Below, piece by piece: positions 1-64,000 of a stretch of 64,000 nucleotides of DNA. Position 1 is the stretch's first letter, and each line of letters starts with the position of its first letter. The stretch lies in contig CAZPQW010000014.1 in NCBI GenBank assembly GCA_964588985.1, positions 31,938 through 95,937 of the forward strand, given 5' to 3'. The position numbers were made by a program, and so were the translations under genes. The notes beneath the pieces were generated by a model that was given only the letters and a program-made list of their open reading frames with translations, did not search any database and was not told where the DNA came from. This DNA comes from an uncultured Solirubrobacteraceae bacterium (lineage in GTDB: Bacteria; Actinomycetota; Thermoleophilia; Solirubrobacterales; Solirubrobacteraceae).

Positions 1-723
1 CTCGTTGACCGCATACACCGAGCCGGTGAAGCCCTTCGCGAGCAGGTTGTGCAGGAGCGCCCAGCCGACGGTATCGCGGTGGCGCGAGGCCCCGATCACG
101 GCCACCGAGCGCGGGCGCAGAAAGCTCTGCAGGGCGGCGACGGCGGCGGTCTGCTCGCGCTGCTCGAAGCGCTCGAGGGCCTGCGGCGAGAGCGAGGTCG
201 GCAGTTCGATCTCGATGATTTCGCTTGTCGCGCGCTGTGTGACGGGGAAGCCGCTGTCTGTGAACACGTCGATCATCCGGTGGTTGTGTGGCAGCACCTC
301 GGCGGTGAACAGCGCGATCGCGCTCTCCTCGGCGACGGCGGCGAGGTGGGCGAGCATGATCGTGGCGATCCCGTGGCCCTGCCACGCGTCCGCGACCATG
401 AACGCCACTTCGGCGCGGTCCTCCGCGGTGCGGATGTAGGCGGCGTGCGCGACGACCCTCTGCTCTTGGCCGGTGGTCGCGACCAGCGCGAAGCGCTCGC
501 TGCCGTTGACATCGACCGACCAGTCGGTGACCCACTCAAGGTTCACCGCGCCGAAGAAGCGAAAGCCGATCGATTCCGGTGAGAGCTCGTCGAGGAACGT
601 GTGCATCTTCGGCCGGTCGGCTGGTGTCACCGGCCTGATGTGCAGCGTCGAACCGTCGCGCAGCGCGACGTGCACGTCGCTGGCGATCGGGTGATGCATG
701 GCGGGGGAGGCGGAGGCGCTCAT
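1..723 (-). CDS. GNAT acetyltransferase fused to an acyl-CoA synthetase (NDP-forming)/CoA-binding domain (Pat/YfiQ-like); runs off the left window edge
   Basis: Translated by hand; not in the ORF track. Reads MSASASPAMHHPIASDVHVALRDGSTLHIRPV...AEVAFMVADAWQGHGIATIML...FLRPRSVAVIGASRHRDTVG. The ATG overlaps the stop of the upstream gene (ATGA at 720-723). Confidence 0.88.
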   Translation of the reverse strand, partial: MSASASPAMHHPIASDVHVALRDGSTLHIRPVTPADRPKMHTFLDELSPESIGFRFFGAVNLEWVTDWSVDVNGSERFALVATTGQEQRVVAHAAYIRTAEDRAEVAFMVADAWQGHGIATIMLAHLAAVAEESAIALFTAEVLPHNHRMIDVFTDSGFPVTQRATSEIIEIELPTSLSPQALERFEQREQTAAVAALQSFLRPRSVAVIGASRHRDTVGWALLHNLLAKGFTGSVYAVNE

Positions 724-2261
724 CGTCGCTCCACGGCTCGAGTGACCTGCGCGATCTGTGCGTGCAGATCATGCTCGGTGTTCACCTTCAGAACCATCTC
801 CCACGCCAGCTCGTCGAGCGGCTCGAAGGTGTGAAACTGCTCCGCGGCGATCTCGGGAGTGGCGTCCGACACGCGCCCCTTGTTGCGCAAGCGTCGTGTG
901 GCGCGCTCGAGTGAAATCTCGATCGACGCTTCGCAGCGAACCACCAACAGCTTCACCCCGTCGTTGCCCAGGTGGTGGAACAGCAGCGCGCGGTCGGCCC
1001 GCGAGCGGCACGTCGCGTCGACGATCACGCCGCCCTCCTGGCGAACGACCGAGTCCGCCTCCCGGCCGAGCAGCTCATACGTCGCGCGCGTCGAGCGCTC
1101 GCTGTAGAGGTCAGGCTCACCGCGGTCGGTGCGGCTCAGCCCAGCCGCCGCCTTTCGCAGCGCATCGGAGCTGACCACTCTCATCCCGGAGCGCCGGGAG
1201 AGCTCCGCCGCGAGCGTGGACTTGCCGCTCGCCGAGGGGCCGCACACGACCACGGCGAGCGGTCCCCTCGCGCGCCAGCACAGCCGTTCGCCCAGATCCC
1301 AAAACGCCTGCGCGTCGGCCGTCCGGCTCTGGCGCTCCTCGTCCTCGCGCTCCTCCGCGGCGATCGCCGTGACCTTCGCGCGGACGAACGCGCAGTGGGC
1401 AGCGTAGAAGGACCGCAGCTCGGCGCCGCCGATGTCGAGACCCACGCCGCTGTAGCTCTCCATCAGCTCGCGTGCGGCCCACCCCTGTCCCTGCGCCTCC
1501 AGGTCCATAGCCAGGAAGGCCAGATCACGGGCGATGTCGACGCGCAGCAGGTCCGGGTCGAACTCGATGCGGTCGACGACGCGGACGGTGGGGAAACACA
1601 GCACATGCTCGCAGCGCAGATCGCCGTGCCCCACACGCACGAGCCCCGAAAGCGCGCGCCGCTGGAGTTCGTGTTCGTGTGAGGCGGCGAACGCCTCGCC
1701 GAACCCGGCCGCCGCGTCGAGGTCCCAGTCCTCTGGATGCTCGATCGCGCGCAACTCGGCGATGTTCTGCCGCCAGGCCGCGAGCACCCGCTCGGCGCCC
1801 AAGTCCTCGACGATCGGCGCGGCACGGTGGAAGTCGGCGAGACGCCGCGCCACCGCGGCGACGATCGCATGGGTCAAGACGCCGGCTTGGATGAGGCCCG
1901 CGAGCGTGTCCGCCTCGTCGAAGCGGACCATCTCGACCGCGTACTCGATCGCGTCGGGCGCTCCATCCTCGGAGAGGCGGAAGCCCGCGTCGGTGCTGAG
2001 GATCGCGAGCACGCCGAGGTAGATGTCGGGCGCCAGGTCGCGGTTGACGTCCACCTCTTCACGGCACGCGGCGTGCCTGCGCGCCAGCGTGCTGTAGTCG
2101 AGGAACCCGAGCTCGAGCGGCTTCTTGACCTTGTACGCGCGGTCGCCGGCGAGGAACACCCACGAGGCGTGTGTCTCGTGAACGACGACCGGCGGATTCT
2201 CCGGGTACATCGAGGGAGAGGCGAGCGCATCGAGCATGCTCGCGGCGACGCCCGCGGTCAC
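720..2261 (-). CDS. Bifunctional aminoglycoside-phosphotransferase-like / AAA P-loop kinase (Rv2004c-like)
   Basis: Motifs ETHASWVFLAGDRAYKVKKP, HGDLRCEH, DRIEFD and P-loop GPSASGKST. GTG start overlaps the ADH stop. Confidence 0.88.
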   Translation of the reverse strand: MTAGVAASMLDALASPSMYPENPPVVVHETHASWVFLAGDRAYKVKKPLELGFLDYSTLARRHAACREEVDVNRDLAPDIYLGVLAILSTDAGFRLSEDGAPDAIEYAVEMVRFDEADTLAGLIQAGVLTHAIVAAVARRLADFHRAAPIVEDLGAERVLAAWRQNIAELRAIEHPEDWDLDAAAGFGEAFAASHEHELQRRALSGLVRVGHGDLRCEHVLCFPTVRVVDRIEFDPDLLRVDIARDLAFLAMDLEAQGQGWAARELMESYSGVGLDIGGAELRSFYAAHCAFVRAKVTAIAAEEREDEERQSRTADAQAFWDLGERLCWRARGPLAVVVCGPSASGKSTLAAELSRRSGMRVVSSDALRKAAAGLSRTDRGEPDLYSERSTRATYELLGREADSVVRQEGGVIVDATCRSRADRALLFHHLGNDGVKLLVVRCEASIEISLERATRRLRNKGRVSDATPEIAAEQFHTFEPLDELAWEMVLKVNTEHDLHAQIAQVTRAVERR

Positions 2262-3289
2262 ACCGACACCTCCAGCACCGCGGCGCCCTGCAGGCGGCCG
2301 GCTCTGAGGTCCGCGAGTGCCTGTCCGGCGTCCTCGAGCGCATATGGCGTCACCTGCGTCTGGACGGGTACGCGGGGAGCCAGCTCCAACAGGGCTCGTG
2401 CGTCCTCGCGTGTGAGGTTCGCGACCGACCGCACGGTGCGCTCGCCCCAGAGGATGTCGTAGGGGAAGCTCGGGATGTCGGACATGTGAATGCCGGCGCA
2501 AACGACCGTGCCGCCCTTGGCGACCGCGCGCAACGCGGCCGGGACGAGCTCTCCGGCGGAGGCGAAGATGATCGCCGCGTCGAGCTCCTCCGGCGGACGC
2601 TCCAGCGAGCCGCCCGCCCACTCGGCTCCGATGCCGCGCGCGAACGCCTGGGTCTCCTCGTCGCCGGAGCGCGTGAACGCGAACACGCGACGACCTTCGA
2701 AGACGGCGACCTGCGCGACGATGTGGGCGGAGGCTCCGAACCCGTACAGCCCGAGCCGCTCGCCGTCTCCGGTCATGCGCAGTGCGCGGTAGCCGATCAG
2801 CCCGGCGCACAGGAGCGGGGCGACTTGTAGGTTTGATGGAGGCCGGCATGGAGCGCCGGCCGACCCCTCCTGATCATTCTCTGGGAGCGGGAAGCAGTAG
2901 CGCTCGTCCGCGACCGTCAGCTCGGCGAAGCCGCCGTCGATGTCGCGTCCGGTGAACCGCGCTTGGTCGCAGAGGTTCTCACGGCCGCTGAGGCAGTAGC
3001 GACACCGCCCGCACGTCCAGCCGAGCCACGGGATGCCAACGCGCGCGCCCACCGCGAGCGCCTCGCTCTCCGCCGTCGCCTCTCCGCGGGCAATGACGGT
3101 CCCGACGATCTGGTGGCCGGGGACGATCGGCGGCCGCGGAATGTCGACTTCTCCGTCGAGCAGGTGAAGGTCGGTGCGGCACACGCCGCACGCATGGACC
3201 CGTACGAGCACCTGGCCGCGCCCCGGTGAGGGCTCGGCGATCTCTGCCGCGCGCAATACGCCAGCGCGCTCGATTCGCATCGCTCGCAC
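2258..3289 (-). CDS. Zinc-dependent alcohol dehydrogenase family protein
   Basis: Motifs CGVCRTDLH, PGHQIVG, CGRCRYC...NLC and GLYGFGASA. Confidence 0.92.
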   Translation of the reverse strand: MRAMRIERAGVLRAAEIAEPSPGRGQVLVRVHACGVCRTDLHLLDGEVDIPRPPIVPGHQIVGTVIARGEATAESEALAVGARVGIPWLGWTCGRCRYCLSGRENLCDQARFTGRDIDGGFAELTVADERYCFPLPENDQEGSAGAPCRPPSNLQVAPLLCAGLIGYRALRMTGDGERLGLYGFGASAHIVAQVAVFEGRRVFAFTRSGDEETQAFARGIGAEWAGGSLERPPEELDAAIIFASAGELVPAALRAVAKGGTVVCAGIHMSDIPSFPYDILWGERTVRSVANLTREDARALLELAPRVPVQTQVTPYALEDAGQALADLRAGRLQGAAVLEVSV

Positions 3290-3322
3290 CGTCAGAGCAT
3301 GCCAGTCCCAGGCCGGCGAGAT

Positions 3323-3360
3323 TCCGTAGAACTCCGCAACGCCGGGGTGAGTTTCCCCGA
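3323..3360. promoter_or_regulatory. Putative NarL/DosR-type response-regulator boxes in the adh/ppsA divergent promoter
   Basis: TCCGTAGAACTCCGCA (3323-3338) followed by CGGGG-N7-CCCCG (3343-3359). The first box matches 11962-11977 at 13/16 positions. Confidence 0.55.
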
Positions 3361-3424
3361 TGGCGAGACGACCGGGGTGCGCGAAGGTAGGTGAGCACGG
3401 TTACCCAACGGGGAGCGACACCAC

Positions 3425-5752
3425 ATGACAACCGCACTCCACGGCCTCGCGATCACGCGAGCCTTCTCCGATCTGGGACGGGACGACGTCGACTACGCCG
3501 GCGGCAAGGGCGCCAACCTCGGCGAGCTGACGGCGGCGGGCCTGCCGGTGCCGCCCGGCTTCGTGATCGGAGCCCCGGGCTATGCGGTGTTCTGCGAGGA
3601 GACCGGCCTGCGCGCCGAGCTCGCGGAGATGCTCGCGAGCGTCGACACCGAGGACTCCAAGGCGCTCGAGGCCGCGTCGGCGTTGGCGCGCCAGGCGGTG
3701 CTCGACACTCCGATCCCAGCGGATCTCCAGCACGCGATCGTCTCCTCCTACGAAGAGCTGGTCGGAGCCGACTCGGACGCGCCCGTCGCCGTTCGCTCCT
3801 CGGCCACGGCGGAGGACACCGCGTCGGCGTCGTTCGCCGGCATGAACGAGACCTTCCTCAACACCCGCGGCGCCGATGCGGTGGTCGACGCGGTGAGGCG
3901 CTGCTGGGCCTCGCTGTTCGGCGCGCGCACGATCTACTACCGCGCCCAGCGCGGCTTCAGCCAGGCGGACATGGACATCGCTGTCGTGGTGCAGAGGCAG
4001 ATCCCCTCCACCCGCGCGGGCGTGATGTTCACGATCGACCCCTCCAGCGGCGACACGCACAGCCTCGTCATCGAGGGCTCCTTCGGCCTCGGCGAGGCGG
4101 TCGTCTCCGGCAGCGTCTCGCCCGATCGCTACGTGGTGAGGAAGGACAACCTCGCGATCACCACCCGCTCGGTGCGAGCGAAGGAGCTGACGATCGAGCC
4201 GGCGGCGGGCGGAGGAACGGTCACGCGCGAGCTGACCGCGGAGGAGGGCGCGCGCCCGGTGCTGACCGACGGCGAGGTGATCCAGCTGGCGAGGCTCGGT
4301 CTCGAGATCGAATCCCACTACGGCTCCCCGCAGGACACCGAGTGGTCGTTCGATCCCGACGGGACGGTGTGGATGCTGCAGAGCAGGCCGATAACCACGA
4401 CCGCAGCGGCTCCCGGAGCGACAGCCGAGCTTGCCGACACGCCACCGGCCGGCGAGCTGCTCGTGCGGGGGCTCGGCGCCGCCCCTGGTCGGGCGAGCGG
4501 ACGGGTGCGACTGCTGAGCGATCCGCATGACACCTCCGCACTGCGCGACGGCGAGGTGCTGGTCGCGCACATGACGACCCCCGATTGGGTACCCCTGATG
4601 CGCAAGGCGGCGGCGATCGTCACCGACTCCGGCGGGATGACCTGCCACGCGGCGATCGTCTCGCGTGAGCTCGGGATCCCGTGCGTGGCGGGAACCGGCA
4701 ACGCCACACAGAAGTTGCGCGGCGGCGAGATGGTTACCGTGGACGCGACGCATGGAGCGGTGATCGAGGGGGGCGACACGACCCCGGCGCCGGCCGCGCC
4801 GACAGCCGTCGTGGTGGCGGATGCCTCCGCGCCGGTCACCGCGACGCGGCTGCTGGTGAACCTGTCGGAGCCGTCGCAGGTCGAGCGGACAGCCGCCCTG
4901 GACGTCGACGGGGTCGGCCTGCTGCGAGCCGAGATGATGGTGCTGGAGGCGCTCGAGGGCACACACCCGAAGCAGCTGATCGAGGAGGGCAACACGGCGG
5001 AGTTCGTGGCGCGGATGGCCGATGCCCTCACGACGTTCACCGCCGGCTTCGCGCCCCGGCCGATCACCTATCGCACGATCGACTTCCGCACCAACGAGTT
5101 CCGCGGGCTGCGCGGCGGCGAGCGCTTCGAGCCGCAGGAGGCCAACCCGATGATCGGCTATCGCGGCGCGCTGCGCTATACGCAGGAGCCCGAGGTGTTC
5201 GCCCTGGAGATGGAGGCGGTGCGGCGCGTGTGGGACGCGGGCCACTCGAACCTCCACGTGATGCTGCCGTTCGTGCGCACGGCGGACGAGCTGGCACGCT
5301 GCCGCGCGCTGATCGCCGAGACGGGGCTGCTCGACCGCCGTGGCTTCGAGCTGTGGGTGATGGCCGAGGTGCCCTCGGTGCTGTTCAACCTGGAGCGCTA
5401 CGCGAAGCTCGGCATCACCGGCATTTCGATCGGCTCGAACGACCTCACCCAGCTGATGCTCGGCGCCGACCGCGACTCGGAGCTGCTGGCGGCGACGTTC
5501 GACGAGCGCGACCCGGCCATCGTGGACTACCTCGGCCAGCTGATCCCGCGAGCCCGCGAGCTGGGCCTGCACACCTCGATCTGCGGGCAGGCGCCCTCCG
5601 TGCACCCCGAGTATGCGGAGATGCTCGTGCGGCTGGGCATAGAGAACATCTCGGTGAGCGTCGACGCGGTCGATCGCACCCGCAGGACGATCGCGGCCGC
5701 CGAGCAGCGGGTGGTGCTCGAGGCGGCGCGCAGGAGCGCCGACGCTCACTGA
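3425..5752 (+). CDS. ppsA: Phosphoenolpyruvate synthase (pyruvate, water dikinase)
   Basis: Motifs GGKGANLGEL, VAVRSSATAED, phospho-His motif TCHAAIVSRE, GVGLLRAE and SIGSNDLTQ. Confidence 0.95.
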   Translation: MTTALHGLAITRAFSDLGRDDVDYAGGKGANLGELTAAGLPVPPGFVIGAPGYAVFCEETGLRAELAEMLASVDTEDSKALEAASALARQAVLDTPIPADLQHAIVSSYEELVGADSDAPVAVRSSATAEDTASASFAGMNETFLNTRGADAVVDAVRRCWASLFGARTIYYRAQRGFSQADMDIAVVVQRQIPSTRAGVMFTIDPSSGDTHSLVIEGSFGLGEAVVSGSVSPDRYVVRKDNLAITTRSVRAKELTIEPAAGGGTVTRELTAEEGARPVLTDGEVIQLARLGLEIESHYGSPQDTEWSFDPDGTVWMLQSRPITTTAAAPGATAELADTPPAGELLVRGLGAAPGRASGRVRLLSDPHDTSALRDGEVLVAHMTTPDWVPLMRKAAAIVTDSGGMTCHAAIVSRELGIPCVAGTGNATQKLRGGEMVTVDATHGAVIEGGDTTPAPAAPTAVVVADASAPVTATRLLVNLSEPSQVERTAALDVDGVGLLRAEMMVLEALEGTHPKQLIEEGNTAEFVARMADALTTFTAGFAPRPITYRTIDFRTNEFRGLRGGERFEPQEANPMIGYRGALRYTQEPEVFALEMEAVRRVWDAGHSNLHVMLPFVRTADELARCRALIAETGLLDRRGFELWVMAEVPSVLFNLERYAKLGITGISIGSNDLTQLMLGADRDSELLAATFDERDPAIVDYLGQLIPRARELGLHTSICGQAPSVHPEYAEMLVRLGIENISVSVDAVDRTRRTIAAAEQRVVLEAARRSADAH

Positions 5753-5762
5753 CGACAAGCGG

Positions 5763-8516
5763 GTGAGCATGGCCACGCAGACGGTGATCGCCGAGCCGGA
5801 GGAGGTGGACGCGACCGAGGGCGTCGAGCTGCTGATGCGCGACCTGCGCAGCTCCGCGGCCGGTCTGTCCACGCGCGAGGCCGAACGGCGGCTCGTGCAG
5901 TACGGCAGCAACGAGCTGCGCAGGCGCGGCGGAGCGCGCTGGCCGGCGGAGCTGGGGAGACAGCTGACCCACCCGCTCGCCCTGCTGCTGTGGCTCGCGG
6001 CTGGCCTGTCCTTCGCGGTAGGCAACCTGACGGTCGCGATCGCGGTGCTGCTGGTGATCGTGTTGAACGCGGCGTTCGCGTTCGTGCAGGAGCTGCAGGC
6101 CGAACGAGCGGTCGAGGCGCTCGCGGCATACATGCCCCAGCACGTCAGGGTCATGCGCGACCAGGCCTCGAAGAGCATCGACGCCGTCACGCTCGTGCCA
6201 GGCGACATTGTGCTGCTCGAGGAGGGCGACCGAATCGCCGCGGACATGCGGCTGCTCTCCGGCTCTGTCCAGGTGGACCTCTCGACGCTCAATGGAGAGT
6301 CCGTGTCGGTGCTGCGCGCCGCCGACCAGATCGACCGCGACGTCCCGCGCCTGGAGGCCAGAGATCTCGTCTTCAGCGGCACCACGTGCACCGGCGGCGA
6401 GGCGCAGGCGATGGTTTTCGCGACCGGCATGCACACCGAGCTCGGGCGCATCGCGTCGCTCACCGAGCGTGTCAAGGAGCAGCCGAGCCCCCTGGAGCGC
6501 CAGGTTCGCCGTGTGGCGTGGCTGATCGCGGCTGTGGCGATCGCGATGGCCGCGGCGTTCGTCCCGGTGGCGATCTTCGGCGCGGGGCTGTCGGTGCGCG
6601 ACAGCGTGGTGTTCGCCGTGGGCCTGCTCGCCGGCAACGTGCCCGAGGGTTTGCTGCCCGTCATCACGCTCGCGCTGGCTGTGGCCGTTAGCGGGCTTGC
6701 GCGTCGTGGCGCGCTCGTGAAGCGGCTGAGCTCCGTGGAGACGCTCGGGTGCACGGACGTGATCTGCACCGACAAGACGGGCACGTTGACCGAAAACAGG
6801 ATGAAGCCGATCGCGGTGTGGACGTTCGCCGCGGAGGCCGATCTGCAGGCGGATTCGGGGTCCCTGGAGGAGCTGATCGCACACGACGCGAACCTCCGCG
6901 CGCTCGCGGAGACGGCGAGCGCGTGCAACAACGCCCACCTGCTCGGGAGCGAGGAGAGCACCGGAGATCCCACCGAGGTCGCGCTCCTGACCACCGCCCG
7001 GGCGTTCGGGGTGGACGTGGACGCGGAGCGTCGCGGGCAGCGACGCAGCCACCTGTACAACTTCGACCCCGAGCTGAAGCTGATGTCGACGATCGACACA
7101 GACGGCGCCGAGAGCTGGCTGCACACGAAGGGCGCGCCCGAGTCGGTGCTGCCACACTGCACGAGCACCGTCTCCGCCGCGGGCGAGGTCGTCCCGCTCG
7201 ACGCGGCACAGCGCGAGCGCGCGAGCAAGCAGGTCGAGAGCTACGCGCGCCAGGGCCTGCGCGTCCTCGCGCTGGCGAGGCGGGCGATCGACGCCACGCA
7301 ACCGCCTGAGCGCGAGCAGGCCGAGCGGGAGCTGTGCCTGCTCGGCCTGGTGACGATGTTCGATCCGCCGCGCCCGCAGGTCCACGAGGCGGTGGCGCGC
7401 TGCCACAGCGCCGGGATCCGCATCATCGTGATCACCGGCGACCATCCGCTGACGGCGGCGGCGATCGCGGCGCAGGTGGGGATCGGGGGAGAGGACCCGC
7501 AGGTGGTGGACGCGAGCCGCATCGACCACACCCGCGAGCGCGAGCTGCGCGAGCTGCTCGCCGGCGGCAGGGAGCTGATCTTCTCGCGCGCCTCGCCCGA
7601 GGCGAAGCTGCAGATCGCGGACGCCCTGCGCGCGGAAGGCCACGTGATCGCGATGACCGGCGACGGGGTCAACGACGCTCCGGCGCTGCGCGCCGCCGAC
7701 ATCGGCGTGGCGATGGGCCTGTCCGGCACCGACGTGGCTCGCGAGGCCTCGACGATGGTGCTCACCGACGACAACTTCGCGACGATCGTCGTCGCGATCG
7801 AGGCGGGACGGCGCGTCTACGAGAACGTGCGCAAGTTCATCGTCTACATCTTCGCCCACGCGACCCCCGAGGTCGTGCCGTTCCTCGTGTTCGCGCTCGC
7901 CGGCGGGGCGATCCCGCTGCCGCTGACCGTGCTGCAGATCCTCGCGTTCGACGTGGGCACCGAGACGCTGCCGTCGCTGGCGCTGGCTCGCGAGCCGGCC
8001 GAACCGGGGATCATGGAGCGCCCGCCGCGCCCCCGCGCGGAAGGGGTGATTCGCCCGCCGATGCTGATCCGCGCGTGGCTGTTCCTGGGGATGCTGATCG
8101 CCGCGCTCTCGATGGGTGGCTTCCTGTACGTGCTGATCGACGCGGGCTGGCACCCGGGCGACCCGGTCGGCGCGGGACACGCCCTGCACCACGCCTACCT
8201 GCAGGCGACCACGATGACGTTCCTCGGCATGATCGCCGGGCAGATCGGGACGGCCTTCGCGGTGCGCTCGCAGCGCGCCTCGCTGTGGGAGGTGGGCGTG
8301 TTCAGCAACCCATACGTGCTGTTCGCGATCGCCGCCGAGCTGCTGCTGGCGGCGGTGTTCGTGTACGCGCCGCCGCTTCAGTCACTGCTCGGGACGGCAT
8401 CGCTGCCGCTACACGACCTCGTGCTGCTGATTCCGTATCCGTTCGTGGTGTGGGGCGCGGACGAGTTGCGTCGACGGGTGCAGCGCCGCCGCCATCCCGT
8501 CATTGCCGAGGCGTGA
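5763..8516 (+). CDS. Cation-transporting P-type ATPase (P2 class, resembling P2C)
   Basis: Motifs NVPEGLL, DKTGTLT, KGAPE and MTGDGVNDAPAL; multiple transmembrane segments. Confidence 0.93.
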   Translation: MSMATQTVIAEPEEVDATEGVELLMRDLRSSAAGLSTREAERRLVQYGSNELRRRGGARWPAELGRQLTHPLALLLWLAAGLSFAVGNLTVAIAVLLVIVLNAAFAFVQELQAERAVEALAAYMPQHVRVMRDQASKSIDAVTLVPGDIVLLEEGDRIAADMRLLSGSVQVDLSTLNGESVSVLRAADQIDRDVPRLEARDLVFSGTTCTGGEAQAMVFATGMHTELGRIASLTERVKEQPSPLERQVRRVAWLIAAVAIAMAAAFVPVAIFGAGLSVRDSVVFAVGLLAGNVPEGLLPVITLALAVAVSGLARRGALVKRLSSVETLGCTDVICTDKTGTLTENRMKPIAVWTFAAEADLQADSGSLEELIAHDANLRALAETASACNNAHLLGSEESTGDPTEVALLTTARAFGVDVDAERRGQRRSHLYNFDPELKLMSTIDTDGAESWLHTKGAPESVLPHCTSTVSAAGEVVPLDAAQRERASKQVESYARQGLRVLALARRAIDATQPPEREQAERELCLLGLVTMFDPPRPQVHEAVARCHSAGIRIIVITGDHPLTAAAIAAQVGIGGEDPQVVDASRIDHTRERELRELLAGGRELIFSRASPEAKLQIADALRAEGHVIAMTGDGVNDAPALRAADIGVAMGLSGTDVAREASTMVLTDDNFATIVVAIEAGRRVYENVRKFIVYIFAHATPEVVPFLVFALAGGAIPLPLTVLQILAFDVGTETLPSLALAREPAEPGIMERPPRPRAEGVIRPPMLIRAWLFLGMLIAALSMGGFLYVLIDAGWHPGDPVGAGHALHHAYLQATTMTFLGMIAGQIGTAFAVRSQRASLWEVGVFSNPYVLFAIAAELLLAAVFVYAPPLQSLLGTASLPLHDLVLLIPYPFVVWGADELRRRVQRRRHPVIAEA

Positions 8517-9603
8517 GCACGGCCCTCGTCTGACGGGCGATCTCGACGTCCTCGCGCGCGGCGATCACGAGCGTTCGCACGCGAGCCGCATCAGCGCTCA
8601 CGTCCACGTCGCCGCTCGTATCGCGGTTGGCCGCATCGTTCAGAGCCACGCCCAGAAACCCGAGGCCCGCGGCGGCGCGTGAGCGCACCGCCGCCGAGTG
8701 CTCGCCGACGCCGCCGGTGAACACGAGCGCGTCGAGCCCTCCGAGCGCCGCGGCCATCGCGGCGATGCCACCGCGCAGCCTGTGGACGTAGACGTCCAAC
8801 CCGAGCCGCGCACGCTCGTCGCCCGCCTCGGCGCGCGCGACGATCTCGCGCATGTCGGGGCTCCCCGCCAACCCCAGCAACCCGGAGCGGTGCTCGAGCG
8901 CGTCCTCCATCTCGGCGATCGACAGGCCCTCCTGCCCGGCGAGCCACAGCAGCATGCCTGGGTCGACGCTGCCCGAGCGCGTGGCCATGACGAGGCCCTC
9001 GAGCGGCGTGAAGCCCATCGTGGTGTCGAGCGAGCGGCCGTCCGTGATCGCGCACAGCGACGCGCCCGAGCCGAGGTGGCAGCTCACGATCCGCAGGCCG
9101 GCGGGCTCGCGGGCGAGCATCTCCGGCGCGCGTCGGGCGACCCACCCGTGTGAGAGGCCGTGGAAGCCATAGCGCCTGAGTCCCCAGCGCTCGCGCCACT
9201 CGGCCGGAAGCGCGTACGTGGAGGCGGCTGCGGGCAGCGTGGCGTGGAAGGCGGTGTCAAAGCACGCGACCGCCGGCAGGCCGGGGAGCGCCGCGCTGAC
9301 GGAGTCGAGCGCGGCGAGCGACTTCGGTTGGTGCAGCGGCGCGAGCTCGACCAGCTCACCGAGGGCTTCCCTAACACCCGCGTCGATCAGGACCGCGTGG
9401 CGGTAGCGCTCCCCTCCGTGCACGATTCGGTGCCCGATCGCGTCCGCTTCGCCCAGCTGTGAGCTCAGCGCTCCCTCGAGCTCCTCGGGGTCCACCTGCG
9501 CGCGCGGCGCGTCGAGCTCCCGTGATGTGATCGCGCGGTTCTCGCGGTCCAGCAGCGTGAGCTTGAGGCTGCTCGAGCCGGCGTTTACGACGAGGACTCT
9601 CAC
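8500..9603 (-). CDS. ackA: Acetate/propionate kinase
   Basis: Motifs [43 protein letters not shown] and FTGGVGE. GTG start overlaps the xfp stop. Confidence 0.95.
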
Positions 9604-11936
9604 CGAGTGGGCCAGCGCCAGTCGTCGATGTCGGGCGGGTCGGCGCCGTGCTCGCGCGTGTAGGCGCGGTGGCGCAGGCGCTCGTCGGCCATCTGCTGGC
9701 GCAGGCTGGCGGCGTGCTCGACGAGCCCGGGCACGTGGTCGATGACGTCCATGACGAGGTGAAAGCGGTCGAGGTCGTTGAGCATCACCATGTCGAACGG
9801 GGTCGTGGTGGTGCCCTCCTCCTTGTAGCCGCGGACGTGGAGATGATCGTGAACCGCGCGGCGGTAGGTGAGACGGTGAATCAGCCACGGATAGCCGTGG
9901 TAGGCGAAGATCACCGGGCGGTCGGTGGTGAAGATGGCGTCGAAGTCGGCGTCCGGCAGGCCGTGGGGGTGCTCGCTGTCAGGCTCCAGGCGCATCAGGT
10001 CGACGACGTTCACGAGCCGAACCTTCAGCGCCGGCAGGTGCTCGCGGAGGATCGCCGCAGCCGCGACGCTCTCGAGCGTCGGGACGTCACCCGCACAGGC
10101 GAGCACGACATCGGGCTCCTCGTCTTCGGCGCACGAGAAGCAGTCCCAGATGCCGATGCCGCGCGCGCAGTGCGCGAGCGCCTCCTCCATCGAGAGGTAG
10201 TTGAGCGCGGGCTGCTTGCCGGCGACGATCACGTTGACGTAGTCGCGGCTGCGCAGGCAGTGGTCGGCGACGGACAGCAGGCAGTTCGCATCGGGAGGCA
10301 GGTACACGCGCACGATCTCGGCCTTCTTGTTGATCACGTGGTCGATGAACCCGGGGTCCTGGTGTGAGAAGCCATTGTGGTCCTGTCTCCAGACGTGCGA
10401 GGAAAGCAAATAATTAAGAGAAGGGATGGGTCTGCGCCAGGGAATCCCGCGCGTGACCTTCAGCCACTTGGCGTGCTGGTTGAACATCGAGTCGACGACG
10501 TGGATGAAAGCCTCGTAGCTGTTGAAGAGGCCGTGGCGGCCGGTGAGCAGATAGCCCTCGAGCCACCCCTGGCAGAGGTGCTCGGAGAGGACCTCCATGA
10601 CCCGGCCGTCGGGCGCGAGATGGTCGTCGGTGGCGACGCGCTCGGCGTCCCACGCGCGGTCGGTTACCTCGAAGACGTTGCCGAGCCGGTTCGATGCTGT
10701 CTCGTCCGGACCCATCAGCCGGAAGTTCTCGGGGTTGACGCGGATGACGTCGCGCAAAAACGATCCGAGCACGCGCGTGGGCTCGCTGACGGTCGCGGTG
10801 GGGGCGGGCACGTCGACGGCGTAGGAGCGGAAGTCGGGCAGCTCCAGCTCGCGCAGCAGCAGGCCGCCGTTGGCGTGCGGGTTGGCGCCCATCCGCCGCT
10901 CGCCGTCGGGGGCGATCGCGGCCAGCTCAGCTCGCAGCGCGCCTTGCTCGTCGAACAGCTCCTCGGGCCGGTAGGAGCGCATCCACTCCTCCAGTTGCGC
11001 GAGGTGCTCGGGGTTGCCGGCGAGGTCGGCGAGCGGTACCTGATGGGATCTGAAGGAGCCCTCGGCGGGAAGCCCGTCGACCATCTTGGGTCCCGTCCAG
11101 CCCTTGGGGGTGCGCAGCACGATCATGGGCCAGCGCGGGCGCTCTCGCTTGTTGTCCTCCCTCGCGCGGCGCTGGATCTCGGCGATCTCCGCGGTGATCT
11201 CGTCGAGCGTGGCGGCCATCAGCCGGTGCATCTCCTGCGGTTCGTCGCCCTCGACGAAGTGGGGCGCGTAGCCGTAGCCCTCCAGCAGCGCCCGCAGCTC
11301 CTGCGGGGCGATGCGCGCGAGCACGGTGGGGCTGGCGATCTTGTAGCCGTTGAGATGCAAAATCGGGAGCACCGCTCCGTCGCGGGCGGCGTTGAGGAAC
11401 TTGTTGGAGTGCCAGCTGGTGGCGAGCGGCCCGGTCTCCGCCTCGCCGTCGCCGACGACGCAGCACACGAGCAGATCGGGGTTGTCGAACGCCGCGCCGT
11501 AGGCGTGGGCGAGGGAGTAGCCCAGCTCGCCGCCCTCGTGGATCGAGCCCGGGGTCTCCGGCGCGACGTGGCTGGGGATGCCTCCTGGGAAGGAGAACTG
11601 GCGAAACAGCCGGCGGATGCCCTCCTCGTCGCGGCCGATGTGCGGGTAGACCTCGCTGTAGGTGCCCTCGAGGTAGACGTTCGCGAGCACTCCGGGACCG
11701 CCGTGGCCCGGTCCGGCGACGAAGATCGCGTTCAGGTCGCGCTCGCGAATCACCCTGTTGAGGTGCGCGTAGATGAAGTTCAGGCCCGGTGTGGTTCCCC
11801 AGTGGCCGAGCAGCCGCGCCTTTACGTGCTCGATCGCGAGCGGCTCGCGCAGCAGCGGGTTCTCGAGCAGGTAGATCTGGCCGACCGACAGGTAGTTGGC
11901 CGCGCGCCAATATGCGTCTAGCTCGCGAAGATCCAC
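9600..11936 (-). CDS. xfp: Xylulose-5-phosphate/fructose-6-phosphate phosphoketolase
   Basis: Motifs [39 protein letters not shown] and [12 protein letters not shown]. Start chosen at GTG 11936; ATG 11981 is an alternative. Confidence 0.95.
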
Positions 11937-11961
11937 GTGCGCTAGCTTCGCAGCATCGGCG

Positions 11962-12000
11962 TAGGTAGAAGTCCGCAGCATCTCGGGTGCCCTACCCGGA
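11962..12000. promoter_or_regulatory. Putative response-regulator boxes in the xfp/usp divergent promoter
   Basis: TAGGTAGAAGTCCGCA (11962-11977) followed by CGGGT-N5-ACCCG (11984-11998); same layout as 3323-3360. Confidence 0.55.
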
Positions 12001-12057
12001 CGAACCGCCGCGCACTCGCGCTTAGCATCCTCGGCACGACGACAAAAGGAGCTGACG

Positions 12058-12948
12058 ATGTTCAAGAACGTGCTCGTGGGAGTGGACGGCAGGCCCAACG
12101 GCCGCGACGCCATCGCGCTCGCAAAGCGTCTCACCGATGCCACCGGAACGCTCACGCTCGCGCACGTCTACAGCGGCGAGTTGAACCCGTCGCACGCGAT
12201 CAGCCCAGGCCTGGTCAGAGAAGAGCAGGACGCCTCCGCGAAGCTGCTCGAAGACGAGCTCGCGGCCGCCGAGGTCGACGCGGAGCTCGTCAGCATCGTC
12301 GCGATGAGCCCAGGTCGCGGCCTTCACCAACAGGCCGAGGATCAGGGCGCGGATCTGCTCGTGGTCGGCTCCTGCAGTCGCGGAGCGTTCGGGCGGGCGA
12401 TGCTCGGGGACGACACGCGCGCCGCGCTGAACGGCTCTCCGTGCGCGGTCGCGATCGCGACGCTCGGCTATGCCACTCACCGTCCGCCGGTCGCGAAGAT
12501 CGGCGTTGGCTACAACGGCTCGCCGGAGGGCAGGGGGGCGCTCGAGATGGCACGCGAGCTCGCCGTCTCCACCGGGGCCACGGTTCACGCGCGGGAAGTG
12601 GTCTCGATACCGAGCGTCGCCTACACCGGCTTCATACCGCCCCTGCTCGGGGACAGCATGGACGAGCTGCTCCAGGAGGCACGGGGTCGCATGAGCGCCC
12701 TGCCGGATGTGAACGGCAGCGCGGTCTACGGACTCACGGGCGAGGAGCTGGCGGCCTTCAGCGAAGAGGTGGATCTGCTCGTGGTCGGCTCGCGCAGCTA
12801 TGGCCCGGTGAAGCGCCTGGTGGTCGGCAGCACGTCGAACTACCTCGAGCGTCACGCGCGTTGCGCGCTGCTGGTCCTGCCTCGTCCGCACGCCAGTGAC
12901 GGCGAGCAGAGCGAGCATGCGGCAGTGGGCTCAGGCGTAGCCGCCTGA
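12058..12948 (+). CDS. Universal stress protein (tandem USP domains)
   Basis: [11 protein letters not shown]; ADLLVVGS-type motif twice; [26 protein letters not shown]. Confidence 0.93.
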
Positions 12949-12961
12949 CCGAGAGCCTGTT

Positions 12962-13864
12962 CTAAGCGGTGATGCGGGTCCCGGCCCTGCCGGCGAGGAT
13001 GGCCGCCGCATCGGAGAGCGCGCCGATGGCGGCGAGCTTGCCGGTGTCGAGTGCGAATCGGCATGCGGCTTCGAGCTTGGGGCGCATCGACCCTGCGGCG
13101 AACTCGTCGAGATCGAGATCGCCCACTGAGGCTGCGTGGATCGGCTGTGCGGCCTCGGTCGCGTGGCCGCGCTCGACGTAGGGGACGTCCGTCAACAGCA
13201 GCAGCGCGTCCGCGTCTAGCTCGCGTGCGAGCAGCGCCGCGGAGCGATCCTTGTCGATCACCGCCTCCACGCCGTGCAGCGCGCGATGCTCGTCGAGCGT
13301 GACCGGGATCCCGCCGCCGCCGACGCACACGACGAGGACGCCGGCGTCCACGAGTATGCGGATCGTCTGCAGCTCGACGATCGCCTGGGGCTCCGGCGAG
13401 GGGACCACGCGCCGCCAGTGCTCGCCGTCCGGGGCGACGCTCCAGTTGCGCTCTCGACCCAGACGCTCGGCGGTCGCGCGGTCGTAGATCGGGCCGATCG
13501 GCTTGCTCGGGTGCTGGAAGGAAGGGTCGTGCGCGTCGACGATCACCTGTGTGAGGAGCGTCGCCGTCGGTGTCCCGGGCAGCCGGCTCGCGAGACCCTG
13601 CTCGAGCAGGTAGCCGATCATGCCCTCCGACTCGGCGCCGAGAACATCGAGGGGGTAGGGGGCGACCTGCGGGTATGCCTCCGCCTGCAGCGCGAGCAGC
13701 CCCACTTGCGGCCCGTTGCCGTGCGTGACGACCACTCGGTGCTCGCCGGCGAGCTCCGCGAGCGCGTCGACGGCGATCGCGACGTTCCCGCGCTGGGTCT
13801 GTGCGTCCGCGGGCTCCCCGCGACGCAGCAGCGCGTTGCCTCCGAGCGCGGCGACGATCAGCAT
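12962..13864 (-). CDS. arcC: Carbamate kinase
   Basis: Motifs ALGGNAL, THGNGPQVG, PSKPIGP, WRRVVPSP, GGGGIPV, EAVIDKD and GSMRPK. Confidence 0.93.
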   Translation of the reverse strand: MLIVAALGGNALLRRGEPADAQTQRGNVAIAVDALAELAGEHRVVVTHGNGPQVGLLALQAEAYPQVAPYPLDVLGAESEGMIGYLLEQGLASRLPGTPTATLLTQVIVDAHDPSFQHPSKPIGPIYDRATAERLGRERNWSVAPDGEHWRRVVPSPEPQAIVELQTIRILVDAGVLVVCVGGGGIPVTLDEHRALHGVEAVIDKDRSAALLARELDADALLLLTDVPYVERGHATEAAQPIHAASVGDLDLDEFAAGSMRPKLEAACRFALDTGKLAAIGALSDAAAILAGRAGTRITA

Positions 13865-13919
13865 CTGGTGTAACCGTAGAGGGCGGCTACGGCGTCTGCT
13901 GCTCGGCCGACGCGGAAGC

Positions 13920-14282
13920 TCAGACCGGACGGTCGAGGATGAACGTCTCGACGGCGATGTCCGGGTCGACGTGGTTGCCGCTGACGAACGCAAGCACCTT
14001 GCGGCCCGTGAGTCGCTCGATGGCCGCCCTGAAGTCGACTTCCATCGCCTCCTGCAGGAGCTGGCGCATGTTCGTCACCGCGCGCTTCTCGCCACTGCGC
14101 ACGAGCGCGCGCTCGGCCGGTGTCATCACCTCGCGCATGATCACCGTGACCATCTGGTCGCTGTGGATCGTGGAGGCGCTGGTCGGGCCGCGGCCGAGGT
14201 GCTCGGTCTGAATCCCGACGATCGCGCTCGTTATCGCCGCGTTCAACTCGCCGCCCTTGAGATACATCTGCTCGGTAGGCAT
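13920..14282 (-). CDS. DUF2294 / MpsC-family protein
   Basis: HLGRGP...MTPAERAL...IERLTGRKVLAFVSGNHVDPDIAVETFIL is typical of the family. Confidence 0.8.
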   Translation of the reverse strand: MPTEQMYLKGGELNAAITSAIVGIQTEHLGRGPTSASTIHSDQMVTVIMREVMTPAERALVRSGEKRAVTNMRQLLQEAMEVDFRAAIERLTGRKVLAFVSGNHVDPDIAVETFILDRPV

Positions 14283-14574
14283 GCGCCACCTCGGTTGGCA
14301 GGCTCTCGGATGGTCGGACCCACACGTCGGAAGAGAGCGAGCCACAAGGCCCAGGCGAGCGAGGAGCTATCAGCATATCGCGCAACGCCGTGAGCTCCAG
14401 GAGATGTCTCCTTCCTGTCACTCTTGCGTTGACTAGAGCGAGGTGCCAGACTCGAGGAGCGTTCGCGCGCTTCGGTGAGAGGGGTGGCGCGGGTGCGGCG
14501 TGTGGAAGATGGGTGCGAGCTGGGCTGGATCAGGCTCGGCTCGGCTCCTCGCAGGCAAGTCGCGTGGAGCCCTG

Positions 14575-16314
14575 ATGATCGATCCCGCCTCTCGGCAAGT
14601 TCTGGATTTGGCGCGCAGCGTGCTTGCCGAGCTCGACGTGGAGGTGGTCCTCGACCGTGTGCTGAGCGCCGCGCGAGAGCTCACGGGCGCGCGCTACGCC
14701 GCGCTAGGGGTGCTCGATCCCTCGGGCGCCGAGCTCGAGCGATTCGTCACCTCCGGCATCAACGAGCGAACGCGTGCCAGGATCGGAGATCTTCCGCGCG
14801 GCCGCGGTGTGCTCGGGGACTTGATCGAGCACCCGGCTCCGTTGCGCCTCGAGGATGTAGGCGCGCATCCACGCTCGTACGGCTTCCCCGCGGGCCATCC
14901 CCCGATGCAGACGTTCCTCGGGGTCCCGATCGTGATTTCCGGGCGCGCCTTCGGGAATCTCTACCTGACCGAGAAGGCAGGCGGAGAGCAGTTCACCGCA
15001 GAGGACGCGCAGGCGGCGGTCGTGCTGGCCGAGTTCGCGGCGGTAGCCATCGAGAATGCGCAGCTCTACGGTGGCGCCAAGCATCAGCGTGACGAGCTCG
15101 AGCGCACCGTCGCCACGCTGGAGGCCACCACCCACATCACGCGCGCGGTGGGCGATGAGACCGATATGGCGGTCGTGCTGGAGATGGTCGCCAAGCGCGG
15201 ACGCGCGCTCGTCAGCGCGAGGGTGCTCGTAATCGAGCTGTTCGACGGCGTCGATCACCTGACGATCGCTGTGGGCGCGGGAGAGTGGTCGCAGAGCATG
15301 GAGGGCGAACGCGTTCCACTGAAGGACACGGTGGCTGAGATCGCGCTGCGCACGCTGCAGACGCAGCGACTGGAGGACGAGCTGAACCGGGCACGTTTCG
15401 ACCAGCACGGTCTCGGTCGTCTCGGGGTGCGTGCCGAAGCCGGCCTGGCGGTTCCGCTGGTGTTCAACGGCCGCCCCCACGGGGTGCTGATGGTGATCGA
15501 TCGGCTGGAGGACGGCCCGGGGTTCACCGCTGGGGACGTACGACTGCTGGAGGCGTTCGCATCCAGTGCCGCGACGGCCGTTGCCACCGCGAAGTCGGTC
15601 GCCACCGACCGCACGCAGCAGCGTCTTGCGGCTGCTGAGGCAGAACGCACACGGTGGGCGCGCGAACTGCACGACGAAACGCTGCAGCGACTCGCGGCGC
15701 TGCAGATCGCGCTGTCCTACGCCCGTCGCTCGGGGCTCCGGGAGAGGATGGAGGAGGCGATCGACAACGCGAGAGGGCTGTTGGAATCCGAGATCGCCAA
15801 CTTGAGATCCCTGATCTCCGAGCTGCGTCCACCGACCCTGGATGAACTCGGCCTGAGCACGGCGCTGGAAGCGCTCGGCGCGCGAGCGACCAGTCAGGGA
15901 ATGGACGTCGATGTGAGCGTGGAGATGGCCTCCGGGCTGAACGGGGGCGCGATTGCGCGGCATACCGCGGAGCTCGAGACGGCGATTTACAGGCTCGTGC
16001 AGGAGGCGCTCACCAACGCGGCAACGCATGGGAAGGCCAGGCGCACCGTCGTCGAAGTTCAGGAGAGTGAAGGCGCTGTCCATGTGAGCGTTCGCGACGA
16101 CGGCGACGGCTTCGACACCGCCGCCCAGACGGATGGCTTTGGACTGCTCGGGATGCGCGAGCGCGTCGATATGGTCGATGGCGATCTACAGATCGACTCC
16201 GGAGCAGGCGGTACGACCGTAAACGCTGTCTTCCCCGTGAGGCGCGGCGTGCGCCCCGAATCGGCGGCCCGTCCGCAAGCGCTGCGTGTCAGTGCTTTGC
16301 CGTCGCCAAGATGA
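14575..16314 (+). CDS. Soluble GAF-GAF sensor histidine kinase, HisKA_3 (DosS/DevS-like)
   Basis: GAF motifs ARYAALGV and GFPAGHPPMQTFLGVPI...GNLYLTEK; H-box WARELHDETLQ; VQEALTNA; DDGDGF; GFGLLGMRER. Confidence 0.9.
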   Translation: MIDPASRQVLDLARSVLAELDVEVVLDRVLSAARELTGARYAALGVLDPSGAELERFVTSGINERTRARIGDLPRGRGVLGDLIEHPAPLRLEDVGAHPRSYGFPAGHPPMQTFLGVPIVISGRAFGNLYLTEKAGGEQFTAEDAQAAVVLAEFAAVAIENAQLYGGAKHQRDELERTVATLEATTHITRAVGDETDMAVVLEMVAKRGRALVSARVLVIELFDGVDHLTIAVGAGEWSQSMEGERVPLKDTVAEIALRTLQTQRLEDELNRARFDQHGLGRLGVRAEAGLAVPLVFNGRPHGVLMVIDRLEDGPGFTAGDVRLLEAFASSAATAVATAKSVATDRTQQRLAAAEAERTRWARELHDETLQRLAALQIALSYARRSGLRERMEEAIDNARGLLESEIANLRSLISELRPPTLDELGLSTALEALGARATSQGMDVDVSVEMASGLNGGAIARHTAELETAIYRLVQEALTNAATHGKARRTVVEVQESEGAVHVSVRDDGDGFDTAAQTDGFGLLGMRERVDMVDGDLQIDSGAGGTTVNAVFPVRRGVRPESAARPQALRVSALPSPR

Positions 16315-16358
16315 GGACTTGCCACGTTGGGGAGCGCACGAGCGAGGTCTAGTCTCGA

Positions 16359-16835
16359 ATGATGGCTCCCGGTTTGCATCTCGTCTCTGATTCGGACCGT
16401 GAGGGCGTTCATCTGGAGAGTGGACGGATCAGGGTCGTGCTCGCCGACGATCACGAGGCGGTTCGACGAAGCCTGCGACAGGTGCTCGACAGCGAGGAGA
16501 GCATCGAGGTGGTCGCCGAAGCGCAGGACCTCGACTCGCTGATGCGCGTCATCGGCACACGGCCGGCGGTCCTCGCACTCGATCCATCGATGTTGGGCAC
16601 ACCTCGCCTCGAGACACTGCGACGGGCGCACAGTCAGGCGCCCAACACCGAGATAGTCGTGCTCAGCATGACCGACGACCCGAACCTTGCCCAGCAGACC
16701 CTCAACGCCGGCGCGACGGGCTTCGTGCTGAAGGACATGGCCGCAGAGGAGCTGCCGACAGCCATCCACAGCGCGGCGGCCGGGAAGCGGTACGTGAGCC
16801 CGCGGATCGCGGTGCAGCTCGCGCAGGTGTTCTAG
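16359..16835 (+). CDS. NarL-type response-regulator receiver domain lacking the C-terminal HTH
   Basis: IRVVLADDH...LALD...GATGFVLK...YVSPRIA, then stop. Confidence 0.8.
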   Translation: MMAPGLHLVSDSDREGVHLESGRIRVVLADDHEAVRRSLRQVLDSEESIEVVAEAQDLDSLMRVIGTRPAVLALDPSMLGTPRLETLRRAHSQAPNTEIVVLSMTDDPNLAQQTLNAGATGFVLKDMAAEELPTAIHSAAAGKRYVSPRIAVQLAQVF

Positions 16836-16839
16836 AGCT

Positions 16840-17769
16840 ATGAGTCGCGTCGCGATCTTCGCTCCGCACCCGCTGCTCACGGTGACACTCGAGCGGGAGG
16901 GCCCCGAGCGCGAGCAGGTGCACTTTCACCCTGGCGGGCAGGGAGTGTGGGTGGCACGAATGGCTGCGTGCATGGGCGCCGACCCGGTGTTGTGCGGCTT
17001 TCTGGGTGGGGAGAGCGGGGACATCCTGGAGGGGCTGCTCGGGAGACTCCAGGGCCATCGACGGCTGGTGCGCACCACGTCCGCGAGCGGCTGCTACGTC
17101 ACCGACCGCCGCTCGGGCGAGCGCGAGCTGCTCACATTCACGCTCAGCGACCCGCCTTCGCGCCACGAGCTGGACGAGCTGTTCTCGCTCACGGTCGGCG
17201 AGGCGCTCACCACCGGCTGGCTCGTCGTCACAAACCCGATGCCGGGGGACGCGCTTCCGATCGAGGTGTACGGCGACCTCGTCGCGGATGCGCGCGCGGG
17301 CGGGGCGCGCACTCTCGTGGACCTCTCCTCGCCGCGCCTGGACAGCGCGCTGCGGGGCAGGCCGGATGTGGTGAAGCTCAACGACTGGGAGCTTGCGCAG
17401 TTCGTGTGCGGTCCGGTCTCCGAGCCGGAGCAGATGCTCGCCGCCGCGCGGCGGCTGCGCGACGAGGGCGCCGGCGCGGTGATCGTCACCCGAGGTGAGC
17501 TTCCGGGTCTGGTGCTCAGCGAGCGGGGCGCGTGGGAGCTGCGACCGCCCCGTCTGACGCGAGGGTTTCGCGAGGGCTGCGGGGACGCGATGATGGGCGC
17601 CCTCGCCGCGAGCTGGGCTCAGGGTGAGAGCTTCGAGCGGGCGGTGCTCGTGGGCGCAGCCGCGGGCGCGGCCAACTTCCTGCGCCACGGGCTCGGCAGC
17701 GCATCTTGCGAGAGCGTCGAGCAGCTCATCGAGAGCGTTGCGCTGGAGCCGCTCACGGCAAGGGTGTGA
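16840..17769 (+). CDS. PfkB-family carbohydrate kinase (1-phosphofructokinase-like)
   Basis: Motifs PGGQGVWVAR, VKLNDWEL, VIVTRG and GCGDAM. Confidence 0.85.
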   Translation: MSRVAIFAPHPLLTVTLEREGPEREQVHFHPGGQGVWVARMAACMGADPVLCGFLGGESGDILEGLLGRLQGHRRLVRTTSASGCYVTDRRSGERELLTFTLSDPPSRHELDELFSLTVGEALTTGWLVVTNPMPGDALPIEVYGDLVADARAGGARTLVDLSSPRLDSALRGRPDVVKLNDWELAQFVCGPVSEPEQMLAAARRLRDEGAGAVIVTRGELPGLVLSERGAWELRPPRLTRGFREGCGDAMMGALAASWAQGESFERAVLVGAAAGAANFLRHGLGSASCESVEQLIESVALEPLTARV

Positions 17770-18472
17770 CAGGCTCCGCGCGCAGTATCGCCTGTGGCGC
17801 CTCGTCGGTCATCCAGATCATTCGGGCGGGCGTGCAGACGCTCGCGAGGCGCTCGAATCCGCTTGCGAGCCGCACGGGACGGCCCGCGAGCGAGGAGTGT
17901 GCGTCGCTGCCGAGTAGGTGAACGAGGCCGTCGCTCGCCATGCGCAGGACGAGATCGTCCGCGATCCCCTGCGCGACGAACTCGGCCGTCCACTGGATCA
18001 GGCAGCCGCGACTGGCGAGCTCCCGCAGGCGCTCCTCGAAGTCGGCTCCGGCGTGACGCTCGGGGTGTGCGATTACGCACCCCATGCCTTTGCCTGCGAG
18101 TCGGTCGACGAGATCATCGAGATCGCTCGTGATGGGCCCGGGAGCGGGCTCCAACAGAACCCATCCACCGGCTCCGCCGAGCGCCACCAGGTGGAGCTGC
18201 TCGTCGGTGAGACTGTCGGCCTCGGTCTGCGCGAGCTCGCCTCCCGGCGTGACCCGGACGCTCACTCCCTGCTCGTCCAGCTCCTGCTGAACGGCCGCGA
18301 CGCGTGAGGCGATCTCCTCGATCTCGACCGCGTGGTCGTGGCGGACGTGCGGGGTCGCGCAGACCACGGCGATGCCGTCCTGCTCGGCCTGACGCGCCAT
18401 CGCGACACTGTCCGTCATGTCGAGTGCGCCGTCGTCGAGGCCGGGCAGGATGTGGCAGTGGAGGTCGATCAC
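17753..18472 (-). CDS. PHP-family tyrosine-protein phosphatase (CpsB/CapC/YwqE-like)
   Basis: Motifs MIDLHCHILPGLDDG, ATPH, IAHPER and GSDAH. Confidence 0.9.
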   Translation of the reverse strand: MIDLHCHILPGLDDGALDMTDSVAMARQAEQDGIAVVCATPHVRHDHAVEIEEIASRVAAVQQELDEQGVSVRVTPGGELAQTEADSLTDEQLHLVALGGAGGWVLLEPAPGPITSDLDDLVDRLAGKGMGCVIAHPERHAGADFEERLRELASRGCLIQWTAEFVAQGIADDLVLRMASDGLVHLLGSDAHSSLAGRPVRLASGFERLASVCTPARMIWMTDEAPQAILRAEPVTPLP

Positions 18473-18506
18473 CGTTGTGCAGGCTTCGGGCCGGCTCGGT
18501 TTGCGC

Positions 18507-18794
18507 TCACGACGCGCGCTCTCCGCGTCGTGAGTGAGATGGGCCGTAGGTCCTCTGCAGCTGCTGGACGCGCTCGCGCAGCTTGCGGTTCTCGACGCGC
18601 AGCGTGGCGGCTTGTCGGCGCGCGCTCGCCAGTTCTTGTGCGAACACGGGGACGATCATGCGTAGGTTGTGTAAACGGTCGAGCAGATGATCGCGATCGG
18701 ACGCGTGAGCGTTCAGCGCGGGTGGGCCGATCCGCTGGGAGCTGATTTCCGGCGAGCGTGCCGGTGCTGGGGAGGTTGTCAATTGTGCTGGCAT
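18507..18794 (-). CDS. Hypothetical small coiled-coil protein
   Basis: Fills an intergenic gap; GGAG lies before the ATG; heptad-like stretch AQELASARRQAATLRVENRKLRERVQQL. Confidence 0.6.
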   Translation of the reverse strand: MPAQLTTSPAPARSPEISSQRIGPPALNAHASDRDHLLDRLHNLRMIVPVFAQELASARRQAATLRVENRKLRERVQQLQRTYGPSHSRRGERAS

Positions 18795-18927
18795 CCGACG
18801 CTCCGATCTGGTGATTGGGCAGAGTTCAATATTCCGGCTGTCGCCCGTCTGTGGCATCCGCAGGCGCCACTGAGCCGGGTTGCGGGTTTGCCGAAGCGTT
18901 CCCGCACAGGCGGTGCGGCAGGCCGAG

Positions 18928-19461
18928 CTAGTGGCCGTTGACGTCGGTCCGAAGCTCGCCTGGAGGCCCTGGCTCGCCGGGACGGAGGTCCATCTGCCAC
19001 CACTTCACGTCGTGCCATGCGCCCGCCTTCCAGCCGATCCGACGGTAGGTCCCGACCGGGACGAAACCCATCGCACGGTGCAGGCCGTCGCTCGCCGCGT
19101 TCGGTTGGGTGACCCCTGCACACAGGGTCCACAGGCCGATCGTTCGCAGCTGCTCGAACAGGCGTGTGTAGAGCTCGCGCCCGACGCCCTCACGGTGGTG
19201 GTCGGCGTGGATGTAGACGGCGACGTTCGCCGCCCAGCGGTAGGCGGCGCGCTCGAGGTGGGGCGACCCGTAGGCGTAGCCGAGCACGACGTCCTCGTGT
19301 TCGGCGATCACCCACGAGTAGGCCGACTCGATCCGAGCCGACATCTCCTCCACGGTCGGTGGCGTGATCTCGAACGACGCGACCGAGTCGGACACGTACG
19401 GTGCGTAGATAGCCGCACAAGCGGCCGCGTCGCGTCGAGGGTCGGCGTTGCGGATGAGCAC
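18928..19461 (-). CDS. GNAT N-acetyltransferase, phosphinothricin-acetyltransferase-like
   Basis: IYAPYV...SFEITPP...LGYAY...AVYI...GVG...LHRAMGF...GWKAGAWHDV. Confidence 0.88.
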   Translation of the reverse strand: MLIRNADPRRDAAACAAIYAPYVSDSVASFEITPPTVEEMSARIESAYSWVIAEHEDVVLGYAYGSPHLERAAYRWAANVAVYIHADHHREGVGRELYTRLFEQLRTIGLWTLCAGVTQPNAASDGLHRAMGFVPVGTYRRIGWKAGAWHDVKWWQMDLRPGEPGPPGELRTDVNGH

Positions 19462-19479
19462 TGTGCCATTCTCTATTAC

Positions 19480-19779
19480 ATGAGCGCGGTTCTCGTCCGC
19501 TACCGAGTCAAGCCCGACCGCGCGGACGAGAACGCCGAGCTGGTGCGCGCGGTATACGAGGAGCTCGCCGCGCATCAGCCCCCGGGCTTTCGCTACGCCA
19601 CGTTCGTGCTCGACGATGGCGTGACCTTCACGCACATCGCGTTCACGGACGAGGGGCACGAGGCGCCGCTTGCGCAGCTGGCCTCCTTCCAGCGCTTTAC
19701 CGCCGCGATCGCGGAGCGCTGCGACGAGCCGCCGCAGACGACGCGGCTCTCGCAGCAGGTCGGCTCCTACCGACTCTGA
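19480..19779 (+). CDS. Hypothetical protein, ABM/dimeric alpha-beta barrel-like
   Basis: MSAVLVRYRVKPDRADENAELVRAVYEEL...FTHIA. Confidence 0.75.
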   Translation: MSAVLVRYRVKPDRADENAELVRAVYEELAAHQPPGFRYATFVLDDGVTFTHIAFTDEGHEAPLAQLASFQRFTAAIAERCDEPPQTTRLSQQVGSYRL

Positions 19780-19784
19780 CCGCG

Positions 19785-20174
19785 TTACGCCGCGGCGACC
19801 TCGGCGAGCGTGCTCAGAGATGCGCGAATGACCTCCTTCTGAGTCTCGAGTCGAGCGGCCTCGGCCTCGGGGATCTCGACGTGGACGTTGATGCGCGTGC
19901 GCTCGCCGTCGAGCGGCTCGAGAACCCACTCGAAGACCAGGTCCGAGACCAGGCAGGAGACCTTCACCGAGCGCCCGTCGCGCTGGGTGTCGAGCATCTG
20001 AGCCATAGGGAAATCGGGGTAGCCGTCGGGGAACATCGTGTACTTGCCGTCCGTCCCGGGCTCGACGGTGGCGATCCCCGCCCACCACTCCGGGAAGCGC
20101 GAGGGGTCATACAGCAGCTTCCACACCTCCTCCGGGGGTGCCTGGGCGTCGGCGCTGTCATGAAAGGACGGCAT
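19785..20174 (-). CDS. SRPBCC (START/Bet v1) family protein
   Basis: APPEEVWKLLYDPSRFPEWW. Confidence 0.85.
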   Translation of the reverse strand: MPSFHDSADAQAPPEEVWKLLYDPSRFPEWWAGIATVEPGTDGKYTMFPDGYPDFPMAQMLDTQRDGRSVKVSCLVSDLVFEWVLEPLDGERTRINVHVEIPEAEAARLETQKEVIRASLSTLAEVAAA

Positions 20175-23100
20175 GTGGGGCTCCTTGGTCGTTTTTCTCG
20201 AGCAGGTCGAGCTCGCTCTGAACGCGCTCCAGCTCCCGCTCCGGCTCGATCAGGCCGACGACGGGACGACCGAGATCCGCCAGCACCGCCGCCATCCGCT
20301 CGCCGCGCGACAGGCGCGAGAGCTGGCGCCGCCAGCCATCGGCCGCCTCCTGGAGGCGGCGGGCGGCGAGCGCGCGGTCGCCGCCGCGCCACGCGATCAG
20401 ACCCTGGACGCGGGTGAGCCTCGGCACAAGCGTCTCGGGCCAGTCGCTCGCGCGCAGCGGCTCGAGCGCCGTGGCGCGCACCTCCGCCTCGGCCTCCTCG
20501 AGCCGGCCGAGGCGGGCAAGCGCCTCCGCACGGGCCAGGCGCGTCACCGCCGGGCTGATGGGCGCATCCTCCACCAGCGCCGCCTCCAGCAGCGTCGCGG
20601 CGAGTGACGCGTCGTCCTCGGCGAGCGCGACCATGCCGCGATCGTGTGCGGTGGCCGCGATCAGCTGGCGGTCGTCGATCCGCTCGGCGATCGCGGTGGC
20701 GGAGTCAGCGGCGGCGCGCGCGCCGCCGAGGTCGCCGGCGCGCAGCAGCAGGAACGAGCGCATCGCGAGCAGCTGGATCTCCAGCGGAGCGAGCCCCTTG
20801 CCGGAGAGGACATCGTCGAGACGGTCGAGGAACCGCATCGCCCGCTCGAGGTCTCCCGCGGCGGCCGCCGCGCCCGCGGCGTTCGCCCAGCACCCGTAGG
20901 CGAGGTCCGGCCGTCCGGCGCGGGCGATCGCCTCTCCCGCCGCGATCGAAGGCGCGTAGGAGCCCTGGAAGTCTTCGCGCCTCACCGCAGCGAGCGCCCG
21001 CGCGTGGGCGACGTCGTAGGTGGAGAGGTCGTCGACCGGCTCGTCCGCGGTCAGGAGGTGAAGCTCCGCGAGCAGTCTCTCCGCCTCCTCGACGCTGCCC
21101 GCCACCGCCTCCGCCCACGCGAGCGCCGCGAGCGCCTCGCGTCGCTCCAGCTTGGCGGGGCCCGCGACGGTGTCCAGCTCCGCGAGCGCCTTCGCACAAC
21201 ATTCGAGTACGAGTGCGGGCACGCAGATCGGGCCGTGATACCAGCGTGCGCCGCGCAGCCACGCGCGCGCACGCTCCAGCGCGGGCGCATCGTGGAGCAG
21301 ATCGATCGCGGTGGCGAACGCCTCCTCGGCCTCCGCACGGCGGCCGTGCCACGCCTCGACCTCGGCCAGCTCGAGCAGTAGATCCGCGCGCTTCGGAGCG
21401 ATCGAGACGGCCTCGCGCAGATAGCCGGCGGCCTCCTGCAGCGCCGCCACCGCGCGCGCCTCGGCGGCTGCGAGCGCGAGCTGCTCGACGGCCTCCGAGT
21501 CGCGTCCGGCGAGTCGCAGGTGGCGTGCCAGCTCCGCGCCGCGCTGCGCGTCCGTGTTGGCGAGCAGGATCTGCGCCCACGCGTCGTGGAGTGCGACGCG
21601 GCGCGGTTCGGGGATCTCCGTGTAGACGGCTTCGCGCAGGAGTGCGTGGCGAAAGCCGACGCGACGCTCGCGCGCGACGAACATGCCACTTTCGAGAGCC
21701 TCCGTCGCAGCCTGCGCCGGCTCGTCGATCGGCAGCGCGGCGATCTCGCGGGAATCGAGCTCGCGCGCGGCCACCGCGGCGATCTCCACGAAGCCCTGCG
21801 CCATGGCGCCGAGCGCCCCGAACGCGCCGGCCACGGCGCCGCGCAGACCCGCCGACAGCTCCCGCTCGCCGCGCGCGAGCGCGCGCGCCATCTCCACCGC
21901 CAGGAGCGCGTTGCCCTCGGACGCTTCGACCACGCGCTCGACATCGTCGTCCTCGAGCTGCGCGGCGCTGCGCGCGAGGTCGGCCACGTAGGTTGGCGCG
22001 AGTGGGCCGAGCGCGAGCTCCGCGTGCATCAACCCTCGCGCGCGAAGAGCGTTCTCGAGCGTGTCGGCCTCCACGCGACGAGGTCGCTCGCGCCGTGTGA
22101 GCACGAGCAGCACCGGCAGGCTCGCGACGCGCCGCGCTACGTAGCCGGTCAGCTCGAGGCTCGCGCCGTCGCTGATGTGCAGGTCCTCGAGCAGCAGCGC
22201 GAGCGGACGCGTGCGCGCGGCCCACTCGACGAGCGCGACGACCGCCTCGAGCAGGCGCGCGCGCTCGAGCTCCGGCGAGGCGGGCGGGCGCTCGGTCGGC
22301 TCGCGCTCGAAGCGCGCGTGGATGTCGGGCACGAGGCGGGCGAGATCGTCGGGCCACACGGCGCCCGGCGGCGGGCTGGGCAGGGTGAGGAGCATCTCCC
22401 TGATCAGCTCCGCCCACATTCCGAACGGCGCGGCGCCGCCGAGATCGAGAGCGGCGCAGGAGGCGGTTGCGGCTCCGTCTCGCGCGGCCAGCGCGAGCAG
22501 CTCGCACGCGAGACGCGTCTTGCCGATGCCGGCCTCGCCGGTGAGCGTGACGACGCCGCCATGGCCATCGGTCGCGAGCCTCCACGCTCGCCCGAGGCGG
22601 TCCAGCTCCTGCGAGCGGCCCACGAGCGCCAGCAGGTTTGCGAGGTCCGGCAGCGCGAGCGCCGCGGCGGGCTCCTCGCGAAGATCCTCCACGAGCTGGC
22701 GGGTGAGCAGGGAGGGAGCGACGGACAGCTCGCGGCGCAGGCGATCGGCTAGCGAGCGGTAGGCGAGCAGCGCGGCGGCGCGATCGCCCGACTGCGCGAG
22801 GCGAGCGATGAGGCGACGATGCGCCTCCTCACCGAACGGGTCGCTCGCGACCTGTTGGCGGCTCCACTCGATCGCGCCGTCGGCGTCGCCCGCCTGCTCG
22901 CACTCGCACGCGAGGCGCTCGAGCGCTTTCAGCAACTGCTCACGATGGGTTGCGCGTGCGCTCGAGATCCACTCGTCCTCGAAGCCGCTCAGCAGCTCGC
23001 CGTCGCACAGGGCGACTGCGTCGCTGTCGCGGCCCTGTTCGATCAGCTCCGCGAAGGCGCGGGCGTCGACCCACAGATCGGCGTCAGCCAGCGCGACGTC

Positions 23101-23361
23101 GTCGCGGCCGGCGATCAGGAGCCGATCGGCCTCCTCGCCGAGCGCCTTGCGCAGAGACCACACCGCGCTGCGCAGGCTCGCACGGGCGCTCGCATCGAGC
23201 ACATCGGGCCAGAAGCGCGCGGCGAGCTCGCCGCGCGACTGCGGGCCCGGGTGCAGTGCAAGGTAGGCGAGCAGCGACCAGGCGCGACGCGACGCGGGTG
23301 CGGGCAACTCCTTCCCGTCGCGCTCGACCCCCATCCGCCCGAGCACGCTGACTCTCAGCAC
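20158..23361 (-). CDS. SARP/BTAD + AAA ATPase + TPR transcriptional regulator
   Basis: LRVSVLG, LLAYLAL, FWPD...SLRSAVWSLRK, DPFGEEAHRRL, LVGRSQEL, GEAGIGKT, LLLEDLH and FRHALLREAVY. Confidence 0.9.
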   Translation of the reverse strand: MLRVSVLGRMGVERDGKELPAPASRRAWSLLAYLALHPGPQSRGELAARFWPDVLDASARASLRSAVWSLRKALGEEADRLLIAGRDDVALADADLWVDARAFAELIEQGRDSDAVALCDGELLSGFEDEWISSARATHREQLLKALERLACECEQAGDADGAIEWSRQQVASDPFGEEAHRRLIARLAQSGDRAAALLAYRSLADRLRRELSVAPSLLTRQLVEDLREEPAAALALPDLANLLALVGRSQELDRLGRAWRLATDGHGGVVTLTGEAGIGKTRLACELLALAARDGAATASCAALDLGGAAPFGMWAELIREMLLTLPSPPPGAVWPDDLARLVPDIHARFEREPTERPPASPELERARLLEAVVALVEWAARTRPLALLLEDLHISDGASLELTGYVARRVASLPVLLVLTRRERPRRVEADTLENALRARGLMHAELALGPLAPTYVADLARSAAQLEDDDVERVVEASEGNALLAVEMARALARGERELSAGLRGAVAGAFGALGAMAQGFVEIAAVAARELDSREIAALPIDEPAQAATEALESGMFVARERRVGFRHALLREAVYTEIPEPRRVALHDAWAQILLANTDAQRGAELARHLRLAGRDSEAVEQLALAAAEARAVAALQEAAGYLREAVSIAPKRADLLLELAEVEAWHGRRAEAEEAFATAIDLLHDAPALERARAWLRGARWYHGPICVPALVLECCAKALAELDTVAGPAKLERREALAALAWAEAVAGSVEEAERLLAELHLLTADEPVDDLSTYDVAHARALAAVRREDFQGSYAPSIAAGEAIARAGRPDLAYGCWANAAGAAAAAGDLERAMRFLDRLDDVLSGKGLAPLEIQLLAMRSFLLLRAGDLGGARAAADSATAIAERIDDRQLIAATAHDRGMVALAEDDASLAATLLEAALVEDAPISPAVTRLARAEALARLGRLEEAEAEVRATALEPLRASDWPETLVPRLTRVQGLIAWRGGDRALAARRLQEAADGWRRQLSRLSRGERMAAVLADLGRPVVGLIEPERELERVQSELDLLEKNDQGAPHAVLS

Positions 23362-23390
23362 CGTTCAAGCCTACGGCACGTAGATGCGGT

Positions 23391-23419
23391 TTGACGCTCG
23401 CTTGACGCTCGCTCAACGC
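23391..23419 (+). repeat. 11-bp-period direct repeats; likely SARP binding site
   Basis: TTGACGCTCGC TTGACGCTCGC TCAACGC, between the SARP gene and the divergent operon. Confidence 0.75.
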
Positions 23420-23474
23420 ACCCCCGGTCAAGGTGCTCACACAGTCCAAACACAGCACCGACAAAGGAGCAGCG

Positions 23475-23837
23475 ATGAGCACCACGACGACATTCGACCT
23501 CGCGACGTTCACCAGGGCGATCGAGGAGCGCGACGCGAGCACCCAGCTGGCGATGTACGCGGACGACGCATCGGTAACGCTCGCCGACCGCAACGCCCAG
23601 CCGGGCTCGCCGCGCGTACTTCACACCAAGGGTGAGATCGCCACATGGGTGGAGGACGTGTGCGCGCGCGACATGACGCACAAGGTCGGCCACACTGTCT
23701 CCGATGAGACCGGTGTGGCGTTCACCGAGGCGTGTCGCTACCCGGACGGGACGAACGTCCTGTGCGCCACGGTGCTCGAGATCGAGGACGGTCTGATCGT
23801 GCGCCAGGTCGGCGTGCAGGCATGGGACGAGGCGTAG
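23475..23837 (+). CDS. SnoaL-like / NTF2-family protein
   Basis: FTRAIEERDA...MYADDA...CRYPDG...VQAWDE. RBS AAGGAG. Confidence 0.85.
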   Translation: MSTTTTFDLATFTRAIEERDASTQLAMYADDASVTLADRNAQPGSPRVLHTKGEIATWVEDVCARDMTHKVGHTVSDETGVAFTEACRYPDGTNVLCATVLEIEDGLIVRQVGVQAWDEA

Positions 23838-23839
23838 AG

Positions 23840-24130
23840 ATGCTCTACGCGATGACGGTCCGGCGACTGAAGCCGGGCACATACGAGGACTACGTGAACG
23901 CGTGGACGCTCGACGCGCTGCCCGCCGGCTGGACGCGCGTCACGACGGTGCGCAGCGTCGAGGACGAGAACGAGGTCGTGTCGTTTGGCTTCTTCGACGG
24001 CTCGATGGAGGACCTGCGCCGCTCGCAGGAGCAGTTCGACTACGCGGGTCAGCGCGCACGGGTGGAAGAGTTCGTCGAGAGCACCGGCACGGATGGCATC
24101 TTCGAGGTGACGACAGAGATGGGGGGCTAG
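23840..24130 (+). CDS. Hypothetical protein, ABM-like fold
   Basis: MLYAMTVRRLKPGTYEDYVNAW...VVSFGFFDG; operonic spacing. Confidence 0.75.
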   Translation: MLYAMTVRRLKPGTYEDYVNAWTLDALPAGWTRVTTVRSVEDENEVVSFGFFDGSMEDLRRSQEQFDYAGQRARVEEFVESTGTDGIFEVTTEMGG

Positions 24131-24132
24131 CG

Positions 24133-24993
24133 ATGAGCACGACCGAATTCGACCCGATCCGTTACAAGACGACGACGCTCACGCAGTGGGAGGAGGCGGC
24201 CGATTCCTGGCATCGCTGGGGCCCGACGATCGAGACGTGGCTCGACGAGGCGACCGAGGCGATGCTCTCGATGGCGAACATCGCGGCCGGCGGGCGCGTG
24301 CTCGACGTGGCCGCGGGGGCCGGCGGGCAGACGTTGCGCGCGGCGCATCGTGTGGGGCCGTCTGGCAGCGTGCTCGCGACGGACATCTCACCGCGGATAC
24401 TCAGCTTCGCCGAGAGCGAGGCGCACGCGATGGGGCTCGAGAACGTGCACACGAAGGTGATGGACGGCGAGTCGATCGACGTGGAGCAGGGACAGTTCGA
24501 CGCGGCGATCTCGCGCGTGGGGTTCATCTACTTCCCCGACCAGCAGGCGGCGCTCACCGGTATCCGTCGAGCGTTGAGGTCAGGGGGGAGGCTCGCGGGG
24601 GTCGTTTACTCCACACCTGAGGCCAACCGCTTCTTCTCGATCCCCGTGTCGATCATCCGTCGTCGTGCGCAGTTGCCCGCGCCGGCTCCGGGTCAGCCGG
24701 GGCCGTTCAGCCTCGGCGCGCCGGGTGCGATCGAGGCGGCGTACGAGCGGGCGGGGTTCACGGACATCGAGGTGCGTCACATCGACTCGCCGCTGCGGGC
24801 CGCCTCGGCGGCGGAGTGTGTGCGCTTCGAGCGGGAGTCCTTCGGCGCCCTTCACCAGATGCTCTCCGGCCTGAGCGAGGCTGGGCGCGAGGAGGCATGG
24901 GGGGAGATCGAGCGGGAGCTGTCCGCGTTCGAGGGTGGCTCGGGCTTCGAGGGCCCGTGCGAGATGATCGTGGCGGCTGGGACGGCGCCTTGA
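24133..24993 (+). CDS. Class I SAM-dependent methyltransferase (UbiE-like)
   Basis: Motifs VLDVAAGAG, TDISP, FDAAISR and PGPFSL. Confidence 0.9.
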   Translation: MSTTEFDPIRYKTTTLTQWEEAADSWHRWGPTIETWLDEATEAMLSMANIAAGGRVLDVAAGAGGQTLRAAHRVGPSGSVLATDISPRILSFAESEAHAMGLENVHTKVMDGESIDVEQGQFDAAISRVGFIYFPDQQAALTGIRRALRSGGRLAGVVYSTPEANRFFSIPVSIIRRRAQLPAPAPGQPGPFSLGAPGAIEAAYERAGFTDIEVRHIDSPLRAASAAECVRFERESFGALHQMLSGLSEAGREEAWGEIERELSAFEGGSGFEGPCEMIVAAGTAP

Positions 24994-25006
24994 ACGGGGC
25001 TGTTGG

Positions 25007-25417
25007 TTAGGCGCGCAGCGACGCGTCGTCGAGCTCGAGGCCGACGACGCGCGCGACGCGGTCCAGGTCTGCGTCATGGGCGAGGAGGGAGGCGCCTCTT
25101 CGCCACGCGACCGCGGCGATCATGCAGTCGAGCATGCCGTGTGGTGTGACACCGGCGGCGCGGCAACGACGGTAGATGCGCACGGCTCCGTCGAAGTCGC
25201 TCACCGTGTCGAAGCTCAGGAGCTGGAAGCGCAACAGCAGCCTGCGCAGTTCGGCCTCACGCTCGCCATCGCGTGCCCCGGCAAGCACCTCCATCACCAC
25301 GGGGTCCGTGACCGCCACCGGCCCATCGGTCGCGATCAGCTCTGCGAGGCGACGATCGACCGCGCTACCGGTTCCACGGTCGTACTCGACCCACGCGGAG
25401 GTATCCGCGAGGATCAC
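25007..25417 (-). CDS. vapC: VapC PIN-domain toxin
   Basis: Motifs ILADTSAW, MEVLAG, DCMIAA and HDADL. Confidence 0.92.
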   Translation of the reverse strand: MILADTSAWVEYDRGTGSAVDRRLAELIATDGPVAVTDPVVMEVLAGARDGEREAELRRLLLRFQLLSFDTVSDFDGAVRIYRRCRAAGVTPHGMLDCMIAAVAWRRGASLLAHDADLDRVARVVGLELDDASLRA

Positions 25418-25626
25418 GCGAGCGCGGGCGGCGGGACGTCCGCAGGGGGCTCGGAGATTGCGTGTGCCCCCCGCATCCTCCGTGCTTCCTCGAGCGTCAT
25501 GGGCTGCCCCGCGAGATGGCGCAAAGCGAGATCGACCGCCGCTGTCTTGGTTCGCACTCCGTAACGGTCCATGATCGTCTGCACGTACTCATCCTCGATC
25601 TCGATGTTCGTCCGCACCGCACTCAT
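25414..25626 (-). CDS. vapB: VapB antitoxin (ribbon-helix-helix)
   Basis: RTNIEIEDEYV...YGVRTKTAAVDLALR. Overlaps the vapC start; TATGAT lies 6 nt before the ATG (leaderless). Confidence 0.9.
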   Translation of the reverse strand: MSAVRTNIEIEDEYVQTIMDRYGVRTKTAAVDLALRHLAGQPMTLEEARRMRGAHAISEPPADVPPPALA

Positions 25627-25662
25627 ACACCAATCATACACCAAGCGTGTAGAAGGCGTGTA
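25626..25662. promoter_or_regulatory. Probable VapBC operator
   Basis: TACAC-N6-TACAC-N5-GTGTA-N6-GTGTA, overlapping the -10 element. Confidence 0.65.
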
Positions 25663-25761
25663 AAGATGGGACGGCTTGTAGGAGAGGTTATCTCCGGCTT
25701 CGGGGCTCTCGTCGGAGAGCAGACCGAGCGTGTTTGCCTCGACCTCGGCAGCCGGTTGGCG

Positions 25762-28458
25762 TCAGCTGGGCAGCGTCGGCGGTGCGGCGGGGTCTATGTC
25801 CACGGCGACGGCCGGGGTGGCGACGGCCGCGGGGGTGGCGGCGGCCTGGACAGCTGCCACCTCGCGCGGGTCCACGGTCGGGAGCTCGCCCGGCTCTGCG
25901 GGGGGCTTCGCGTTGAACAGCCCCTCGATCGCTTTCGCGGGGGCGGCCTCGCCCATGAACGGCCCCTGGGCCTGCGCGCATCCCATGGCGTGGAGGGTGA
26001 TCATCTGCTCTTCGGTCTCGATGCCCTTGGCGACGACCGCAAGCGACAGGTCGCGTCCGAGTACGAGGATCGCCTCGAGCAGCCACTTGCGGTAGTCCTC
26101 GTCGTCGGTGGCCGCGAGCGAGCTGCGGTCGACCTTGAGGAAGTCGAGCGGCAGGCGCTGTAGGTCGGAGTGGTTGGCGTAGGCGCTGCCGAAGTCGTTG
26201 ATCGCGATCCGCACGCCCATCTGCTTGATCTCGCCGAGGCGAGCGGTGGCGGCGTCGACATCACTCATGATCGTGTGCTCGGGTATCTCGAGCGTGAGCA
26301 GCGAGGGGTCGATCCCGGACTGCTGCAGCGCGCGGCGCACGTCGGTGACGAAGCCGTCGCGGTTGAGCTGCGTGCCGGTCACCTCCACCGAGATGCCGAC
26401 GGTGTGGCCGGCGACGTTCCATGCGGCTGCGCGGCTGCACGCCTGCTCCAGGACCCAGCGGCCGATCGGCACGATCAGCCCTGTTTCCTCGGCCAGCGGC
26501 AGGAAGTCCTCAGGAGCGACGACGCCGTGCTTGGGGCGCATCCAGCGAACGAGGGCCTCGAGGCCCACGACCTTGCGCGTGGCGAGGTCGAAGATCGGCT
26601 CGTACAGCAGGAAGAACTGCTTTTCCTGCAGTGCGTTGTTGAGCTCCCCCTCGAGCATCCCCTGGTCCTCGATGACGGAGCGCATGTTGGCGTTGAAGAG
26701 CGTGTAGCGGTCCTTGCCGGCGGCCTTCGCGGCGAGCAGCGCGAGGCGTGCGTCGCGCAGCATGTCGTCGGCTGTGGCGTAGCGGCCGAAGGCGACACCG
26801 ATGCTGGCGGTGACGAGGAAGTTGGGCCCGAAGTTGTCGAGCTCGGCGGGCTTGTGCAGGGACTCGATCACACGGCGGGCGAGGGAGTCCAGGCGCGCGC
26901 CGCGGGCCGCGGACTCGACCAGGATCACGAACTCGTCCCCGCCGAGGCGTCCGACGGAGTCCTGCTCTCGCACGACGTTCTCGAGGCGTTCGGCGACGAT
27001 CTTCAGCAGCTGGTCGCCGGTCGCCGTCCCGAGCTTGTCGTTGACGTCCTGGAACCAGTCGATGTCGATGAACAGCGCGCCCACGAGCAGGCCCGACTCG
27101 CGTCCCGCCCTGGCGAGCATGCGCTGCGCGCGGTCGAGCATCAGCGCGCGGTTGGGCAGGCCGGTGAGCTCGTCGTAGAGATCCTCCTGCGGGTCGCGGT
27201 CCTCGAGCTTCGACACGCGTCCGGCGCCCAGCGCGAACACGAGCAGGCCGAGGAGCGCGCTCAGCAGGGTGCCCGCGATCAGCACGTCGCGTGCGCTCCC
27301 GTCCGTGAGCACGCTCGTGGCGGGCGCCGTCCCGTAGGTCCTGACCGTCCAGCCGTTGCGGAGGTTGGTGGTTGTGCTCGGGGTCCCCGGCTTGGCGGTT
27401 CCGCTGGTGAACAGGATGTGTGAGGCGCTCGTGCGGTAGCGAATCCGCACCGCGCTGCCCGGGTGACCCCTGAGGGCCTGTTCCAACATCACACCCGGAG
27501 CGAGCACCTCGCTCATCCATCCCACGAATGCGGCCATGCGGCCACCGAACGTGTGTGGCGGTGCTGCCCCTCGGTAGACGGGCATCTGGATTTCCAGTCC
27601 GCTCGTGTGTCCGATGGCGACCGGCACGGAGGTGGTGGCGCCGTTGTCGCGTGCGATCAGCATGCCGGGGGTGACGGCGCAGAAGTCCAACCCCGCGGGA
27701 GCTTCGGTGCTAGCGCTCCGGGCAAGTTCTACGGACGTGAGGCAGTAGTAGGGGCGTGCGCCCGCGGGCAGGATGCGCAGGTTCGAGCTCGCGCTGCTGA
27801 GCGGCTTGGTCTTGCCTTCGAGCGCCTGGATGGGTGTCTGGCCGGTGATCGCGGCGCTGAACCTCGGCAGGTCGCTTGCTCGGACGATTGTCACTAGGCC
27901 GAGCTTCTCGAGCTGTGGGAAGCGGTGCAGCGTCTGTGCCCATTTCGCCCACGCCGCGAATTCCGCGGGCGTGGCTTTGGGGTTGCCGGCGAAGAACGTG
28001 CCCGCGCCGATCGCGAGGTCTTCCTCGTGCTGAATCGCGAGCTTCAGCCGCAGTGCGATCTCGGCGGAGCTCAGACGGAGCGTCTGCTGTGCTTCGGTCT
28101 TGTCGGTTCGAAGCACGGTTTGCGCTCTGAGCAGCGAGCCGACGGTACCGCCGGCGACGCACAGCACCGCGATGGCCGCCCATACGCTTTTTCGGCCCGG
28201 AGCGAGGCGTGTGAAGCGCGAGCCTCCAGCGTCCGGTGTGCTCTGGGTGAGGGTGGCGTCCGCCAGGGCGCTGCCGTAGACGCCCTGCGGCTGCGGCGTC
28301 GCCTGTGGCTCGGCCGGCGGAGGTAGGGGTATAACGGGTGGCGGTAGGGGTACAGAGCTTTGATCGGGCTGTGCGGCGACAGGCGCCGGCCCGTCAGCGG
28401 AGGCGTCGGGCGCTTTGACGGGCTCGGGGTTGCTCTGAGGGTTTTCGCTGTCTGACAT
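25762..28458 (-). CDS. Membrane CHASE-like + GGDEF + degenerate EAL protein
   Basis: TM-sensor-TM, DELTGLPNR, RLGGDEF and LEALVRW, but with NDFGSAY and VAKGIET. The start may extend to ATG 28575. Confidence 0.88.
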   Translation of the reverse strand: MSDSENPQSNPEPVKAPDASADGPAPVAAQPDQSSVPLPPPVIPLPPPAEPQATPQPQGVYGSALADATLTQSTPDAGGSRFTRLAPGRKSVWAAIAVLCVAGGTVGSLLRAQTVLRTDKTEAQQTLRLSSAEIALRLKLAIQHEEDLAIGAGTFFAGNPKATPAEFAAWAKWAQTLHRFPQLEKLGLVTIVRASDLPRFSAAITGQTPIQALEGKTKPLSSASSNLRILPAGARPYYCLTSVELARSASTEAPAGLDFCAVTPGMLIARDNGATTSVPVAIGHTSGLEIQMPVYRGAAPPHTFGGRMAAFVGWMSEVLAPGVMLEQALRGHPGSAVRIRYRTSASHILFTSGTAKPGTPSTTTNLRNGWTVRTYGTAPATSVLTDGSARDVLIAGTLLSALLGLLVFALGAGRVSKLEDRDPQEDLYDELTGLPNRALMLDRAQRMLARAGRESGLLVGALFIDIDWFQDVNDKLGTATGDQLLKIVAERLENVVREQDSVGRLGGDEFVILVESAARGARLDSLARRVIESLHKPAELDNFGPNFLVTASIGVAFGRYATADDMLRDARLALLAAKAAGKDRYTLFNANMRSVIEDQGMLEGELNNALQEKQFFLLYEPIFDLATRKVVGLEALVRWMRPKHGVVAPEDFLPLAEETGLIVPIGRWVLEQACSRAAAWNVAGHTVGISVEVTGTQLNRDGFVTDVRRALQQSGIDPSLLTLEIPEHTIMSDVDAATARLGEIKQMGVRIAINDFGSAYANHSDLQRLPLDFLKVDRSSLAATDDEDYRKWLLEAILVLGRDLSLAVVAKGIETEEQMITLHAMGCAQAQGPFMGEAAPAKAIEGLFNAKPPAEPGELPTVDPREVAAVQAAATPAAVATPAVAVDIDPAAPPTLPS

Positions 28459-28617
28459 GGCGGTCTCTGCCTGCTCTCGGCATGCGAACTTCCGCTCCCG
28501 ATCTCTGCACGCGTGTTTGCGCTCGCGATCAGTGATCGAATCGCGACCGCACCGCGATTCACAAAACGCCTGCATCCGGACGGATATGCGACTGGCGTGC
28601 GGCGCTAAGTTGAGTAC

Positions 28618-29052
28618 ATGGCCTTCGCGCCTCCAGCACGCCACCTGCTGCGCGCCAAGGACCTGGCCGACGCGCGCTACTTCGAAGCTCTGAGTGTGCA
28701 GGAGATGGCTCACGCCGCTGGGCTCTCGCGCGCGCACTTCAGCCGCGAGTTCCGCCGTGCCTTCGGAGAGTCGCCGCACGCGTATCTGCTCACCAGGCGC
28801 CTCGAGCGTGCGGCTGCGCTGCTGCGGAGCACCGATCGCTCGATCACGGAGATCTGCTTCTCGGTGGGGCTGCGCAGCCTGGGGTCGTTCACCACCAGCT
28901 TCACACGCACGTACGGGATGCCGCCGACTATCTATCGAGCGTCCTTCCCGCCTGCCTCCAGCTACGCACTGATACCCACGTGTGTCCTGCGCGCCTACGG
29001 GCGACCGCAACGCAGCACGTTTCGAGAAGACAGCGACACCGGGGCTGCCTAG
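28618..29052 (+). CDS. AraC-family transcriptional regulator (HTH only)
   Basis: LSRAHFSREFRRAFGESPHAYLLTRRLERAAALL...GSFTTSF. Confidence 0.92.
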   Translation: MAFAPPARHLLRAKDLADARYFEALSVQEMAHAAGLSRAHFSREFRRAFGESPHAYLLTRRLERAAALLRSTDRSITEICFSVGLRSLGSFTTSFTRTYGMPPTIYRASFPPASSYALIPTCVLRAYGRPQRSTFREDSDTGAA

Positions 29053-29090
29053 GATCGCTGGCGACCGGTAAGTTCGACCAGGAGAAACCG

Positions 29091-29510
29091 ATGATCAAAA
29101 TCGCCAACGCGCAGCTGTGGGTCAACGACCAAGAGGAGGCGCTCGCCTTCTACACGCAGAAGGTCGGCATGGAGGTGCGCACCGACGTGACGCTCCCCGA
29201 GATGGGCAACTTTCGCTGGCTGACCGTAGGGCCCGTGGGGCAACCGGACGTGGCGATCGTGTTGATGGCCATCCCCGGCCCGCCGATGATGGATGCCGAC
29301 ACCGCACAGGACGTGCGCGACCTGATGGCCAAGGGCTTCGCAGGCACGGTCTTCCTCACGACCGAGGATTGCCGCGCCTCTTACAATGAACTGAAGAGCA
29401 GGGGCGTGGAGTTCACGGAGGCGCCTGAGGAGCGCCCCTATGGCATCGACTCCGGCTTTCGCGATCCGTCCGGCAACGCGATTCGACTGACGCAGGTCAG
29501 AGGGATGTGA
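29091..29510 (+). CDS. VOC/glyoxalase family protein
   Basis: DQEEALAFYTQK...RWLTV...RPYG...FRDPSGN. RBS AGGAG. Confidence 0.92.
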   Translation: MIKIANAQLWVNDQEEALAFYTQKVGMEVRTDVTLPEMGNFRWLTVGPVGQPDVAIVLMAIPGPPMMDADTAQDVRDLMAKGFAGTVFLTTEDCRASYNELKSRGVEFTEAPEERPYGIDSGFRDPSGNAIRLTQVRGM

Positions 29511-29657
29511 TCGCTGGTCCGCCGTGTCTCGCGGCTGCGACGGATACGCAGGGCGCGGCGGGCCAACTACTTAGTCCAGTGGGTGGCACGTACTGTCGTC
29601 ACATGGGCGTAATGGGTCGATCTGTTCAAGATGTCAGTACAGATCGATCAGACAGGC

Positions 29658-32054
29658 ATGCCTGAGGAGGGTACGGAGCGACTCCCGCGGGGGAGCGGCA
29701 GACGGTGGGTGCTCGTCGTGTGCCTGGTGCTCGTGGCCGGCCTGGCCGCCTCGCTCATCAGCGCAGCGCTGTGGCGATCGAGCGTGCGCACCCATGAAAG
29801 GCAGACCTTCGACGCGACCGCATCCGACGTGACCGCGACGCTCGAGACGCTGCTGCGTCGCGATGCCGATTTCGTGGGGACGACGCGTGCGGTGCTGACG
29901 ATGCAGCCGCACATGAGCAACACTCGCTTCGAAGCGTGGTTTGACGAACTACGCGGTAGGGAACGAGTGGCGGGAGGCCTCGGAGCGAGCGTCGTCGAAC
30001 GTGTCTCGGCATCTGAGCTCGGTGCTTTCCAAGCGAGACGCGCCAGCGATCGTGCGTTTCGCTCGGTTGTGGGCGGCAGGGTCGAGCGCGTCGTCGCCAC
30101 GGGCAGATCCAGCTATTGCCTGCTGTCGGCCACCGTTTCGATACGGGGTGGGCTCGGTAGCGAACTCGCCCAGGTGCTGCAGGCAGATTGGTGCTCGCGC
30201 CGCTCTCCGGTCGGACGCTCTCAGGGTGCCCTCCTGCAGGCACAGACCGACACCGGGCAGCTTCTCGTGTTGCCCGTCACAGGGCAAGGGGTGCGCACGA
30301 TCGTCTTTCAGACGGCCTTCTATCGGCGTGGTGTCAGCCTCGCGAGCGTCGCACAGCGTCGCGCCGCCGTCAGCGGCTGGCTGCTGAGCACGTTCGACAT
30401 TCCGGCTGTGATGCGGCTCGCGGTCGGCATGCACCGCGACCTGTCGGTGGCGCTGTATCACAGCAACCCTGGACGACACATCGAATTGCTCGATCGGGTC
30501 GGCTCGGCTGGAACGGCGAGAAGGTTCTCATACGGCAAGACGCTCAAGATCGGTGGGGCTTGGGCGGTCAAGGTGTCGGGTGCGCCGCCTGCCGGCGGGT
30601 TGTCGGCGAGCGCCCAGGGGATGTTGGTCCTCGTCGGCGGGTCGCTCGTGAGCGCACTGCTGTGTGCGTTGATCTTGGTGTTGGCGCGCTCGCGTGAGCG
30701 CGCGTACGCGATGGTGCGCGAGAAGACGGGGCAGTTGCGCCACCAGTCGTTGCACGACGCGCTCACCGGCCTGGCCAACCGCGCGCTCGTGCTCGACCGG
30801 GGACAGCAGATGATCGCGCGGGCCAGACGCCGGCAGGCGCCGGTGGCGGCTCTGTATATCGATCTGGACGGCTTCAAGCACGTGAACGACACCTTCGGGC
30901 ACGCCGCCGGCGACCTGCTCCTGCAGATCGTGGCCGCACGCCTGACGACGGTCGTCAGGGATGCCGACACGGCCGGTCGCCTCGGCGGCGACGAGTTCGT
31001 GGTGCTGCTCGAAGGCTCCACGCTGGAGGAGGGTCCCGAGGTGGTCGCCGAGCGTGTTCTGGAGGCGTTGGGCGAGCCTTACGATCTGAGTCATCTCGGG
31101 CGCCAGCTGTCGGTCACGGCCAGCGTGGGTATCGCCATCGGTACGTTCGCGACCGCGGACGAGTTGCTGCGCGACGCCGACCTCGCTCTCTATGACGCCA
31201 AGGCGGCTGGCCGCAACCGCTATGCGATGTTCGAGTCGAGCATGAGGACGGCCGCTCAGGACATGCTGATGCTGGAGATGGACCTTGCCGGCGCGCTCGC
31301 TCATGGCCAGCTGTTCCTGCTCTACCAGCCCATATTCGATCTGCGGTCTGAGAGAGTCACCGGGGTGGAGGCGCTGGTTCGCTGGCGTCACCCCACGCGC
31401 GGCGTCATCGCTCCCGATGGCTTCATCCCGATCGCCGAGGAGAGTGGGCTGATCGTCCCGCTCGGACGCTGGGTTCTAAGTGAGGCCTGCCGTCAGGCCG
31501 CCGTGTGGGACGAGTATGGCCACCGCGTCGGCATGTGGGTCAACGTCTCCGCTCGTCAGCTCGACGACGACGGGCTGATCGAGGACGTGCGCGACGCGCT
31601 CGAGCGCAGCATACTCGACCCCGAGGCGCTGACATTGGAGATCACCGAGACAACGCTCATGCGCGACTGCTCGGCCACTGCCGAGCGCCTGATCGCGCTC
31701 AAGGAGCTGGGTGTGCGCATCGCGATCGACGACTTCGGCACGGGCTACAGTTCGCTTGCCTATCTGAGCCGGTTCCCGGCTGACACCTTGAAGATCGACC
31801 GCTCGTTCATCGAGGACATCGCGACCTCGAAGGCTTCCGCGGCGCTCATCCACACCTTCGTGCAGCTCGGCAAGACGCTGGACGTGGAGATGCTCGCGGA
31901 GGGCGTCGAGGATCGATCCCAGCTTGAGGCTCTGCAGCGCGAGCAATGCGATCTGGGGCAGGGATTTCTGTTCTCGCGTCCTCTCGAGGTGGGCGACATG
32001 GAGATCTTGCTCGACGGTGCCGGCTCGAGCGTGAAGACGCTCGTTGTCGGCTAG
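29658..32054 (+). CDS. Membrane CHASE-like + GGDEF + EAL protein with intact motifs
   Basis: HDALTGLANR, DLDGFKHVND, GGDEF, VEALVRW, VNVS, EITE, DDFGTGYSSL and AEGVE. ATG 29631 is an alternative start. Confidence 0.92.
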   Translation: MPEEGTERLPRGSGRRWVLVVCLVLVAGLAASLISAALWRSSVRTHERQTFDATASDVTATLETLLRRDADFVGTTRAVLTMQPHMSNTRFEAWFDELRGRERVAGGLGASVVERVSASELGAFQARRASDRAFRSVVGGRVERVVATGRSSYCLLSATVSIRGGLGSELAQVLQADWCSRRSPVGRSQGALLQAQTDTGQLLVLPVTGQGVRTIVFQTAFYRRGVSLASVAQRRAAVSGWLLSTFDIPAVMRLAVGMHRDLSVALYHSNPGRHIELLDRVGSAGTARRFSYGKTLKIGGAWAVKVSGAPPAGGLSASAQGMLVLVGGSLVSALLCALILVLARSRERAYAMVREKTGQLRHQSLHDALTGLANRALVLDRGQQMIARARRRQAPVAALYIDLDGFKHVNDTFGHAAGDLLLQIVAARLTTVVRDADTAGRLGGDEFVVLLEGSTLEEGPEVVAERVLEALGEPYDLSHLGRQLSVTASVGIAIGTFATADELLRDADLALYDAKAAGRNRYAMFESSMRTAAQDMLMLEMDLAGALAHGQLFLLYQPIFDLRSERVTGVEALVRWRHPTRGVIAPDGFIPIAEESGLIVPLGRWVLSEACRQAAVWDEYGHRVGMWVNVSARQLDDDGLIEDVRDALERSILDPEALTLEITETTLMRDCSATAERLIALKELGVRIAIDDFGTGYSSLAYLSRFPADTLKIDRSFIEDIATSKASAALIHTFVQLGKTLDVEMLAEGVEDRSQLEALQREQCDLGQGFLFSRPLEVGDMEILLDGAGSSVKTLVVG

Positions 32055-32182
32055 GGAGATGCGTTCGACGCCCGTGTTAGGCGGGCTTGCCACGCGCGAC
32101 CGTATACGAGTAAGATCCGTTCAAGCGAGCGGTTCGATCAGATAGGACTTATATGGAGCCGGCGTGAGGTCAGGAGGCGGAT

Positions 32183-34759
32183 GTGGAACGTGCTGCTCGG
32201 GTCGTGCTCGGCGTTGCGCAGAGCGTGCTGGGTGAGCTCGACCTGGAGGTGGTGTTCGATCGGGTCCTGGAGGGTGCTCGTGCGTTGACCGGCGCCCGCT
32301 ATGCGGCGATCGGAGTGCTGGACGAGGTGAAGGTCGGCGTGGGCGTGGAGGCCGAGTTGGCGAGGTTCATCACGGTGGGCATCGACGACGTTACACACGC
32401 GTCGATCGGCGCTCTCCCGCGCGGTCACGGGGTGCTGGGTGAGCTGATCATGAATCCCATGCCGCTGCGCCTCACAGACGTGGGAGCCCATCCGCACTCC
32501 TACGGATTCCCGCACGGCCATCCCCCGATGAAGACGTTCCTGGGTGTCCCCGTGCTGGTCGGCGGGGAGCCCTTCGGGAACCTCTATCTGACCGAGAAGG
32601 TCGAGTGCGAGCCGTTCACCGATGCCGACGAAGAAGCAGCCACGATGCTCGCCAGGATCGCCGGCGTGGCGATCGAGAACGCGCGCCGCTACACCGGCGT
32701 GAGCAAGCGTCGCGAGGAGCTCGAGCGCACGGTCGCGGCGCTCGAAGTCACTACGCAGATATCGCGCGCGATCGGCGACCAGACGGATCTCGACGCGATC
32801 CTCGATCTGGTCGCCAAGCGCGGACGCGCGGTTATCGACGCGCGCATTCTGCTGATCGAGCTGCAGCAGGGCCAAGACCTCGTTGTGGCGGCAGGGGCCG
32901 GTGAGCTCCCGGAAGACCTGATCGGCAGGCGCGTCGGTCTCGAAGGCACCGTCGCTGGCCACGCGCTGCGCACGCGCCGCACTCAGCGCCTGACCGACGA
33001 GCTCAACCGAGCGCGCTTCGAGGAGCACGGTCTCGGTAGTCGTGGGGTCGAGGCCGAGGATGGTCTGATCGTCCCGCTGATCTTCAGGGACCAGACCTAC
33101 GGCGTGCTGCTGGCGGTCGATCGCGTGCAGGGAGGCCCCAGGTTCAATCGTGAGGACGTGCGCCTGCTGGAGGCGTTTGCGGCGAGCGCGGCCACCGCCG
33201 TCGCCACAGCGCGCGCGGTGGCGAGCGACCTGCAGCGCCTCGCCGCGGTGGTGGAATCCTCCAGCGACGCGATCGTGACGGTCGACATGGGTGGTTTGAT
33301 CACGAGCTGGAACTCTGGCGCGGAGGCCATTTATGGCTCCACGCTCGAGGAGATGCTCGGCACAGACGGGACCGTCCTGGTGCCGCAGGAGAAGGCAGCC
33401 GATCGTGTGACCCTCGACAGCATTCTGGCCGGAGGCGAGGGCATCAAGCGCTACGAGACAGTGCGAATGCGCAGTGACGGATCGCGGGTCGAGGTGTCGG
33501 TGAGCGTCTTTGCGATCCGAGGCGCTGATGGAGGTGTCGAGGGAGCAGCCTCGATCGCACGCGACATGACCGAGCGCAAGCAGATGGAGCGCGTGCTCGC
33601 TCAGACCCAAAGGCTGGAGAGCCTCGGACAGCTCGCGGGTGGCATCGCACACGACATGAACAACCTGCTCGCGATCATCCTCAACTACGCGGACTTCGCG
33701 CTCGAGAGCATCGCGGAGGAGCCAGCCGGAGAGGAGGTCCGCGAGATTCGCGCGGCGGCAGAGCGCGCCGGCGCGCTGGTTCGCCAGCTGCTGCTGTTCG
33801 CGCGCCAGGAAGCGGTCTCCGAGCAGGAGCTGGACGTGAGCGAGGTCGTCGGCGAGTTGGAGAAGATGCTCGGCCGCACGCTGGGCGAGCACATCGAGTT
33901 GCGCACGGAGCTCGTGCAGACCCCATGGTCGATCGAGGCGGATCGCGCGCAGGTCGAGCAGGTGGCGATGAATCTGGCGGTGAACGCGCGCGACGCGATG
34001 CCAGACGGGGGCACGTTGACGATCTCCACGACCAACTGCAGGATCGAGCCGGGTACGAGGGACGCTCTTGCGAGTCATGTCGAGGTGGGCGACTACCTGT
34101 GTCTCGAGGTGAGCGACACCGGCGCGGGCATGCCCGCGGAGGTCGTGTCGAAGGCATTCGAGCCGTTCTTCACCACCAAGCCGACCGGATCGGGCACGGG
34201 TCTCGGGCTGGCGACGGTGTACGGCATCGTGACGAAGGCCGGTGGAAGCGTTCAGATCGACTCCGAGCCCGGACTGGGCACAGTCGTGAAGGCGTACTGG
34301 CCGGCTGCCCAGCGGGCCCAGCACGGGGATGTCTCGCTCGTGCTCGCGGACAGCGTCGACCCGACACGCGCCTCGACGGGGGAGACGATCCTGCTCGTCG
34401 AGGACGAGGATGCGCTGCGGGCGATCGTCAAGCGACTGCTGGAAGCTGAGGGTTACAAGGTCCTCGCGGCGGGACTGCCGAGCGCGGCGATCGAGCTGTC
34501 CGAACCACCTGAGCAAAGCATCGCTTTGCTGCTCACTGATCTGGTCATGCCGGGCATGTCCGGCGCGGCGCTGGTGGAGCATATGCGCAAGGTGCGCCCC
34601 ACGCTGCCAGTCGTATATATGTCCGGTTACGTCGCAAGCCCCGACGACGTACCCGAAGGCGCAGTGTTCGTGGGCAAGCCGTTCAAGCGCTCGGAGCTGC
34701 TCGCCGCGGTGGGTAGCGCGCTCGAGAAGCAGCCGCTGTCGCGTGCGCAGCGCGCGTGA
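32183..34759 (+). CDS. Hybrid sensor kinase GAF-GAF-PAS-HisKA-HATPase-REC
   Basis: GAF (HPPMKTFLGVP), PAS (SSSDAI..SWNSGAE), AGGIAHDMNN, EPFFTTK, GTGLGL and LLTDLVMP. RBS AGGAGG. Confidence 0.92.
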   Translation: MERAARVVLGVAQSVLGELDLEVVFDRVLEGARALTGARYAAIGVLDEVKVGVGVEAELARFITVGIDDVTHASIGALPRGHGVLGELIMNPMPLRLTDVGAHPHSYGFPHGHPPMKTFLGVPVLVGGEPFGNLYLTEKVECEPFTDADEEAATMLARIAGVAIENARRYTGVSKRREELERTVAALEVTTQISRAIGDQTDLDAILDLVAKRGRAVIDARILLIELQQGQDLVVAAGAGELPEDLIGRRVGLEGTVAGHALRTRRTQRLTDELNRARFEEHGLGSRGVEAEDGLIVPLIFRDQTYGVLLAVDRVQGGPRFNREDVRLLEAFAASAATAVATARAVASDLQRLAAVVESSSDAIVTVDMGGLITSWNSGAEAIYGSTLEEMLGTDGTVLVPQEKAADRVTLDSILAGGEGIKRYETVRMRSDGSRVEVSVSVFAIRGADGGVEGAASIARDMTERKQMERVLAQTQRLESLGQLAGGIAHDMNNLLAIILNYADFALESIAEEPAGEEVREIRAAAERAGALVRQLLLFARQEAVSEQELDVSEVVGELEKMLGRTLGEHIELRTELVQTPWSIEADRAQVEQVAMNLAVNARDAMPDGGTLTISTTNCRIEPGTRDALASHVEVGDYLCLEVSDTGAGMPAEVVSKAFEPFFTTKPTGSGTGLGLATVYGIVTKAGGSVQIDSEPGLGTVVKAYWPAAQRAQHGDVSLVLADSVDPTRASTGETILLVEDEDALRAIVKRLLEAEGYKVLAAGLPSAAIELSEPPEQSIALLLTDLVMPGMSGAALVEHMRKVRPTLPVVYMSGYVASPDDVPEGAVFVGKPFKRSELLAAVGSALEKQPLSRAQRA

Positions 34760-34829
34760 GGCTCTGTGAGACACGTCGAGTGCTGCGCGTGAAGCTTGCG
34801 GTCGAGCCCGCGAAGCCGATGCTGAGCGT

Positions 34830-35828
34830 ATGAGTCCGCTGCCGCACAGTCTGCGCTCCGACAAGCGGTTGATGACTTACACAGCCGCGGCGATGTACGG
34901 CGCGGCGGTTCTCGATGCGGCGATCGAGGGTCTGCTGCCAGGCGATCCGAGCTTCGCGCTTGCCCCCGCCCTCGTAGCTCTCCCGCTGGTGGCGTTGATC
35001 CTCCTCCTGGGGCCGCGGCTGGCGCGCTGGGCACTCGCGCCGCTCGGCCCACTCGGCGTCGGGCTCATCGCCTACGCAGTGGCCACCACCCCAGGCGCGG
35101 GCGATGGCGCTGTGCTGTACATGTGGCCAGTGCTCTGGACGACGTTCTTTTTCGGACGTCGAGGGGCCGCTTCGATCGTCGCGTGCGTCGGCGTCGCCCA
35201 CGTGCTGACCCTCCTCTCGCTGTCCTCCGCGAGCAGTTATCCCGGGCGTTGGGTCGACGTGATGGTCTCCGTTTGCGTGGTCGCCGCCGTCACCCTGATG
35301 CTCGTCAACCGCAACGAGCAACTTCTTGCACGGCTGACGAGAGAAGCGCGCACAGACGAGCTCACCGGCCTGCTCAACCGACGCGGCTTCGACGAGCGCG
35401 CACTAATCGAGCTGGCACGCGTCAGACGCAACGACCAGTCGATCGCACTGGTGATGTTCGATCTCGACCACTTCAAGCACGTCAACGACGAGTGGGGACA
35501 CGACGTCGGCGATCGGGTGCTCGCTCGCACCGGAGCTGTGCTGGCCGAGTCCTCAAGAGACATCGACGTCGTCGCACGGTTCGGCGGGGAGGAGTTCCTG
35601 GTGCTGCTGCCAGAAAGCGACAGCATCGATGCCGAGGCCTTCGCGGAACGTGTCCGTCTGGCGCTCGCGGAGGGAGCCTCCTCAGGGCTGCCGGCCGTGC
35701 AGGTCAGCGCCGGAGTCGACGCCTCGAGCACGATCGGCGACGTGGAGACGCTGCTGCGACGAGCCGACACGGCACTGTACGACGCGAAGCGGGCCGGCCG
35801 CGACCGCACCGTGGTATTTCAGCGCTAG
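34830..35828 (+). CDS. Membrane diguanylate cyclase
   Basis: Multiple TM helices, TDELTGLLNRR, DLDHFKHVND, RDID I-site and GGEEF. Confidence 0.92.
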   Translation: MSPLPHSLRSDKRLMTYTAAAMYGAAVLDAAIEGLLPGDPSFALAPALVALPLVALILLLGPRLARWALAPLGPLGVGLIAYAVATTPGAGDGAVLYMWPVLWTTFFFGRRGAASIVACVGVAHVLTLLSLSSASSYPGRWVDVMVSVCVVAAVTLMLVNRNEQLLARLTREARTDELTGLLNRRGFDERALIELARVRRNDQSIALVMFDLDHFKHVNDEWGHDVGDRVLARTGAVLAESSRDIDVVARFGGEEFLVLLPESDSIDAEAFAERVRLALAEGASSGLPAVQVSAGVDASSTIGDVETLLRRADTALYDAKRAGRDRTVVFQR

Positions 35829-36274
35829 GCCTGTTGATCCGGATCGATCGATGCTCGCAGGCGTGGCTCAAGCTCACATTCGCTGAGAGGACCTGCGGCC
35901 GTGAGGACGGGCCGCTCGATATCGCGACGAATGTCTGCGAGCAGCGCGGAAAGCTCAGCAGCGCGGTCGGGCGTGGGCCGCGAGAGCGCAAACTCGACGC
36001 TGACGGCCGCCGCGGATGCATCGCCGAAGCCGAACATCCCGAGCGAGCCCGCCAGCATGTGCGCCGCCCTCTGCGCGCTGTCTGTGAGGTCCGCGTCGAG
36101 GCGACCCTCCACCAACGCGTGGGTTGCCTGTTCGATCACGGCCAGACGCTCGTCGACGGCATCGTGCTGGCCCTCCCAAACCGCGGCCAGGGCGTCGGCG
36201 TCCCAGGCGGCGCGGTCGCGACGCGAGGTCCGCGCGGCGCGCTCGCGGGTAGCGGTGTTGGATGGGGCGTACAT
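35825..36274 (-). CDS. Hpt (histidine phosphotransfer) domain protein
   Basis: AQRAAHMLAGSLGMFGFGDAS..A..VE. Start uncertain (36274 or 36295). Confidence 0.8.
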   Translation of the reverse strand: MYAPSNTATRERAARTSRRDRAAWDADALAAVWEGQHDAVDERLAVIEQATHALVEGRLDADLTDSAQRAAHMLAGSLGMFGFGDASAAAVSVEFALSRPTPDRAAELSALLADIRRDIERPVLTAAGPLSECELEPRLRASIDPDQQA

Positions 36275-36440
36275 GGTGGTGCTCTGGTTGAGCATCGGCG
36301 GAAGCGTGCCCCACAGCGAGCGCGACGGTCGTTGCCCGACCAAAGGTCCAGGCGGTTCGATTCGTGCTCTCGGGATTTCGGCGACGGCTGTGGTGGACTA
36401 CGGAGCGCGTGCCCGCCGCGCGCGTCGATGACGAACGTGT

Positions 36441-38258
36441 ATGCCCGACATGGCGCCGATCCGGTCCAGATTCGCGTCGCGGCTGCGCCGCATCGTCGCG
36501 GTGGACGAGCGTTTCGGCCGCGTCGCCGGCGTGGTCGCGACGCTCGTACTGGTGTGCGTGAGCTGGCAGCTGTTCGGCTGGATCCCCGGCAGTCGAGAGG
36601 ATGTCGGAGACTTGCTGATCATCCTCGTCGATGGGGCGGCGGTTGCCGCGTCGTGGTACGCGTCGCGGCGCTGCGCCGAGGCCGGCGGCCTGCGGACGTT
36701 CTGGCGTCTGATGAGCGTCGCACTGCTCGCGGAGGCACTCGGCGACGTCGTGCAGGCGGTCTACGACATCGGCCTGAAGCAGTCCCCGTATCCCTCGTTT
36801 GCGGACCCGTTCTACCTCGCCTTCTACCCGCTGCTGCTGTATGCGCTGTGGCGGGTGCCGGCCCCTTCGGTGACGCGCTCGAGGTTTCTGAGGACGACGC
36901 TCGACGGCGCGACGATCGTCGTCGGCGGAGGCGCGATCGTGTGGTACTTCGTGCTCGGTCCGACGACGCTCGAGACTGGTCACAGCGCCCTGGGGGTGGG
37001 CGTGTCGGCGGCGTTCCCGATCGGCGACCTGTGCCTGCTGGCGGGCATCGCGGCCGTGCTGCTGCGTCAGAGCCCGCGTGCGCTCCGTGCCCCGCTCGCG
37101 CTGATCACCGTCGCGGTGCTGCTCGGCATCGTGGCTGACGTGTTCTACGGGTACGGGCAGTTGCACGGCACCTATGCGCCCGGAGGCTGGGTCGACATGA
37201 TGTACCTGCTCGAGTTCGCGGCGTTCGCGCTGGCGGGAGCGAGCCAGAGGAGCATTCGGCGCGACGATCCGGACGCGCTCGTCGACGTCACGAGCCGATT
37301 CAGGTCGCATGCGAGCTGGCTTCCGTACCTGAGCGTGGCGGTCGGCCTGTGCTTCGTGCTCGGCGTGGAGCGCGAAGACAACTTCTTCCCGAACGTGAGC
37401 CTTCTTCTGATCGTGGTCGTGCTCGCGGTGCTCGTCGCCGCTCGCCAGTACGCAGCCCAGCGGGAGCTCGTGCGGGCCGAGGCGGCGCTGCGCGAGAGCG
37501 AGCGCCTGAAGGACGAGCTGCTGTCGGTGGTGGGGCACGAGCTGCGGACCCCCCTGACCTCGATCCGCGGCTCGCTGGGGCTGCTGGACGGCGGCGTTCT
37601 CGGTGAGCTCCCGCCGGAGGCGGCGAACATGGTCGCGGTGGCGGTTCTCAACACCGACCGGCTGGTGCGGCTGATCAACGACATCCTCGACGTCGAGCGC
37701 ATGAACGCCGGCGTCCTGCAACTCGAGCCGACCGCGATGGACGCACGCTTGCTGGTGCGCGGGGCGGTGCAGACCGTGCAGGCGATGGCCGACGCGGCCG
37801 GTGTGACGCTGCGCTGCGAGGTCGACCCGCTGACGGTGTCGGCCGACGGTGATCGGGTCGTGCAGGCTCTTGTGAACCTGCTCGGCAATGCGGTGAAGTT
37901 CTCCGCGCGTGGCGGCGTGGTGAGCGTGAGTGCGCGCCGGCGGGAGCACTGTGCGCTGTTCTCGGTCCGCGACGGCGGTCGCGGCATACCCGCGGACCGG
38001 CTGGAGAGCATCTTCGAGCGCTTCCGTCAGGTCGACGCCTCCGATGCGCGCGAGAAGGGCGGTACCGGTCTCGGTCTGCCGATCGCGCGCGGGATCGTGG
38101 AGCGCCACGGCGGACGCATGTGGGCGGAGAGCGGGGAGGGGCAGGGCGCCACGTTCCGCTTCACTCTGCCGCTGGCCAACGAGCCGAACGAGCGGAGTGT
38201 GCGGGATGCGAGCCGCCCTGGCCGGCATCGCGGGCAGCTGACGGGGAGCGCCACATGA
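36441..38258 (+). CDS. Membrane sensor histidine kinase
   Basis: Multi-TM N-terminus (PYPSFADPFYL), HELRTPL, NLLGNAVKF and GGTGLGL. Confidence 0.92.
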   Translation: MPDMAPIRSRFASRLRRIVAVDERFGRVAGVVATLVLVCVSWQLFGWIPGSREDVGDLLIILVDGAAVAASWYASRRCAEAGGLRTFWRLMSVALLAEALGDVVQAVYDIGLKQSPYPSFADPFYLAFYPLLLYALWRVPAPSVTRSRFLRTTLDGATIVVGGGAIVWYFVLGPTTLETGHSALGVGVSAAFPIGDLCLLAGIAAVLLRQSPRALRAPLALITVAVLLGIVADVFYGYGQLHGTYAPGGWVDMMYLLEFAAFALAGASQRSIRRDDPDALVDVTSRFRSHASWLPYLSVAVGLCFVLGVEREDNFFPNVSLLLIVVVLAVLVAARQYAAQRELVRAEAALRESERLKDELLSVVGHELRTPLTSIRGSLGLLDGGVLGELPPEAANMVAVAVLNTDRLVRLINDILDVERMNAGVLQLEPTAMDARLLVRGAVQTVQAMADAAGVTLRCEVDPLTVSADGDRVVQALVNLLGNAVKFSARGGVVSVSARRREHCALFSVRDGGRGIPADRLESIFERFRQVDASDAREKGGTGLGLPIARGIVERHGGRMWAESGEGQGATFRFTLPLANEPNERSVRDASRPGRHRGQLTGSAT

Positions 38259-38626
38259 GGTCGCGCCTGCTGCTCGTCGACGACGCCGAGGACATCCGCG
38301 CGATCGCGCGGATGAGCCTCGAGCGGGTGGGGGGCTGGGAGGTGGTGTCCGCGCCCGGAGGGGCGGAGGCGCTGCGTGCTCTGCGCGAGGACGGACCGTT
38401 CGACGCGGTGCTGCTGGACGTGATGATGCCCGGCATGGACGGTCCGGCGACGCTCGCGCGTATGCGCGAGGACGGGCTGGCGGCGGAGGTGCCGGTGGTC
38501 TTCCTCACCGCCAAGGCGACGGGCGCCGATTGTCGCAGGCTGGAGGCGCTTGGCGGCGCCGGAGTGCTCCCCAAGCCGTTCGATCCGATGGATCTGCCGC
38601 GGGAGCTCGAGCGACTGCTGGAGTAG
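38255..38626 (+). CDS. Single-domain response regulator
   Basis: LLLVDD, LLDVMMPGMDG, FLTAK and KPFDP. ATGA overlap with the kinase. Confidence 0.92.
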   Translation: MRSRLLLVDDAEDIRAIARMSLERVGGWEVVSAPGGAEALRALREDGPFDAVLLDVMMPGMDGPATLARMREDGLAAEVPVVFLTAKATGADCRRLEALGGAGVLPKPFDPMDLPRELERLLE

Positions 38627-38685
38627 TCGCTGCGCTTCGCTGTACGCTCTTTATGTGGAAGGAGCCTGAGATGTGGAACGAGGCT

Positions 38686-39024
38686 TCACGAGTGCAGGGC
38701 CTGCTCGATCGCGACGCGCAGCTGCTCGAGCGTGTACGGCTTGACGAGGCTCGCGGCGAACTGGACGTCGAGGTCGGCGAGCTCCTGCGGCGGGGCGGCG
38801 ACGCTCGCGCAGATCAGCGGCAGCTCGGGCACGGCGAGCGAGGCCGCCTGCGCGAACACGGCGCCGACGGGCGCGGCCGGCTCGAGGATGAGTACGTCGG
38901 CGCTCGTGAGGTGTTCGGGGCCGGGGATCGCCACGGCGATCGGCTCGTGACCGAGGCGGGCGACCATCCGCTCGAGCAGCCGGCGAACGTCCTCTTGGGG
39001 CTCGCAGATCAGGATTCGTGCCAT
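38686..39024 (-). CDS. Atypical (pseudo-)receiver domain protein
   Basis: ARILICEP...DVLILEP...LICAS...VKPYTLEQL. Glu occupies the phospho-Asp position. Confidence 0.72.
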   Translation of the reverse strand: MARILICEPQEDVRRLLERMVARLGHEPIAVAIPGPEHLTSADVLILEPAAPVGAVFAQAASLAVPELPLICASVAAPPQELADLDVQFAASLVKPYTLEQLRVAIEQALHS

Positions 39025-39082
39025 GTGGCGATGATCGGCGGCGCCGGCGAGATTTCGGGGTGTGGGGCGGTATGAAAGGCGT

Positions 39083-39772
39083 ATGACCCGCGCGCGGGTG
39101 CTCGTGGTGGACGACGACTCGGTCGTGCGCCAGCTGCTGCACGGGATGCTCGAGCGCGCCGGCTACGAGGTCAGCGAGGCGATCGACGGGCGCGCGGGGC
39201 TGCGCGAGCTGTACGCCTCCTCGACAGACCTGGTGATCCTCGACGTGGAGATGCCGGAGCTCGACGGCTGGGCGACGCTCGAGCGCATCCGCGATCTGAG
39301 CGACGTGCCGGTGCTGATGCTGACAGCGCGCGACACGGAGCTCGAGCGCGTGCGCGGCCTGCGCGGCGGCGCCGACGACTACATGATCAAGCCCTTCGGC
39401 AATCAGGAGCTGCTCGCCCGCGTCGATGCGCTGCTGCGGCGCGCGCGCCCGCGGGTCGAGGAGCGCACGACCTATGCGGACGCACGTGTGAGCATCGACT
39501 TCGCGCAGCGCGCCGTTCGCTACGACGAGCGCGACGTGAGCCTCACGCCGCTCGAGTTCAAGCTGCTGAGTGCGTTCGTCCACAACCCCAACCACGTGCT
39601 CACCCGCGACCAACTGCTGGAGCTCGTGTGGGGCGACGCGTTCGGTGTGTCCTCAGAGCAGGTGAAGCTGTATGTGGGCTACGTGCGCCACAAGCTCGAC
39701 CCCGACGCCCCTGCCACCACTCCGATCGAGACGGTGCGGGGGTTCGGATATCGCTACAGGCGGCCGGCGTGA
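39083..39772 (+). CDS. OmpR/PhoB-family response regulator
   Basis: VLVVDDD, ILDVEMP, GADDYMIKPF, LTPLEFKLL and ETVRGFGYR. Confidence 0.95.
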   Translation: MTRARVLVVDDDSVVRQLLHGMLERAGYEVSEAIDGRAGLRELYASSTDLVILDVEMPELDGWATLERIRDLSDVPVLMLTARDTELERVRGLRGGADDYMIKPFGNQELLARVDALLRRARPRVEERTTYADARVSIDFAQRAVRYDERDVSLTPLEFKLLSAFVHNPNHVLTRDQLLELVWGDAFGVSSEQVKLYVGYVRHKLDPDAPATTPIETVRGFGYRYRRPA

Positions 39773-39798
39773 TTCTGGGGCTGTGAGTCCCGCGGCGC

Positions 39799-40293
39799 TC
39801 AGTCCTCGCCGAGCCCCTTGAGGTCTTCCAAGTCCCGCGGGCGACCGGCTGCGCGCTTCATCGCTCGCAGGTGATCGAGGCCACACACTCGCACCGGCAA
39901 GTCGTCGATCGTGCTCTCAATGGCCTCGCGGTCGAGAGCGCCGTACAGATCCTCGAACTCGATCCCGCTGAGCCATTGCATGACGTCGAGACGTCCGAGA
40001 TCGGTATGCAGGCAGAAGTTACCGCCCATGCTGAGATCGGCCGCACGCGTGGGATCGGCCGGCATCTCCTCCGGCTTGAAGTCAGCCGTGTCCAGAACGG
40101 TCGCGTCGAGATCGCGGAGCATCTCGGCCAGACGCTCCAGGTTCTCCGCAGCGGGGTTGGGCACGATGTCCAGATCCTTGGTGACACGGATGAAGCCATG
40201 TGCATTCACTGCGAAGCCGCCGACGACGATGTGATCGATGCTGCGCTCGTGCAGTGCGCGCAGCAGCGGGAATGGATCAAGCGCCTCGGGCAT
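39799..40293 (-). CDS. Nucleotidyltransferase-fold protein (AbiEii/MenT/DUF6036-like)
   Basis: VVGGFAVNAHG..RVTKDLD...MKRAAGRPRDLED. Confidence 0.8.
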   Translation of the reverse strand: MPEALDPFPLLRALHERSIDHIVVGGFAVNAHGFIRVTKDLDIVPNPAAENLERLAEMLRDLDATVLDTADFKPEEMPADPTRAADLSMGGNFCLHTDLGRLDVMQWLSGIEFEDLYGALDREAIESTIDDLPVRVCGLDHLRAMKRAAGRPRDLEDLKGLGED

Positions 40294-40471
40294 GACGGAA
40301 TGCCTCGGCGAAGCGGTTTGCGAAACGGGCGAGCGCGGCGGCCTCTTCGAGATTTGCGCTCACGCCCCGCGCTCGGTCGCGCGTCACCTGCGCGCGGGTG
40401 GCTCGCTCGTTGCGAGCGATCTCCTCAGGCGTCCAACGCCCTTTGGGTCTTGCCTTTGACTCCGCAGCCAT
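40277..40471 (-). CDS. Small helical protein, putative antitoxin
   Basis: 64 aa; overlaps the NTase start by 17 bp; TACAAT lies 7 nt before the ATG. Confidence 0.65.
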   Translation of the reverse strand: MAAESKARPKGRWTPEEIARNERATRAQVTRDRARGVSANLEEAAALARFANRFAEAFRHARGA

Positions 40472-40562
40472 GGCTCGCATTGTAGATAGAGCCGCGGCCC
40501 GAGCGGGAGTGGGCTATCCAGAACGGACTGAAGGTTGAGCCCCGAGAGGCGTTTGGTGCCGG

Positions 40563-41123
40563 CTATCTGCTCTCGCTCGCTGTCTGGGCCAGCTGATCGA
40601 GGCGCGCGTGGCGGGGGTCCTCCGCGCCGAGGATCCGGTGCAGCCAGTGTTGGATGTCCGGCATGTCGAGGTCTTCGACGCAGACGAGCATCTGCTCTAT
40701 GTCGAGCCAGTCCTTCGGGCGGTCGAACACGACCTTGCAGGCAAGCAGGTGCTCGGGCCCGAGGATCGGTATCCGCTGATCGCCGAACGGGACGATGCGC
40801 GTTTGTTTGCGCATGGCTTGATGGATCTGGTCGTAGGCCAGGAACACGTCGATGGGGGTGCGGGTCCACGACAGCCGGCACTGGCCATCGCGCTGAACGG
40901 CCGCTGGGTCCACCTGGGTGTCGACGCCGAGCGGCTGGAGCGCTAGCTGAATCCGAGGGAAGTCGTTGGGAGCGAGGAAGACGTTGATGTCGATGTCGTC
41001 GGTGGCGCGTGGCTCGGCGTAGTAGGCGAGTGCGAGCGCGCCACCGAACGCGTGCGAGATGGACGCGTTCGCGAGCGCGTGGTGGATGTCGAGGATCTTG
41101 TCGGGAAGCGTGGGCTCGCTCAT
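40563..41123 (-). CDS. Second nucleotidyltransferase-fold protein
   Basis: FGGALALAYYAEPRATDDID...LACKVVFDRPKDWLD. ATGA overlap with the upstream gene. Confidence 0.8.
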   Translation of the reverse strand: MSEPTLPDKILDIHHALANASISHAFGGALALAYYAEPRATDDIDINVFLAPNDFPRIQLALQPLGVDTQVDPAAVQRDGQCRLSWTRTPIDVFLAYDQIHQAMRKQTRIVPFGDQRIPILGPEHLLACKVVFDRPKDWLDIEQMLVCVEDLDMPDIQHWLHRILGAEDPRHARLDQLAQTASESR

Positions 41124-41599
41124 GCGGGTTGGGAGCGCAGGTGTGGAAAGCGCACTTGCGGGCCGCGTCGGGATGATGGGAGGTGGTCGACTAGCAGCAG
41201 CAGGTCGCGCAGCGTCTCTCCCCGCTGCTGTGGCGTGGCGCTGGCCCACCGTCCGGCCGCACGTGCGCTGTGGGAGATCTGTGAGCTGTGGGGGGCGAGC
41301 GTGTCAAGCAGCAGGGCTCGCAACAACGGTCGCGGCTCGCGCCCCGCGGCGATCTCGGCCAGCAGTTCCCCGGCCGCACGATCGGCGTCCTCGCCGGCGA
41401 CGGGCGCTCCGGCACGCCGAGCTGCCTTGCGTAGCTCTACGGGAGTGAGCGGCTTGGATGAGCGGTCGCAAGCTTGGGAGATGACGTCGGGCGTCAACGT
41501 GCGAAAGGTGGCGAGTGTGCGGCTGCGCGGGCCGGCGGCAGTCGAGTGCGACTCCCGCACCTCCCAGGTTCCGCTGGGGCGACCGGTCACATAAGTCAT
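41120..41599 (-). CDS. Hypothetical protein, putative antitoxin/DNA-binding partner
   Basis: 159 aa; translationally coupled to the NTase; TATGAT just upstream. Confidence 0.7.
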   Translation of the reverse strand: MTYVTGRPSGTWEVRESHSTAAGPRSRTLATFRTLTPDVISQACDRSSKPLTPVELRKAARRAGAPVAGEDADRAAGELLAEIAAGREPRPLLRALLLDTLAPHSSQISHSARAAGRWASATPQQRGETLRDLLLLVDHLPSSRRGPQVRFPHLRSQPA

Positions 41600-41620
41600 A
41601 GTGGGTAATCATACCACTAT
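41598..41620. promoter_or_regulatory. Inverted-repeat operator over the -10 and start codon
   Basis: ATAGTGG-N9-CCACTAT. Confidence 0.6.
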
Positions 41621-41630
41621 ATAGGCGGAC

Positions 41631-42080
41631 CTAGGCGCAGTTGCTGTTGAGCGTTTTGACGGACTTGACCGTCGAGGTCGCGGTCCAGGACCGGTAAATG
41701 GCGCTGACGCGGTAGTAGTAGGTCGTGGAGTAAGCGAGCGAGCCGCTTTTGTCGGTGTAGACGGTTAGTTCGGCGTTGACGCTCGCGACCGCGGTGTAGG
41801 TGCCGTTGCTGGACGTGGCGCGTTCGAGGCTGTAGGACGTGACGTAACTCGAGCTCGAAGCTGCCCAGTCCACTTCGACTTCGGGCGTTTTTTTGATACG
41901 GCAGTTGACCTGGAGAGTGTTGAGTCCCGTGGGGGCGGCAAGCGTGGACGTGGCGATCGTGATCGGACCGCCTTTCGCGGTCTTGTTGAAGACGGCGAAC
42001 GCGACCTGCGCGCTCGTGAGCGCCGCCAGGGCGAGGAGCGCAAGGATGGCGAAACCGGTTAGCGGGCGTCCGCTGCGCAT
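41631..42080 (-). CDS. Secreted FN3-like protein with a SipW-class signal peptide
   Basis: Hydrophobic N-terminus ending VAFA/VF..., LAAPTGL, VDW, SYSLER and YYYRVSA; two Cys. Confidence 0.8.
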   Translation of the reverse strand: MRSGRPLTGFAILALLALAALTSAQVAFAVFNKTAKGGPITIATSTLAAPTGLNTLQVNCRIKKTPEVEVDWAASSSSYVTSYSLERATSSNGTYTAVASVNAELTVYTDKSGSLAYSTTYYYRVSAIYRSWTATSTVKSVKTLNSNCA

Positions 42081-42085
42081 GATCG

Positions 42086-42697
42086 TCAGGACCGCCCCTC
42101 CGCTTTCGCGGTCTCGCGGCGTGCGCCGATGCCCCAGATCTCCCAGAGCACCATCAGCGCCAGCAGCGCGGGTACCACGAAGATCGTCGCTACATGCAGC
42201 GCACGGCTGCGCATGACGTTGATCAGATAGCCGAGGTGAGGCACGACGGCGCGCATCTGCCATGCGGTGTTGCCTTCCAGGCGCGCGGTCCACGGGTCGT
42301 TGGCGTTGTTGGCGTCGCCGCGCGTCTGCACCAGCGGGTGCGCGCCACCCTGCAGGATGCGCACGATGCGGTGCGTCTCGACCTGGTGGATGCCGACGGG
42401 CACCGTGTAGGAGATCACCTGCCCGACTTTCACGGCGCTGACGGGCTCGGGGGTGACGATCACCATGTCGCCCGGCGAGAAGGTCGGGCGCATGCTGCCG
42501 GAGAGCACGGTGACGGGCCGGTAGAGCCCGAGGCGGGGCAGCACGGCGATCGTGAGGAAGAACGTGAGGGCCAGCGCGAGGAGCGCGCGCTGGCCCCACG
42601 TTCCCCAGGCGCGGAGGGTCGTGCCGACCGTCCGCGCCTGGGAGCCATGAACCGTGTCCAGGTGGTGCTGCTCGAGAGGGATCCTGAGCGTGTTCAT
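42086..42697 (-). CDS. sipW: Signal peptidase I, SipW/ER-type (S26B)
   Basis: VLSGSMRP..PGD...VGQVISY...ETHRIV...TRGDAN..ND; Ser-His type rather than Ser-Lys. Confidence 0.9.
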   Translation of the reverse strand: MNTLRIPLEQHHLDTVHGSQARTVGTTLRAWGTWGQRALLALALTFFLTIAVLPRLGLYRPVTVLSGSMRPTFSPGDMVIVTPEPVSAVKVGQVISYTVPVGIHQVETHRIVRILQGGAHPLVQTRGDANNANDPWTARLEGNTAWQMRAVVPHLGYLINVMRSRALHVATIFVVPALLALMVLWEIWGIGARRETAKAEGRS

Positions 42698-42709
42698 GGC
42701 GGGTTGCTC

Positions 42710-43327
42710 CTACTTGTTGCCGGCGACGCGCTGCGTGCCGAGGAAGCCGTAGGAGATCGTGGATGACTGCCCCTGGAGCGTGTTCGGCGCGATCGTGGGC
42801 AGTGTGAGCGTCACGCGCAGGTGGTCGGTCGAGCCGGTGGTCAGCGACGAGAGACCGGTGAGGGCCATGCTCGAGCCGATCACCGCATGCGACGCCAGCA
42901 CCGTGCTGGTCGTGCCTCCGCACGTGTACGTGTACGCCGGCGAGGTGCCTGCCTCTGTCCACGCGGTCGAGCACTTCTCGATGGTCATCTGCAGGCCATT
43001 GGTGACGTCGGTGTCCAGCAGCGAGCTCGGTGAGGCGGTGGTGGTGAGCACGATCGAGGACAGGTTGTCGGCGGTGCCGGTGCCGTTGTTGATGAGGTCG
43101 ACCGAGCGCTGGATCGTGTCACCGGGGACCACGTTGGACGCGCCGATCGTGAGCCGGTTGGCCGCGCCGGTCGTGCCGAGCGCGATCGAGACGGTTCCCG
43201 AGGAGATCGTGTGACTGGCCGAGGTCGAACTGGTGAACGTGGCGAACGTGCCCAATCCAGCCATGGCCGCGGTGGCGCCGACAACTGCGAAGGAGCCGAG
43301 CAGCCGCTTCATCGTCTTCTGGTTCAT
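42710..43327 (-). CDS. TasA/CalY (camelysin)-family secreted protein
   Basis: GLGTFATFTS...TISSGTVSI, NVVPGDTIQRSVDLINNG and NTLQGQSSTISYGFLGTQ. RBS AAGGA. Confidence 0.85.
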   Translation of the reverse strand: MNQKTMKRLLGSFAVVGATAAMAGLGTFATFTSSTSASHTISSGTVSIALGTTGAANRLTIGASNVVPGDTIQRSVDLINNGTGTADNLSSIVLTTTASPSSLLDTDVTNGLQMTIEKCSTAWTEAGTSPAYTYTCGGTTSTVLASHAVIGSSMALTGLSSLTTGSTDHLRVTLTLPTIAPNTLQGQSSTISYGFLGTQRVAGNK

Positions 43328-43402
43328 TTGAGACCCATCCTTGAGTTGGAGAACTTGACCTCGACAAGATCTCCCGCGCCGGTTTGCGACTCGGAGGGGT
43401 CC

Positions 43403-43421
43403 GGTATGAGACGGGTATGAG
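43403..43421. promoter_or_regulatory. 11-bp-period direct repeat; candidate winged-helix (OmpR/SARP) binding site
   Basis: GGTATGAG-ACG-GGTATGAG in the tasA/trxB divergent region. Confidence 0.5.
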
Positions 43422-43477
43422 CCTGAAGGCGCCCTCGATCGGCCCGCGCCCTTTACACGCTCGCTAGCGTTTCGGTT

Positions 43478-45172
43478 GTGTCCGAGCCCGACACCTCTCA
43501 CCCGCCGGCCGTGAGCGAGCGTCGCCCGCGCCGCCCGGTGATCCTCGCGGTCGACGACGAGCCCGCGGTGCTCGCGGCCGTCTCGCGTGATCTGCGCCGC
43601 GGCTTCGGCGAGCGCTACCGGATCATGCGCGGGTCCTCGGGCGCGGAGGCGCTCGAGCTGCTCGCGGAGATCCGCAGGCGCGGCGAGCAGGTGGCGCTGC
43701 TCGTGGCCGACCAGCGCATGCCCGGCATGTCGGGAACCGACTACCTCGTGCAGGCCCGCCAGGTGGTGCCGGAGGCAAAGCGCGTGCTGCTGACCGCCTA
43801 TGCGGACACCGAGGCGGCGATCGCGGCGATCAACGACGTGGCGCTCGACTACTACCTGCTGAAGCCCTGGGACCCGCCCGAGGAGCAGCTGTTCCCGGTC
43901 GTGGAGGACCTGCTCACCACGTGGGAGTCGGGCGCGGCGCTCGAGTCGGGCGGGGTGCGGGTGATCGGCCACCGCTTCTCAAAGGAGTCGCACGACCTGC
44001 GCGACTTCCTCGCACGCAACCGCGTGCCCGCGCGTTGGCTGGACATCGAACGCGACGGCGAGGCGCGCGAGCTGTTGACGGTCGCGGGCGTGGACGCCGG
44101 TGGCCTGCCTGTGGCGCTCCTGGAGGACGGCTCGGTGCTCGAGCGTCCCACCATCCTCGAGCTGGCGGAGCGGATCGGCGTGGCGCTGCAGCCGCTGGCC
44201 GACCACTACGACCTCGTGATCGTCGGCGGCGGCCCGGCGGGTCTCGCGGCGGCTGTGTATGGCGCGTCGGAGGGGCTGCGCACGGTGATGGTCGAGCGCG
44301 AGGCGCCCGGCGGGCAGGCGGGGCAGTCGAGCCGGATCGAGAACTACCTGGGTTTCCCCGCGGGTCTGTCCGGATCGGATCTCGCCCGCCGCGCGACCGA
44401 CCAGGCCCGGCGTCTGGGGGCGGAGCTGCTGACGATCAAGGACGCGACCGCGCTGCGCGTGGAGGGCTCGGGTCGGATCGTGGAGCTCTCTGGAGGCGGC
44501 GCGCTGAGCGCGAGCTGCGTGATCGTCGCCTCGGGGGTCTCATACCGCCAGCTCGACGCGCCGGGCTTCACCGCATGCACCGGCTCGGGCATCTACTACG
44601 GCGCGGCGCTGACCGAGGCGCGCGCGTGCACCGACCAGCACGTGGTGGTGATCGGGGGCGCGAACTCCGCGGGGCAGGCGGCGGTTTACTTCTCCGGCTA
44701 CGCCTCGAAGGTGTCGATGCTGGTGCGCGCGGACTCGCTGGCGAAGTCGATGTCGCACTACCTGATCGAGCAGATCGCGGCATTGCCCAACATCGACGTG
44801 CGCACCGGCGCCGAGGCGATCGCCGCAGAGAGCGAGGACGGGCGCCTGCGCGCGCTTCGCATCCGCGACGCGAGCGGCGCGGAGACACTCGAGGAGGTGG
44901 ACGCGTGCTTCGTGTTCGTCGGCGCGGCGCCGCGTACCGACTGGCTGGAGGGCGTCGTCGCGCGTGACGAGCGCGGCTTCATCCTCGCGGGCACGGAGGT
45001 GCGCGAGCGTGGCTGGCCGCTGAAGCGCGATCCCTATGTTCTGGAGACGAGCGTGCCGGGCGTTTTTGTCGCGGGCGACGTGCGCGCGCGCTCGATCAAG
45101 CGCGTGGCGAGCGCGGTGGGGGAGGGGTCGATGGCGGTGTCGCTGATCCACGAGTACCTCGCGAGCGCATGA
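43478..45172 (+). CDS. Receiver domain + glutaredoxin-like + thioredoxin-reductase-like FAD oxidoreductase
   Basis: LAVDDE, VADQRMP, VGGGPAG, SRIENYLGFP, IGGANSAGQAA and FVAGDVR...RVASAVGEG. Confidence 0.9.
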   Translation: MSEPDTSHPPAVSERRPRRPVILAVDDEPAVLAAVSRDLRRGFGERYRIMRGSSGAEALELLAEIRRRGEQVALLVADQRMPGMSGTDYLVQARQVVPEAKRVLLTAYADTEAAIAAINDVALDYYLLKPWDPPEEQLFPVVEDLLTTWESGAALESGGVRVIGHRFSKESHDLRDFLARNRVPARWLDIERDGEARELLTVAGVDAGGLPVALLEDGSVLERPTILELAERIGVALQPLADHYDLVIVGGGPAGLAAAVYGASEGLRTVMVEREAPGGQAGQSSRIENYLGFPAGLSGSDLARRATDQARRLGAELLTIKDATALRVEGSGRIVELSGGGALSASCVIVASGVSYRQLDAPGFTACTGSGIYYGAALTEARACTDQHVVVIGGANSAGQAAVYFSGYASKVSMLVRADSLAKSMSHYLIEQIAALPNIDVRTGAEAIAAESEDGRLRALRIRDASGAETLEEVDACFVFVGAAPRTDWLEGVVARDERGFILAGTEVRERGWPLKRDPYVLETSVPGVFVAGDVRARSIKRVASAVGEGSMAVSLIHEYLASA

Positions 45173-46608
45173 GCCACCCGAGCGTCGATCAGCTGCGCGA
45201 GGTCGACCTGTTCGAGGGGCTCACCGATGAGGAGCTGGAGCGGTGGGCACAGGCGGCGCAGGTGCGCGAGCTCGCGCCCGGGACGCCGGTGTCCGAGCAG
45301 GGCAAGCCCTCGCCGGCCTTCCATCTCGTCCTCTCCGGCTCGCTCGAGGCATACGCGATCGACCCCGATGGGCGCGCGGAGCCGGTGGGCGAGCACAGAG
45401 CGCCGACGTGGGTGGGGGCGATCGCGGTGCTCACGGGAGGCGTGTCGAACGTACGCATGGTGGCCCTGGGCGAGGTCACGATCGCGGCGGTCGAGCCCGA
45501 AGAGTTCATCGAGCTGGCGCTCGCGCAGCGCCAAGTGTTCGAGCGCGTGATGGCGCAGGTGCGCCCGGTGGTCGGCCGGATAACCGCGGTGGCGGCCGAC
45601 CGCGAACGGCTGGCCGGTCTCGGCACGATGGCCGCGGGCCTTGCACACGAGCTCAACAACCCCGCCTCGGCGGCACGCCGCGCAGCGTCGGATCTCGCGG
45701 AGGCGCTCGCGGTGCTCGCGTCCACGATCGGGCACTTCGTCGAGTCCGGAGTGACACGCGAGGAGGCGCAGCAGCTGGTGGAACTTCAGCGCCAGGCCCT
45801 GTCGCAGTGCTCGGCGCGCAGCGCGCTCGACGCGTTGGATGCGGCCGATGCGGAGGACGAGTTGCGCGACGCGATCGAAGACCTCGGTGTGGAGGAGTCG
45901 TGGAAGCTCTCCGAGCCCCTTTCGATGGCTGGCGTGGACGCGGCCTGGCTGCAGCGGGTGAGCGGCCTTGCGGGCACCGCCACTCCCGCCGCGCTGCAGT
46001 GGGTCGCCGCATCGCTGACGGCTCAGAAACTTGCCGCTGAGCTGGCGGAGTCAACCCAGCGGATGAGCGCGCTCGTGGGGGCGGTCAAGTCCTACGCGTA
46101 CATGGACCGTGGCGCACTCGTCGAGACCGACATCCACGAGGGCCTCGAGACCACGCTCACGGTGCTCGGGCACAAGCTCAAGCACACCCACATCGAGGTG
46201 GTGCGCGAGTACGACCGCACGCTGCCGAAGATCACGGTCAACGGCGGCGAGCTCAACCAGGTGTGGACGAACCTGCTCGACAACGCCATCCAGGCGCTCG
46301 GCGAGACCGGCACGATCACGATCTCCACGAGCCGCGAGGGGCCGTGCGTGCGCGTCGACATCGCCGACGACGGCCCGGGAATCGAGCCCGCGGTGCGCGA
46401 GCGCATCTTCGAGCCGTTCTTCACCACCAAGGACGTCGGGCAGGGCACCGGGCTCGGCCTCGACACGGCGCGGCGGATCGTCCGCGACCGCAACCGCGGC
46501 TCGATCGACGTCGCGAGCGAGCCGGGGCGCACCGTGTTCCACGTTCGGCTGCCCGTGCAGAGCGCACTACCATCGACCCAAGCCAGCGAAGGAGGTCAGG
46601 CCGCATGA
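45169..46608 (+). CDS. cNMP-binding-domain histidine kinase
   Basis: VDLFEGL cNMP domain, AGLAHELNNP, LNQVWTNLLDNA and EPFFTTK..GTGLGL. Confidence 0.9.
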   Translation: MSHPSVDQLREVDLFEGLTDEELERWAQAAQVRELAPGTPVSEQGKPSPAFHLVLSGSLEAYAIDPDGRAEPVGEHRAPTWVGAIAVLTGGVSNVRMVALGEVTIAAVEPEEFIELALAQRQVFERVMAQVRPVVGRITAVAADRERLAGLGTMAAGLAHELNNPASAARRAASDLAEALAVLASTIGHFVESGVTREEAQQLVELQRQALSQCSARSALDALDAADAEDELRDAIEDLGVEESWKLSEPLSMAGVDAAWLQRVSGLAGTATPAALQWVAASLTAQKLAAELAESTQRMSALVGAVKSYAYMDRGALVETDIHEGLETTLTVLGHKLKHTHIEVVREYDRTLPKITVNGGELNQVWTNLLDNAIQALGETGTITISTSREGPCVRVDIADDGPGIEPAVRERIFEPFFTTKDVGQGTGLGLDTARRIVRDRNRGSIDVASEPGRTVFHVRLPVQSALPSTQASEGGQAA

Positions 46609-46886
46609 GCTCACAGCAGACCTGTACGCACCTCGACCAGGTGCAGATCGACGAGGTGCCGGCCCGCACAGAGGTGCCCGGCTGCGAGGAGTGCCTGCAG
46701 ATGGGCGGCCGCTGGGTGCACCTGCGCGTCTGCCGCACGTGCGGGAAAGTCGGCTGCTGCGACTCCTCGCCCAACCGCCACGCTTCAAAACACGCCGCCG
46801 ACGCAGCGCATCCGATTGCCAGCTCGATCGAGCCCGGCGAGGACTGGTCCTGGTGCTACATGGACGAGGTCGCGTTCGTCGTCTAG
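46605..46886 (+). CDS. Stand-alone UBP-type zinc finger protein
   Basis: CTH...CEEC...WVHLRVCRTCGKVGCCDSSPNRHASKH...EPGEDWSWCY. Confidence 0.92.
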   Translation: MSSQQTCTHLDQVQIDEVPARTEVPGCEECLQMGGRWVHLRVCRTCGKVGCCDSSPNRHASKHAADAAHPIASSIEPGEDWSWCYMDEVAFVV

Positions 46887-47038
46887 GGCAAACTGCAGGC
46901 TGACGGCGCCGCACGGGGTCCTCGTAGAGATGGCGAGCGCGCCGGTCTCCTCGGCGAGTGCGAATCACGCCCCGACACGCTGTCAACGCGCCGGGGCTAT
47001 CTACGCAATTCGGCCCCGCATGGGGCAGGGGTCAACAG

Positions 47039-47752
47039 CTATAAGGTGACCACGACTTTTTCGCCGTATTCGACTTTATCTTCGCTTTCGATGGCGATCG
47101 GGATTTCAAAGTATTCGAGTTCATGCACGGCTGATTCGCCTTTGAATTTTCTGATTAATTGGTGTTTTTCTTCTTTGGTCTTGTATGTGATATGGCCGCT
47201 TATGATCACTCCTTCGCCGCCGATCGGTGTCACTTCACCGATGAGGCTGCCTTTGGCTTCCACTGTTTCGGCTGGTAGGCATTCGGTGGAGCCGGTTAGC
47301 GTCACGTAAACGAACCCCGAAGCCGGTTCCAGTTTGAGCCCGACCTCGCTCGTCGCTTCAGACGTCGCCACTTCGCCAAGTTTCCCTTTGAGCGTCTTCG
47401 TGATGACTTCCCCTTCCGCTCCCGAGGGGGAGAAGCTCCTGACGGAGCATTGGTGAAGTTCTTCGCTTTCTTTCGCAAGGCAGCCTTTGAACCTCGCTTT
47501 CACGTTCCTGACTTCGGTCGTGCCGTTGATTTCCCCGCCTTCGGAGGTCGAGCTGCTGCAGGTCACGTAGTATTTGATGGCCCCGAGTTCAACGTACATT
47601 TTCACGGTTTTGCCCTGGATTTTGACGCTTTTGTTGACGACTTCTTTGCCTGAATGTAAGAATTCCGGTGCCGCTGTCGCCGAGGCGGCCGTCACAGCGC
47701 TCGATGCGAACACGACCAACAGAGTGAGTACCAATGCTCTTGCGTATCTCAT
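47039..47752 (-). CDS. Secreted beta-rich hypothetical protein in AT-richer DNA
   Basis: Signal peptide ...AASATA/APEF; four Cys; rich in Lys/Glu/Thr; GAA and AAA codons dominate. Confidence 0.8.
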   Translation of the reverse strand: MRYARALVLTLLVVFASSAVTAASATAAPEFLHSGKEVVNKSVKIQGKTVKMYVELGAIKYYVTCSSSTSEGGEINGTTEVRNVKARFKGCLAKESEELHQCSVRSFSPSGAEGEVITKTLKGKLGEVATSEATSEVGLKLEPASGFVYVTLTGSTECLPAETVEAKGSLIGEVTPIGGEGVIISGHITYKTKEEKHQLIRKFKGESAVHELEYFEIPIAIESEDKVEYGEKVVVTL

Positions 47753-47946
47753 CACTCGCACACTCGCTTCCGGTAGGGGTTGGGGTTGGGTGAGGGGCGG
47801 TGAAGCCCAAGAATCGTTTATCACAGCGCCCTCCAATTGAGAAGCCAAAAAAGGGAACGTCTCTGATAGGCACGCCGGCCGTGAGCGTGTAAACCCCGGC
47901 TCAGCGCTGCGGCGCGGCGGTGAGCGCCTCGCCGTCGGACGTCCGC

Positions 47947-48258
47947 TCACTCAGTTCGGTCGAGGTGTTCTTCGAGCGCGCCCAGGCCGCTCTGCCACAA
48001 CCGCACGTACGGCGCGAGCCAGCGGGCTAGATCCGCGAAGCCCTCGCCGCGCACCGCGTACACCCGCTGTTGCCCCACCGCCCTGCACTCCACGAGGCCC
48101 GCGTCGCGCAGCACGCGTAGGTGACGGGAGGTGTTCGGCTGGCTCAGGCCCGTCCGCGCGGCGAGCTCTCCCACGGGCAGTGCGCCGCTCCTCATCAGCA
48201 GATCCAGCAACCCGCGACGGGCTGGCTCCGCAACGACGTCGAACACGGTGCTCGTCAT
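47947..48258 (-). CDS. ArsR/SmtB-family regulator
   Basis: FDVVAEPARR..LDLL..VGEL..SQPNTSRHLRVLRDAGLV. AT-rich operator-like DNA at about 48262-48302. Confidence 0.9.
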   Translation of the reverse strand: MTSTVFDVVAEPARRGLLDLLMRSGALPVGELAARTGLSQPNTSRHLRVLRDAGLVECRAVGQQRVYAVRGEGFADLARWLAPYVRLWQSGLGALEEHLDRTE

Positions 48259-48371
48259 CCCACATACATAACCATACATTTATATATCTATCAAGACATA
48301 TACGTCGAGCGGGCGTCGATGGGATCGTCTAGTAGGCAGATCAATAACCTGCTCCAAGGAGGAAACGACCG

Positions 48372-48716
48372 ATGAACTACATGCTCCAGATCTACTCCGA
48401 CGGCGTCACCACGGCATGGGAGGACCTGACGGCGGATGAACAGAGCGCGGTGATGGGCGAGTACGCCGCCATCTTCCAGACCCCCGGCGTGAGCGCCGGC
48501 GCGCAGCTGCAGGAAGCGAGCACCGCCACGACTGTGCGCGTGCAGGACGGGCGCACGCTCACCACCGACGGCCCGTTCGCGGAGACCAAGGAGGCACTCG
48601 GCGGCTACTACCTGTTCGAGGCCCCCGATCTCGACGCGGCGATCGAGTTGGCCTCACGCATCCCCGCGGCGCGCATGGGCGGAGCGGTCGAGGTGCGTCC
48701 GTTGGTGGAACGCTGA
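48372..48716 (+). CDS. YciI/DGPF-family protein
   Basis: [16 protein letters not shown]...VEVRP. Confidence 0.92.
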
Positions 48717-49870
48717 TCGAGCAGGTCTTCCGCGAGCAGTGGGGCCGCGTCCTGGCTGCGCTGGTCGGCTTCCTCGGCGACTTCGATCTCGCCGAGGAGG
48801 CCGCCCAGGAGGCCTTCGCGGTCGCCGCGGAGCGCTGGCCGCGCGAAGGGATGCCGACGAACGCCGGCGCGTGGCTGATCACGACCGCGCGCAACCGCGC
48901 GATCGATCGCATTCGCAGGGAGCGCACGCTCGCAGCGAAGACCAAGCTGCTTGACAAGCCCGAGGCGGTGGAAGACACGATGCAGGACACCACGTTCCGC
49001 GACGAGCGCCTCGAGCTGATCTTCACCTGCTGTCACCCCGCTCTCTCGACCGACGCGCAGGTGGCGCTCACGCTGCGCGCGCTCGGCGGCCTCAGCACCG
49101 GGGAGATCGCACACGCGTTCCTCGTCCCCGAGGCGACGATGGCACAGCGGCTCGTGCGCGCGAAGCACAAGATCCGCGACGCGGGCATCCCCTTCCGGAT
49201 CCCGCCCGCGCACCTGCTTCCCGACCGGCTCGCGGCTGTGCTCGCGGTGGTGTACCTGATCTTCAACGCGGGCTACGACGGAGACGGCGAGCTATCAGCG
49301 GAGGCGATCCGCCTCGGGGCCTCGCTGATGGAGCTGATGCCGGACGAGCCCGAGGCGTGCGGGCTGCTCGCGCTGATGCTGCTTCAGGACTCGCGCCGCG
49401 CGGCGCGGGTTCGCGACGGCGAGCTGGTGCTGCTCGCGGACCAGGACCGCTCGCTGTGGGACCACGAGCAGATCCGCGCCGGACGCGCCGCGCTCGAGCG
49501 CGCGCGAGCGCTGCACGGCGCGGGGCCATACGTCCTGCAGGCGGCGATCGCCTCGCTGCACTCCGAGCAGGGGAGCGACTGGGAGGGGATCGCCGCGCTC
49601 TACGACGAGCTGATGGCGCGCACGGGGTCGCCCGTCGTCGCGCTCAATCGCGCCGTGGCGATCGCCGAAGCCCGCGGGCCGCAGGCGGGGCTCGAGCTGA
49701 TCGACCGGATCGAGCTCGAGAACTACCAGTACCTGCACGCCACCCGCGCCGAGCTGCTGCGCCGCCTCGGGCGGACCGTTGAGGCGCGCGGAGCATATGA
49801 GCGGGCGCTCGAACTGGTGCGCTCAGACCCCGAGCGCCGCTTTCTGGAAGGCCGACTCGCGGCCTTGTAG
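48713..49870 (+). CDS. ECF sigma factor with C-terminal TPR-like extension (ECF42-type)
   Basis: The frame reads [30 protein letters not shown] upstream of ATG 48851, then [10 protein letters not shown] and YVLQAAIA. Probable non-canonical start at CTG 48713. Confidence 0.88.
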
Positions 49871-49883
49871 GCGGACGCTGGAG

Positions 49884-50228
49884 CTAGACGAGCAGTTCGT
49901 CGGGCGTGGCGACGGTGCGCAGGTGCTCGCCGACGCCGGTCACGCTCAGCAGGCGCTGTACCTGATCGGAGCCCGGGGTGATCGCGAACACCTGCCCGTG
50001 CTCGCGGCAACGCTCGCGCGTGGCGAGGATGATCCTCAACCCGGTGGAGTCGATGAACTTGAGCTGCTGCAGGTCGAGCACCACCGTCGAGGCACTTGCC
50101 AGCTGCTCATCCTCCAGCGCACTCTGGAACAGCGGGGCGTTGGCCATGTCGAGTTCGCCGTCGAGACAGAGAATCGCCCGATCGGCCTCCTTGCGGATAT
50201 CGATCCGAAGCTGATCTTGTACCCCCAT
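49884..50228 (-). CDS. STAS anti-anti-sigma factor (RsbV-like)
   Basis: LDGELDMA..VVLDLQQLKFIDSTGL. Confidence 0.92.
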   Translation of the reverse strand: MGVQDQLRIDIRKEADRAILCLDGELDMANAPLFQSALEDEQLASASTVVLDLQQLKFIDSTGLRIILATRERCREHGQVFAITPGSDQVQRLLSVTGVGEHLRTVATPDELLV

Positions 50229-50238
50229 GACGCTGATT

Positions 50239-52431
50239 TTAGCCAAGGCGCAGTGCCATGAGTGCAATGTCGTCGCGCAGCGCGCCATCCGCATGCTCGA
50301 TCGCGGCGCGCTCGATTCGCTCCAAGAAGCCGCCGACGCTCAGGTCCGGGGCCTGCGTGCACAGCTCCAGCAGGCCTTTCTCGCCCAGTTGGACGCTCGA
50401 ACGCCCCGCCTCCGGCAGGCCGTCGGTATAGAGCAGCAGCGTCTGTCCGGGGTGCAGCTCCGCGTGTGCTTCGTGGACGGCGATCGGGTCGAGCACGCCG
50501 AGGAGCGTGCCCGACCTGCCGAGCTGCTCGGCGGCGCCGTCCGCGTCGATCAGCAGCGGCTGTGGATGTCCGGCGAGCGTCACCGTGAGTCGCGCATGGC
50601 GCGGTCCTCGCTCCAGCACGATCAGGCACACGGTGCACAGGTCCGCGCCAGGCGGCTGGTCGCTGAGCGCCTCGTGCAGTATCTCGAGCATCTCCTCGGG
50701 GCTCTGGCCGAGCCTTGCCGCGGCGCGCAGCGTGTGGCGTGCGAGCGCCGTGACGCCCGCCGCGCGCGGGCCCTTGCCGCACACGTCGCCGATGGTCAGC
50801 AGCCAGCGGTCTGGGCCGTAGGGAACGACGTCGTAGAAGTCCCCGCCCACCTCGTTCAGCTCGCCGGCCGCGCGGTAGAGAGTCTCCAGCTCCATCCCCG
50901 GGATCTCCGGCAACGACGCGGGCAGCAGCGCCGCCTGCAGGGTGTTGGCGATGCGTGTGCGCTCGGTGTACAGCCGCGCGCTCTCGACCGCCGTCCCTGC
51001 CCGTCGTCCGAGGCGCTCGGCGAGCGCGAGATCGACGTGCGAGAGGCGACGCGTGGACTCAGAGGAGACGAGTGTGATCGCGCCGATCGTCCTCGTGGGC
51101 GCGCTCAGCGGCACGATGATCACGGCCGTCGCGCCGATCGCGAGCAGCATCTCCAGGTGCTCGCTGCTACGCGCGTACGCCGCGAGGGCGTCGGGGGTGA
51201 TCTCCGTGAAGATGCGGGCCCTGCCGGAGCGGATCACCTCCGCCACGCCCACCGGGTCCTCGCGCGAGAGTCGGTAGCTGCGGTCGATCCGTTCGGCCAG
51301 TTCGAGTCTGCTCGGATCTTCATGGTGGACCGCCACGCGCTCGATCTCCCCGTCTTCCCCCACAACGTCCACCGCGCACCAGTCCGCGATCTGGGGCACC
51401 GCGAGCTGCGCCACGCGCCTGAGCGTCTCGGTGTAGTCCATCGAGGAGGCCAGCACGCGGCTCGCCTCCGCCATGAAGCTTTCGGCCAGCTGTACGCGCT
51501 TGACCGCGGTGATGTTCTCGAACACGTTCACCGCGTACTGGATGCGCCCGGTGTCGAGATCGTGGACCGGGGATGAGCGCACGATCAGCCAGCGCTCCTC
51601 GCCGGTGGCGCGCACGATGTTTCTCACCAGCAGCGGCTCGGGCCGCTCGCTCGCGAACAGCCGCCGACCCGGCATGTGCTCTAGGTCGAGCGCGCGGCCA
51701 TGCTCGTCCGTCACGAGAAAGCGCGGCATTATCGACCCCGGAGCCGCGTTCGTGAGCTCGGCGGGCGTGCTCACGCCGAGCAGGTCCGCGGCGGCCTGGT
51801 TGGCGAACACCATTCGCCCGTGCTCATCGGTGAGGGTGATCGCCTCGGCGACGTTCGCGAGGATGGCCTCCAGGCGCTGCTCGACGCGACGAACCTCCGA
51901 GAACAGCCGCGCGTTGTCGATCGCGAGCGCCGCCCTGCGTGCGAGCTCGCTCACGAGCTCCATGTCGGCGGCGGTGTAGGACTCCCCGCCAGCGAGGCGC
52001 AGCACCGACAGCGCCCCCAGCGTTCGCCTGCGCGCGAGCAGCGGCGCCACGGCGGCGGAGTGATAGCCGTGGTCGAGCATGAAGCGCTCATGCCTGGAGC
52101 CCTCCGCGAACGAATGGATCTGCGTGCCGGTCATGGCGGGGAGCAGCTCCGGCTCGCCGCCGCGAATCACGCGTGCCACTGGATGGTCGCTGTCCGGGCT
52201 CAGTCGCTGACGTTCGCGCACCGCGCGGAGATCCTCGGCGACTCGCACGTCTGCCGACGCGACCGCCATCTGCCTGATCGATCCGTCGTGCTCGAGCAGG
52301 TCGATCACGCACAGGTCGGCAAGCCGCGGCACGGTCAGGCGCGCCACGCGACCCAGTGTGCGTTTCATGTCGAGGGACTCCGCCAGCGCCACGCCCGCCT
52401 CGAGGAGTAGCTCGACTGCCACGTCGTCCAT
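50239..52431 (-). CDS. GAF-PAS-GAF-PP2C (SpoIIE/RsbU-like) phosphatase
   Basis: LQAALLP, VGGDFYD, IGDVCGKG, LYTDGL and DDIA. Confidence 0.92.
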   Translation of the reverse strand: MDDVAVELLLEAGVALAESLDMKRTLGRVARLTVPRLADLCVIDLLEHDGSIRQMAVASADVRVAEDLRAVRERQRLSPDSDHPVARVIRGGEPELLPAMTGTQIHSFAEGSRHERFMLDHGYHSAAVAPLLARRRTLGALSVLRLAGGESYTAADMELVSELARRAALAIDNARLFSEVRRVEQRLEAILANVAEAITLTDEHGRMVFANQAAADLLGVSTPAELTNAAPGSIMPRFLVTDEHGRALDLEHMPGRRLFASERPEPLLVRNIVRATGEERWLIVRSSPVHDLDTGRIQYAVNVFENITAVKRVQLAESFMAEASRVLASSMDYTETLRRVAQLAVPQIADWCAVDVVGEDGEIERVAVHHEDPSRLELAERIDRSYRLSREDPVGVAEVIRSGRARIFTEITPDALAAYARSSEHLEMLLAIGATAVIIVPLSAPTRTIGAITLVSSESTRRLSHVDLALAERLGRRAGTAVESARLYTERTRIANTLQAALLPASLPEIPGMELETLYRAAGELNEVGGDFYDVVPYGPDRWLLTIGDVCGKGPRAAGVTALARHTLRAAARLGQSPEEMLEILHEALSDQPPGADLCTVCLIVLERGPRHARLTVTLAGHPQPLLIDADGAAEQLGRSGTLLGVLDPIAVHEAHAELHPGQTLLLYTDGLPEAGRSSVQLGEKGLLELCTQAPDLSVGGFLERIERAAIEHADGALRDDIALMALRLG

Positions 52432-52524
52432 ATCTCGCTGAGTATCGCAATCCGGATGGGTTCGAGTAACAGGTTGGCCTGCTGTCATACCTGCACACAT
52501 CCGCTTTGTCCCCAGTTCAGCGGC

Positions 52525-53466
52525 TCAGGCAGGCCGCTCGTCGGCGCGCATGTGAGCGCGCACGACGCTGCCTCCTGGCGAGGTGCGCACCTGCACCAGA
52601 TCGCACAGTTGATTGACGAGCCACAGGCCGCGTCCGCCATGCTCTTCGACCGCGGGGCGTCTGCGTCCGGCGAGCGGATCGGCGATGTGACCGACGTCGC
52701 GGACCTCGCAAAGGAGCGTGTCGGACTCTCGCCAGACGAGCAGCCTGCCCCTGCCGCCACCGTGGCGGATGCTGTTGCTGGCCAGCTCGTTCACCGCCAG
52801 GATCAGCCGCTCTCTGCGCTCGTCGTCGAGCAGCTCCTCGCTCGCCCATGCCGACACGAAGCGTCGCAGTGCGTGCAGCCCATCGATCGCGAACGTGCGC
52901 TCCTCGACCGGCGGACAGGGTGCCGGGAGCGGATCTTCGAGCGGTATCGGCGGTTCGTGTGCGCAGCGATAGACGGCGCTCGGCTCACTGCCGGCTGCTC
53001 CGGCGATCAGCGGGTGGCTGAGTCTCGCGGCCTCGATCACCTCGTCGTCCAGCCCGTCGAGGTCGTAGGGGCACAGCAGGCGCCATGCCTGACCTGGGTC
53101 GAACGCGAGGTTGAGCAGCGCCTCGTGGTACTGGCACTCGACCAGCTCAGCCGGGCTGCGCCCCGGCCAGATCGGTTCGCCGATCCCGAACGCGGGCCCG
53201 CCGTCGGCGCAGTGGCGCTCCAGGAACTCACGCCAGACGGGAATGATCCGCGCGGGGTTGCCCCCGAGCGCGCGCATGTCCGCGAAGCGTACGCGCTCGG
53301 CCTCGTCGCCGAGCGCCTCTTTCAGCCCCGCGATCCGCTCTGCGCCGACCGCGACGAGCACCGGCTCCTGTCCGGCCAGCGCCCGCTTGACGAACGGCAG
53401 CGTCCCGGCGACGAACCCATCCACGCCTTCGGCGTAGTAGAGCACCTCGTGACGAAAGCGGTTCAC
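52525..53466 (-). CDS. MEDS + HATPase anti-sigma factor (RsbA/PrsR-like)
   Basis: FRHEVLYY, NPARII, IGEPIWPGRS, CPYD, NELASNSIRHG and GRGLWLVNQLCD. Confidence 0.88.
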   Translation of the reverse strand: MNRFRHEVLYYAEGVDGFVAGTLPFVKRALAGQEPVLVAVGAERIAGLKEALGDEAERVRFADMRALGGNPARIIPVWREFLERHCADGGPAFGIGEPIWPGRSPAELVECQYHEALLNLAFDPGQAWRLLCPYDLDGLDDEVIEAARLSHPLIAGAAGSEPSAVYRCAHEPPIPLEDPLPAPCPPVEERTFAIDGLHALRRFVSAWASEELLDDERRERLILAVNELASNSIRHGGGRGRLLVWRESDTLLCEVRDVGHIADPLAGRRRPAVEEHGGRGLWLVNQLCDLVQVRTSPGGSVVRAHMRADERPA

Positions 53467-53633
53467 CAACGGCCGTACCAGCGGCGACCGCCGCCGTCGG
53501 CCACGCCGCCGATGAAGAAGCCGATCAGCCACAGCAGCACCGCGAAGATCAGCACGTACCACAGCGCGTGCGCCGCGAATCCCAGGCCTCCGAAGATGGC
53601 CAGTATCAGTACGAGTGCGAGTAGAGCCACCAT
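53463..53633 (-). CDS. Small hydrophobic membrane protein
   Basis: MVALLALVLILAIFGGLGFAAHALWY...RRWYGRW (56 aa); coupled to the anti-sigma gene. Confidence 0.8.
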   Translation of the reverse strand: MVALLALVLILAIFGGLGFAAHALWYVLIFAVLLWLIGFFIGGVADGGGRRWYGRW

Positions 53634-53695
53634 GTTCGACCCTCGATTCCATGTCGTTCCCCCGGTTGTGAGATGAGCCGGGCCTGCTCTGCCAA

Positions 53696-53721
53696 TTGCC
53701 CGAATGGCAACTGCGCCAAAC
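53696..53721 (-). promoter_or_regulatory. SigB/SigF-type promoter
   Basis: GTTT-N16-GGGCAA on the minus strand. Confidence 0.65.
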
Positions 53722-53733
53722 CTTCGTCGCTCG

Positions 53734-53758
53734 GTTTTCCTCCCGCCTGCACGGGTAG
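53734..53758 (+). promoter_or_regulatory. SigB/SigF-type promoter of the pfpI-like gene
   Basis: GTTT-N15-GGGTAG. Confidence 0.72.
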
Positions 53759-53794
53759 CGCACGGGAGAAAGATCATCGAACAAGGAGGCCAAA

Positions 53795-54379
53795 GTGGCA
53801 CAGTTGAGTGGCATGAGAATCGCGTTCCTCGTAGCCCAGGAGGGAGTGGAGGAGGTCGAGCTGACAGAGCCTTGGAAGGCAGTGGAGAGGGCCGGGGCCA
53901 AGCCCGAGCTGATCGCTCCGGAAGGCGGCGAGGTACAGGCATTCAACCACCTCGACAAGGGCCCGATGCACAGCGTCGACACGAAGCTCGCCGACGCCGA
54001 GCCCGACGACTACGACGGCGTGGTGCTGCCGGGAGGCGTCGCCAACCCAGACCAGCTCCGCACCGAGCCCGACGCGATCGACTTCCTGCAGCGGATCTTC
54101 GCCGAAGGCAAGCCCGTAGGGGTCATCTGCCACGGTCCGTGGACGTTGGTGGAGGCGGATCTCGTGCGTGGTCGCAAGCTCACCTCATGGCCCTCGCTGC
54201 AAACCGATATTCGCAATGCCGGCGGCGATTGGGTGGACCAGGAGGTGGTCGTCGACCGGGGCCTGGTCTCCAGCCGCAAGCCCGACGACCTGCCCGCGTT
54301 CTGCGCGAAGATCGTCGAGGAGTTCGGCGAGGGCGTTCACGACGTAGTCGAAGCGGGCGCTACAGCTGGGGCTCGGTAA
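53795..54379 (+). CDS. PfpI/DJ-1 family general stress protein
   Basis: GVEEVEL, LPGGVANPD, ICHGPW and SRKPDDL. RBS AAGGAGG. Confidence 0.93.
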   Translation: MAQLSGMRIAFLVAQEGVEEVELTEPWKAVERAGAKPELIAPEGGEVQAFNHLDKGPMHSVDTKLADAEPDDYDGVVLPGGVANPDQLRTEPDAIDFLQRIFAEGKPVGVICHGPWTLVEADLVRGRKLTSWPSLQTDIRNAGGDWVDQEVVVDRGLVSSRKPDDLPAFCAKIVEEFGEGVHDVVEAGATAGAR

Positions 54380-54450
54380 TGAGGCTGCTCGCCACGGGGG
54401 CCGCGGTCCCAGCTCACCATGCGACGTGCGTCGATATTTATCCGACGACT

Positions 54451-54475
54451 GTTTAGAACCCGTGTGAGCGGGCAT
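54451..54475 (+). promoter_or_regulatory. SigB/SigF-type promoter with no annotated gene downstream
   Basis: GTTT-N15-GGGCAT. Confidence 0.6.
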
Positions 54476-54483
54476 GGAACTGA

Positions 54484-54615
54484 ATGCCAGTGTCGCCCCT
54501 AGCGGTGGCGATCGCGAGCCCCCCGCGGTCGTCGCCCACAGAGGGGGGTGACTGAAAGGCGGCATGTCGGCTTGGCTCGTCGTTGTGACTGAGCCGCCGG
54601 CATGTCGTCTTCTTC
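54484..54615 (+). ncRNA. Candidate SigB-dependent sRNA or leaderless 23-aa micropeptide transcript
   Basis: Promoter immediately upstream; ORF 54484-54555 (MPVSPLAVAIASPPRSSPTEGGD); long 3' hairpin followed by TTCTTC. Confidence 0.45.
54558..54615 (+). terminator. Long hairpin, probable terminator
   Basis: 54558-54571 pairs fully with 54596-54609 (three G-U pairs), with inner stems GGCTC/GAGCC and GTC/GAC. Confidence 0.65.
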
Positions 54616-54670
54616 AGGCGGTTTGGTGGCGTGAGGCTGGGTGGCGCGGCCGCCGAGGTTGCGCCGGAGG

Positions 54671-55510
54671 TCACCGTCGAGCCGCGAGCTGCAACGCGAG
54701 CACCTCCGAGGAGCCCGCCGGCGCCACCTCGTAGGCGTCGGCGAGCCGGTCGAGCATGCCGCACAGGTCTCGTCCGTCGCCGTCCTCGCCCAGGAGCTCG
54801 CCGGCGCTTCCGGCATGCAGCGGACCCAGGCGCAGGCCGAGCACGCGTGGCGCGACGCCCACGTCGACGCTCAGGTGGCTGGCGCCGAGTGAGCCGTCGG
54901 TGCGGGTGATGAGCGTGTCGGCGAGCAGCTGTGCCTCGGCGATGCGATCGGTCGAGAAGTGCGCCCGCGCCGCGAGCCCGCTGAGTACGCGGGGCAGTAC
55001 CGACCGTGCCAGCGAGCTCGGCGCGATCGCCAGCACCATCGTCTCCGCCGGCTCGTGGGATCCGGCGGGCGGGAACTCGAACAGCAGCTCAGTGGCCGGC
55101 TCTTCGAGCGTGGGTGGGGCTGCGGTGGAGAACTCCATCCGCACCTCCGTGCCCGGGCCGGGGTCCAGGTCGACGAACTCGGCCCGGTGAGCGAGCGCGC
55201 GGATCACCGGCAGGCCGATCCCGCCGGGGGCGTTCTCGGCGTTCTGGACGCGCGGTTTGATCCCGCCTCCGTAGTCGCGCACCACCACTCGCAGTGCGGG
55301 CGGACAGGCGTGGATCTCGACCTCCAATGGGCCTTCCGCGCCGTCGTAGGCGTGCAGCACCACGTTGTTGCATGCCTCCGTCACGGCCGTGTTGAGGTCG
55401 TTGAGCTCCACGGGGTCGAGGAGGATCACCTCGGCGAGGCCGCTGAGCGCCTGGCGAACCAGCAGCACGTTCTCGGCCTTGTTGGCGAGCTTCAAGCAGA
55501 TATTGGGCAC
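54671..55510 (-). CDS. RsbW-like anti-sigma factor (HATPase) with a degenerate second domain
   Basis: AVTEACNNVVLHAY, VRDYGGG, GIGLPVI and GTEVRM. Confidence 0.88.
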   Translation of the reverse strand: MPNICLKLANKAENVLLVRQALSGLAEVILLDPVELNDLNTAVTEACNNVVLHAYDGAEGPLEVEIHACPPALRVVVRDYGGGIKPRVQNAENAPGGIGLPVIRALAHRAEFVDLDPGPGTEVRMEFSTAAPPTLEEPATELLFEFPPAGSHEPAETMVLAIAPSSLARSVLPRVLSGLAARAHFSTDRIAEAQLLADTLITRTDGSLGASHLSVDVGVAPRVLGLRLGPLHAGSAGELLGEDGDGRDLCGMLDRLADAYEVAPAGSSEVLALQLAARR

Positions 55511-55534
55511 AGCGGTCGCGCCCGCGCGGTGCTG

Positions 55535-56335
55535 CTAGCGGGCCTCTGCGGGTTCACGCGTGAGCATGCGCAGCTGATCGAGCGAGCGTCGCAGCAGGCG
55601 CGAGACCTGCATCTGGGAGATGCCCACGCGCTCGGCGATCTCTGTCTGGGTGAGATCCTCCATGAAGCGCATGCGCAGAATCATCCGTTGGCGGGGCGAG
55701 ATGTGTCCCAGCACCGAGGAGAGCGTGACGTCGAGCTCGACGAGCTCATAGCGCTCGTCGTCCATGCCGAGCGTTTCGCCGTAGGACGGGGCCTCTTCGT
55801 CTCCGCCGGGCCGTGGTGCGTCGAGCGAGACGGTCTCGTAGGCCTGGATCGCCTGCAGCGCGTCGATGACCTGCTCGACGTCGAGCTCGAGGAACTCCGC
55901 TAGCTGGTTGACCGTTGGGGCATGCCCGGTCTCGCCCGCGATCTGAGCCTGCGCGTCTCGCACCTTCAGGGCGCGCTCTTGAGCGCCGCGCGGCACGTGG
56001 ATCGCCCAGCCGGAGTCGCGGAAGTAGCGGCGCATCTCGCCGAGGATCGTGGGCACCGCAAAGGACTGAAAGGCGTGTCCGCGAGTGGCGTCGTAGCGGT
56101 CGATCGCCTTCAGCAGTCCGAGCGAGGCGACCTGCAGCAGATCCTCGAACGGCTCGGAGGATCGTCCGTAGCGGCGTGTGAGACTGCGCGTGAGTGGCAT
56201 GAAGCGACGCACGAGAGCCTCGCGCGCCGCGCGATCCTCGTCGTGCTGCCAACGCGCGAACAACTCGTTCGTGTCCTCGTGGGCGCCGGAAACGGCGCTG
56301 ACGTTAAGCGTTGCGGTTGCGGAGCTTGCGGGCAT
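55535..56335 (-). CDS. SigB/SigF/SigG-family RNA polymerase sigma factor
   Basis: EDLLQVASLGLLKAIDRYD, FAVPTILGEMRRYFRD and TQTEIAERVGISQMQVSR. Confidence 0.95.
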   Translation of the reverse strand: MPASSATATLNVSAVSGAHEDTNELFARWQHDEDRAAREALVRRFMPLTRSLTRRYGRSSEPFEDLLQVASLGLLKAIDRYDATRGHAFQSFAVPTILGEMRRYFRDSGWAIHVPRGAQERALKVRDAQAQIAGETGHAPTVNQLAEFLELDVEQVIDALQAIQAYETVSLDAPRPGGDEEAPSYGETLGMDDERYELVELDVTLSSVLGHISPRQRMILRMRFMEDLTQTEIAERVGISQMQVSRLLRRSLDQLRMLTREPAEAR

Positions 56336-56412
56336 CTTGGGCTCCCTTCCCTTGTCGTTCGCTCTTGTCGTAGACCAAGTGATCGCACACTGATGCGACC
56401 CTCCGCTCCAGT

Positions 56413-56438
56413 TTACCCCGATCGCCCGCGATCTAAAC
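56413..56438 (-). promoter_or_regulatory. SigB-type autoregulatory promoter
   Basis: GTTT-N16-GGGTAA upstream of the sigma gene. Confidence 0.75.
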
Positions 56439-56447
56439 GCAATCTCC

Positions 56448-57563
56448 TCACAGCGCGATCGGCGCGATGTCCGACGGCGGGATCGGCGCGAACACCTCGT
56501 CGGCGCTGGAGTCCCCCGGCAGCTCTGTGTCCGCCCCGAGCGGCTGCGGAGCCGTGAACACGCGGTTGCGGCCCGCTCGCTTGGCTTCGTAGAGGGCGGT
56601 GTCGGCGGCCTTGAACTGCGTGTCGTAGTCGACCCGCTCTCCGCGCGCGGCGCTCAGCCCGATCGAGATCGTGACCTCGAAGCCCAGCGGTCTCGCCTGC
56701 TCGACGGCGGCGCGGAGGCGCTCGGCGACCTCGTGTCCGGCGCCGGTGTCGATGCCGGGCAGCACGACGAGGAACTCCTCGCCGCCGAGGCGATACACGA
56801 GCTCGAACGAGCGTAGGTGCTTGCGCAGCGCGTAGGCCACGTCGCGCAGGACCGCGTCGCCGCAGTCGTGGCCGTGCTCGTCGTTGATCGCCTTGAAGTT
56901 GTCCACGTCGCACAGCAGCAGGCAGATCGGCTGGCGGCTCAGGCGCGCCTGCATCGAGAGCTCGGCGAAGCGCGGCACGAGCGCGTGGCGGTTGAGCAGG
57001 CCGGTGAGCGGGTCTAGGATCGCCTCGCCGCGGTGGTGGAGCTCGGCGGCCTGCAGCGCCCACACGATCGAGACCATCGCGGTCAGCAGCGCGAGCGTGG
57101 CGAACACGGGGACCGGGTTGTGGATCGTGGCGTTCGAATCCACGCCGAGCGTGGCCGCGAGGATCACCGCGATGGTGAGCACGAGCCCGGCGATGACGAC
57201 CTGGGGCCTGAAGCGAGCGGCGACCATCCCCGCGGGGAGAACGAGCCACGGAAGCGCAGGACTGGTCGGGCCGCCGCTGAGGACCACCCCCGTGCCTAGC
57301 AGAAGGAGCGTGATGAGGATTGCGTAGACGCTCACGCGCTCGGGGTGCGGGCTCTTGTCGATGCGGTAGTCGACATTGAGGAAGTTTACGACCGACAGCG
57401 CGAACAGGATGAACGTCCACCACCCCAGCCACGGAGCCGAGATCACCAGCGCGGCGCCGACCGCGCCCGTGCCGATCTTGCGGATCATGCGCACGCGATC
57501 GTTCGCATCCACCACGCGGCTGCGATCTAGCTCAGTCGGACATAGCCAGGACTCTCCTGCCAT
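56448..57563 (-). CDS. Membrane diguanylate cyclase
   Basis: Multi-TM, DPLTGLLNR, DVDNFKAIND and GGEEF; no RxxD I-site (RSFE). Confidence 0.9.
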   Translation of the reverse strand: MAGESWLCPTELDRSRVVDANDRVRMIRKIGTGAVGAALVISAPWLGWWTFILFALSVVNFLNVDYRIDKSPHPERVSVYAILITLLLLGTGVVLSGGPTSPALPWLVLPAGMVAARFRPQVVIAGLVLTIAVILAATLGVDSNATIHNPVPVFATLALLTAMVSIVWALQAAELHHRGEAILDPLTGLLNRHALVPRFAELSMQARLSRQPICLLLCDVDNFKAINDEHGHDCGDAVLRDVAYALRKHLRSFELVYRLGGEEFLVVLPGIDTGAGHEVAERLRAAVEQARPLGFEVTISIGLSAARGERVDYDTQFKAADTALYEAKRAGRNRVFTAPQPLGADTELPGDSSADEVFAPIPPSDIAPIAL

Positions 57564-57572
57564 GTGGAACGT

Positions 57573-57599
57573 TTCGACCATGCGTCCGCGCTGCTTGAG
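57573..57599 (-). promoter_or_regulatory. Sigma28 (FliA/WhiG)-like promoter
   Basis: CTCA-N17-GTCGAA, then 9 nt to ATG 57563. Confidence 0.5.
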
Positions 57600-57690
57600 G
57601 GCTGCGGCCCGCACTCGAACAGATGCATTTTTCAGACAATTGTCTGTAGGAGACAATCGGCGGTGTCGGACCGCAGCTAGGCTCACCGAA

Positions 57691-59088
57691 GTGCCCGGCG
57701 AGCCACCGCCCACTGTCGCTGAGATCATCGCCGGCCGCAGCGGCGAGGAGATGGCGCTGAACGACCGTTTCCTGAACCCGCAGATGGGACGCATCCTGCG
57801 CACGCTGGGGTTCGACAAGAGCTGGAGAGGCGGCGAGGGGGCGCACCTGATCGACGCCGACGGCGAGCGCTATCTCGACCTGTTCGGCGGCTACGGCGTG
57901 TTCGCGATCGGGCGGAGCCATCCCGACGCGGTCGCGGCGATCGAGCAGGTGATGGCGGCGCGCACGGGCAACCTGCCGCAGCTGGGGGTGACGCTGCTCA
58001 GCGGCGTGCTCGCCGAGCAACTGCTCGCCAGAGCGCCTGACAGCGTCGCGGCGATGGTGCCCGCGAACACCGGCACCGAGGCGGTCGAGGCGGCGATCAA
58101 GATCTCGCGCGCGGCGACGGGCCGCCCGCGCGTGCTGTACGCCGAGCACGCCTTCCATGGGCTCACGCTGGGGTCGCTGTCGATCAACGGCAACGCCGAG
58201 TTCAGGGACGGCTTCGGACCGCTGCTGGACGGCTGCGATCCGGTCGGCTTCGGCGATATCGACGCGCTCGAGCGCGAGCTAGCGAGGGGAGACGTGGCCG
58301 CGTTCGTGGTCGAGCCGGTGCAGGGCAAGGGCGTGAACCTGCCCGCCGCGGACTACCTCCCCGGCGCGCAGCGCCTGTGCCGCGCGGCGGGGGCGATGTT
58401 CGTGTGCGACGAGGTCCAGACGGGGATCGGACGCACGGGCAGGTTCCTGGCGCTCGAGCACTGGGACCTGCAGCCGGACCTGATCTGTCTCGCCAAGGCA
58501 CTCTCAGGCGGGCTCGTGCCGATCGGGGCGACGCTCGTGTCGCGCTGGGCGTTCGACCGCGTGTTCGATGGCATGGAGCGCGCCGTGCGCCACGGCTCCA
58601 CGTTCGGCGGCAACGACCTCGCCGCGGCCGCCGCGCTCGCGACGCTCGGCGTGCTCGACCGCGAGGGGCTCGTCGCCCGCTCCGAGCGCATGGGCGAGCT
58701 GCTGCTGGAGCTCACACGGCCGTTGGTCGATCGCTACGAGGTGGTCACCGACGTGCGCGGCCTCGGGCTGATGTGGGCGATCGAATTCGGACCCCCGTCG
58801 GGCGCGGTCGCGCTCCGGCTGTGGGATGCGGTGGAGACGCGCCAGCCCGGTCTGTTCTCTCAGCTGATCACGGTGCCGCTGTTCCACGATCACCACATCC
58901 TCTGCCAGGTCGCCGGCCACCACATGAACGTGATCAAGGCACTCCCCGCGCTCACGATCGAGGAGTCCGAGATCCGCCGGTTCGCGGCCGCTCTAGAGGA
59001 AACGATTGCGGCCGCAGAGCGCTACCCGTCGGCGCTCGCGCGCTTCGGATTGCGCACCGGATCCAGGGCCGCACGCATACGTCGCTAG
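57691..59088 (+). CDS. Class III PLP aminotransferase, HpnO-like
   Basis: YLDLFGGYG, GTEAVEAA, FHGLT, EPVQG, DEVQTG and AKALSGG; C-terminal LFSQLITVPLF..H.IL.QVAGH resembles HpnO. TAGGCT lies 7 nt before the GTG. Confidence 0.85.
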   Translation: MPGEPPPTVAEIIAGRSGEEMALNDRFLNPQMGRILRTLGFDKSWRGGEGAHLIDADGERYLDLFGGYGVFAIGRSHPDAVAAIEQVMAARTGNLPQLGVTLLSGVLAEQLLARAPDSVAAMVPANTGTEAVEAAIKISRAATGRPRVLYAEHAFHGLTLGSLSINGNAEFRDGFGPLLDGCDPVGFGDIDALERELARGDVAAFVVEPVQGKGVNLPAADYLPGAQRLCRAAGAMFVCDEVQTGIGRTGRFLALEHWDLQPDLICLAKALSGGLVPIGATLVSRWAFDRVFDGMERAVRHGSTFGGNDLAAAAALATLGVLDREGLVARSERMGELLLELTRPLVDRYEVVTDVRGLGLMWAIEFGPPSGAVALRLWDAVETRQPGLFSQLITVPLFHDHHILCQVAGHHMNVIKALPALTIEESEIRRFAAALEETIAAAERYPSALARFGLRTGSRAARIRR

Positions 59089-59099
59089 CCTAGGCGGCC

Positions 59100-60934
<1,835 letters not shown>

Positions 60935-60938
<4 letters not shown>

Positions 60939-61831
60939 TCGAGCTGAGCGGCCTCGTGAAGTCCTTCGCCGGACCCGACGGCCCGATCAGAGCGGTGCGC
61001 GGCATCGACGTCTCGATCGCCACGGGGGAGACGGTGGCCCTGCTGGGGCCGAACGGAGCGGGCAAGTCGACGACGATCGACATGCTGCTCGGCCTGCTCG
61101 CGCCCGACGCGGGCACGGTGTCGGTGTTCGGGCGCCCGCCGAGCGAGGCGGTGGCCGACGGCGCGGTCGGCGCGATGCTGCAGACGGGCGCGCTGATCAG
61201 GGACCTGTCGGTGCGCGAGCTGGTGAGCATGATGGCCTCGCTCTACCCCGCGCCGATGGACGTGGATGAGGTGCTCGAGCTGACGGGCGTGAGCGAGATC
61301 TCCGGGCAGCGCACGCAGAAGCTCTCGGGCGGACAGTCCCAGCGCGTGCGCTTCGCGGTGGCGCTCGTGAGCAACCCGGAGCTGCTCGTGCTCGACGAGC
61401 CGACGGTCGCGATGGACGTCGAGGGTCGTCACGGCTTCTGGACGACGATGCGCGAGTTCGCCGCGCGCGGCAAGACGATCGTGTTCGCGACGCACTACCT
61501 CGAGGAGGCGGACGCGTACGCGGACCGCGCGGTGCTGATGGCGCACGGCGCGGTCGTGGCGGACGGGCCGACGAACGAGATCAAGGCGATGGTCGGCTCG
61601 CGCACGATCCGTGCGACGCTCCCCGGCGTGGACACGGATGCGCTCGCGGCGCTGCCGGGCGTGAGCAGCGTGGAGCGCCGCGGGGAGGCGGTCGTGCTCG
61701 TGTGCTCGGACTCCGACGCGGCCGTCAGAGCGCTGCTGGACGTCCACCCCGAGGCTCGCGACATCGAGATCGAGGCGGCGGGGCTGGAGCAGGCCTTCCT
61801 GATGCTGACCGGGGACGGGGCCGAGCGTTGA
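60935..61831 (+). CDS. ABC transporter ATP-binding protein
   Basis: [19 protein letters not shown] and THYLEEA. Confidence 0.95.
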
Positions 61832-62565
61832 GCACGCTGGTGTATACCCGCTACGAGCTGTTGCGCACGCTGCGCAACCGTCGCTTCTTCTTCCTGTCGC
61901 TCGGGTTCCCGCTGGTGCTGTACTTCCTGATCGCGGGCCCTCAGCGCAACGTGCATGACATCGGCGGCACCGGCCTGTCGGCGCCGCTCTACTACATGAT
62001 CGGTCTCGCGTCGTTCGGCACGATGGGCGCGATGCTCTCCAGCGGAGCGCGCATAGCTGCCGAGCGCGCGGTCGGCTGGAACCGGCAGCTGCGCATCAGC
62101 CCGCTCTCGCCGCGCGCGTACTTCCGCACGAAGGTCATCACCGCGTACCTGATGGCGTTGATCAGCATGCTCGCCCTGTTCGCGGCGGGCGCGTCGCTGG
62201 GTGTCAGCCTGTCGGCGTCGGGTTGGCTGAAGATGAGCGGCCTGATGCTCGTGGGGCTGATCCCGTTCGCGGCGCTCGGGATCGCGGTCGGGCACGTGCT
62301 CACGCCCGACTCGGCCGGGCCGGCCGTCGGTGGGGGGATTTCGCTGCTGGCGTTCCTCGGCGGCGTGTGGTTCCCGATACCCGCTCACGGCTTCCTTCAC
62401 GACCTCGCCCAGTACCTGCCCTCCTACTGGCTCGTCAAGGCAAGTCACGTGGGGGTGGGCGGCCCCGGGTGGAGCACGATGGGATGGGTCGTGATGGCGG
62501 CGTGGACGGTGTTGCTGAGCCGGCTTGCGGCGCGCGCGTATCGCCGCGACACCGGCCGCGTCTAG
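61828..62565 (+). CDS. ABC-2 type transporter permease
   Basis: Six-TM pattern, ERAVGWNRQLR and LPSYW. TTG start overlaps the upstream stop. Confidence 0.9.
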   Translation: MSTLVYTRYELLRTLRNRRFFFLSLGFPLVLYFLIAGPQRNVHDIGGTGLSAPLYYMIGLASFGTMGAMLSSGARIAAERAVGWNRQLRISPLSPRAYFRTKVITAYLMALISMLALFAAGASLGVSLSASGWLKMSGLMLVGLIPFAALGIAVGHVLTPDSAGPAVGGGISLLAFLGGVWFPIPAHGFLHDLAQYLPSYWLVKASHVGVGGPGWSTMGWVVMAAWTVLLSRLAARAYRRDTGRV

Positions 62566-62605
62566 CAGGGCGCATGCCCGGCGCGGCGGCGGTAGGGTAC
62601 CGGCC

Positions 62606-63058
62606 ATGATCAGAACGCCGAGAGTGTCTCTCACTTCCAAGATCGCCACGGCTGCCGCCTGCCTCGTGTGTCTCGTCGCGCTCGTCGGCGCCCCCGCCGC
62701 TGCCGCGACGGTGACCTTCCAGAAGGAGAGCGTCCAGGCCTACGAAAAGCAGCTCTCCGGCGGGCAGATCACCGAAGCGACGATCAACAAGAAGGTGCGC
62801 TCGGTGCACCTGACGTTGAAGGACGGAAGCCACGTGCTCGTCAAATACGCCGCGCACGAAGAGGGCAAGTACGCGGCGGCGCTGGAAGCGAAGGGCGTCC
62901 CGGTGACGATCCTGCAGCCGGCGGCGGCCGCCAAAGAAGCCGCCAAACCGGTCCACCACAAACTCCGTTACATCGCCGGTGGCGTGCTGGTCGTCGTGAT
63001 CGTGGTCGTGGGTGGCGTGCTGCTGCTCGACCGCCGCCGCAAACTCGCCGCCGAATAG
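62606..63058 (+). CDS. Secreted/membrane-anchored hypothetical protein
   Basis: Signal peptide, small extracellular domain, C-terminal TM helix followed by RRRK. Confidence 0.8.
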   Translation: MIRTPRVSLTSKIATAAACLVCLVALVGAPAAAATVTFQKESVQAYEKQLSGGQITEATINKKVRSVHLTLKDGSHVLVKYAAHEEGKYAAALEAKGVPVTILQPAAAAKEAAKPVHHKLRYIAGGVLVVVIVVVGGVLLLDRRRKLAAE

Positions 63059-63086
63059 ACCGTCAGCCGCGCCGGGTGGCGCGCAC

Positions 63087-64000
63087 TCAGTAGAGCGGTC
63101 GGCGGATAGGACTGTGGGGGCGGATTCGTTCTCCGTGGCCCAACGTGTGCATCGCGAGGCGCACGTCGTGGGCGAGCATGTCGACCATGTCGCGGGAGAA
63201 GTTCTCCTTGATCACCATCCGCAGCACTGTCACGTGCTCGGCGTTCGGGGGCAGCGTGTAGGCGGGCACGATCCATCCGCGCTCGCGCAGCAGGTGCGAG
63301 AGCTGCACCAGATCGGTCGTCTGCGGGTCGCTGGCGCGCACCGCGACGATCGGGAAGTCCGAGCCGTCGGCGATCGGCTCGAGGCCGTCGATCGCGCTGA
63401 GCTTGCCGCCGAGAGAGCTCGCGTTGGCGAGGCAGTTGGCGACGATGTCCTCGAAGCCCGCTCGTCCGAGACGCAGGAAGGCGAAGTACTGCAGCACCAC
63501 CGAGGAGGAGGGCCGCGAGAAGTTGAGCGAGTAGTTGGGCATGTCGCCGCCGAGGTAGTTGATGTGGAACACGAGCTCCTCGGGCAGGTCGGAGGCGTCG
63601 CGGAAGACGACCGTCCCCATGCCCGGGTAGACGAGGCCGAACTTGTGGTTGGACACGTTGATCGAGCGCACCGACGGTAGTCGGAAGTCCCACTCGAGAT
63701 CGGGCTGGGAGAAGGGGATGACGAAGCCTCCCGAGGCGGCGTCGATGTGCAGCGGGATGCGCAGCCCCCGCTCTGACTCCACGCGGGTGAGGAGCGTGTC
63801 GATCGACGCCAGATCGTCCATCTGACCGGTGAACGTCGTGCCAAGCAGCCCGGCCACGGCGATCGTGCGCTCGTCGAGCAGCGGCTCCACCTCGGCGGCG
63901 CCGATCGTGTAGCGCCCCTCCTCCATCGGCACCACGCGCGCGTCCACCTCGAAGTAGCGCGCGAACTTCTCCCAGCAGGTGTGAACGTCCGCGCCCATCA
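63087..64000 (-). CDS. gadB: Glutamate decarboxylase (5' part outside the window)
   Basis: CWEKFARYF, HIDAASGGF, WDFRL, SINVSNHKFG, INYLGG and LNFSR. Confidence 0.92.
   Translation of the reverse strand, partial: MGADVHTCWEKFARYFEVDARVVPMEEGRYTIGAAEVEPLLDERTIAVAGLLGTTFTGQMDDLASIDTLLTRVESERGLRIPLHIDAASGGFVIPFSQPDLEWDFRLPSVRSINVSNHKFGLVYPGMGTVVFRDASDLPEELVFHINYLGGDMPNYSLNFSRPSSSVVLQYFAFLRLGRAGFEDIVANCLANASSLGGKLSAIDGLEPIADGSDFPIVAVRASDPQTTDLVQLSHLLRERGWIVPAYTLPPNAEHVTVLRMVIKENFSRDMVDMLAHDVRLAMHTLGHGERIRPHSPIRRPLY

Follow-up and report, generated by a model that had tools for sequence, protein, structure and literature searches.

Biofilms of Bacillus have fibres of the TasA type as a main scaffold, and in archaea related fibres have recently been solved. 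The Actinomycetota are a dominant phylum of the soil and rhizosphere, and to our knowledge no TasA-type fibre has been studied in them. TasA fibres are reported to assemble by donor-strand exchange and the N-terminus of TapA to resemble a donor strand, and the same report describes TasA as a stable soluble monomer as well (PMC9674648). TapA itself is described as a complete Ig fold that donates its N-terminus and as co-localised with the membrane; Roske et al. call it a “specific chaperone” and consider a role beyond initiation unlikely (PMC10151520). According to a further report, AbpX loci encode a TIGR02228-type peptidase together with components predicted to be minor or to form the tip (bioRxiv 10.64898/2026.01.04.697558).

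We analyzed a cassette of three genes, P1, P2 and P3, in a stretch of 64,000 nucleotides (the window) from a soil actinobacterium of the Thermoleophilia type. Like tapA-sipW-tasA of B. subtilis, it is a three-gene operon that combines a subunit of the TasA/PF12389 family and TasA fold with a dedicated ER/archaeal-type peptidase and an accessory protein. It differs from the Bacillus system in its gene order, which is subunit–peptidase–accessory, and in its Thermoleophilia-type host. The system is known in kind, but its helper is of an FN3 type that differs from the known accessory, and we found no paper on this helper family, which is unnamed. The original prediction, which knew of no characterised example in this lineage, overstated the novelty of the locus, because some of the 3631 database relatives of P1 are already named “TasA family protein” at NCBI and TasA homologues in Actinobacteriota are already in print (PMC9245690; bioRxiv 10.64898/2026.01.04.697558). 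In our reading, the cassette is probably one operon for a TasA-type donor-strand extracellular fibre that P3 would start or cap in the manner of TapA.

The cassette, its candidate subunit and its peptidase

The three genes are co-oriented and lie in the order P1-P2-P3, with intergenic gaps of 12 bp and then 5 bp (Table 1), in agreement with the spacing originally given (5–12 bp). The sequence motifs on which the prediction was built are also present, namely GTFATFT...SSGTVSI and N..PGD...NNG in P1 and, in P3, AFAVF...TIATSTL. A Shine-Dalgarno-like AGGA or GGAG precedes all three starts. Because P1 has its 3631 relatives, P3 has 94, and further genomes show the same gene order, P1, P2 and P3 are genuine genes rather than chance ORFs. 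Scans of positions 41300–43600 returned no promoter-like site and a single terminator-like site, which fell within P1 but on the wrong strand and was no excess over shuffled sequences; the boundaries of the operon are therefore drawn from gene spacing alone.

Table 1. Features of the P1-P2-P3 cassette, in positions of the window
Feature	Positions	Strand	Basis
P1, candidate major subunit of the TasA/camelysin family, 205 aa, ATG	42710..43327	-	PF12389; TasA 5OF2 fold match
P1 signal peptide, residues 1–29, putative cleavage after A29 (...GTFA|TF...)	43241..43327	-	TIGR04088; A29/F31 conservation
P1 residues 30–47, putative donor strand of the mature subunit	43187..43240	-	low-confidence/extended in monomer model; aligns with P3 30–48
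P2, SipW-like signal peptidase I of the ER/archaeal type, 203 aa, ATG	42086..42697	-	TIGR02228; SEC11A alignment
P3, accessory protein, 149 aa, ATG, with a leader, an extended segment at the N-terminus and a single FN3 domain	41631..42080	-	AF2 model; Foldseek
P3 residues 30–47, predicted donor strand inserting into P1	41940..41993	-	complex prediction; hhalign
P3 FN3 domain, residues 51–149, with invariant Cys60...Cys148 pair	41634..41930	-	block pLDDT 92–98
Shine-Dalgarno-like sequence AAGGATGG, located 7 nt upstream of the start of P1	43335..43342	-	read from 40 nt upstream

The original prediction had proposed searches with profiles for Peptidase_M73/TasA and for SipW-cognate signal peptides, and P1 scored above the cut-off with both. 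The match to PF12389 (Peptidase_M73), the only one in the genome, reached 34.6 bits against a gathering cut-off of 22.5 and covered residues 14–97, that is, only the N-terminal 84 residues (profile positions 9–86 of 196). The match to TIGR04088 (cognate_SipW), whose cut-off is 19 bits, was marginal at 19.2. With the B. subtilis TasA equivalog NF046066, the score was far below the cut-off (21.6 versus 450 bits), and judged by sequence, P1 is a member of the TasA family and not a TasA orthologue. It is also shorter than Bacillus TasA and, in contrast to it, has a Cys pair; this single pair (C119 and C136) is the one that had been noted for the subunit. The archaeal subunit AbpA differs from P1 in that P1 is directly recognisable by Pfam.

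A phmmer search of P1 against PDB sequences gave no match at E ≤ 10, which made it necessary to compare folds. Among PDB entries, the AF2 model matched TasA itself best (5OF2; Foldseek E 3.5e-4, TM 0.49/0.52), the fold that had been predicted. With VIA, the model superposed on 5OF2 with an rmsd of 2.4 Å over 124 residues, and the Z scores were 10.1 and 9.7 for TasA 5OF2 and 5OF1 and 8.3 for the next unrelated family. The quality of the monomer model was moderate (mean pLDDT 66.9), with pLDDT < 50 at residues 7–41. Within the family alignment, A29 and F31 are almost invariant. The putative donor strand at residues 30–47 was assigned by its likeness to TasA residues 28–38, as these are described in PMC9674648.

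The moderate fold match and the confinement of the Pfam match to the N-terminal part of P1, together with the stable soluble monomer reported for TasA (PMC9674648), would also suit a locus that makes no fibre, in which P1 is a soluble TasA-fold protein and P3 an independent small FN3 binder, both secreted or on the cell surface, the two merely sharing a dedicated signal peptidase. We consider this unlikely in view of the relation between P1 and P3 described below.

P2 was predicted to be an ER-type Ser/His signal peptidase, and it matches TIGR02228 (ER/archaeal-type signal peptidase I) at 78.4 bits, above the cut-off of 51.85. It aligns with human SEC11A (7p2p; E 7.8e-7) across the SGSM, HR and GDxN motifs. 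In this alignment, the position of the SGSM Ser is Ala in the variant chain 9rjb_A, and the Ser of P2 is probably catalytic. Like P1, P2 lies far below the cut-off of its Bacillus equivalog (SipW, NF046067; 63.6 versus 190 bits).

The FN3 accessory protein and its predicted contact with P1

The AF2 model of P3 has an overall pLDDT of 85 and consists of an FN3 sandwich at residues 51–149 (> 90), preceded by residues 25–50, which are unstructured in the monomer. Foldseek placed FN3 domains on top and in almost all of the best 50 rows, with 130 matches at E ≤ 1e-3. Profile libraries gave much less: P3 had no NCBIfam match at E ≤ 1, Pfam returned only a sub-threshold PhoD_N and no match to PF00041 (fibronectin type III) itself, and TIGR04088 did not match. 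P3 also falls outside the TapA/YqxM models of Pfam and NCBIfam, and its body is FN3 and not the V-set Ig fold of TapA. All 94 relatives are unnamed or “hypothetical.” In 62 aligned relatives, C60, W72, Y83, R87, W132 and C148 are invariant, C60 and C148 being the only Cys pair; W72, R87, W132 and C148 are invariant in 12 P3-like sequences from distant families as well. When the P3-family profile was run against 1.84 billion representatives, it matched 26,534 proteins, the best of which were multi-FN3 giants, and only one full-length P3 relative (151 aa) occurred among the best 150; flooded by such generic proteins, this search is uninformative on the N-terminal module. A search for longer, fused forms of P3 gave no close fusion; each of its 15 matches was a generic multidomain protein with PF00041.

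Comparison of the P3 family profile with P1 by hhalign aligned residues 1–48 with residues 1–47 of P1, i.e., the leader and the N-terminal segment (probability 85.6%, E 5.6e-6), and P1 30–47 was paired with P3 30–48. AF2, Foldseek and hhalign therefore agree with the earlier description of P3 as an FN3-like domain behind a P1-like N-terminus.

We predicted a complex of two copies of P1 (residues 30–205) and one of P3 (residues 30–149), together with three controls, and scored the P3-P1 interface. The complex scored 0.80 and the best of the three controls 0.00. Of 157 solved complexes, 116 reach this mark, as do 2 of 215 mismatched pairs; this calibration set differs from our run, which used custom alignments and three chains. 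The runs agreed in at least 96% of contacts, with a partner pLDDT of at least 92. In the model, P3 30–47 forms a strand between two P1 strands, with all of its residues inside the confident interface, pairing antiparallel with P1 185–196 and contacting P1 66–67. The whole interface, in antiparallel register, comprises P3 30–47, 79 and 129–134 and P1 43–50, 59–69 and 184–199, and its 140–144 confident contacts include the FN3 body (79 and 129–134, with the invariant W132). Donor-strand geometry, which had been suggested as a check in modelled oligomers, is thus present in the predicted hetero-oligomer, and the pass may reflect resemblance to the solved TasA fibre.

Conservation was compared with the modelled interface. 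It contains 14 of the 25 conserved mature positions of P1, and 50 of 176 residues overall (hypergeometric p 0.0016); the conserved positions of P3 showed no enrichment (8 of 35, p 0.45). A locus that makes no fibre fits poorly with these results, because the N-terminus of P3 copies that of P1, the donor-strand-like complex scored high while the controls scored zero, and the conserved residues of P1 are concentrated in the groove. P3 is predicted to be TapA-like in its mode, with an N-terminus that resembles a donor strand and complements P1. As reported for TapA (PMC10151520, PMC9674648), it joins such an N-terminus to a body that is a complete Ig-like sandwich; it differs from TapA in being an FN3 protein of 120 residues that carries a Cys staple and matches no named family.

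Recurrence and variants of the cassette in the phylum

Among 301 genomes sampled from the phylum, 10 others contained a close P1 (E ≤ 1e-46). Seven of these encode P1, SipW and P3 as separate genes, and one has SipW fused to the P3 module; in the remaining two, the contig ends at the locus and the order is not readable. The linkage of the three genes, for which the original prediction had proposed a survey of synteny, is therefore recurrent, and the cassette is found in other families of Actinomycetota. One genome of the same genus (G433) has an identical layout, with 82/69/57% identity. In another (G322), P1 is followed by a P3-like protein with a lactonase-type seven-bladed beta-propeller, and then by SipW. 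Reading of the loci identified SipW-FN3 fusions in three genomes (G216, G138 and G053). That P1, SipW and the P3 module stay linked across distant families, fusions included, further argues against independent proteins that merely share a peptidase.

These variants also bear on what P3 might do at a fibre. The SipW fusions suggest a low, peptidase-like stoichiometry, and P3 is a small protein that lacks an anchor motif, as would be expected of a transient, chaperone-like primer that is displaced or lost after opening the first P1 and would be absent from the finished fibre; the “specific chaperone” role given to TapA, unlikely beyond initiation, is of this kind (PMC10151520). The size of the predicted interface, which extends to the FN3 body and invariant W132, fits a stable complex better, and the propeller of G322 is more sensible as a displayed end domain than on a released primer, making such a primer improbable. 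It is very unlikely that P3 is instead a cell-proximal anchor whose FN3 domain ties the base of the fibre to the envelope, a position and task distinct from those of a distal tip or adhesin. The reported location of TapA at the membrane (PMC10151520) and the initial tethering of the fused P3 module to membrane-bound SipW would suit an anchor, but P3 lacks an LPxTG motif, a membrane segment at its C-terminus, a wall-binding domain and any other recognisable cell anchor, so that a soluble protein is expected after cleavage, and the propeller variant resembles an adhesin or cargo domain.

The original prediction also pointed to a large c-di-GMP cluster nearby. GGDEF/EAL genes do occur 6–16 kb from the cassette (25762–35828), but in four other genomes the flanks had nothing in common beyond the three genes, with the exception of an OmpR-type regulator adjoining P3 in G433. 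Because this neighbourhood is not conserved with the cassette, we dropped a functional tie to the c-di-GMP genes. Separately, horizontal transfer of the cassette was considered because of a GC dip and its patchy distribution.

A putative donor-strand fibre with an FN3 plug

In the TasA-type fibre that we favour, P1 and P3 would be exported via Sec and lose their leaders after Ala29, most likely through the co-encoded membrane peptidase P2 (SipW-like Ser/His, ER/archaeal type). Both the cutter and the site are putative, and the Ala-x-Ala-like ends of the two leaders could also suit a general signal peptidase. Mature P1 would be a TasA-fold beta-sandwich. Homology to TasA suggests head-to-tail polymerisation by donor-strand exchange, in which each subunit would complete the sandwich of the next with its free N-terminal strand. 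In mature P3, the FN3 domain would be complete, held by a single disulfide staple, and would therefore have no groove to accept a strand. Since the 18-residue N-terminal strand of P3 would mimic that of P1, P3 is expected to plug the groove of the first P1, thereby starting or capping one end of the fibre, the role proposed for Bacillus TapA, whose fold differs. The folds and the P3-P1 model support the predicted sortase-independent filament with an FN3 tip or initiator, of which the fibre itself, its dependence on SipW and a biofilm role are inferred; a function in matrix or adhesion is plausible.

The bundling pili of the archaeon Pyrobaculum calidifontis (AbpA/AbpB) and other members of the TasA superfamily (AbpX, Tafi, cannulae) likewise have TasA-related jelly-roll subunits and donor-strand polymerisation, which is presumed here. 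In bundling pili, too, the first strand comes from the proposed accessory, which may present distal domains, and Wang et al. report no dedicated peptidase in that operon (PMC9245690), whereas here one lies between its two putative substrates and the accessory is a single FN3 domain. In chaperone-usher pili, a tip or adaptor of the FimH type, which can bear a functional domain, is similarly attached at the end of the fibre through strand complementation, a logic that the propeller variant of G322 fits. The cassette differs from these pili in having no usher and no periplasmic chaperone, a monoderm host and unrelated folds, and in an accessory that donates a strand, where the FimH type accepts one.

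On a wider and doubtful reading, the P3 module (leader, donor-strand mimic and Cys-stapled FN3) would be a portable “plug” with which Actinomycetota set the number of TasA-type fibres and decorate their end of origin; fused to SipW, it would make the peptidase cut its own C-terminal substrate, and other fusions, such as the propeller, would place cargo at the end of the fibre. If this is true, a SipW fusion would free one nucleator per peptidase, a built-in stoichiometric control of fibre initiation. The cassette is about the smallest complete version of such a system, with a single subunit, a single peptidase and a helper of 120 residues, and it comes with a confident predicted model of how helper and subunit engage, making it a convenient system in which to study how a donor-strand fibre starts when no chaperone-usher machinery is involved. 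Hints at the organisation of initiation and of display at the fibre end come from the natural fusions of SipW with the helper and from the helper that bears a propeller.

Gene layout and protein families of the cassette

The cassette had been read as a TasA-type filament operon encoding P1 (the candidate major subunit), P2 (a SipW-like signal peptidase) and P3 (an FN3 accessory). Its three genes are indeed clustered on the minus strand with gaps of 12 bp (P1/P2) and 5 bp (P2/P3), and all of the sequence motifs quoted in the original prediction were found in the translated proteins. A Shine-Dalgarno-like motif precedes each start codon. P1 has two cysteines (Cys119 and Cys136), as does P3 (Cys60 and Cys148), and inspection of the three sequences revealed no LPxTG-like motif. 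The G+C content dips to 0.61–0.69 across the cassette (window 41500–43500), compared with 0.70–0.74 on either side; a Ser/Thr-rich composition could be an alternative cause of this dip.

Features of the window and of related loci (L-numbered coordinates are local to each locus)
Feature	Location	Strand	Remarks
P1	43327..42710	-	205 aa, ATG start
P2	42697..42086	-	203 aa, ATG start
P3	42080..41631	-	149 aa, ATG start
Signalling block	25762-39772		Lower-coordinate side past P3; two CHASE-GGDEF-EAL, GGDEF, hybrid kinases, Hpt, receivers, OmpR-type regulator
Dense stretch within signalling block	25762-38626		Two CHASE-GGDEF-EAL, GGDEF, GAF-PAS hybrid kinase, Hpt, kinase, receiver
Two nucleotidyltransferase-like genes	39799-41599	-	DUF6036 and AbiEii matches, both below the Pfam cut-off
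Small overlapping ORFs	40277-40480; 41120-41599	-	One upstream of each nucleotidyltransferase-like gene
Receiver fused to pyridine-nucleotide-disulphide oxidoreductase (thioredoxin-reductase-like flavoprotein)	43478-45172	+	Just upstream of P1, divergent
Histidine kinase with cyclic-nucleotide-binding domain	45169-46608	+	Overlaps the flavoprotein fusion gene by 4 nt
P3-like propeller protein, G322	L053 814-2394	-	Profile matches at both protein ends
SipW-P3-type fusions	L054 6237-7556; L055 6159-7331; L026 2116-3285	+	Single ORFs
Second SipW-type locus, same genome (contig C16, ~59.2-61.6 kb)	L003 883-1401; 1462-3345	+	172 aa; 627 aa

P1 exceeded the cut-offs of both profiles proposed for its identification. 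With Pfam PF12389 (TasA/camelysin family, Peptidase_M73) it scored 34.6 bits against 22.5, over residues 14–97 only, and it passed the NCBIfam SipW-cognate signal-peptide model by the narrowest margin (19.2 against 19). No other protein of the genome matches PF12389. The P1 score against the Bacillus TasA equivalog fell far short (21.6, cut-off 450). A sequence search of the PDB with P1 gave zero matches. The AlphaFold2 model, built from a 31-row alignment (15 of the best 120 database relatives and 16 translated genome loci), was moderate, with a mean pLDDT of 66.9 and core blocks of 70–86. The TasA fold expected of the major subunit was recovered, in that the closest structure in Foldseek was monomeric TasA (5OF2; E 3.5e-4, TM 0.49/0.52), the sole match at E ≤ 1e-3, and VIA-align also ranked 5OF2 (Z 10.1, rmsd 2.4 Å, 124 residues) and 5OF1 (Z 9.7) ahead of unrelated beta-sandwiches (Z 8.3).

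The assignment of P2 as an ER-type signal peptidase was supported by its score against TIGR02228 (archaeal/ER-type signal peptidase I; 78.4 bits, cut-off 51.85) and by its alignment with human SEC11A (7p2p; E 7.8e-7), in which the SGSM, HR and GDxN motifs coincide. Its score against the Bacillus SipW equivalog was 63.6 (cut-off 190). The second SipW-type locus of this genome encodes a protein with a leader ending in GAYAFTAS, followed by one with an archaeal-type signal peptidase at the N-terminus (TIGR02228, 65 bits against 51.85) and a long C-terminal part that matches DUF5305 near threshold only (28 against 29).

P3 and its predicted contact with P1

P3 has no family assignment in Pfam or NCBIfam. 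All 94 relatives of like length are unnamed or “hypothetical,” and every relative with a named source is from a metagenome bin assigned to Solirubrobacteraceae. When 62 of the 94 relatives were aligned, A27, C60, W72, Y83, R87, G93, T120, Y121, Y123, W132, T143 and C148 were invariant, and A29, F31, G37, G38, T41, T46 and L47 were near-invariant. Because the Cys pair is invariant, a disulfide probably ties the first strand of the FN3 domain to the C-terminus. The AF2 model (pLDDT 85) contains a leader helix (8–22), an unstructured stretch (25–50) and a very confident seven-strand sandwich (51–149), whose nearest PDB structures are FN3 domains. The family profile retrieved tens of thousands of multi-FN3 proteins, and a search for longer, fused forms of P3 found generic FN3 proteins only. 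As modeled, P3 is a leader, a free N-terminal segment of ~20 residues and a single FN3 domain. In the profile–profile comparison, residues 1–48 of P3 paired with 1–47 of P1 (probability 85.6%, E 5.6e-6), a stretch that takes in the leader, the 29/30 junction (Ala-x-Ala|x-Phe) and the 18 residues that open the mature protein. This alignment, the AF2 fold and the structure matches uphold the description of P3 as an FN3-like domain behind a P1-like N-terminus.

Oligomer modeling had also been proposed, and the predicted complex of two copies of mature P1 (30–205) with mature P3 (30–149), scored for P3 as the partner, supported binding with an inserted N-terminal P3 strand: the score was 0.80, and the highest of the three controls was 0.00. 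In the calibration, 0.80 was reached by 116 of 157 solved complexes and, among mismatched pairs, by 2 of 215; our run differed from the calibration in using custom alignments and three chains. Contact agreement between runs was at least 96%, and partner pLDDT was at least 92. The confident interface joins P3 30–47, 79 and 129–134 to P1 43–50, 57, 59–69, 72–79 and 174–199, the nearest P1–P3 residue pairs being 195–35, 190–41, 185–44 to 47 and 66–43 to 45. In this model, the P3 strand lies antiparallel between the P1 59–69 strand and the P1 C-terminal strand, which is donor-strand geometry. Fourteen of 25 conserved mature P1 positions fell within the 50-residue interface (p 0.0016); conserved P3 positions were not enriched in it (8/35, p 0.45). 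Because the TasA fibre structure is already solved, the pass may in part reflect likeness to it.

Distribution and genomic neighbourhood

A large protein collection contained 3631 relatives of P1, the best 120 of which were 76–100% identical; several of these 120 carry the name “TasA family protein [Solirubrobacteraceae bacterium]” (NCBI) or “spore coat-associated protein N” (JGI). Solirubrobacteraceae belongs to Thermoleophilia, Actinomycetota. In an even sample of the phylum, 22 of 301 genomes, including the window's own, had a P1 match at E ≤ 1e-3, and in 10 of these, the window's own aside, the P1 was close (E ≤ 1e-46, 46–65% identity). The synteny survey suggested in the original prediction showed that the linkage recurs: P1, SipW and P3 are separate genes in seven of these 10 (G126, G084, G010, G040, G112, G068 and G231), and the P3 module is joined to the SipW C-terminus in G216, with a Pro/Thr/Glu-rich tail at the end. 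In the other two, the contig stops after P1, and gene order was not scorable. In a sample of 201 genomes from the window's own family, P1 matches occurred in 18, including its own, and just two were close, both from the same genus. One, G433, has an identical layout (82/69/57% identity). In the other, G322, the order is P1, a 527-residue P3-like protein and SipW; the N-terminus of this protein is of the same type, and an inserted lactonase-type seven-bladed beta-propeller splits the FN3 domain (PF10282, 53.4 bits against 21.7; TIGR02276, 57.1 against 27.85).

SipW-FN3 fusions were also found in G138 and G053, of another family, and G138 is above the TIGR02228 cut-off. The tabulated fusion ORFs, from two unrelated lineages of the phylum, place a SipW-type peptidase in one chain with a leader, strand and FN3 module of the P3 type, an arrangement that suggests a peptidase cutting itself free of its own substrate. 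Across these lineages, 12 aligned P3-type modules keep W72, R87, D110, W132, S140 and the C-terminal Cys. Remoter TasA-SipW loci of the phylum have different accessories 3' of SipW, some larger with TasA-like domains and others sharing the P1-like N-terminus only; the TasA-SipW layout as such is thus common, with the FN3 helper marking a single subfamily. Close P1 relatives are patchy, occurring in two of six other genus members, yet copies 60–65% identical exist in other families of the phylum. Horizontal spread of the cassette is possible.

The cassette does lie near a large c-di-GMP cluster, since GGDEF/EAL genes occupy the signalling block, but a functional link is unsupported and was set aside, because the flanks in the four other genomes compared are mutually unrelated. 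The sole shared neighbour was the OmpR-type regulator, in G433 only. Some 1.8 kb separate this regulator from P3 and contain two nucleotidyltransferase-like genes with weak matches, a segment missing from G433; with their small ORFs, these genes look like inserted toxin–antitoxin-type pairs. On the other side of the cassette, the receiver–flavoprotein fusion and the cNMP-binding kinase form an unusual two-component pair.

Relation to known TasA-type fibres and proposed assembly

PF12389 homologues in Actinobacteriota have been reported (Wang et al., 2022; PMC9245690), and in a preprint from 2026 the TasA homologues of Bacillota and Actinomycetota fall into a single cluster, with peptidase, tip and minor components described for related loci (10.64898/2026.01.04.697558). 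Our full-text search of main article texts found no study of a TasA-SipW-type system in Thermoleophilia and no FN3-type helper linked to SipW. The in silico support comprises family, fold, a common N-terminal design, a donor-strand-like P3–P1 model and kept linkage. That the cassette is a real member of the TasA-type fibre systems is well supported; it shares their kind, whereas its FN3 helper is non-homologous.

In TasA, the donor strand comprises residues 28–38, a subunit's own strand stays unextended until its groove is filled, and the TapA N-terminus is similar to the donor strand (PMC9674648). A role for TapA, the accessory in Bacillus, past initiation is considered unlikely because its Ig fold is complete and its N-terminus is donated (PMC10151520). 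In the cassette, P2 would cut the leaders of P1 and P3 after Ala29, and the P3 strand would then occupy the groove of the first P1. That P1 would thereby have its own strand free for insertion into the following P1, and the step would repeat. Because its FN3 domain is complete, P3 would be located at a single end of the fibre.
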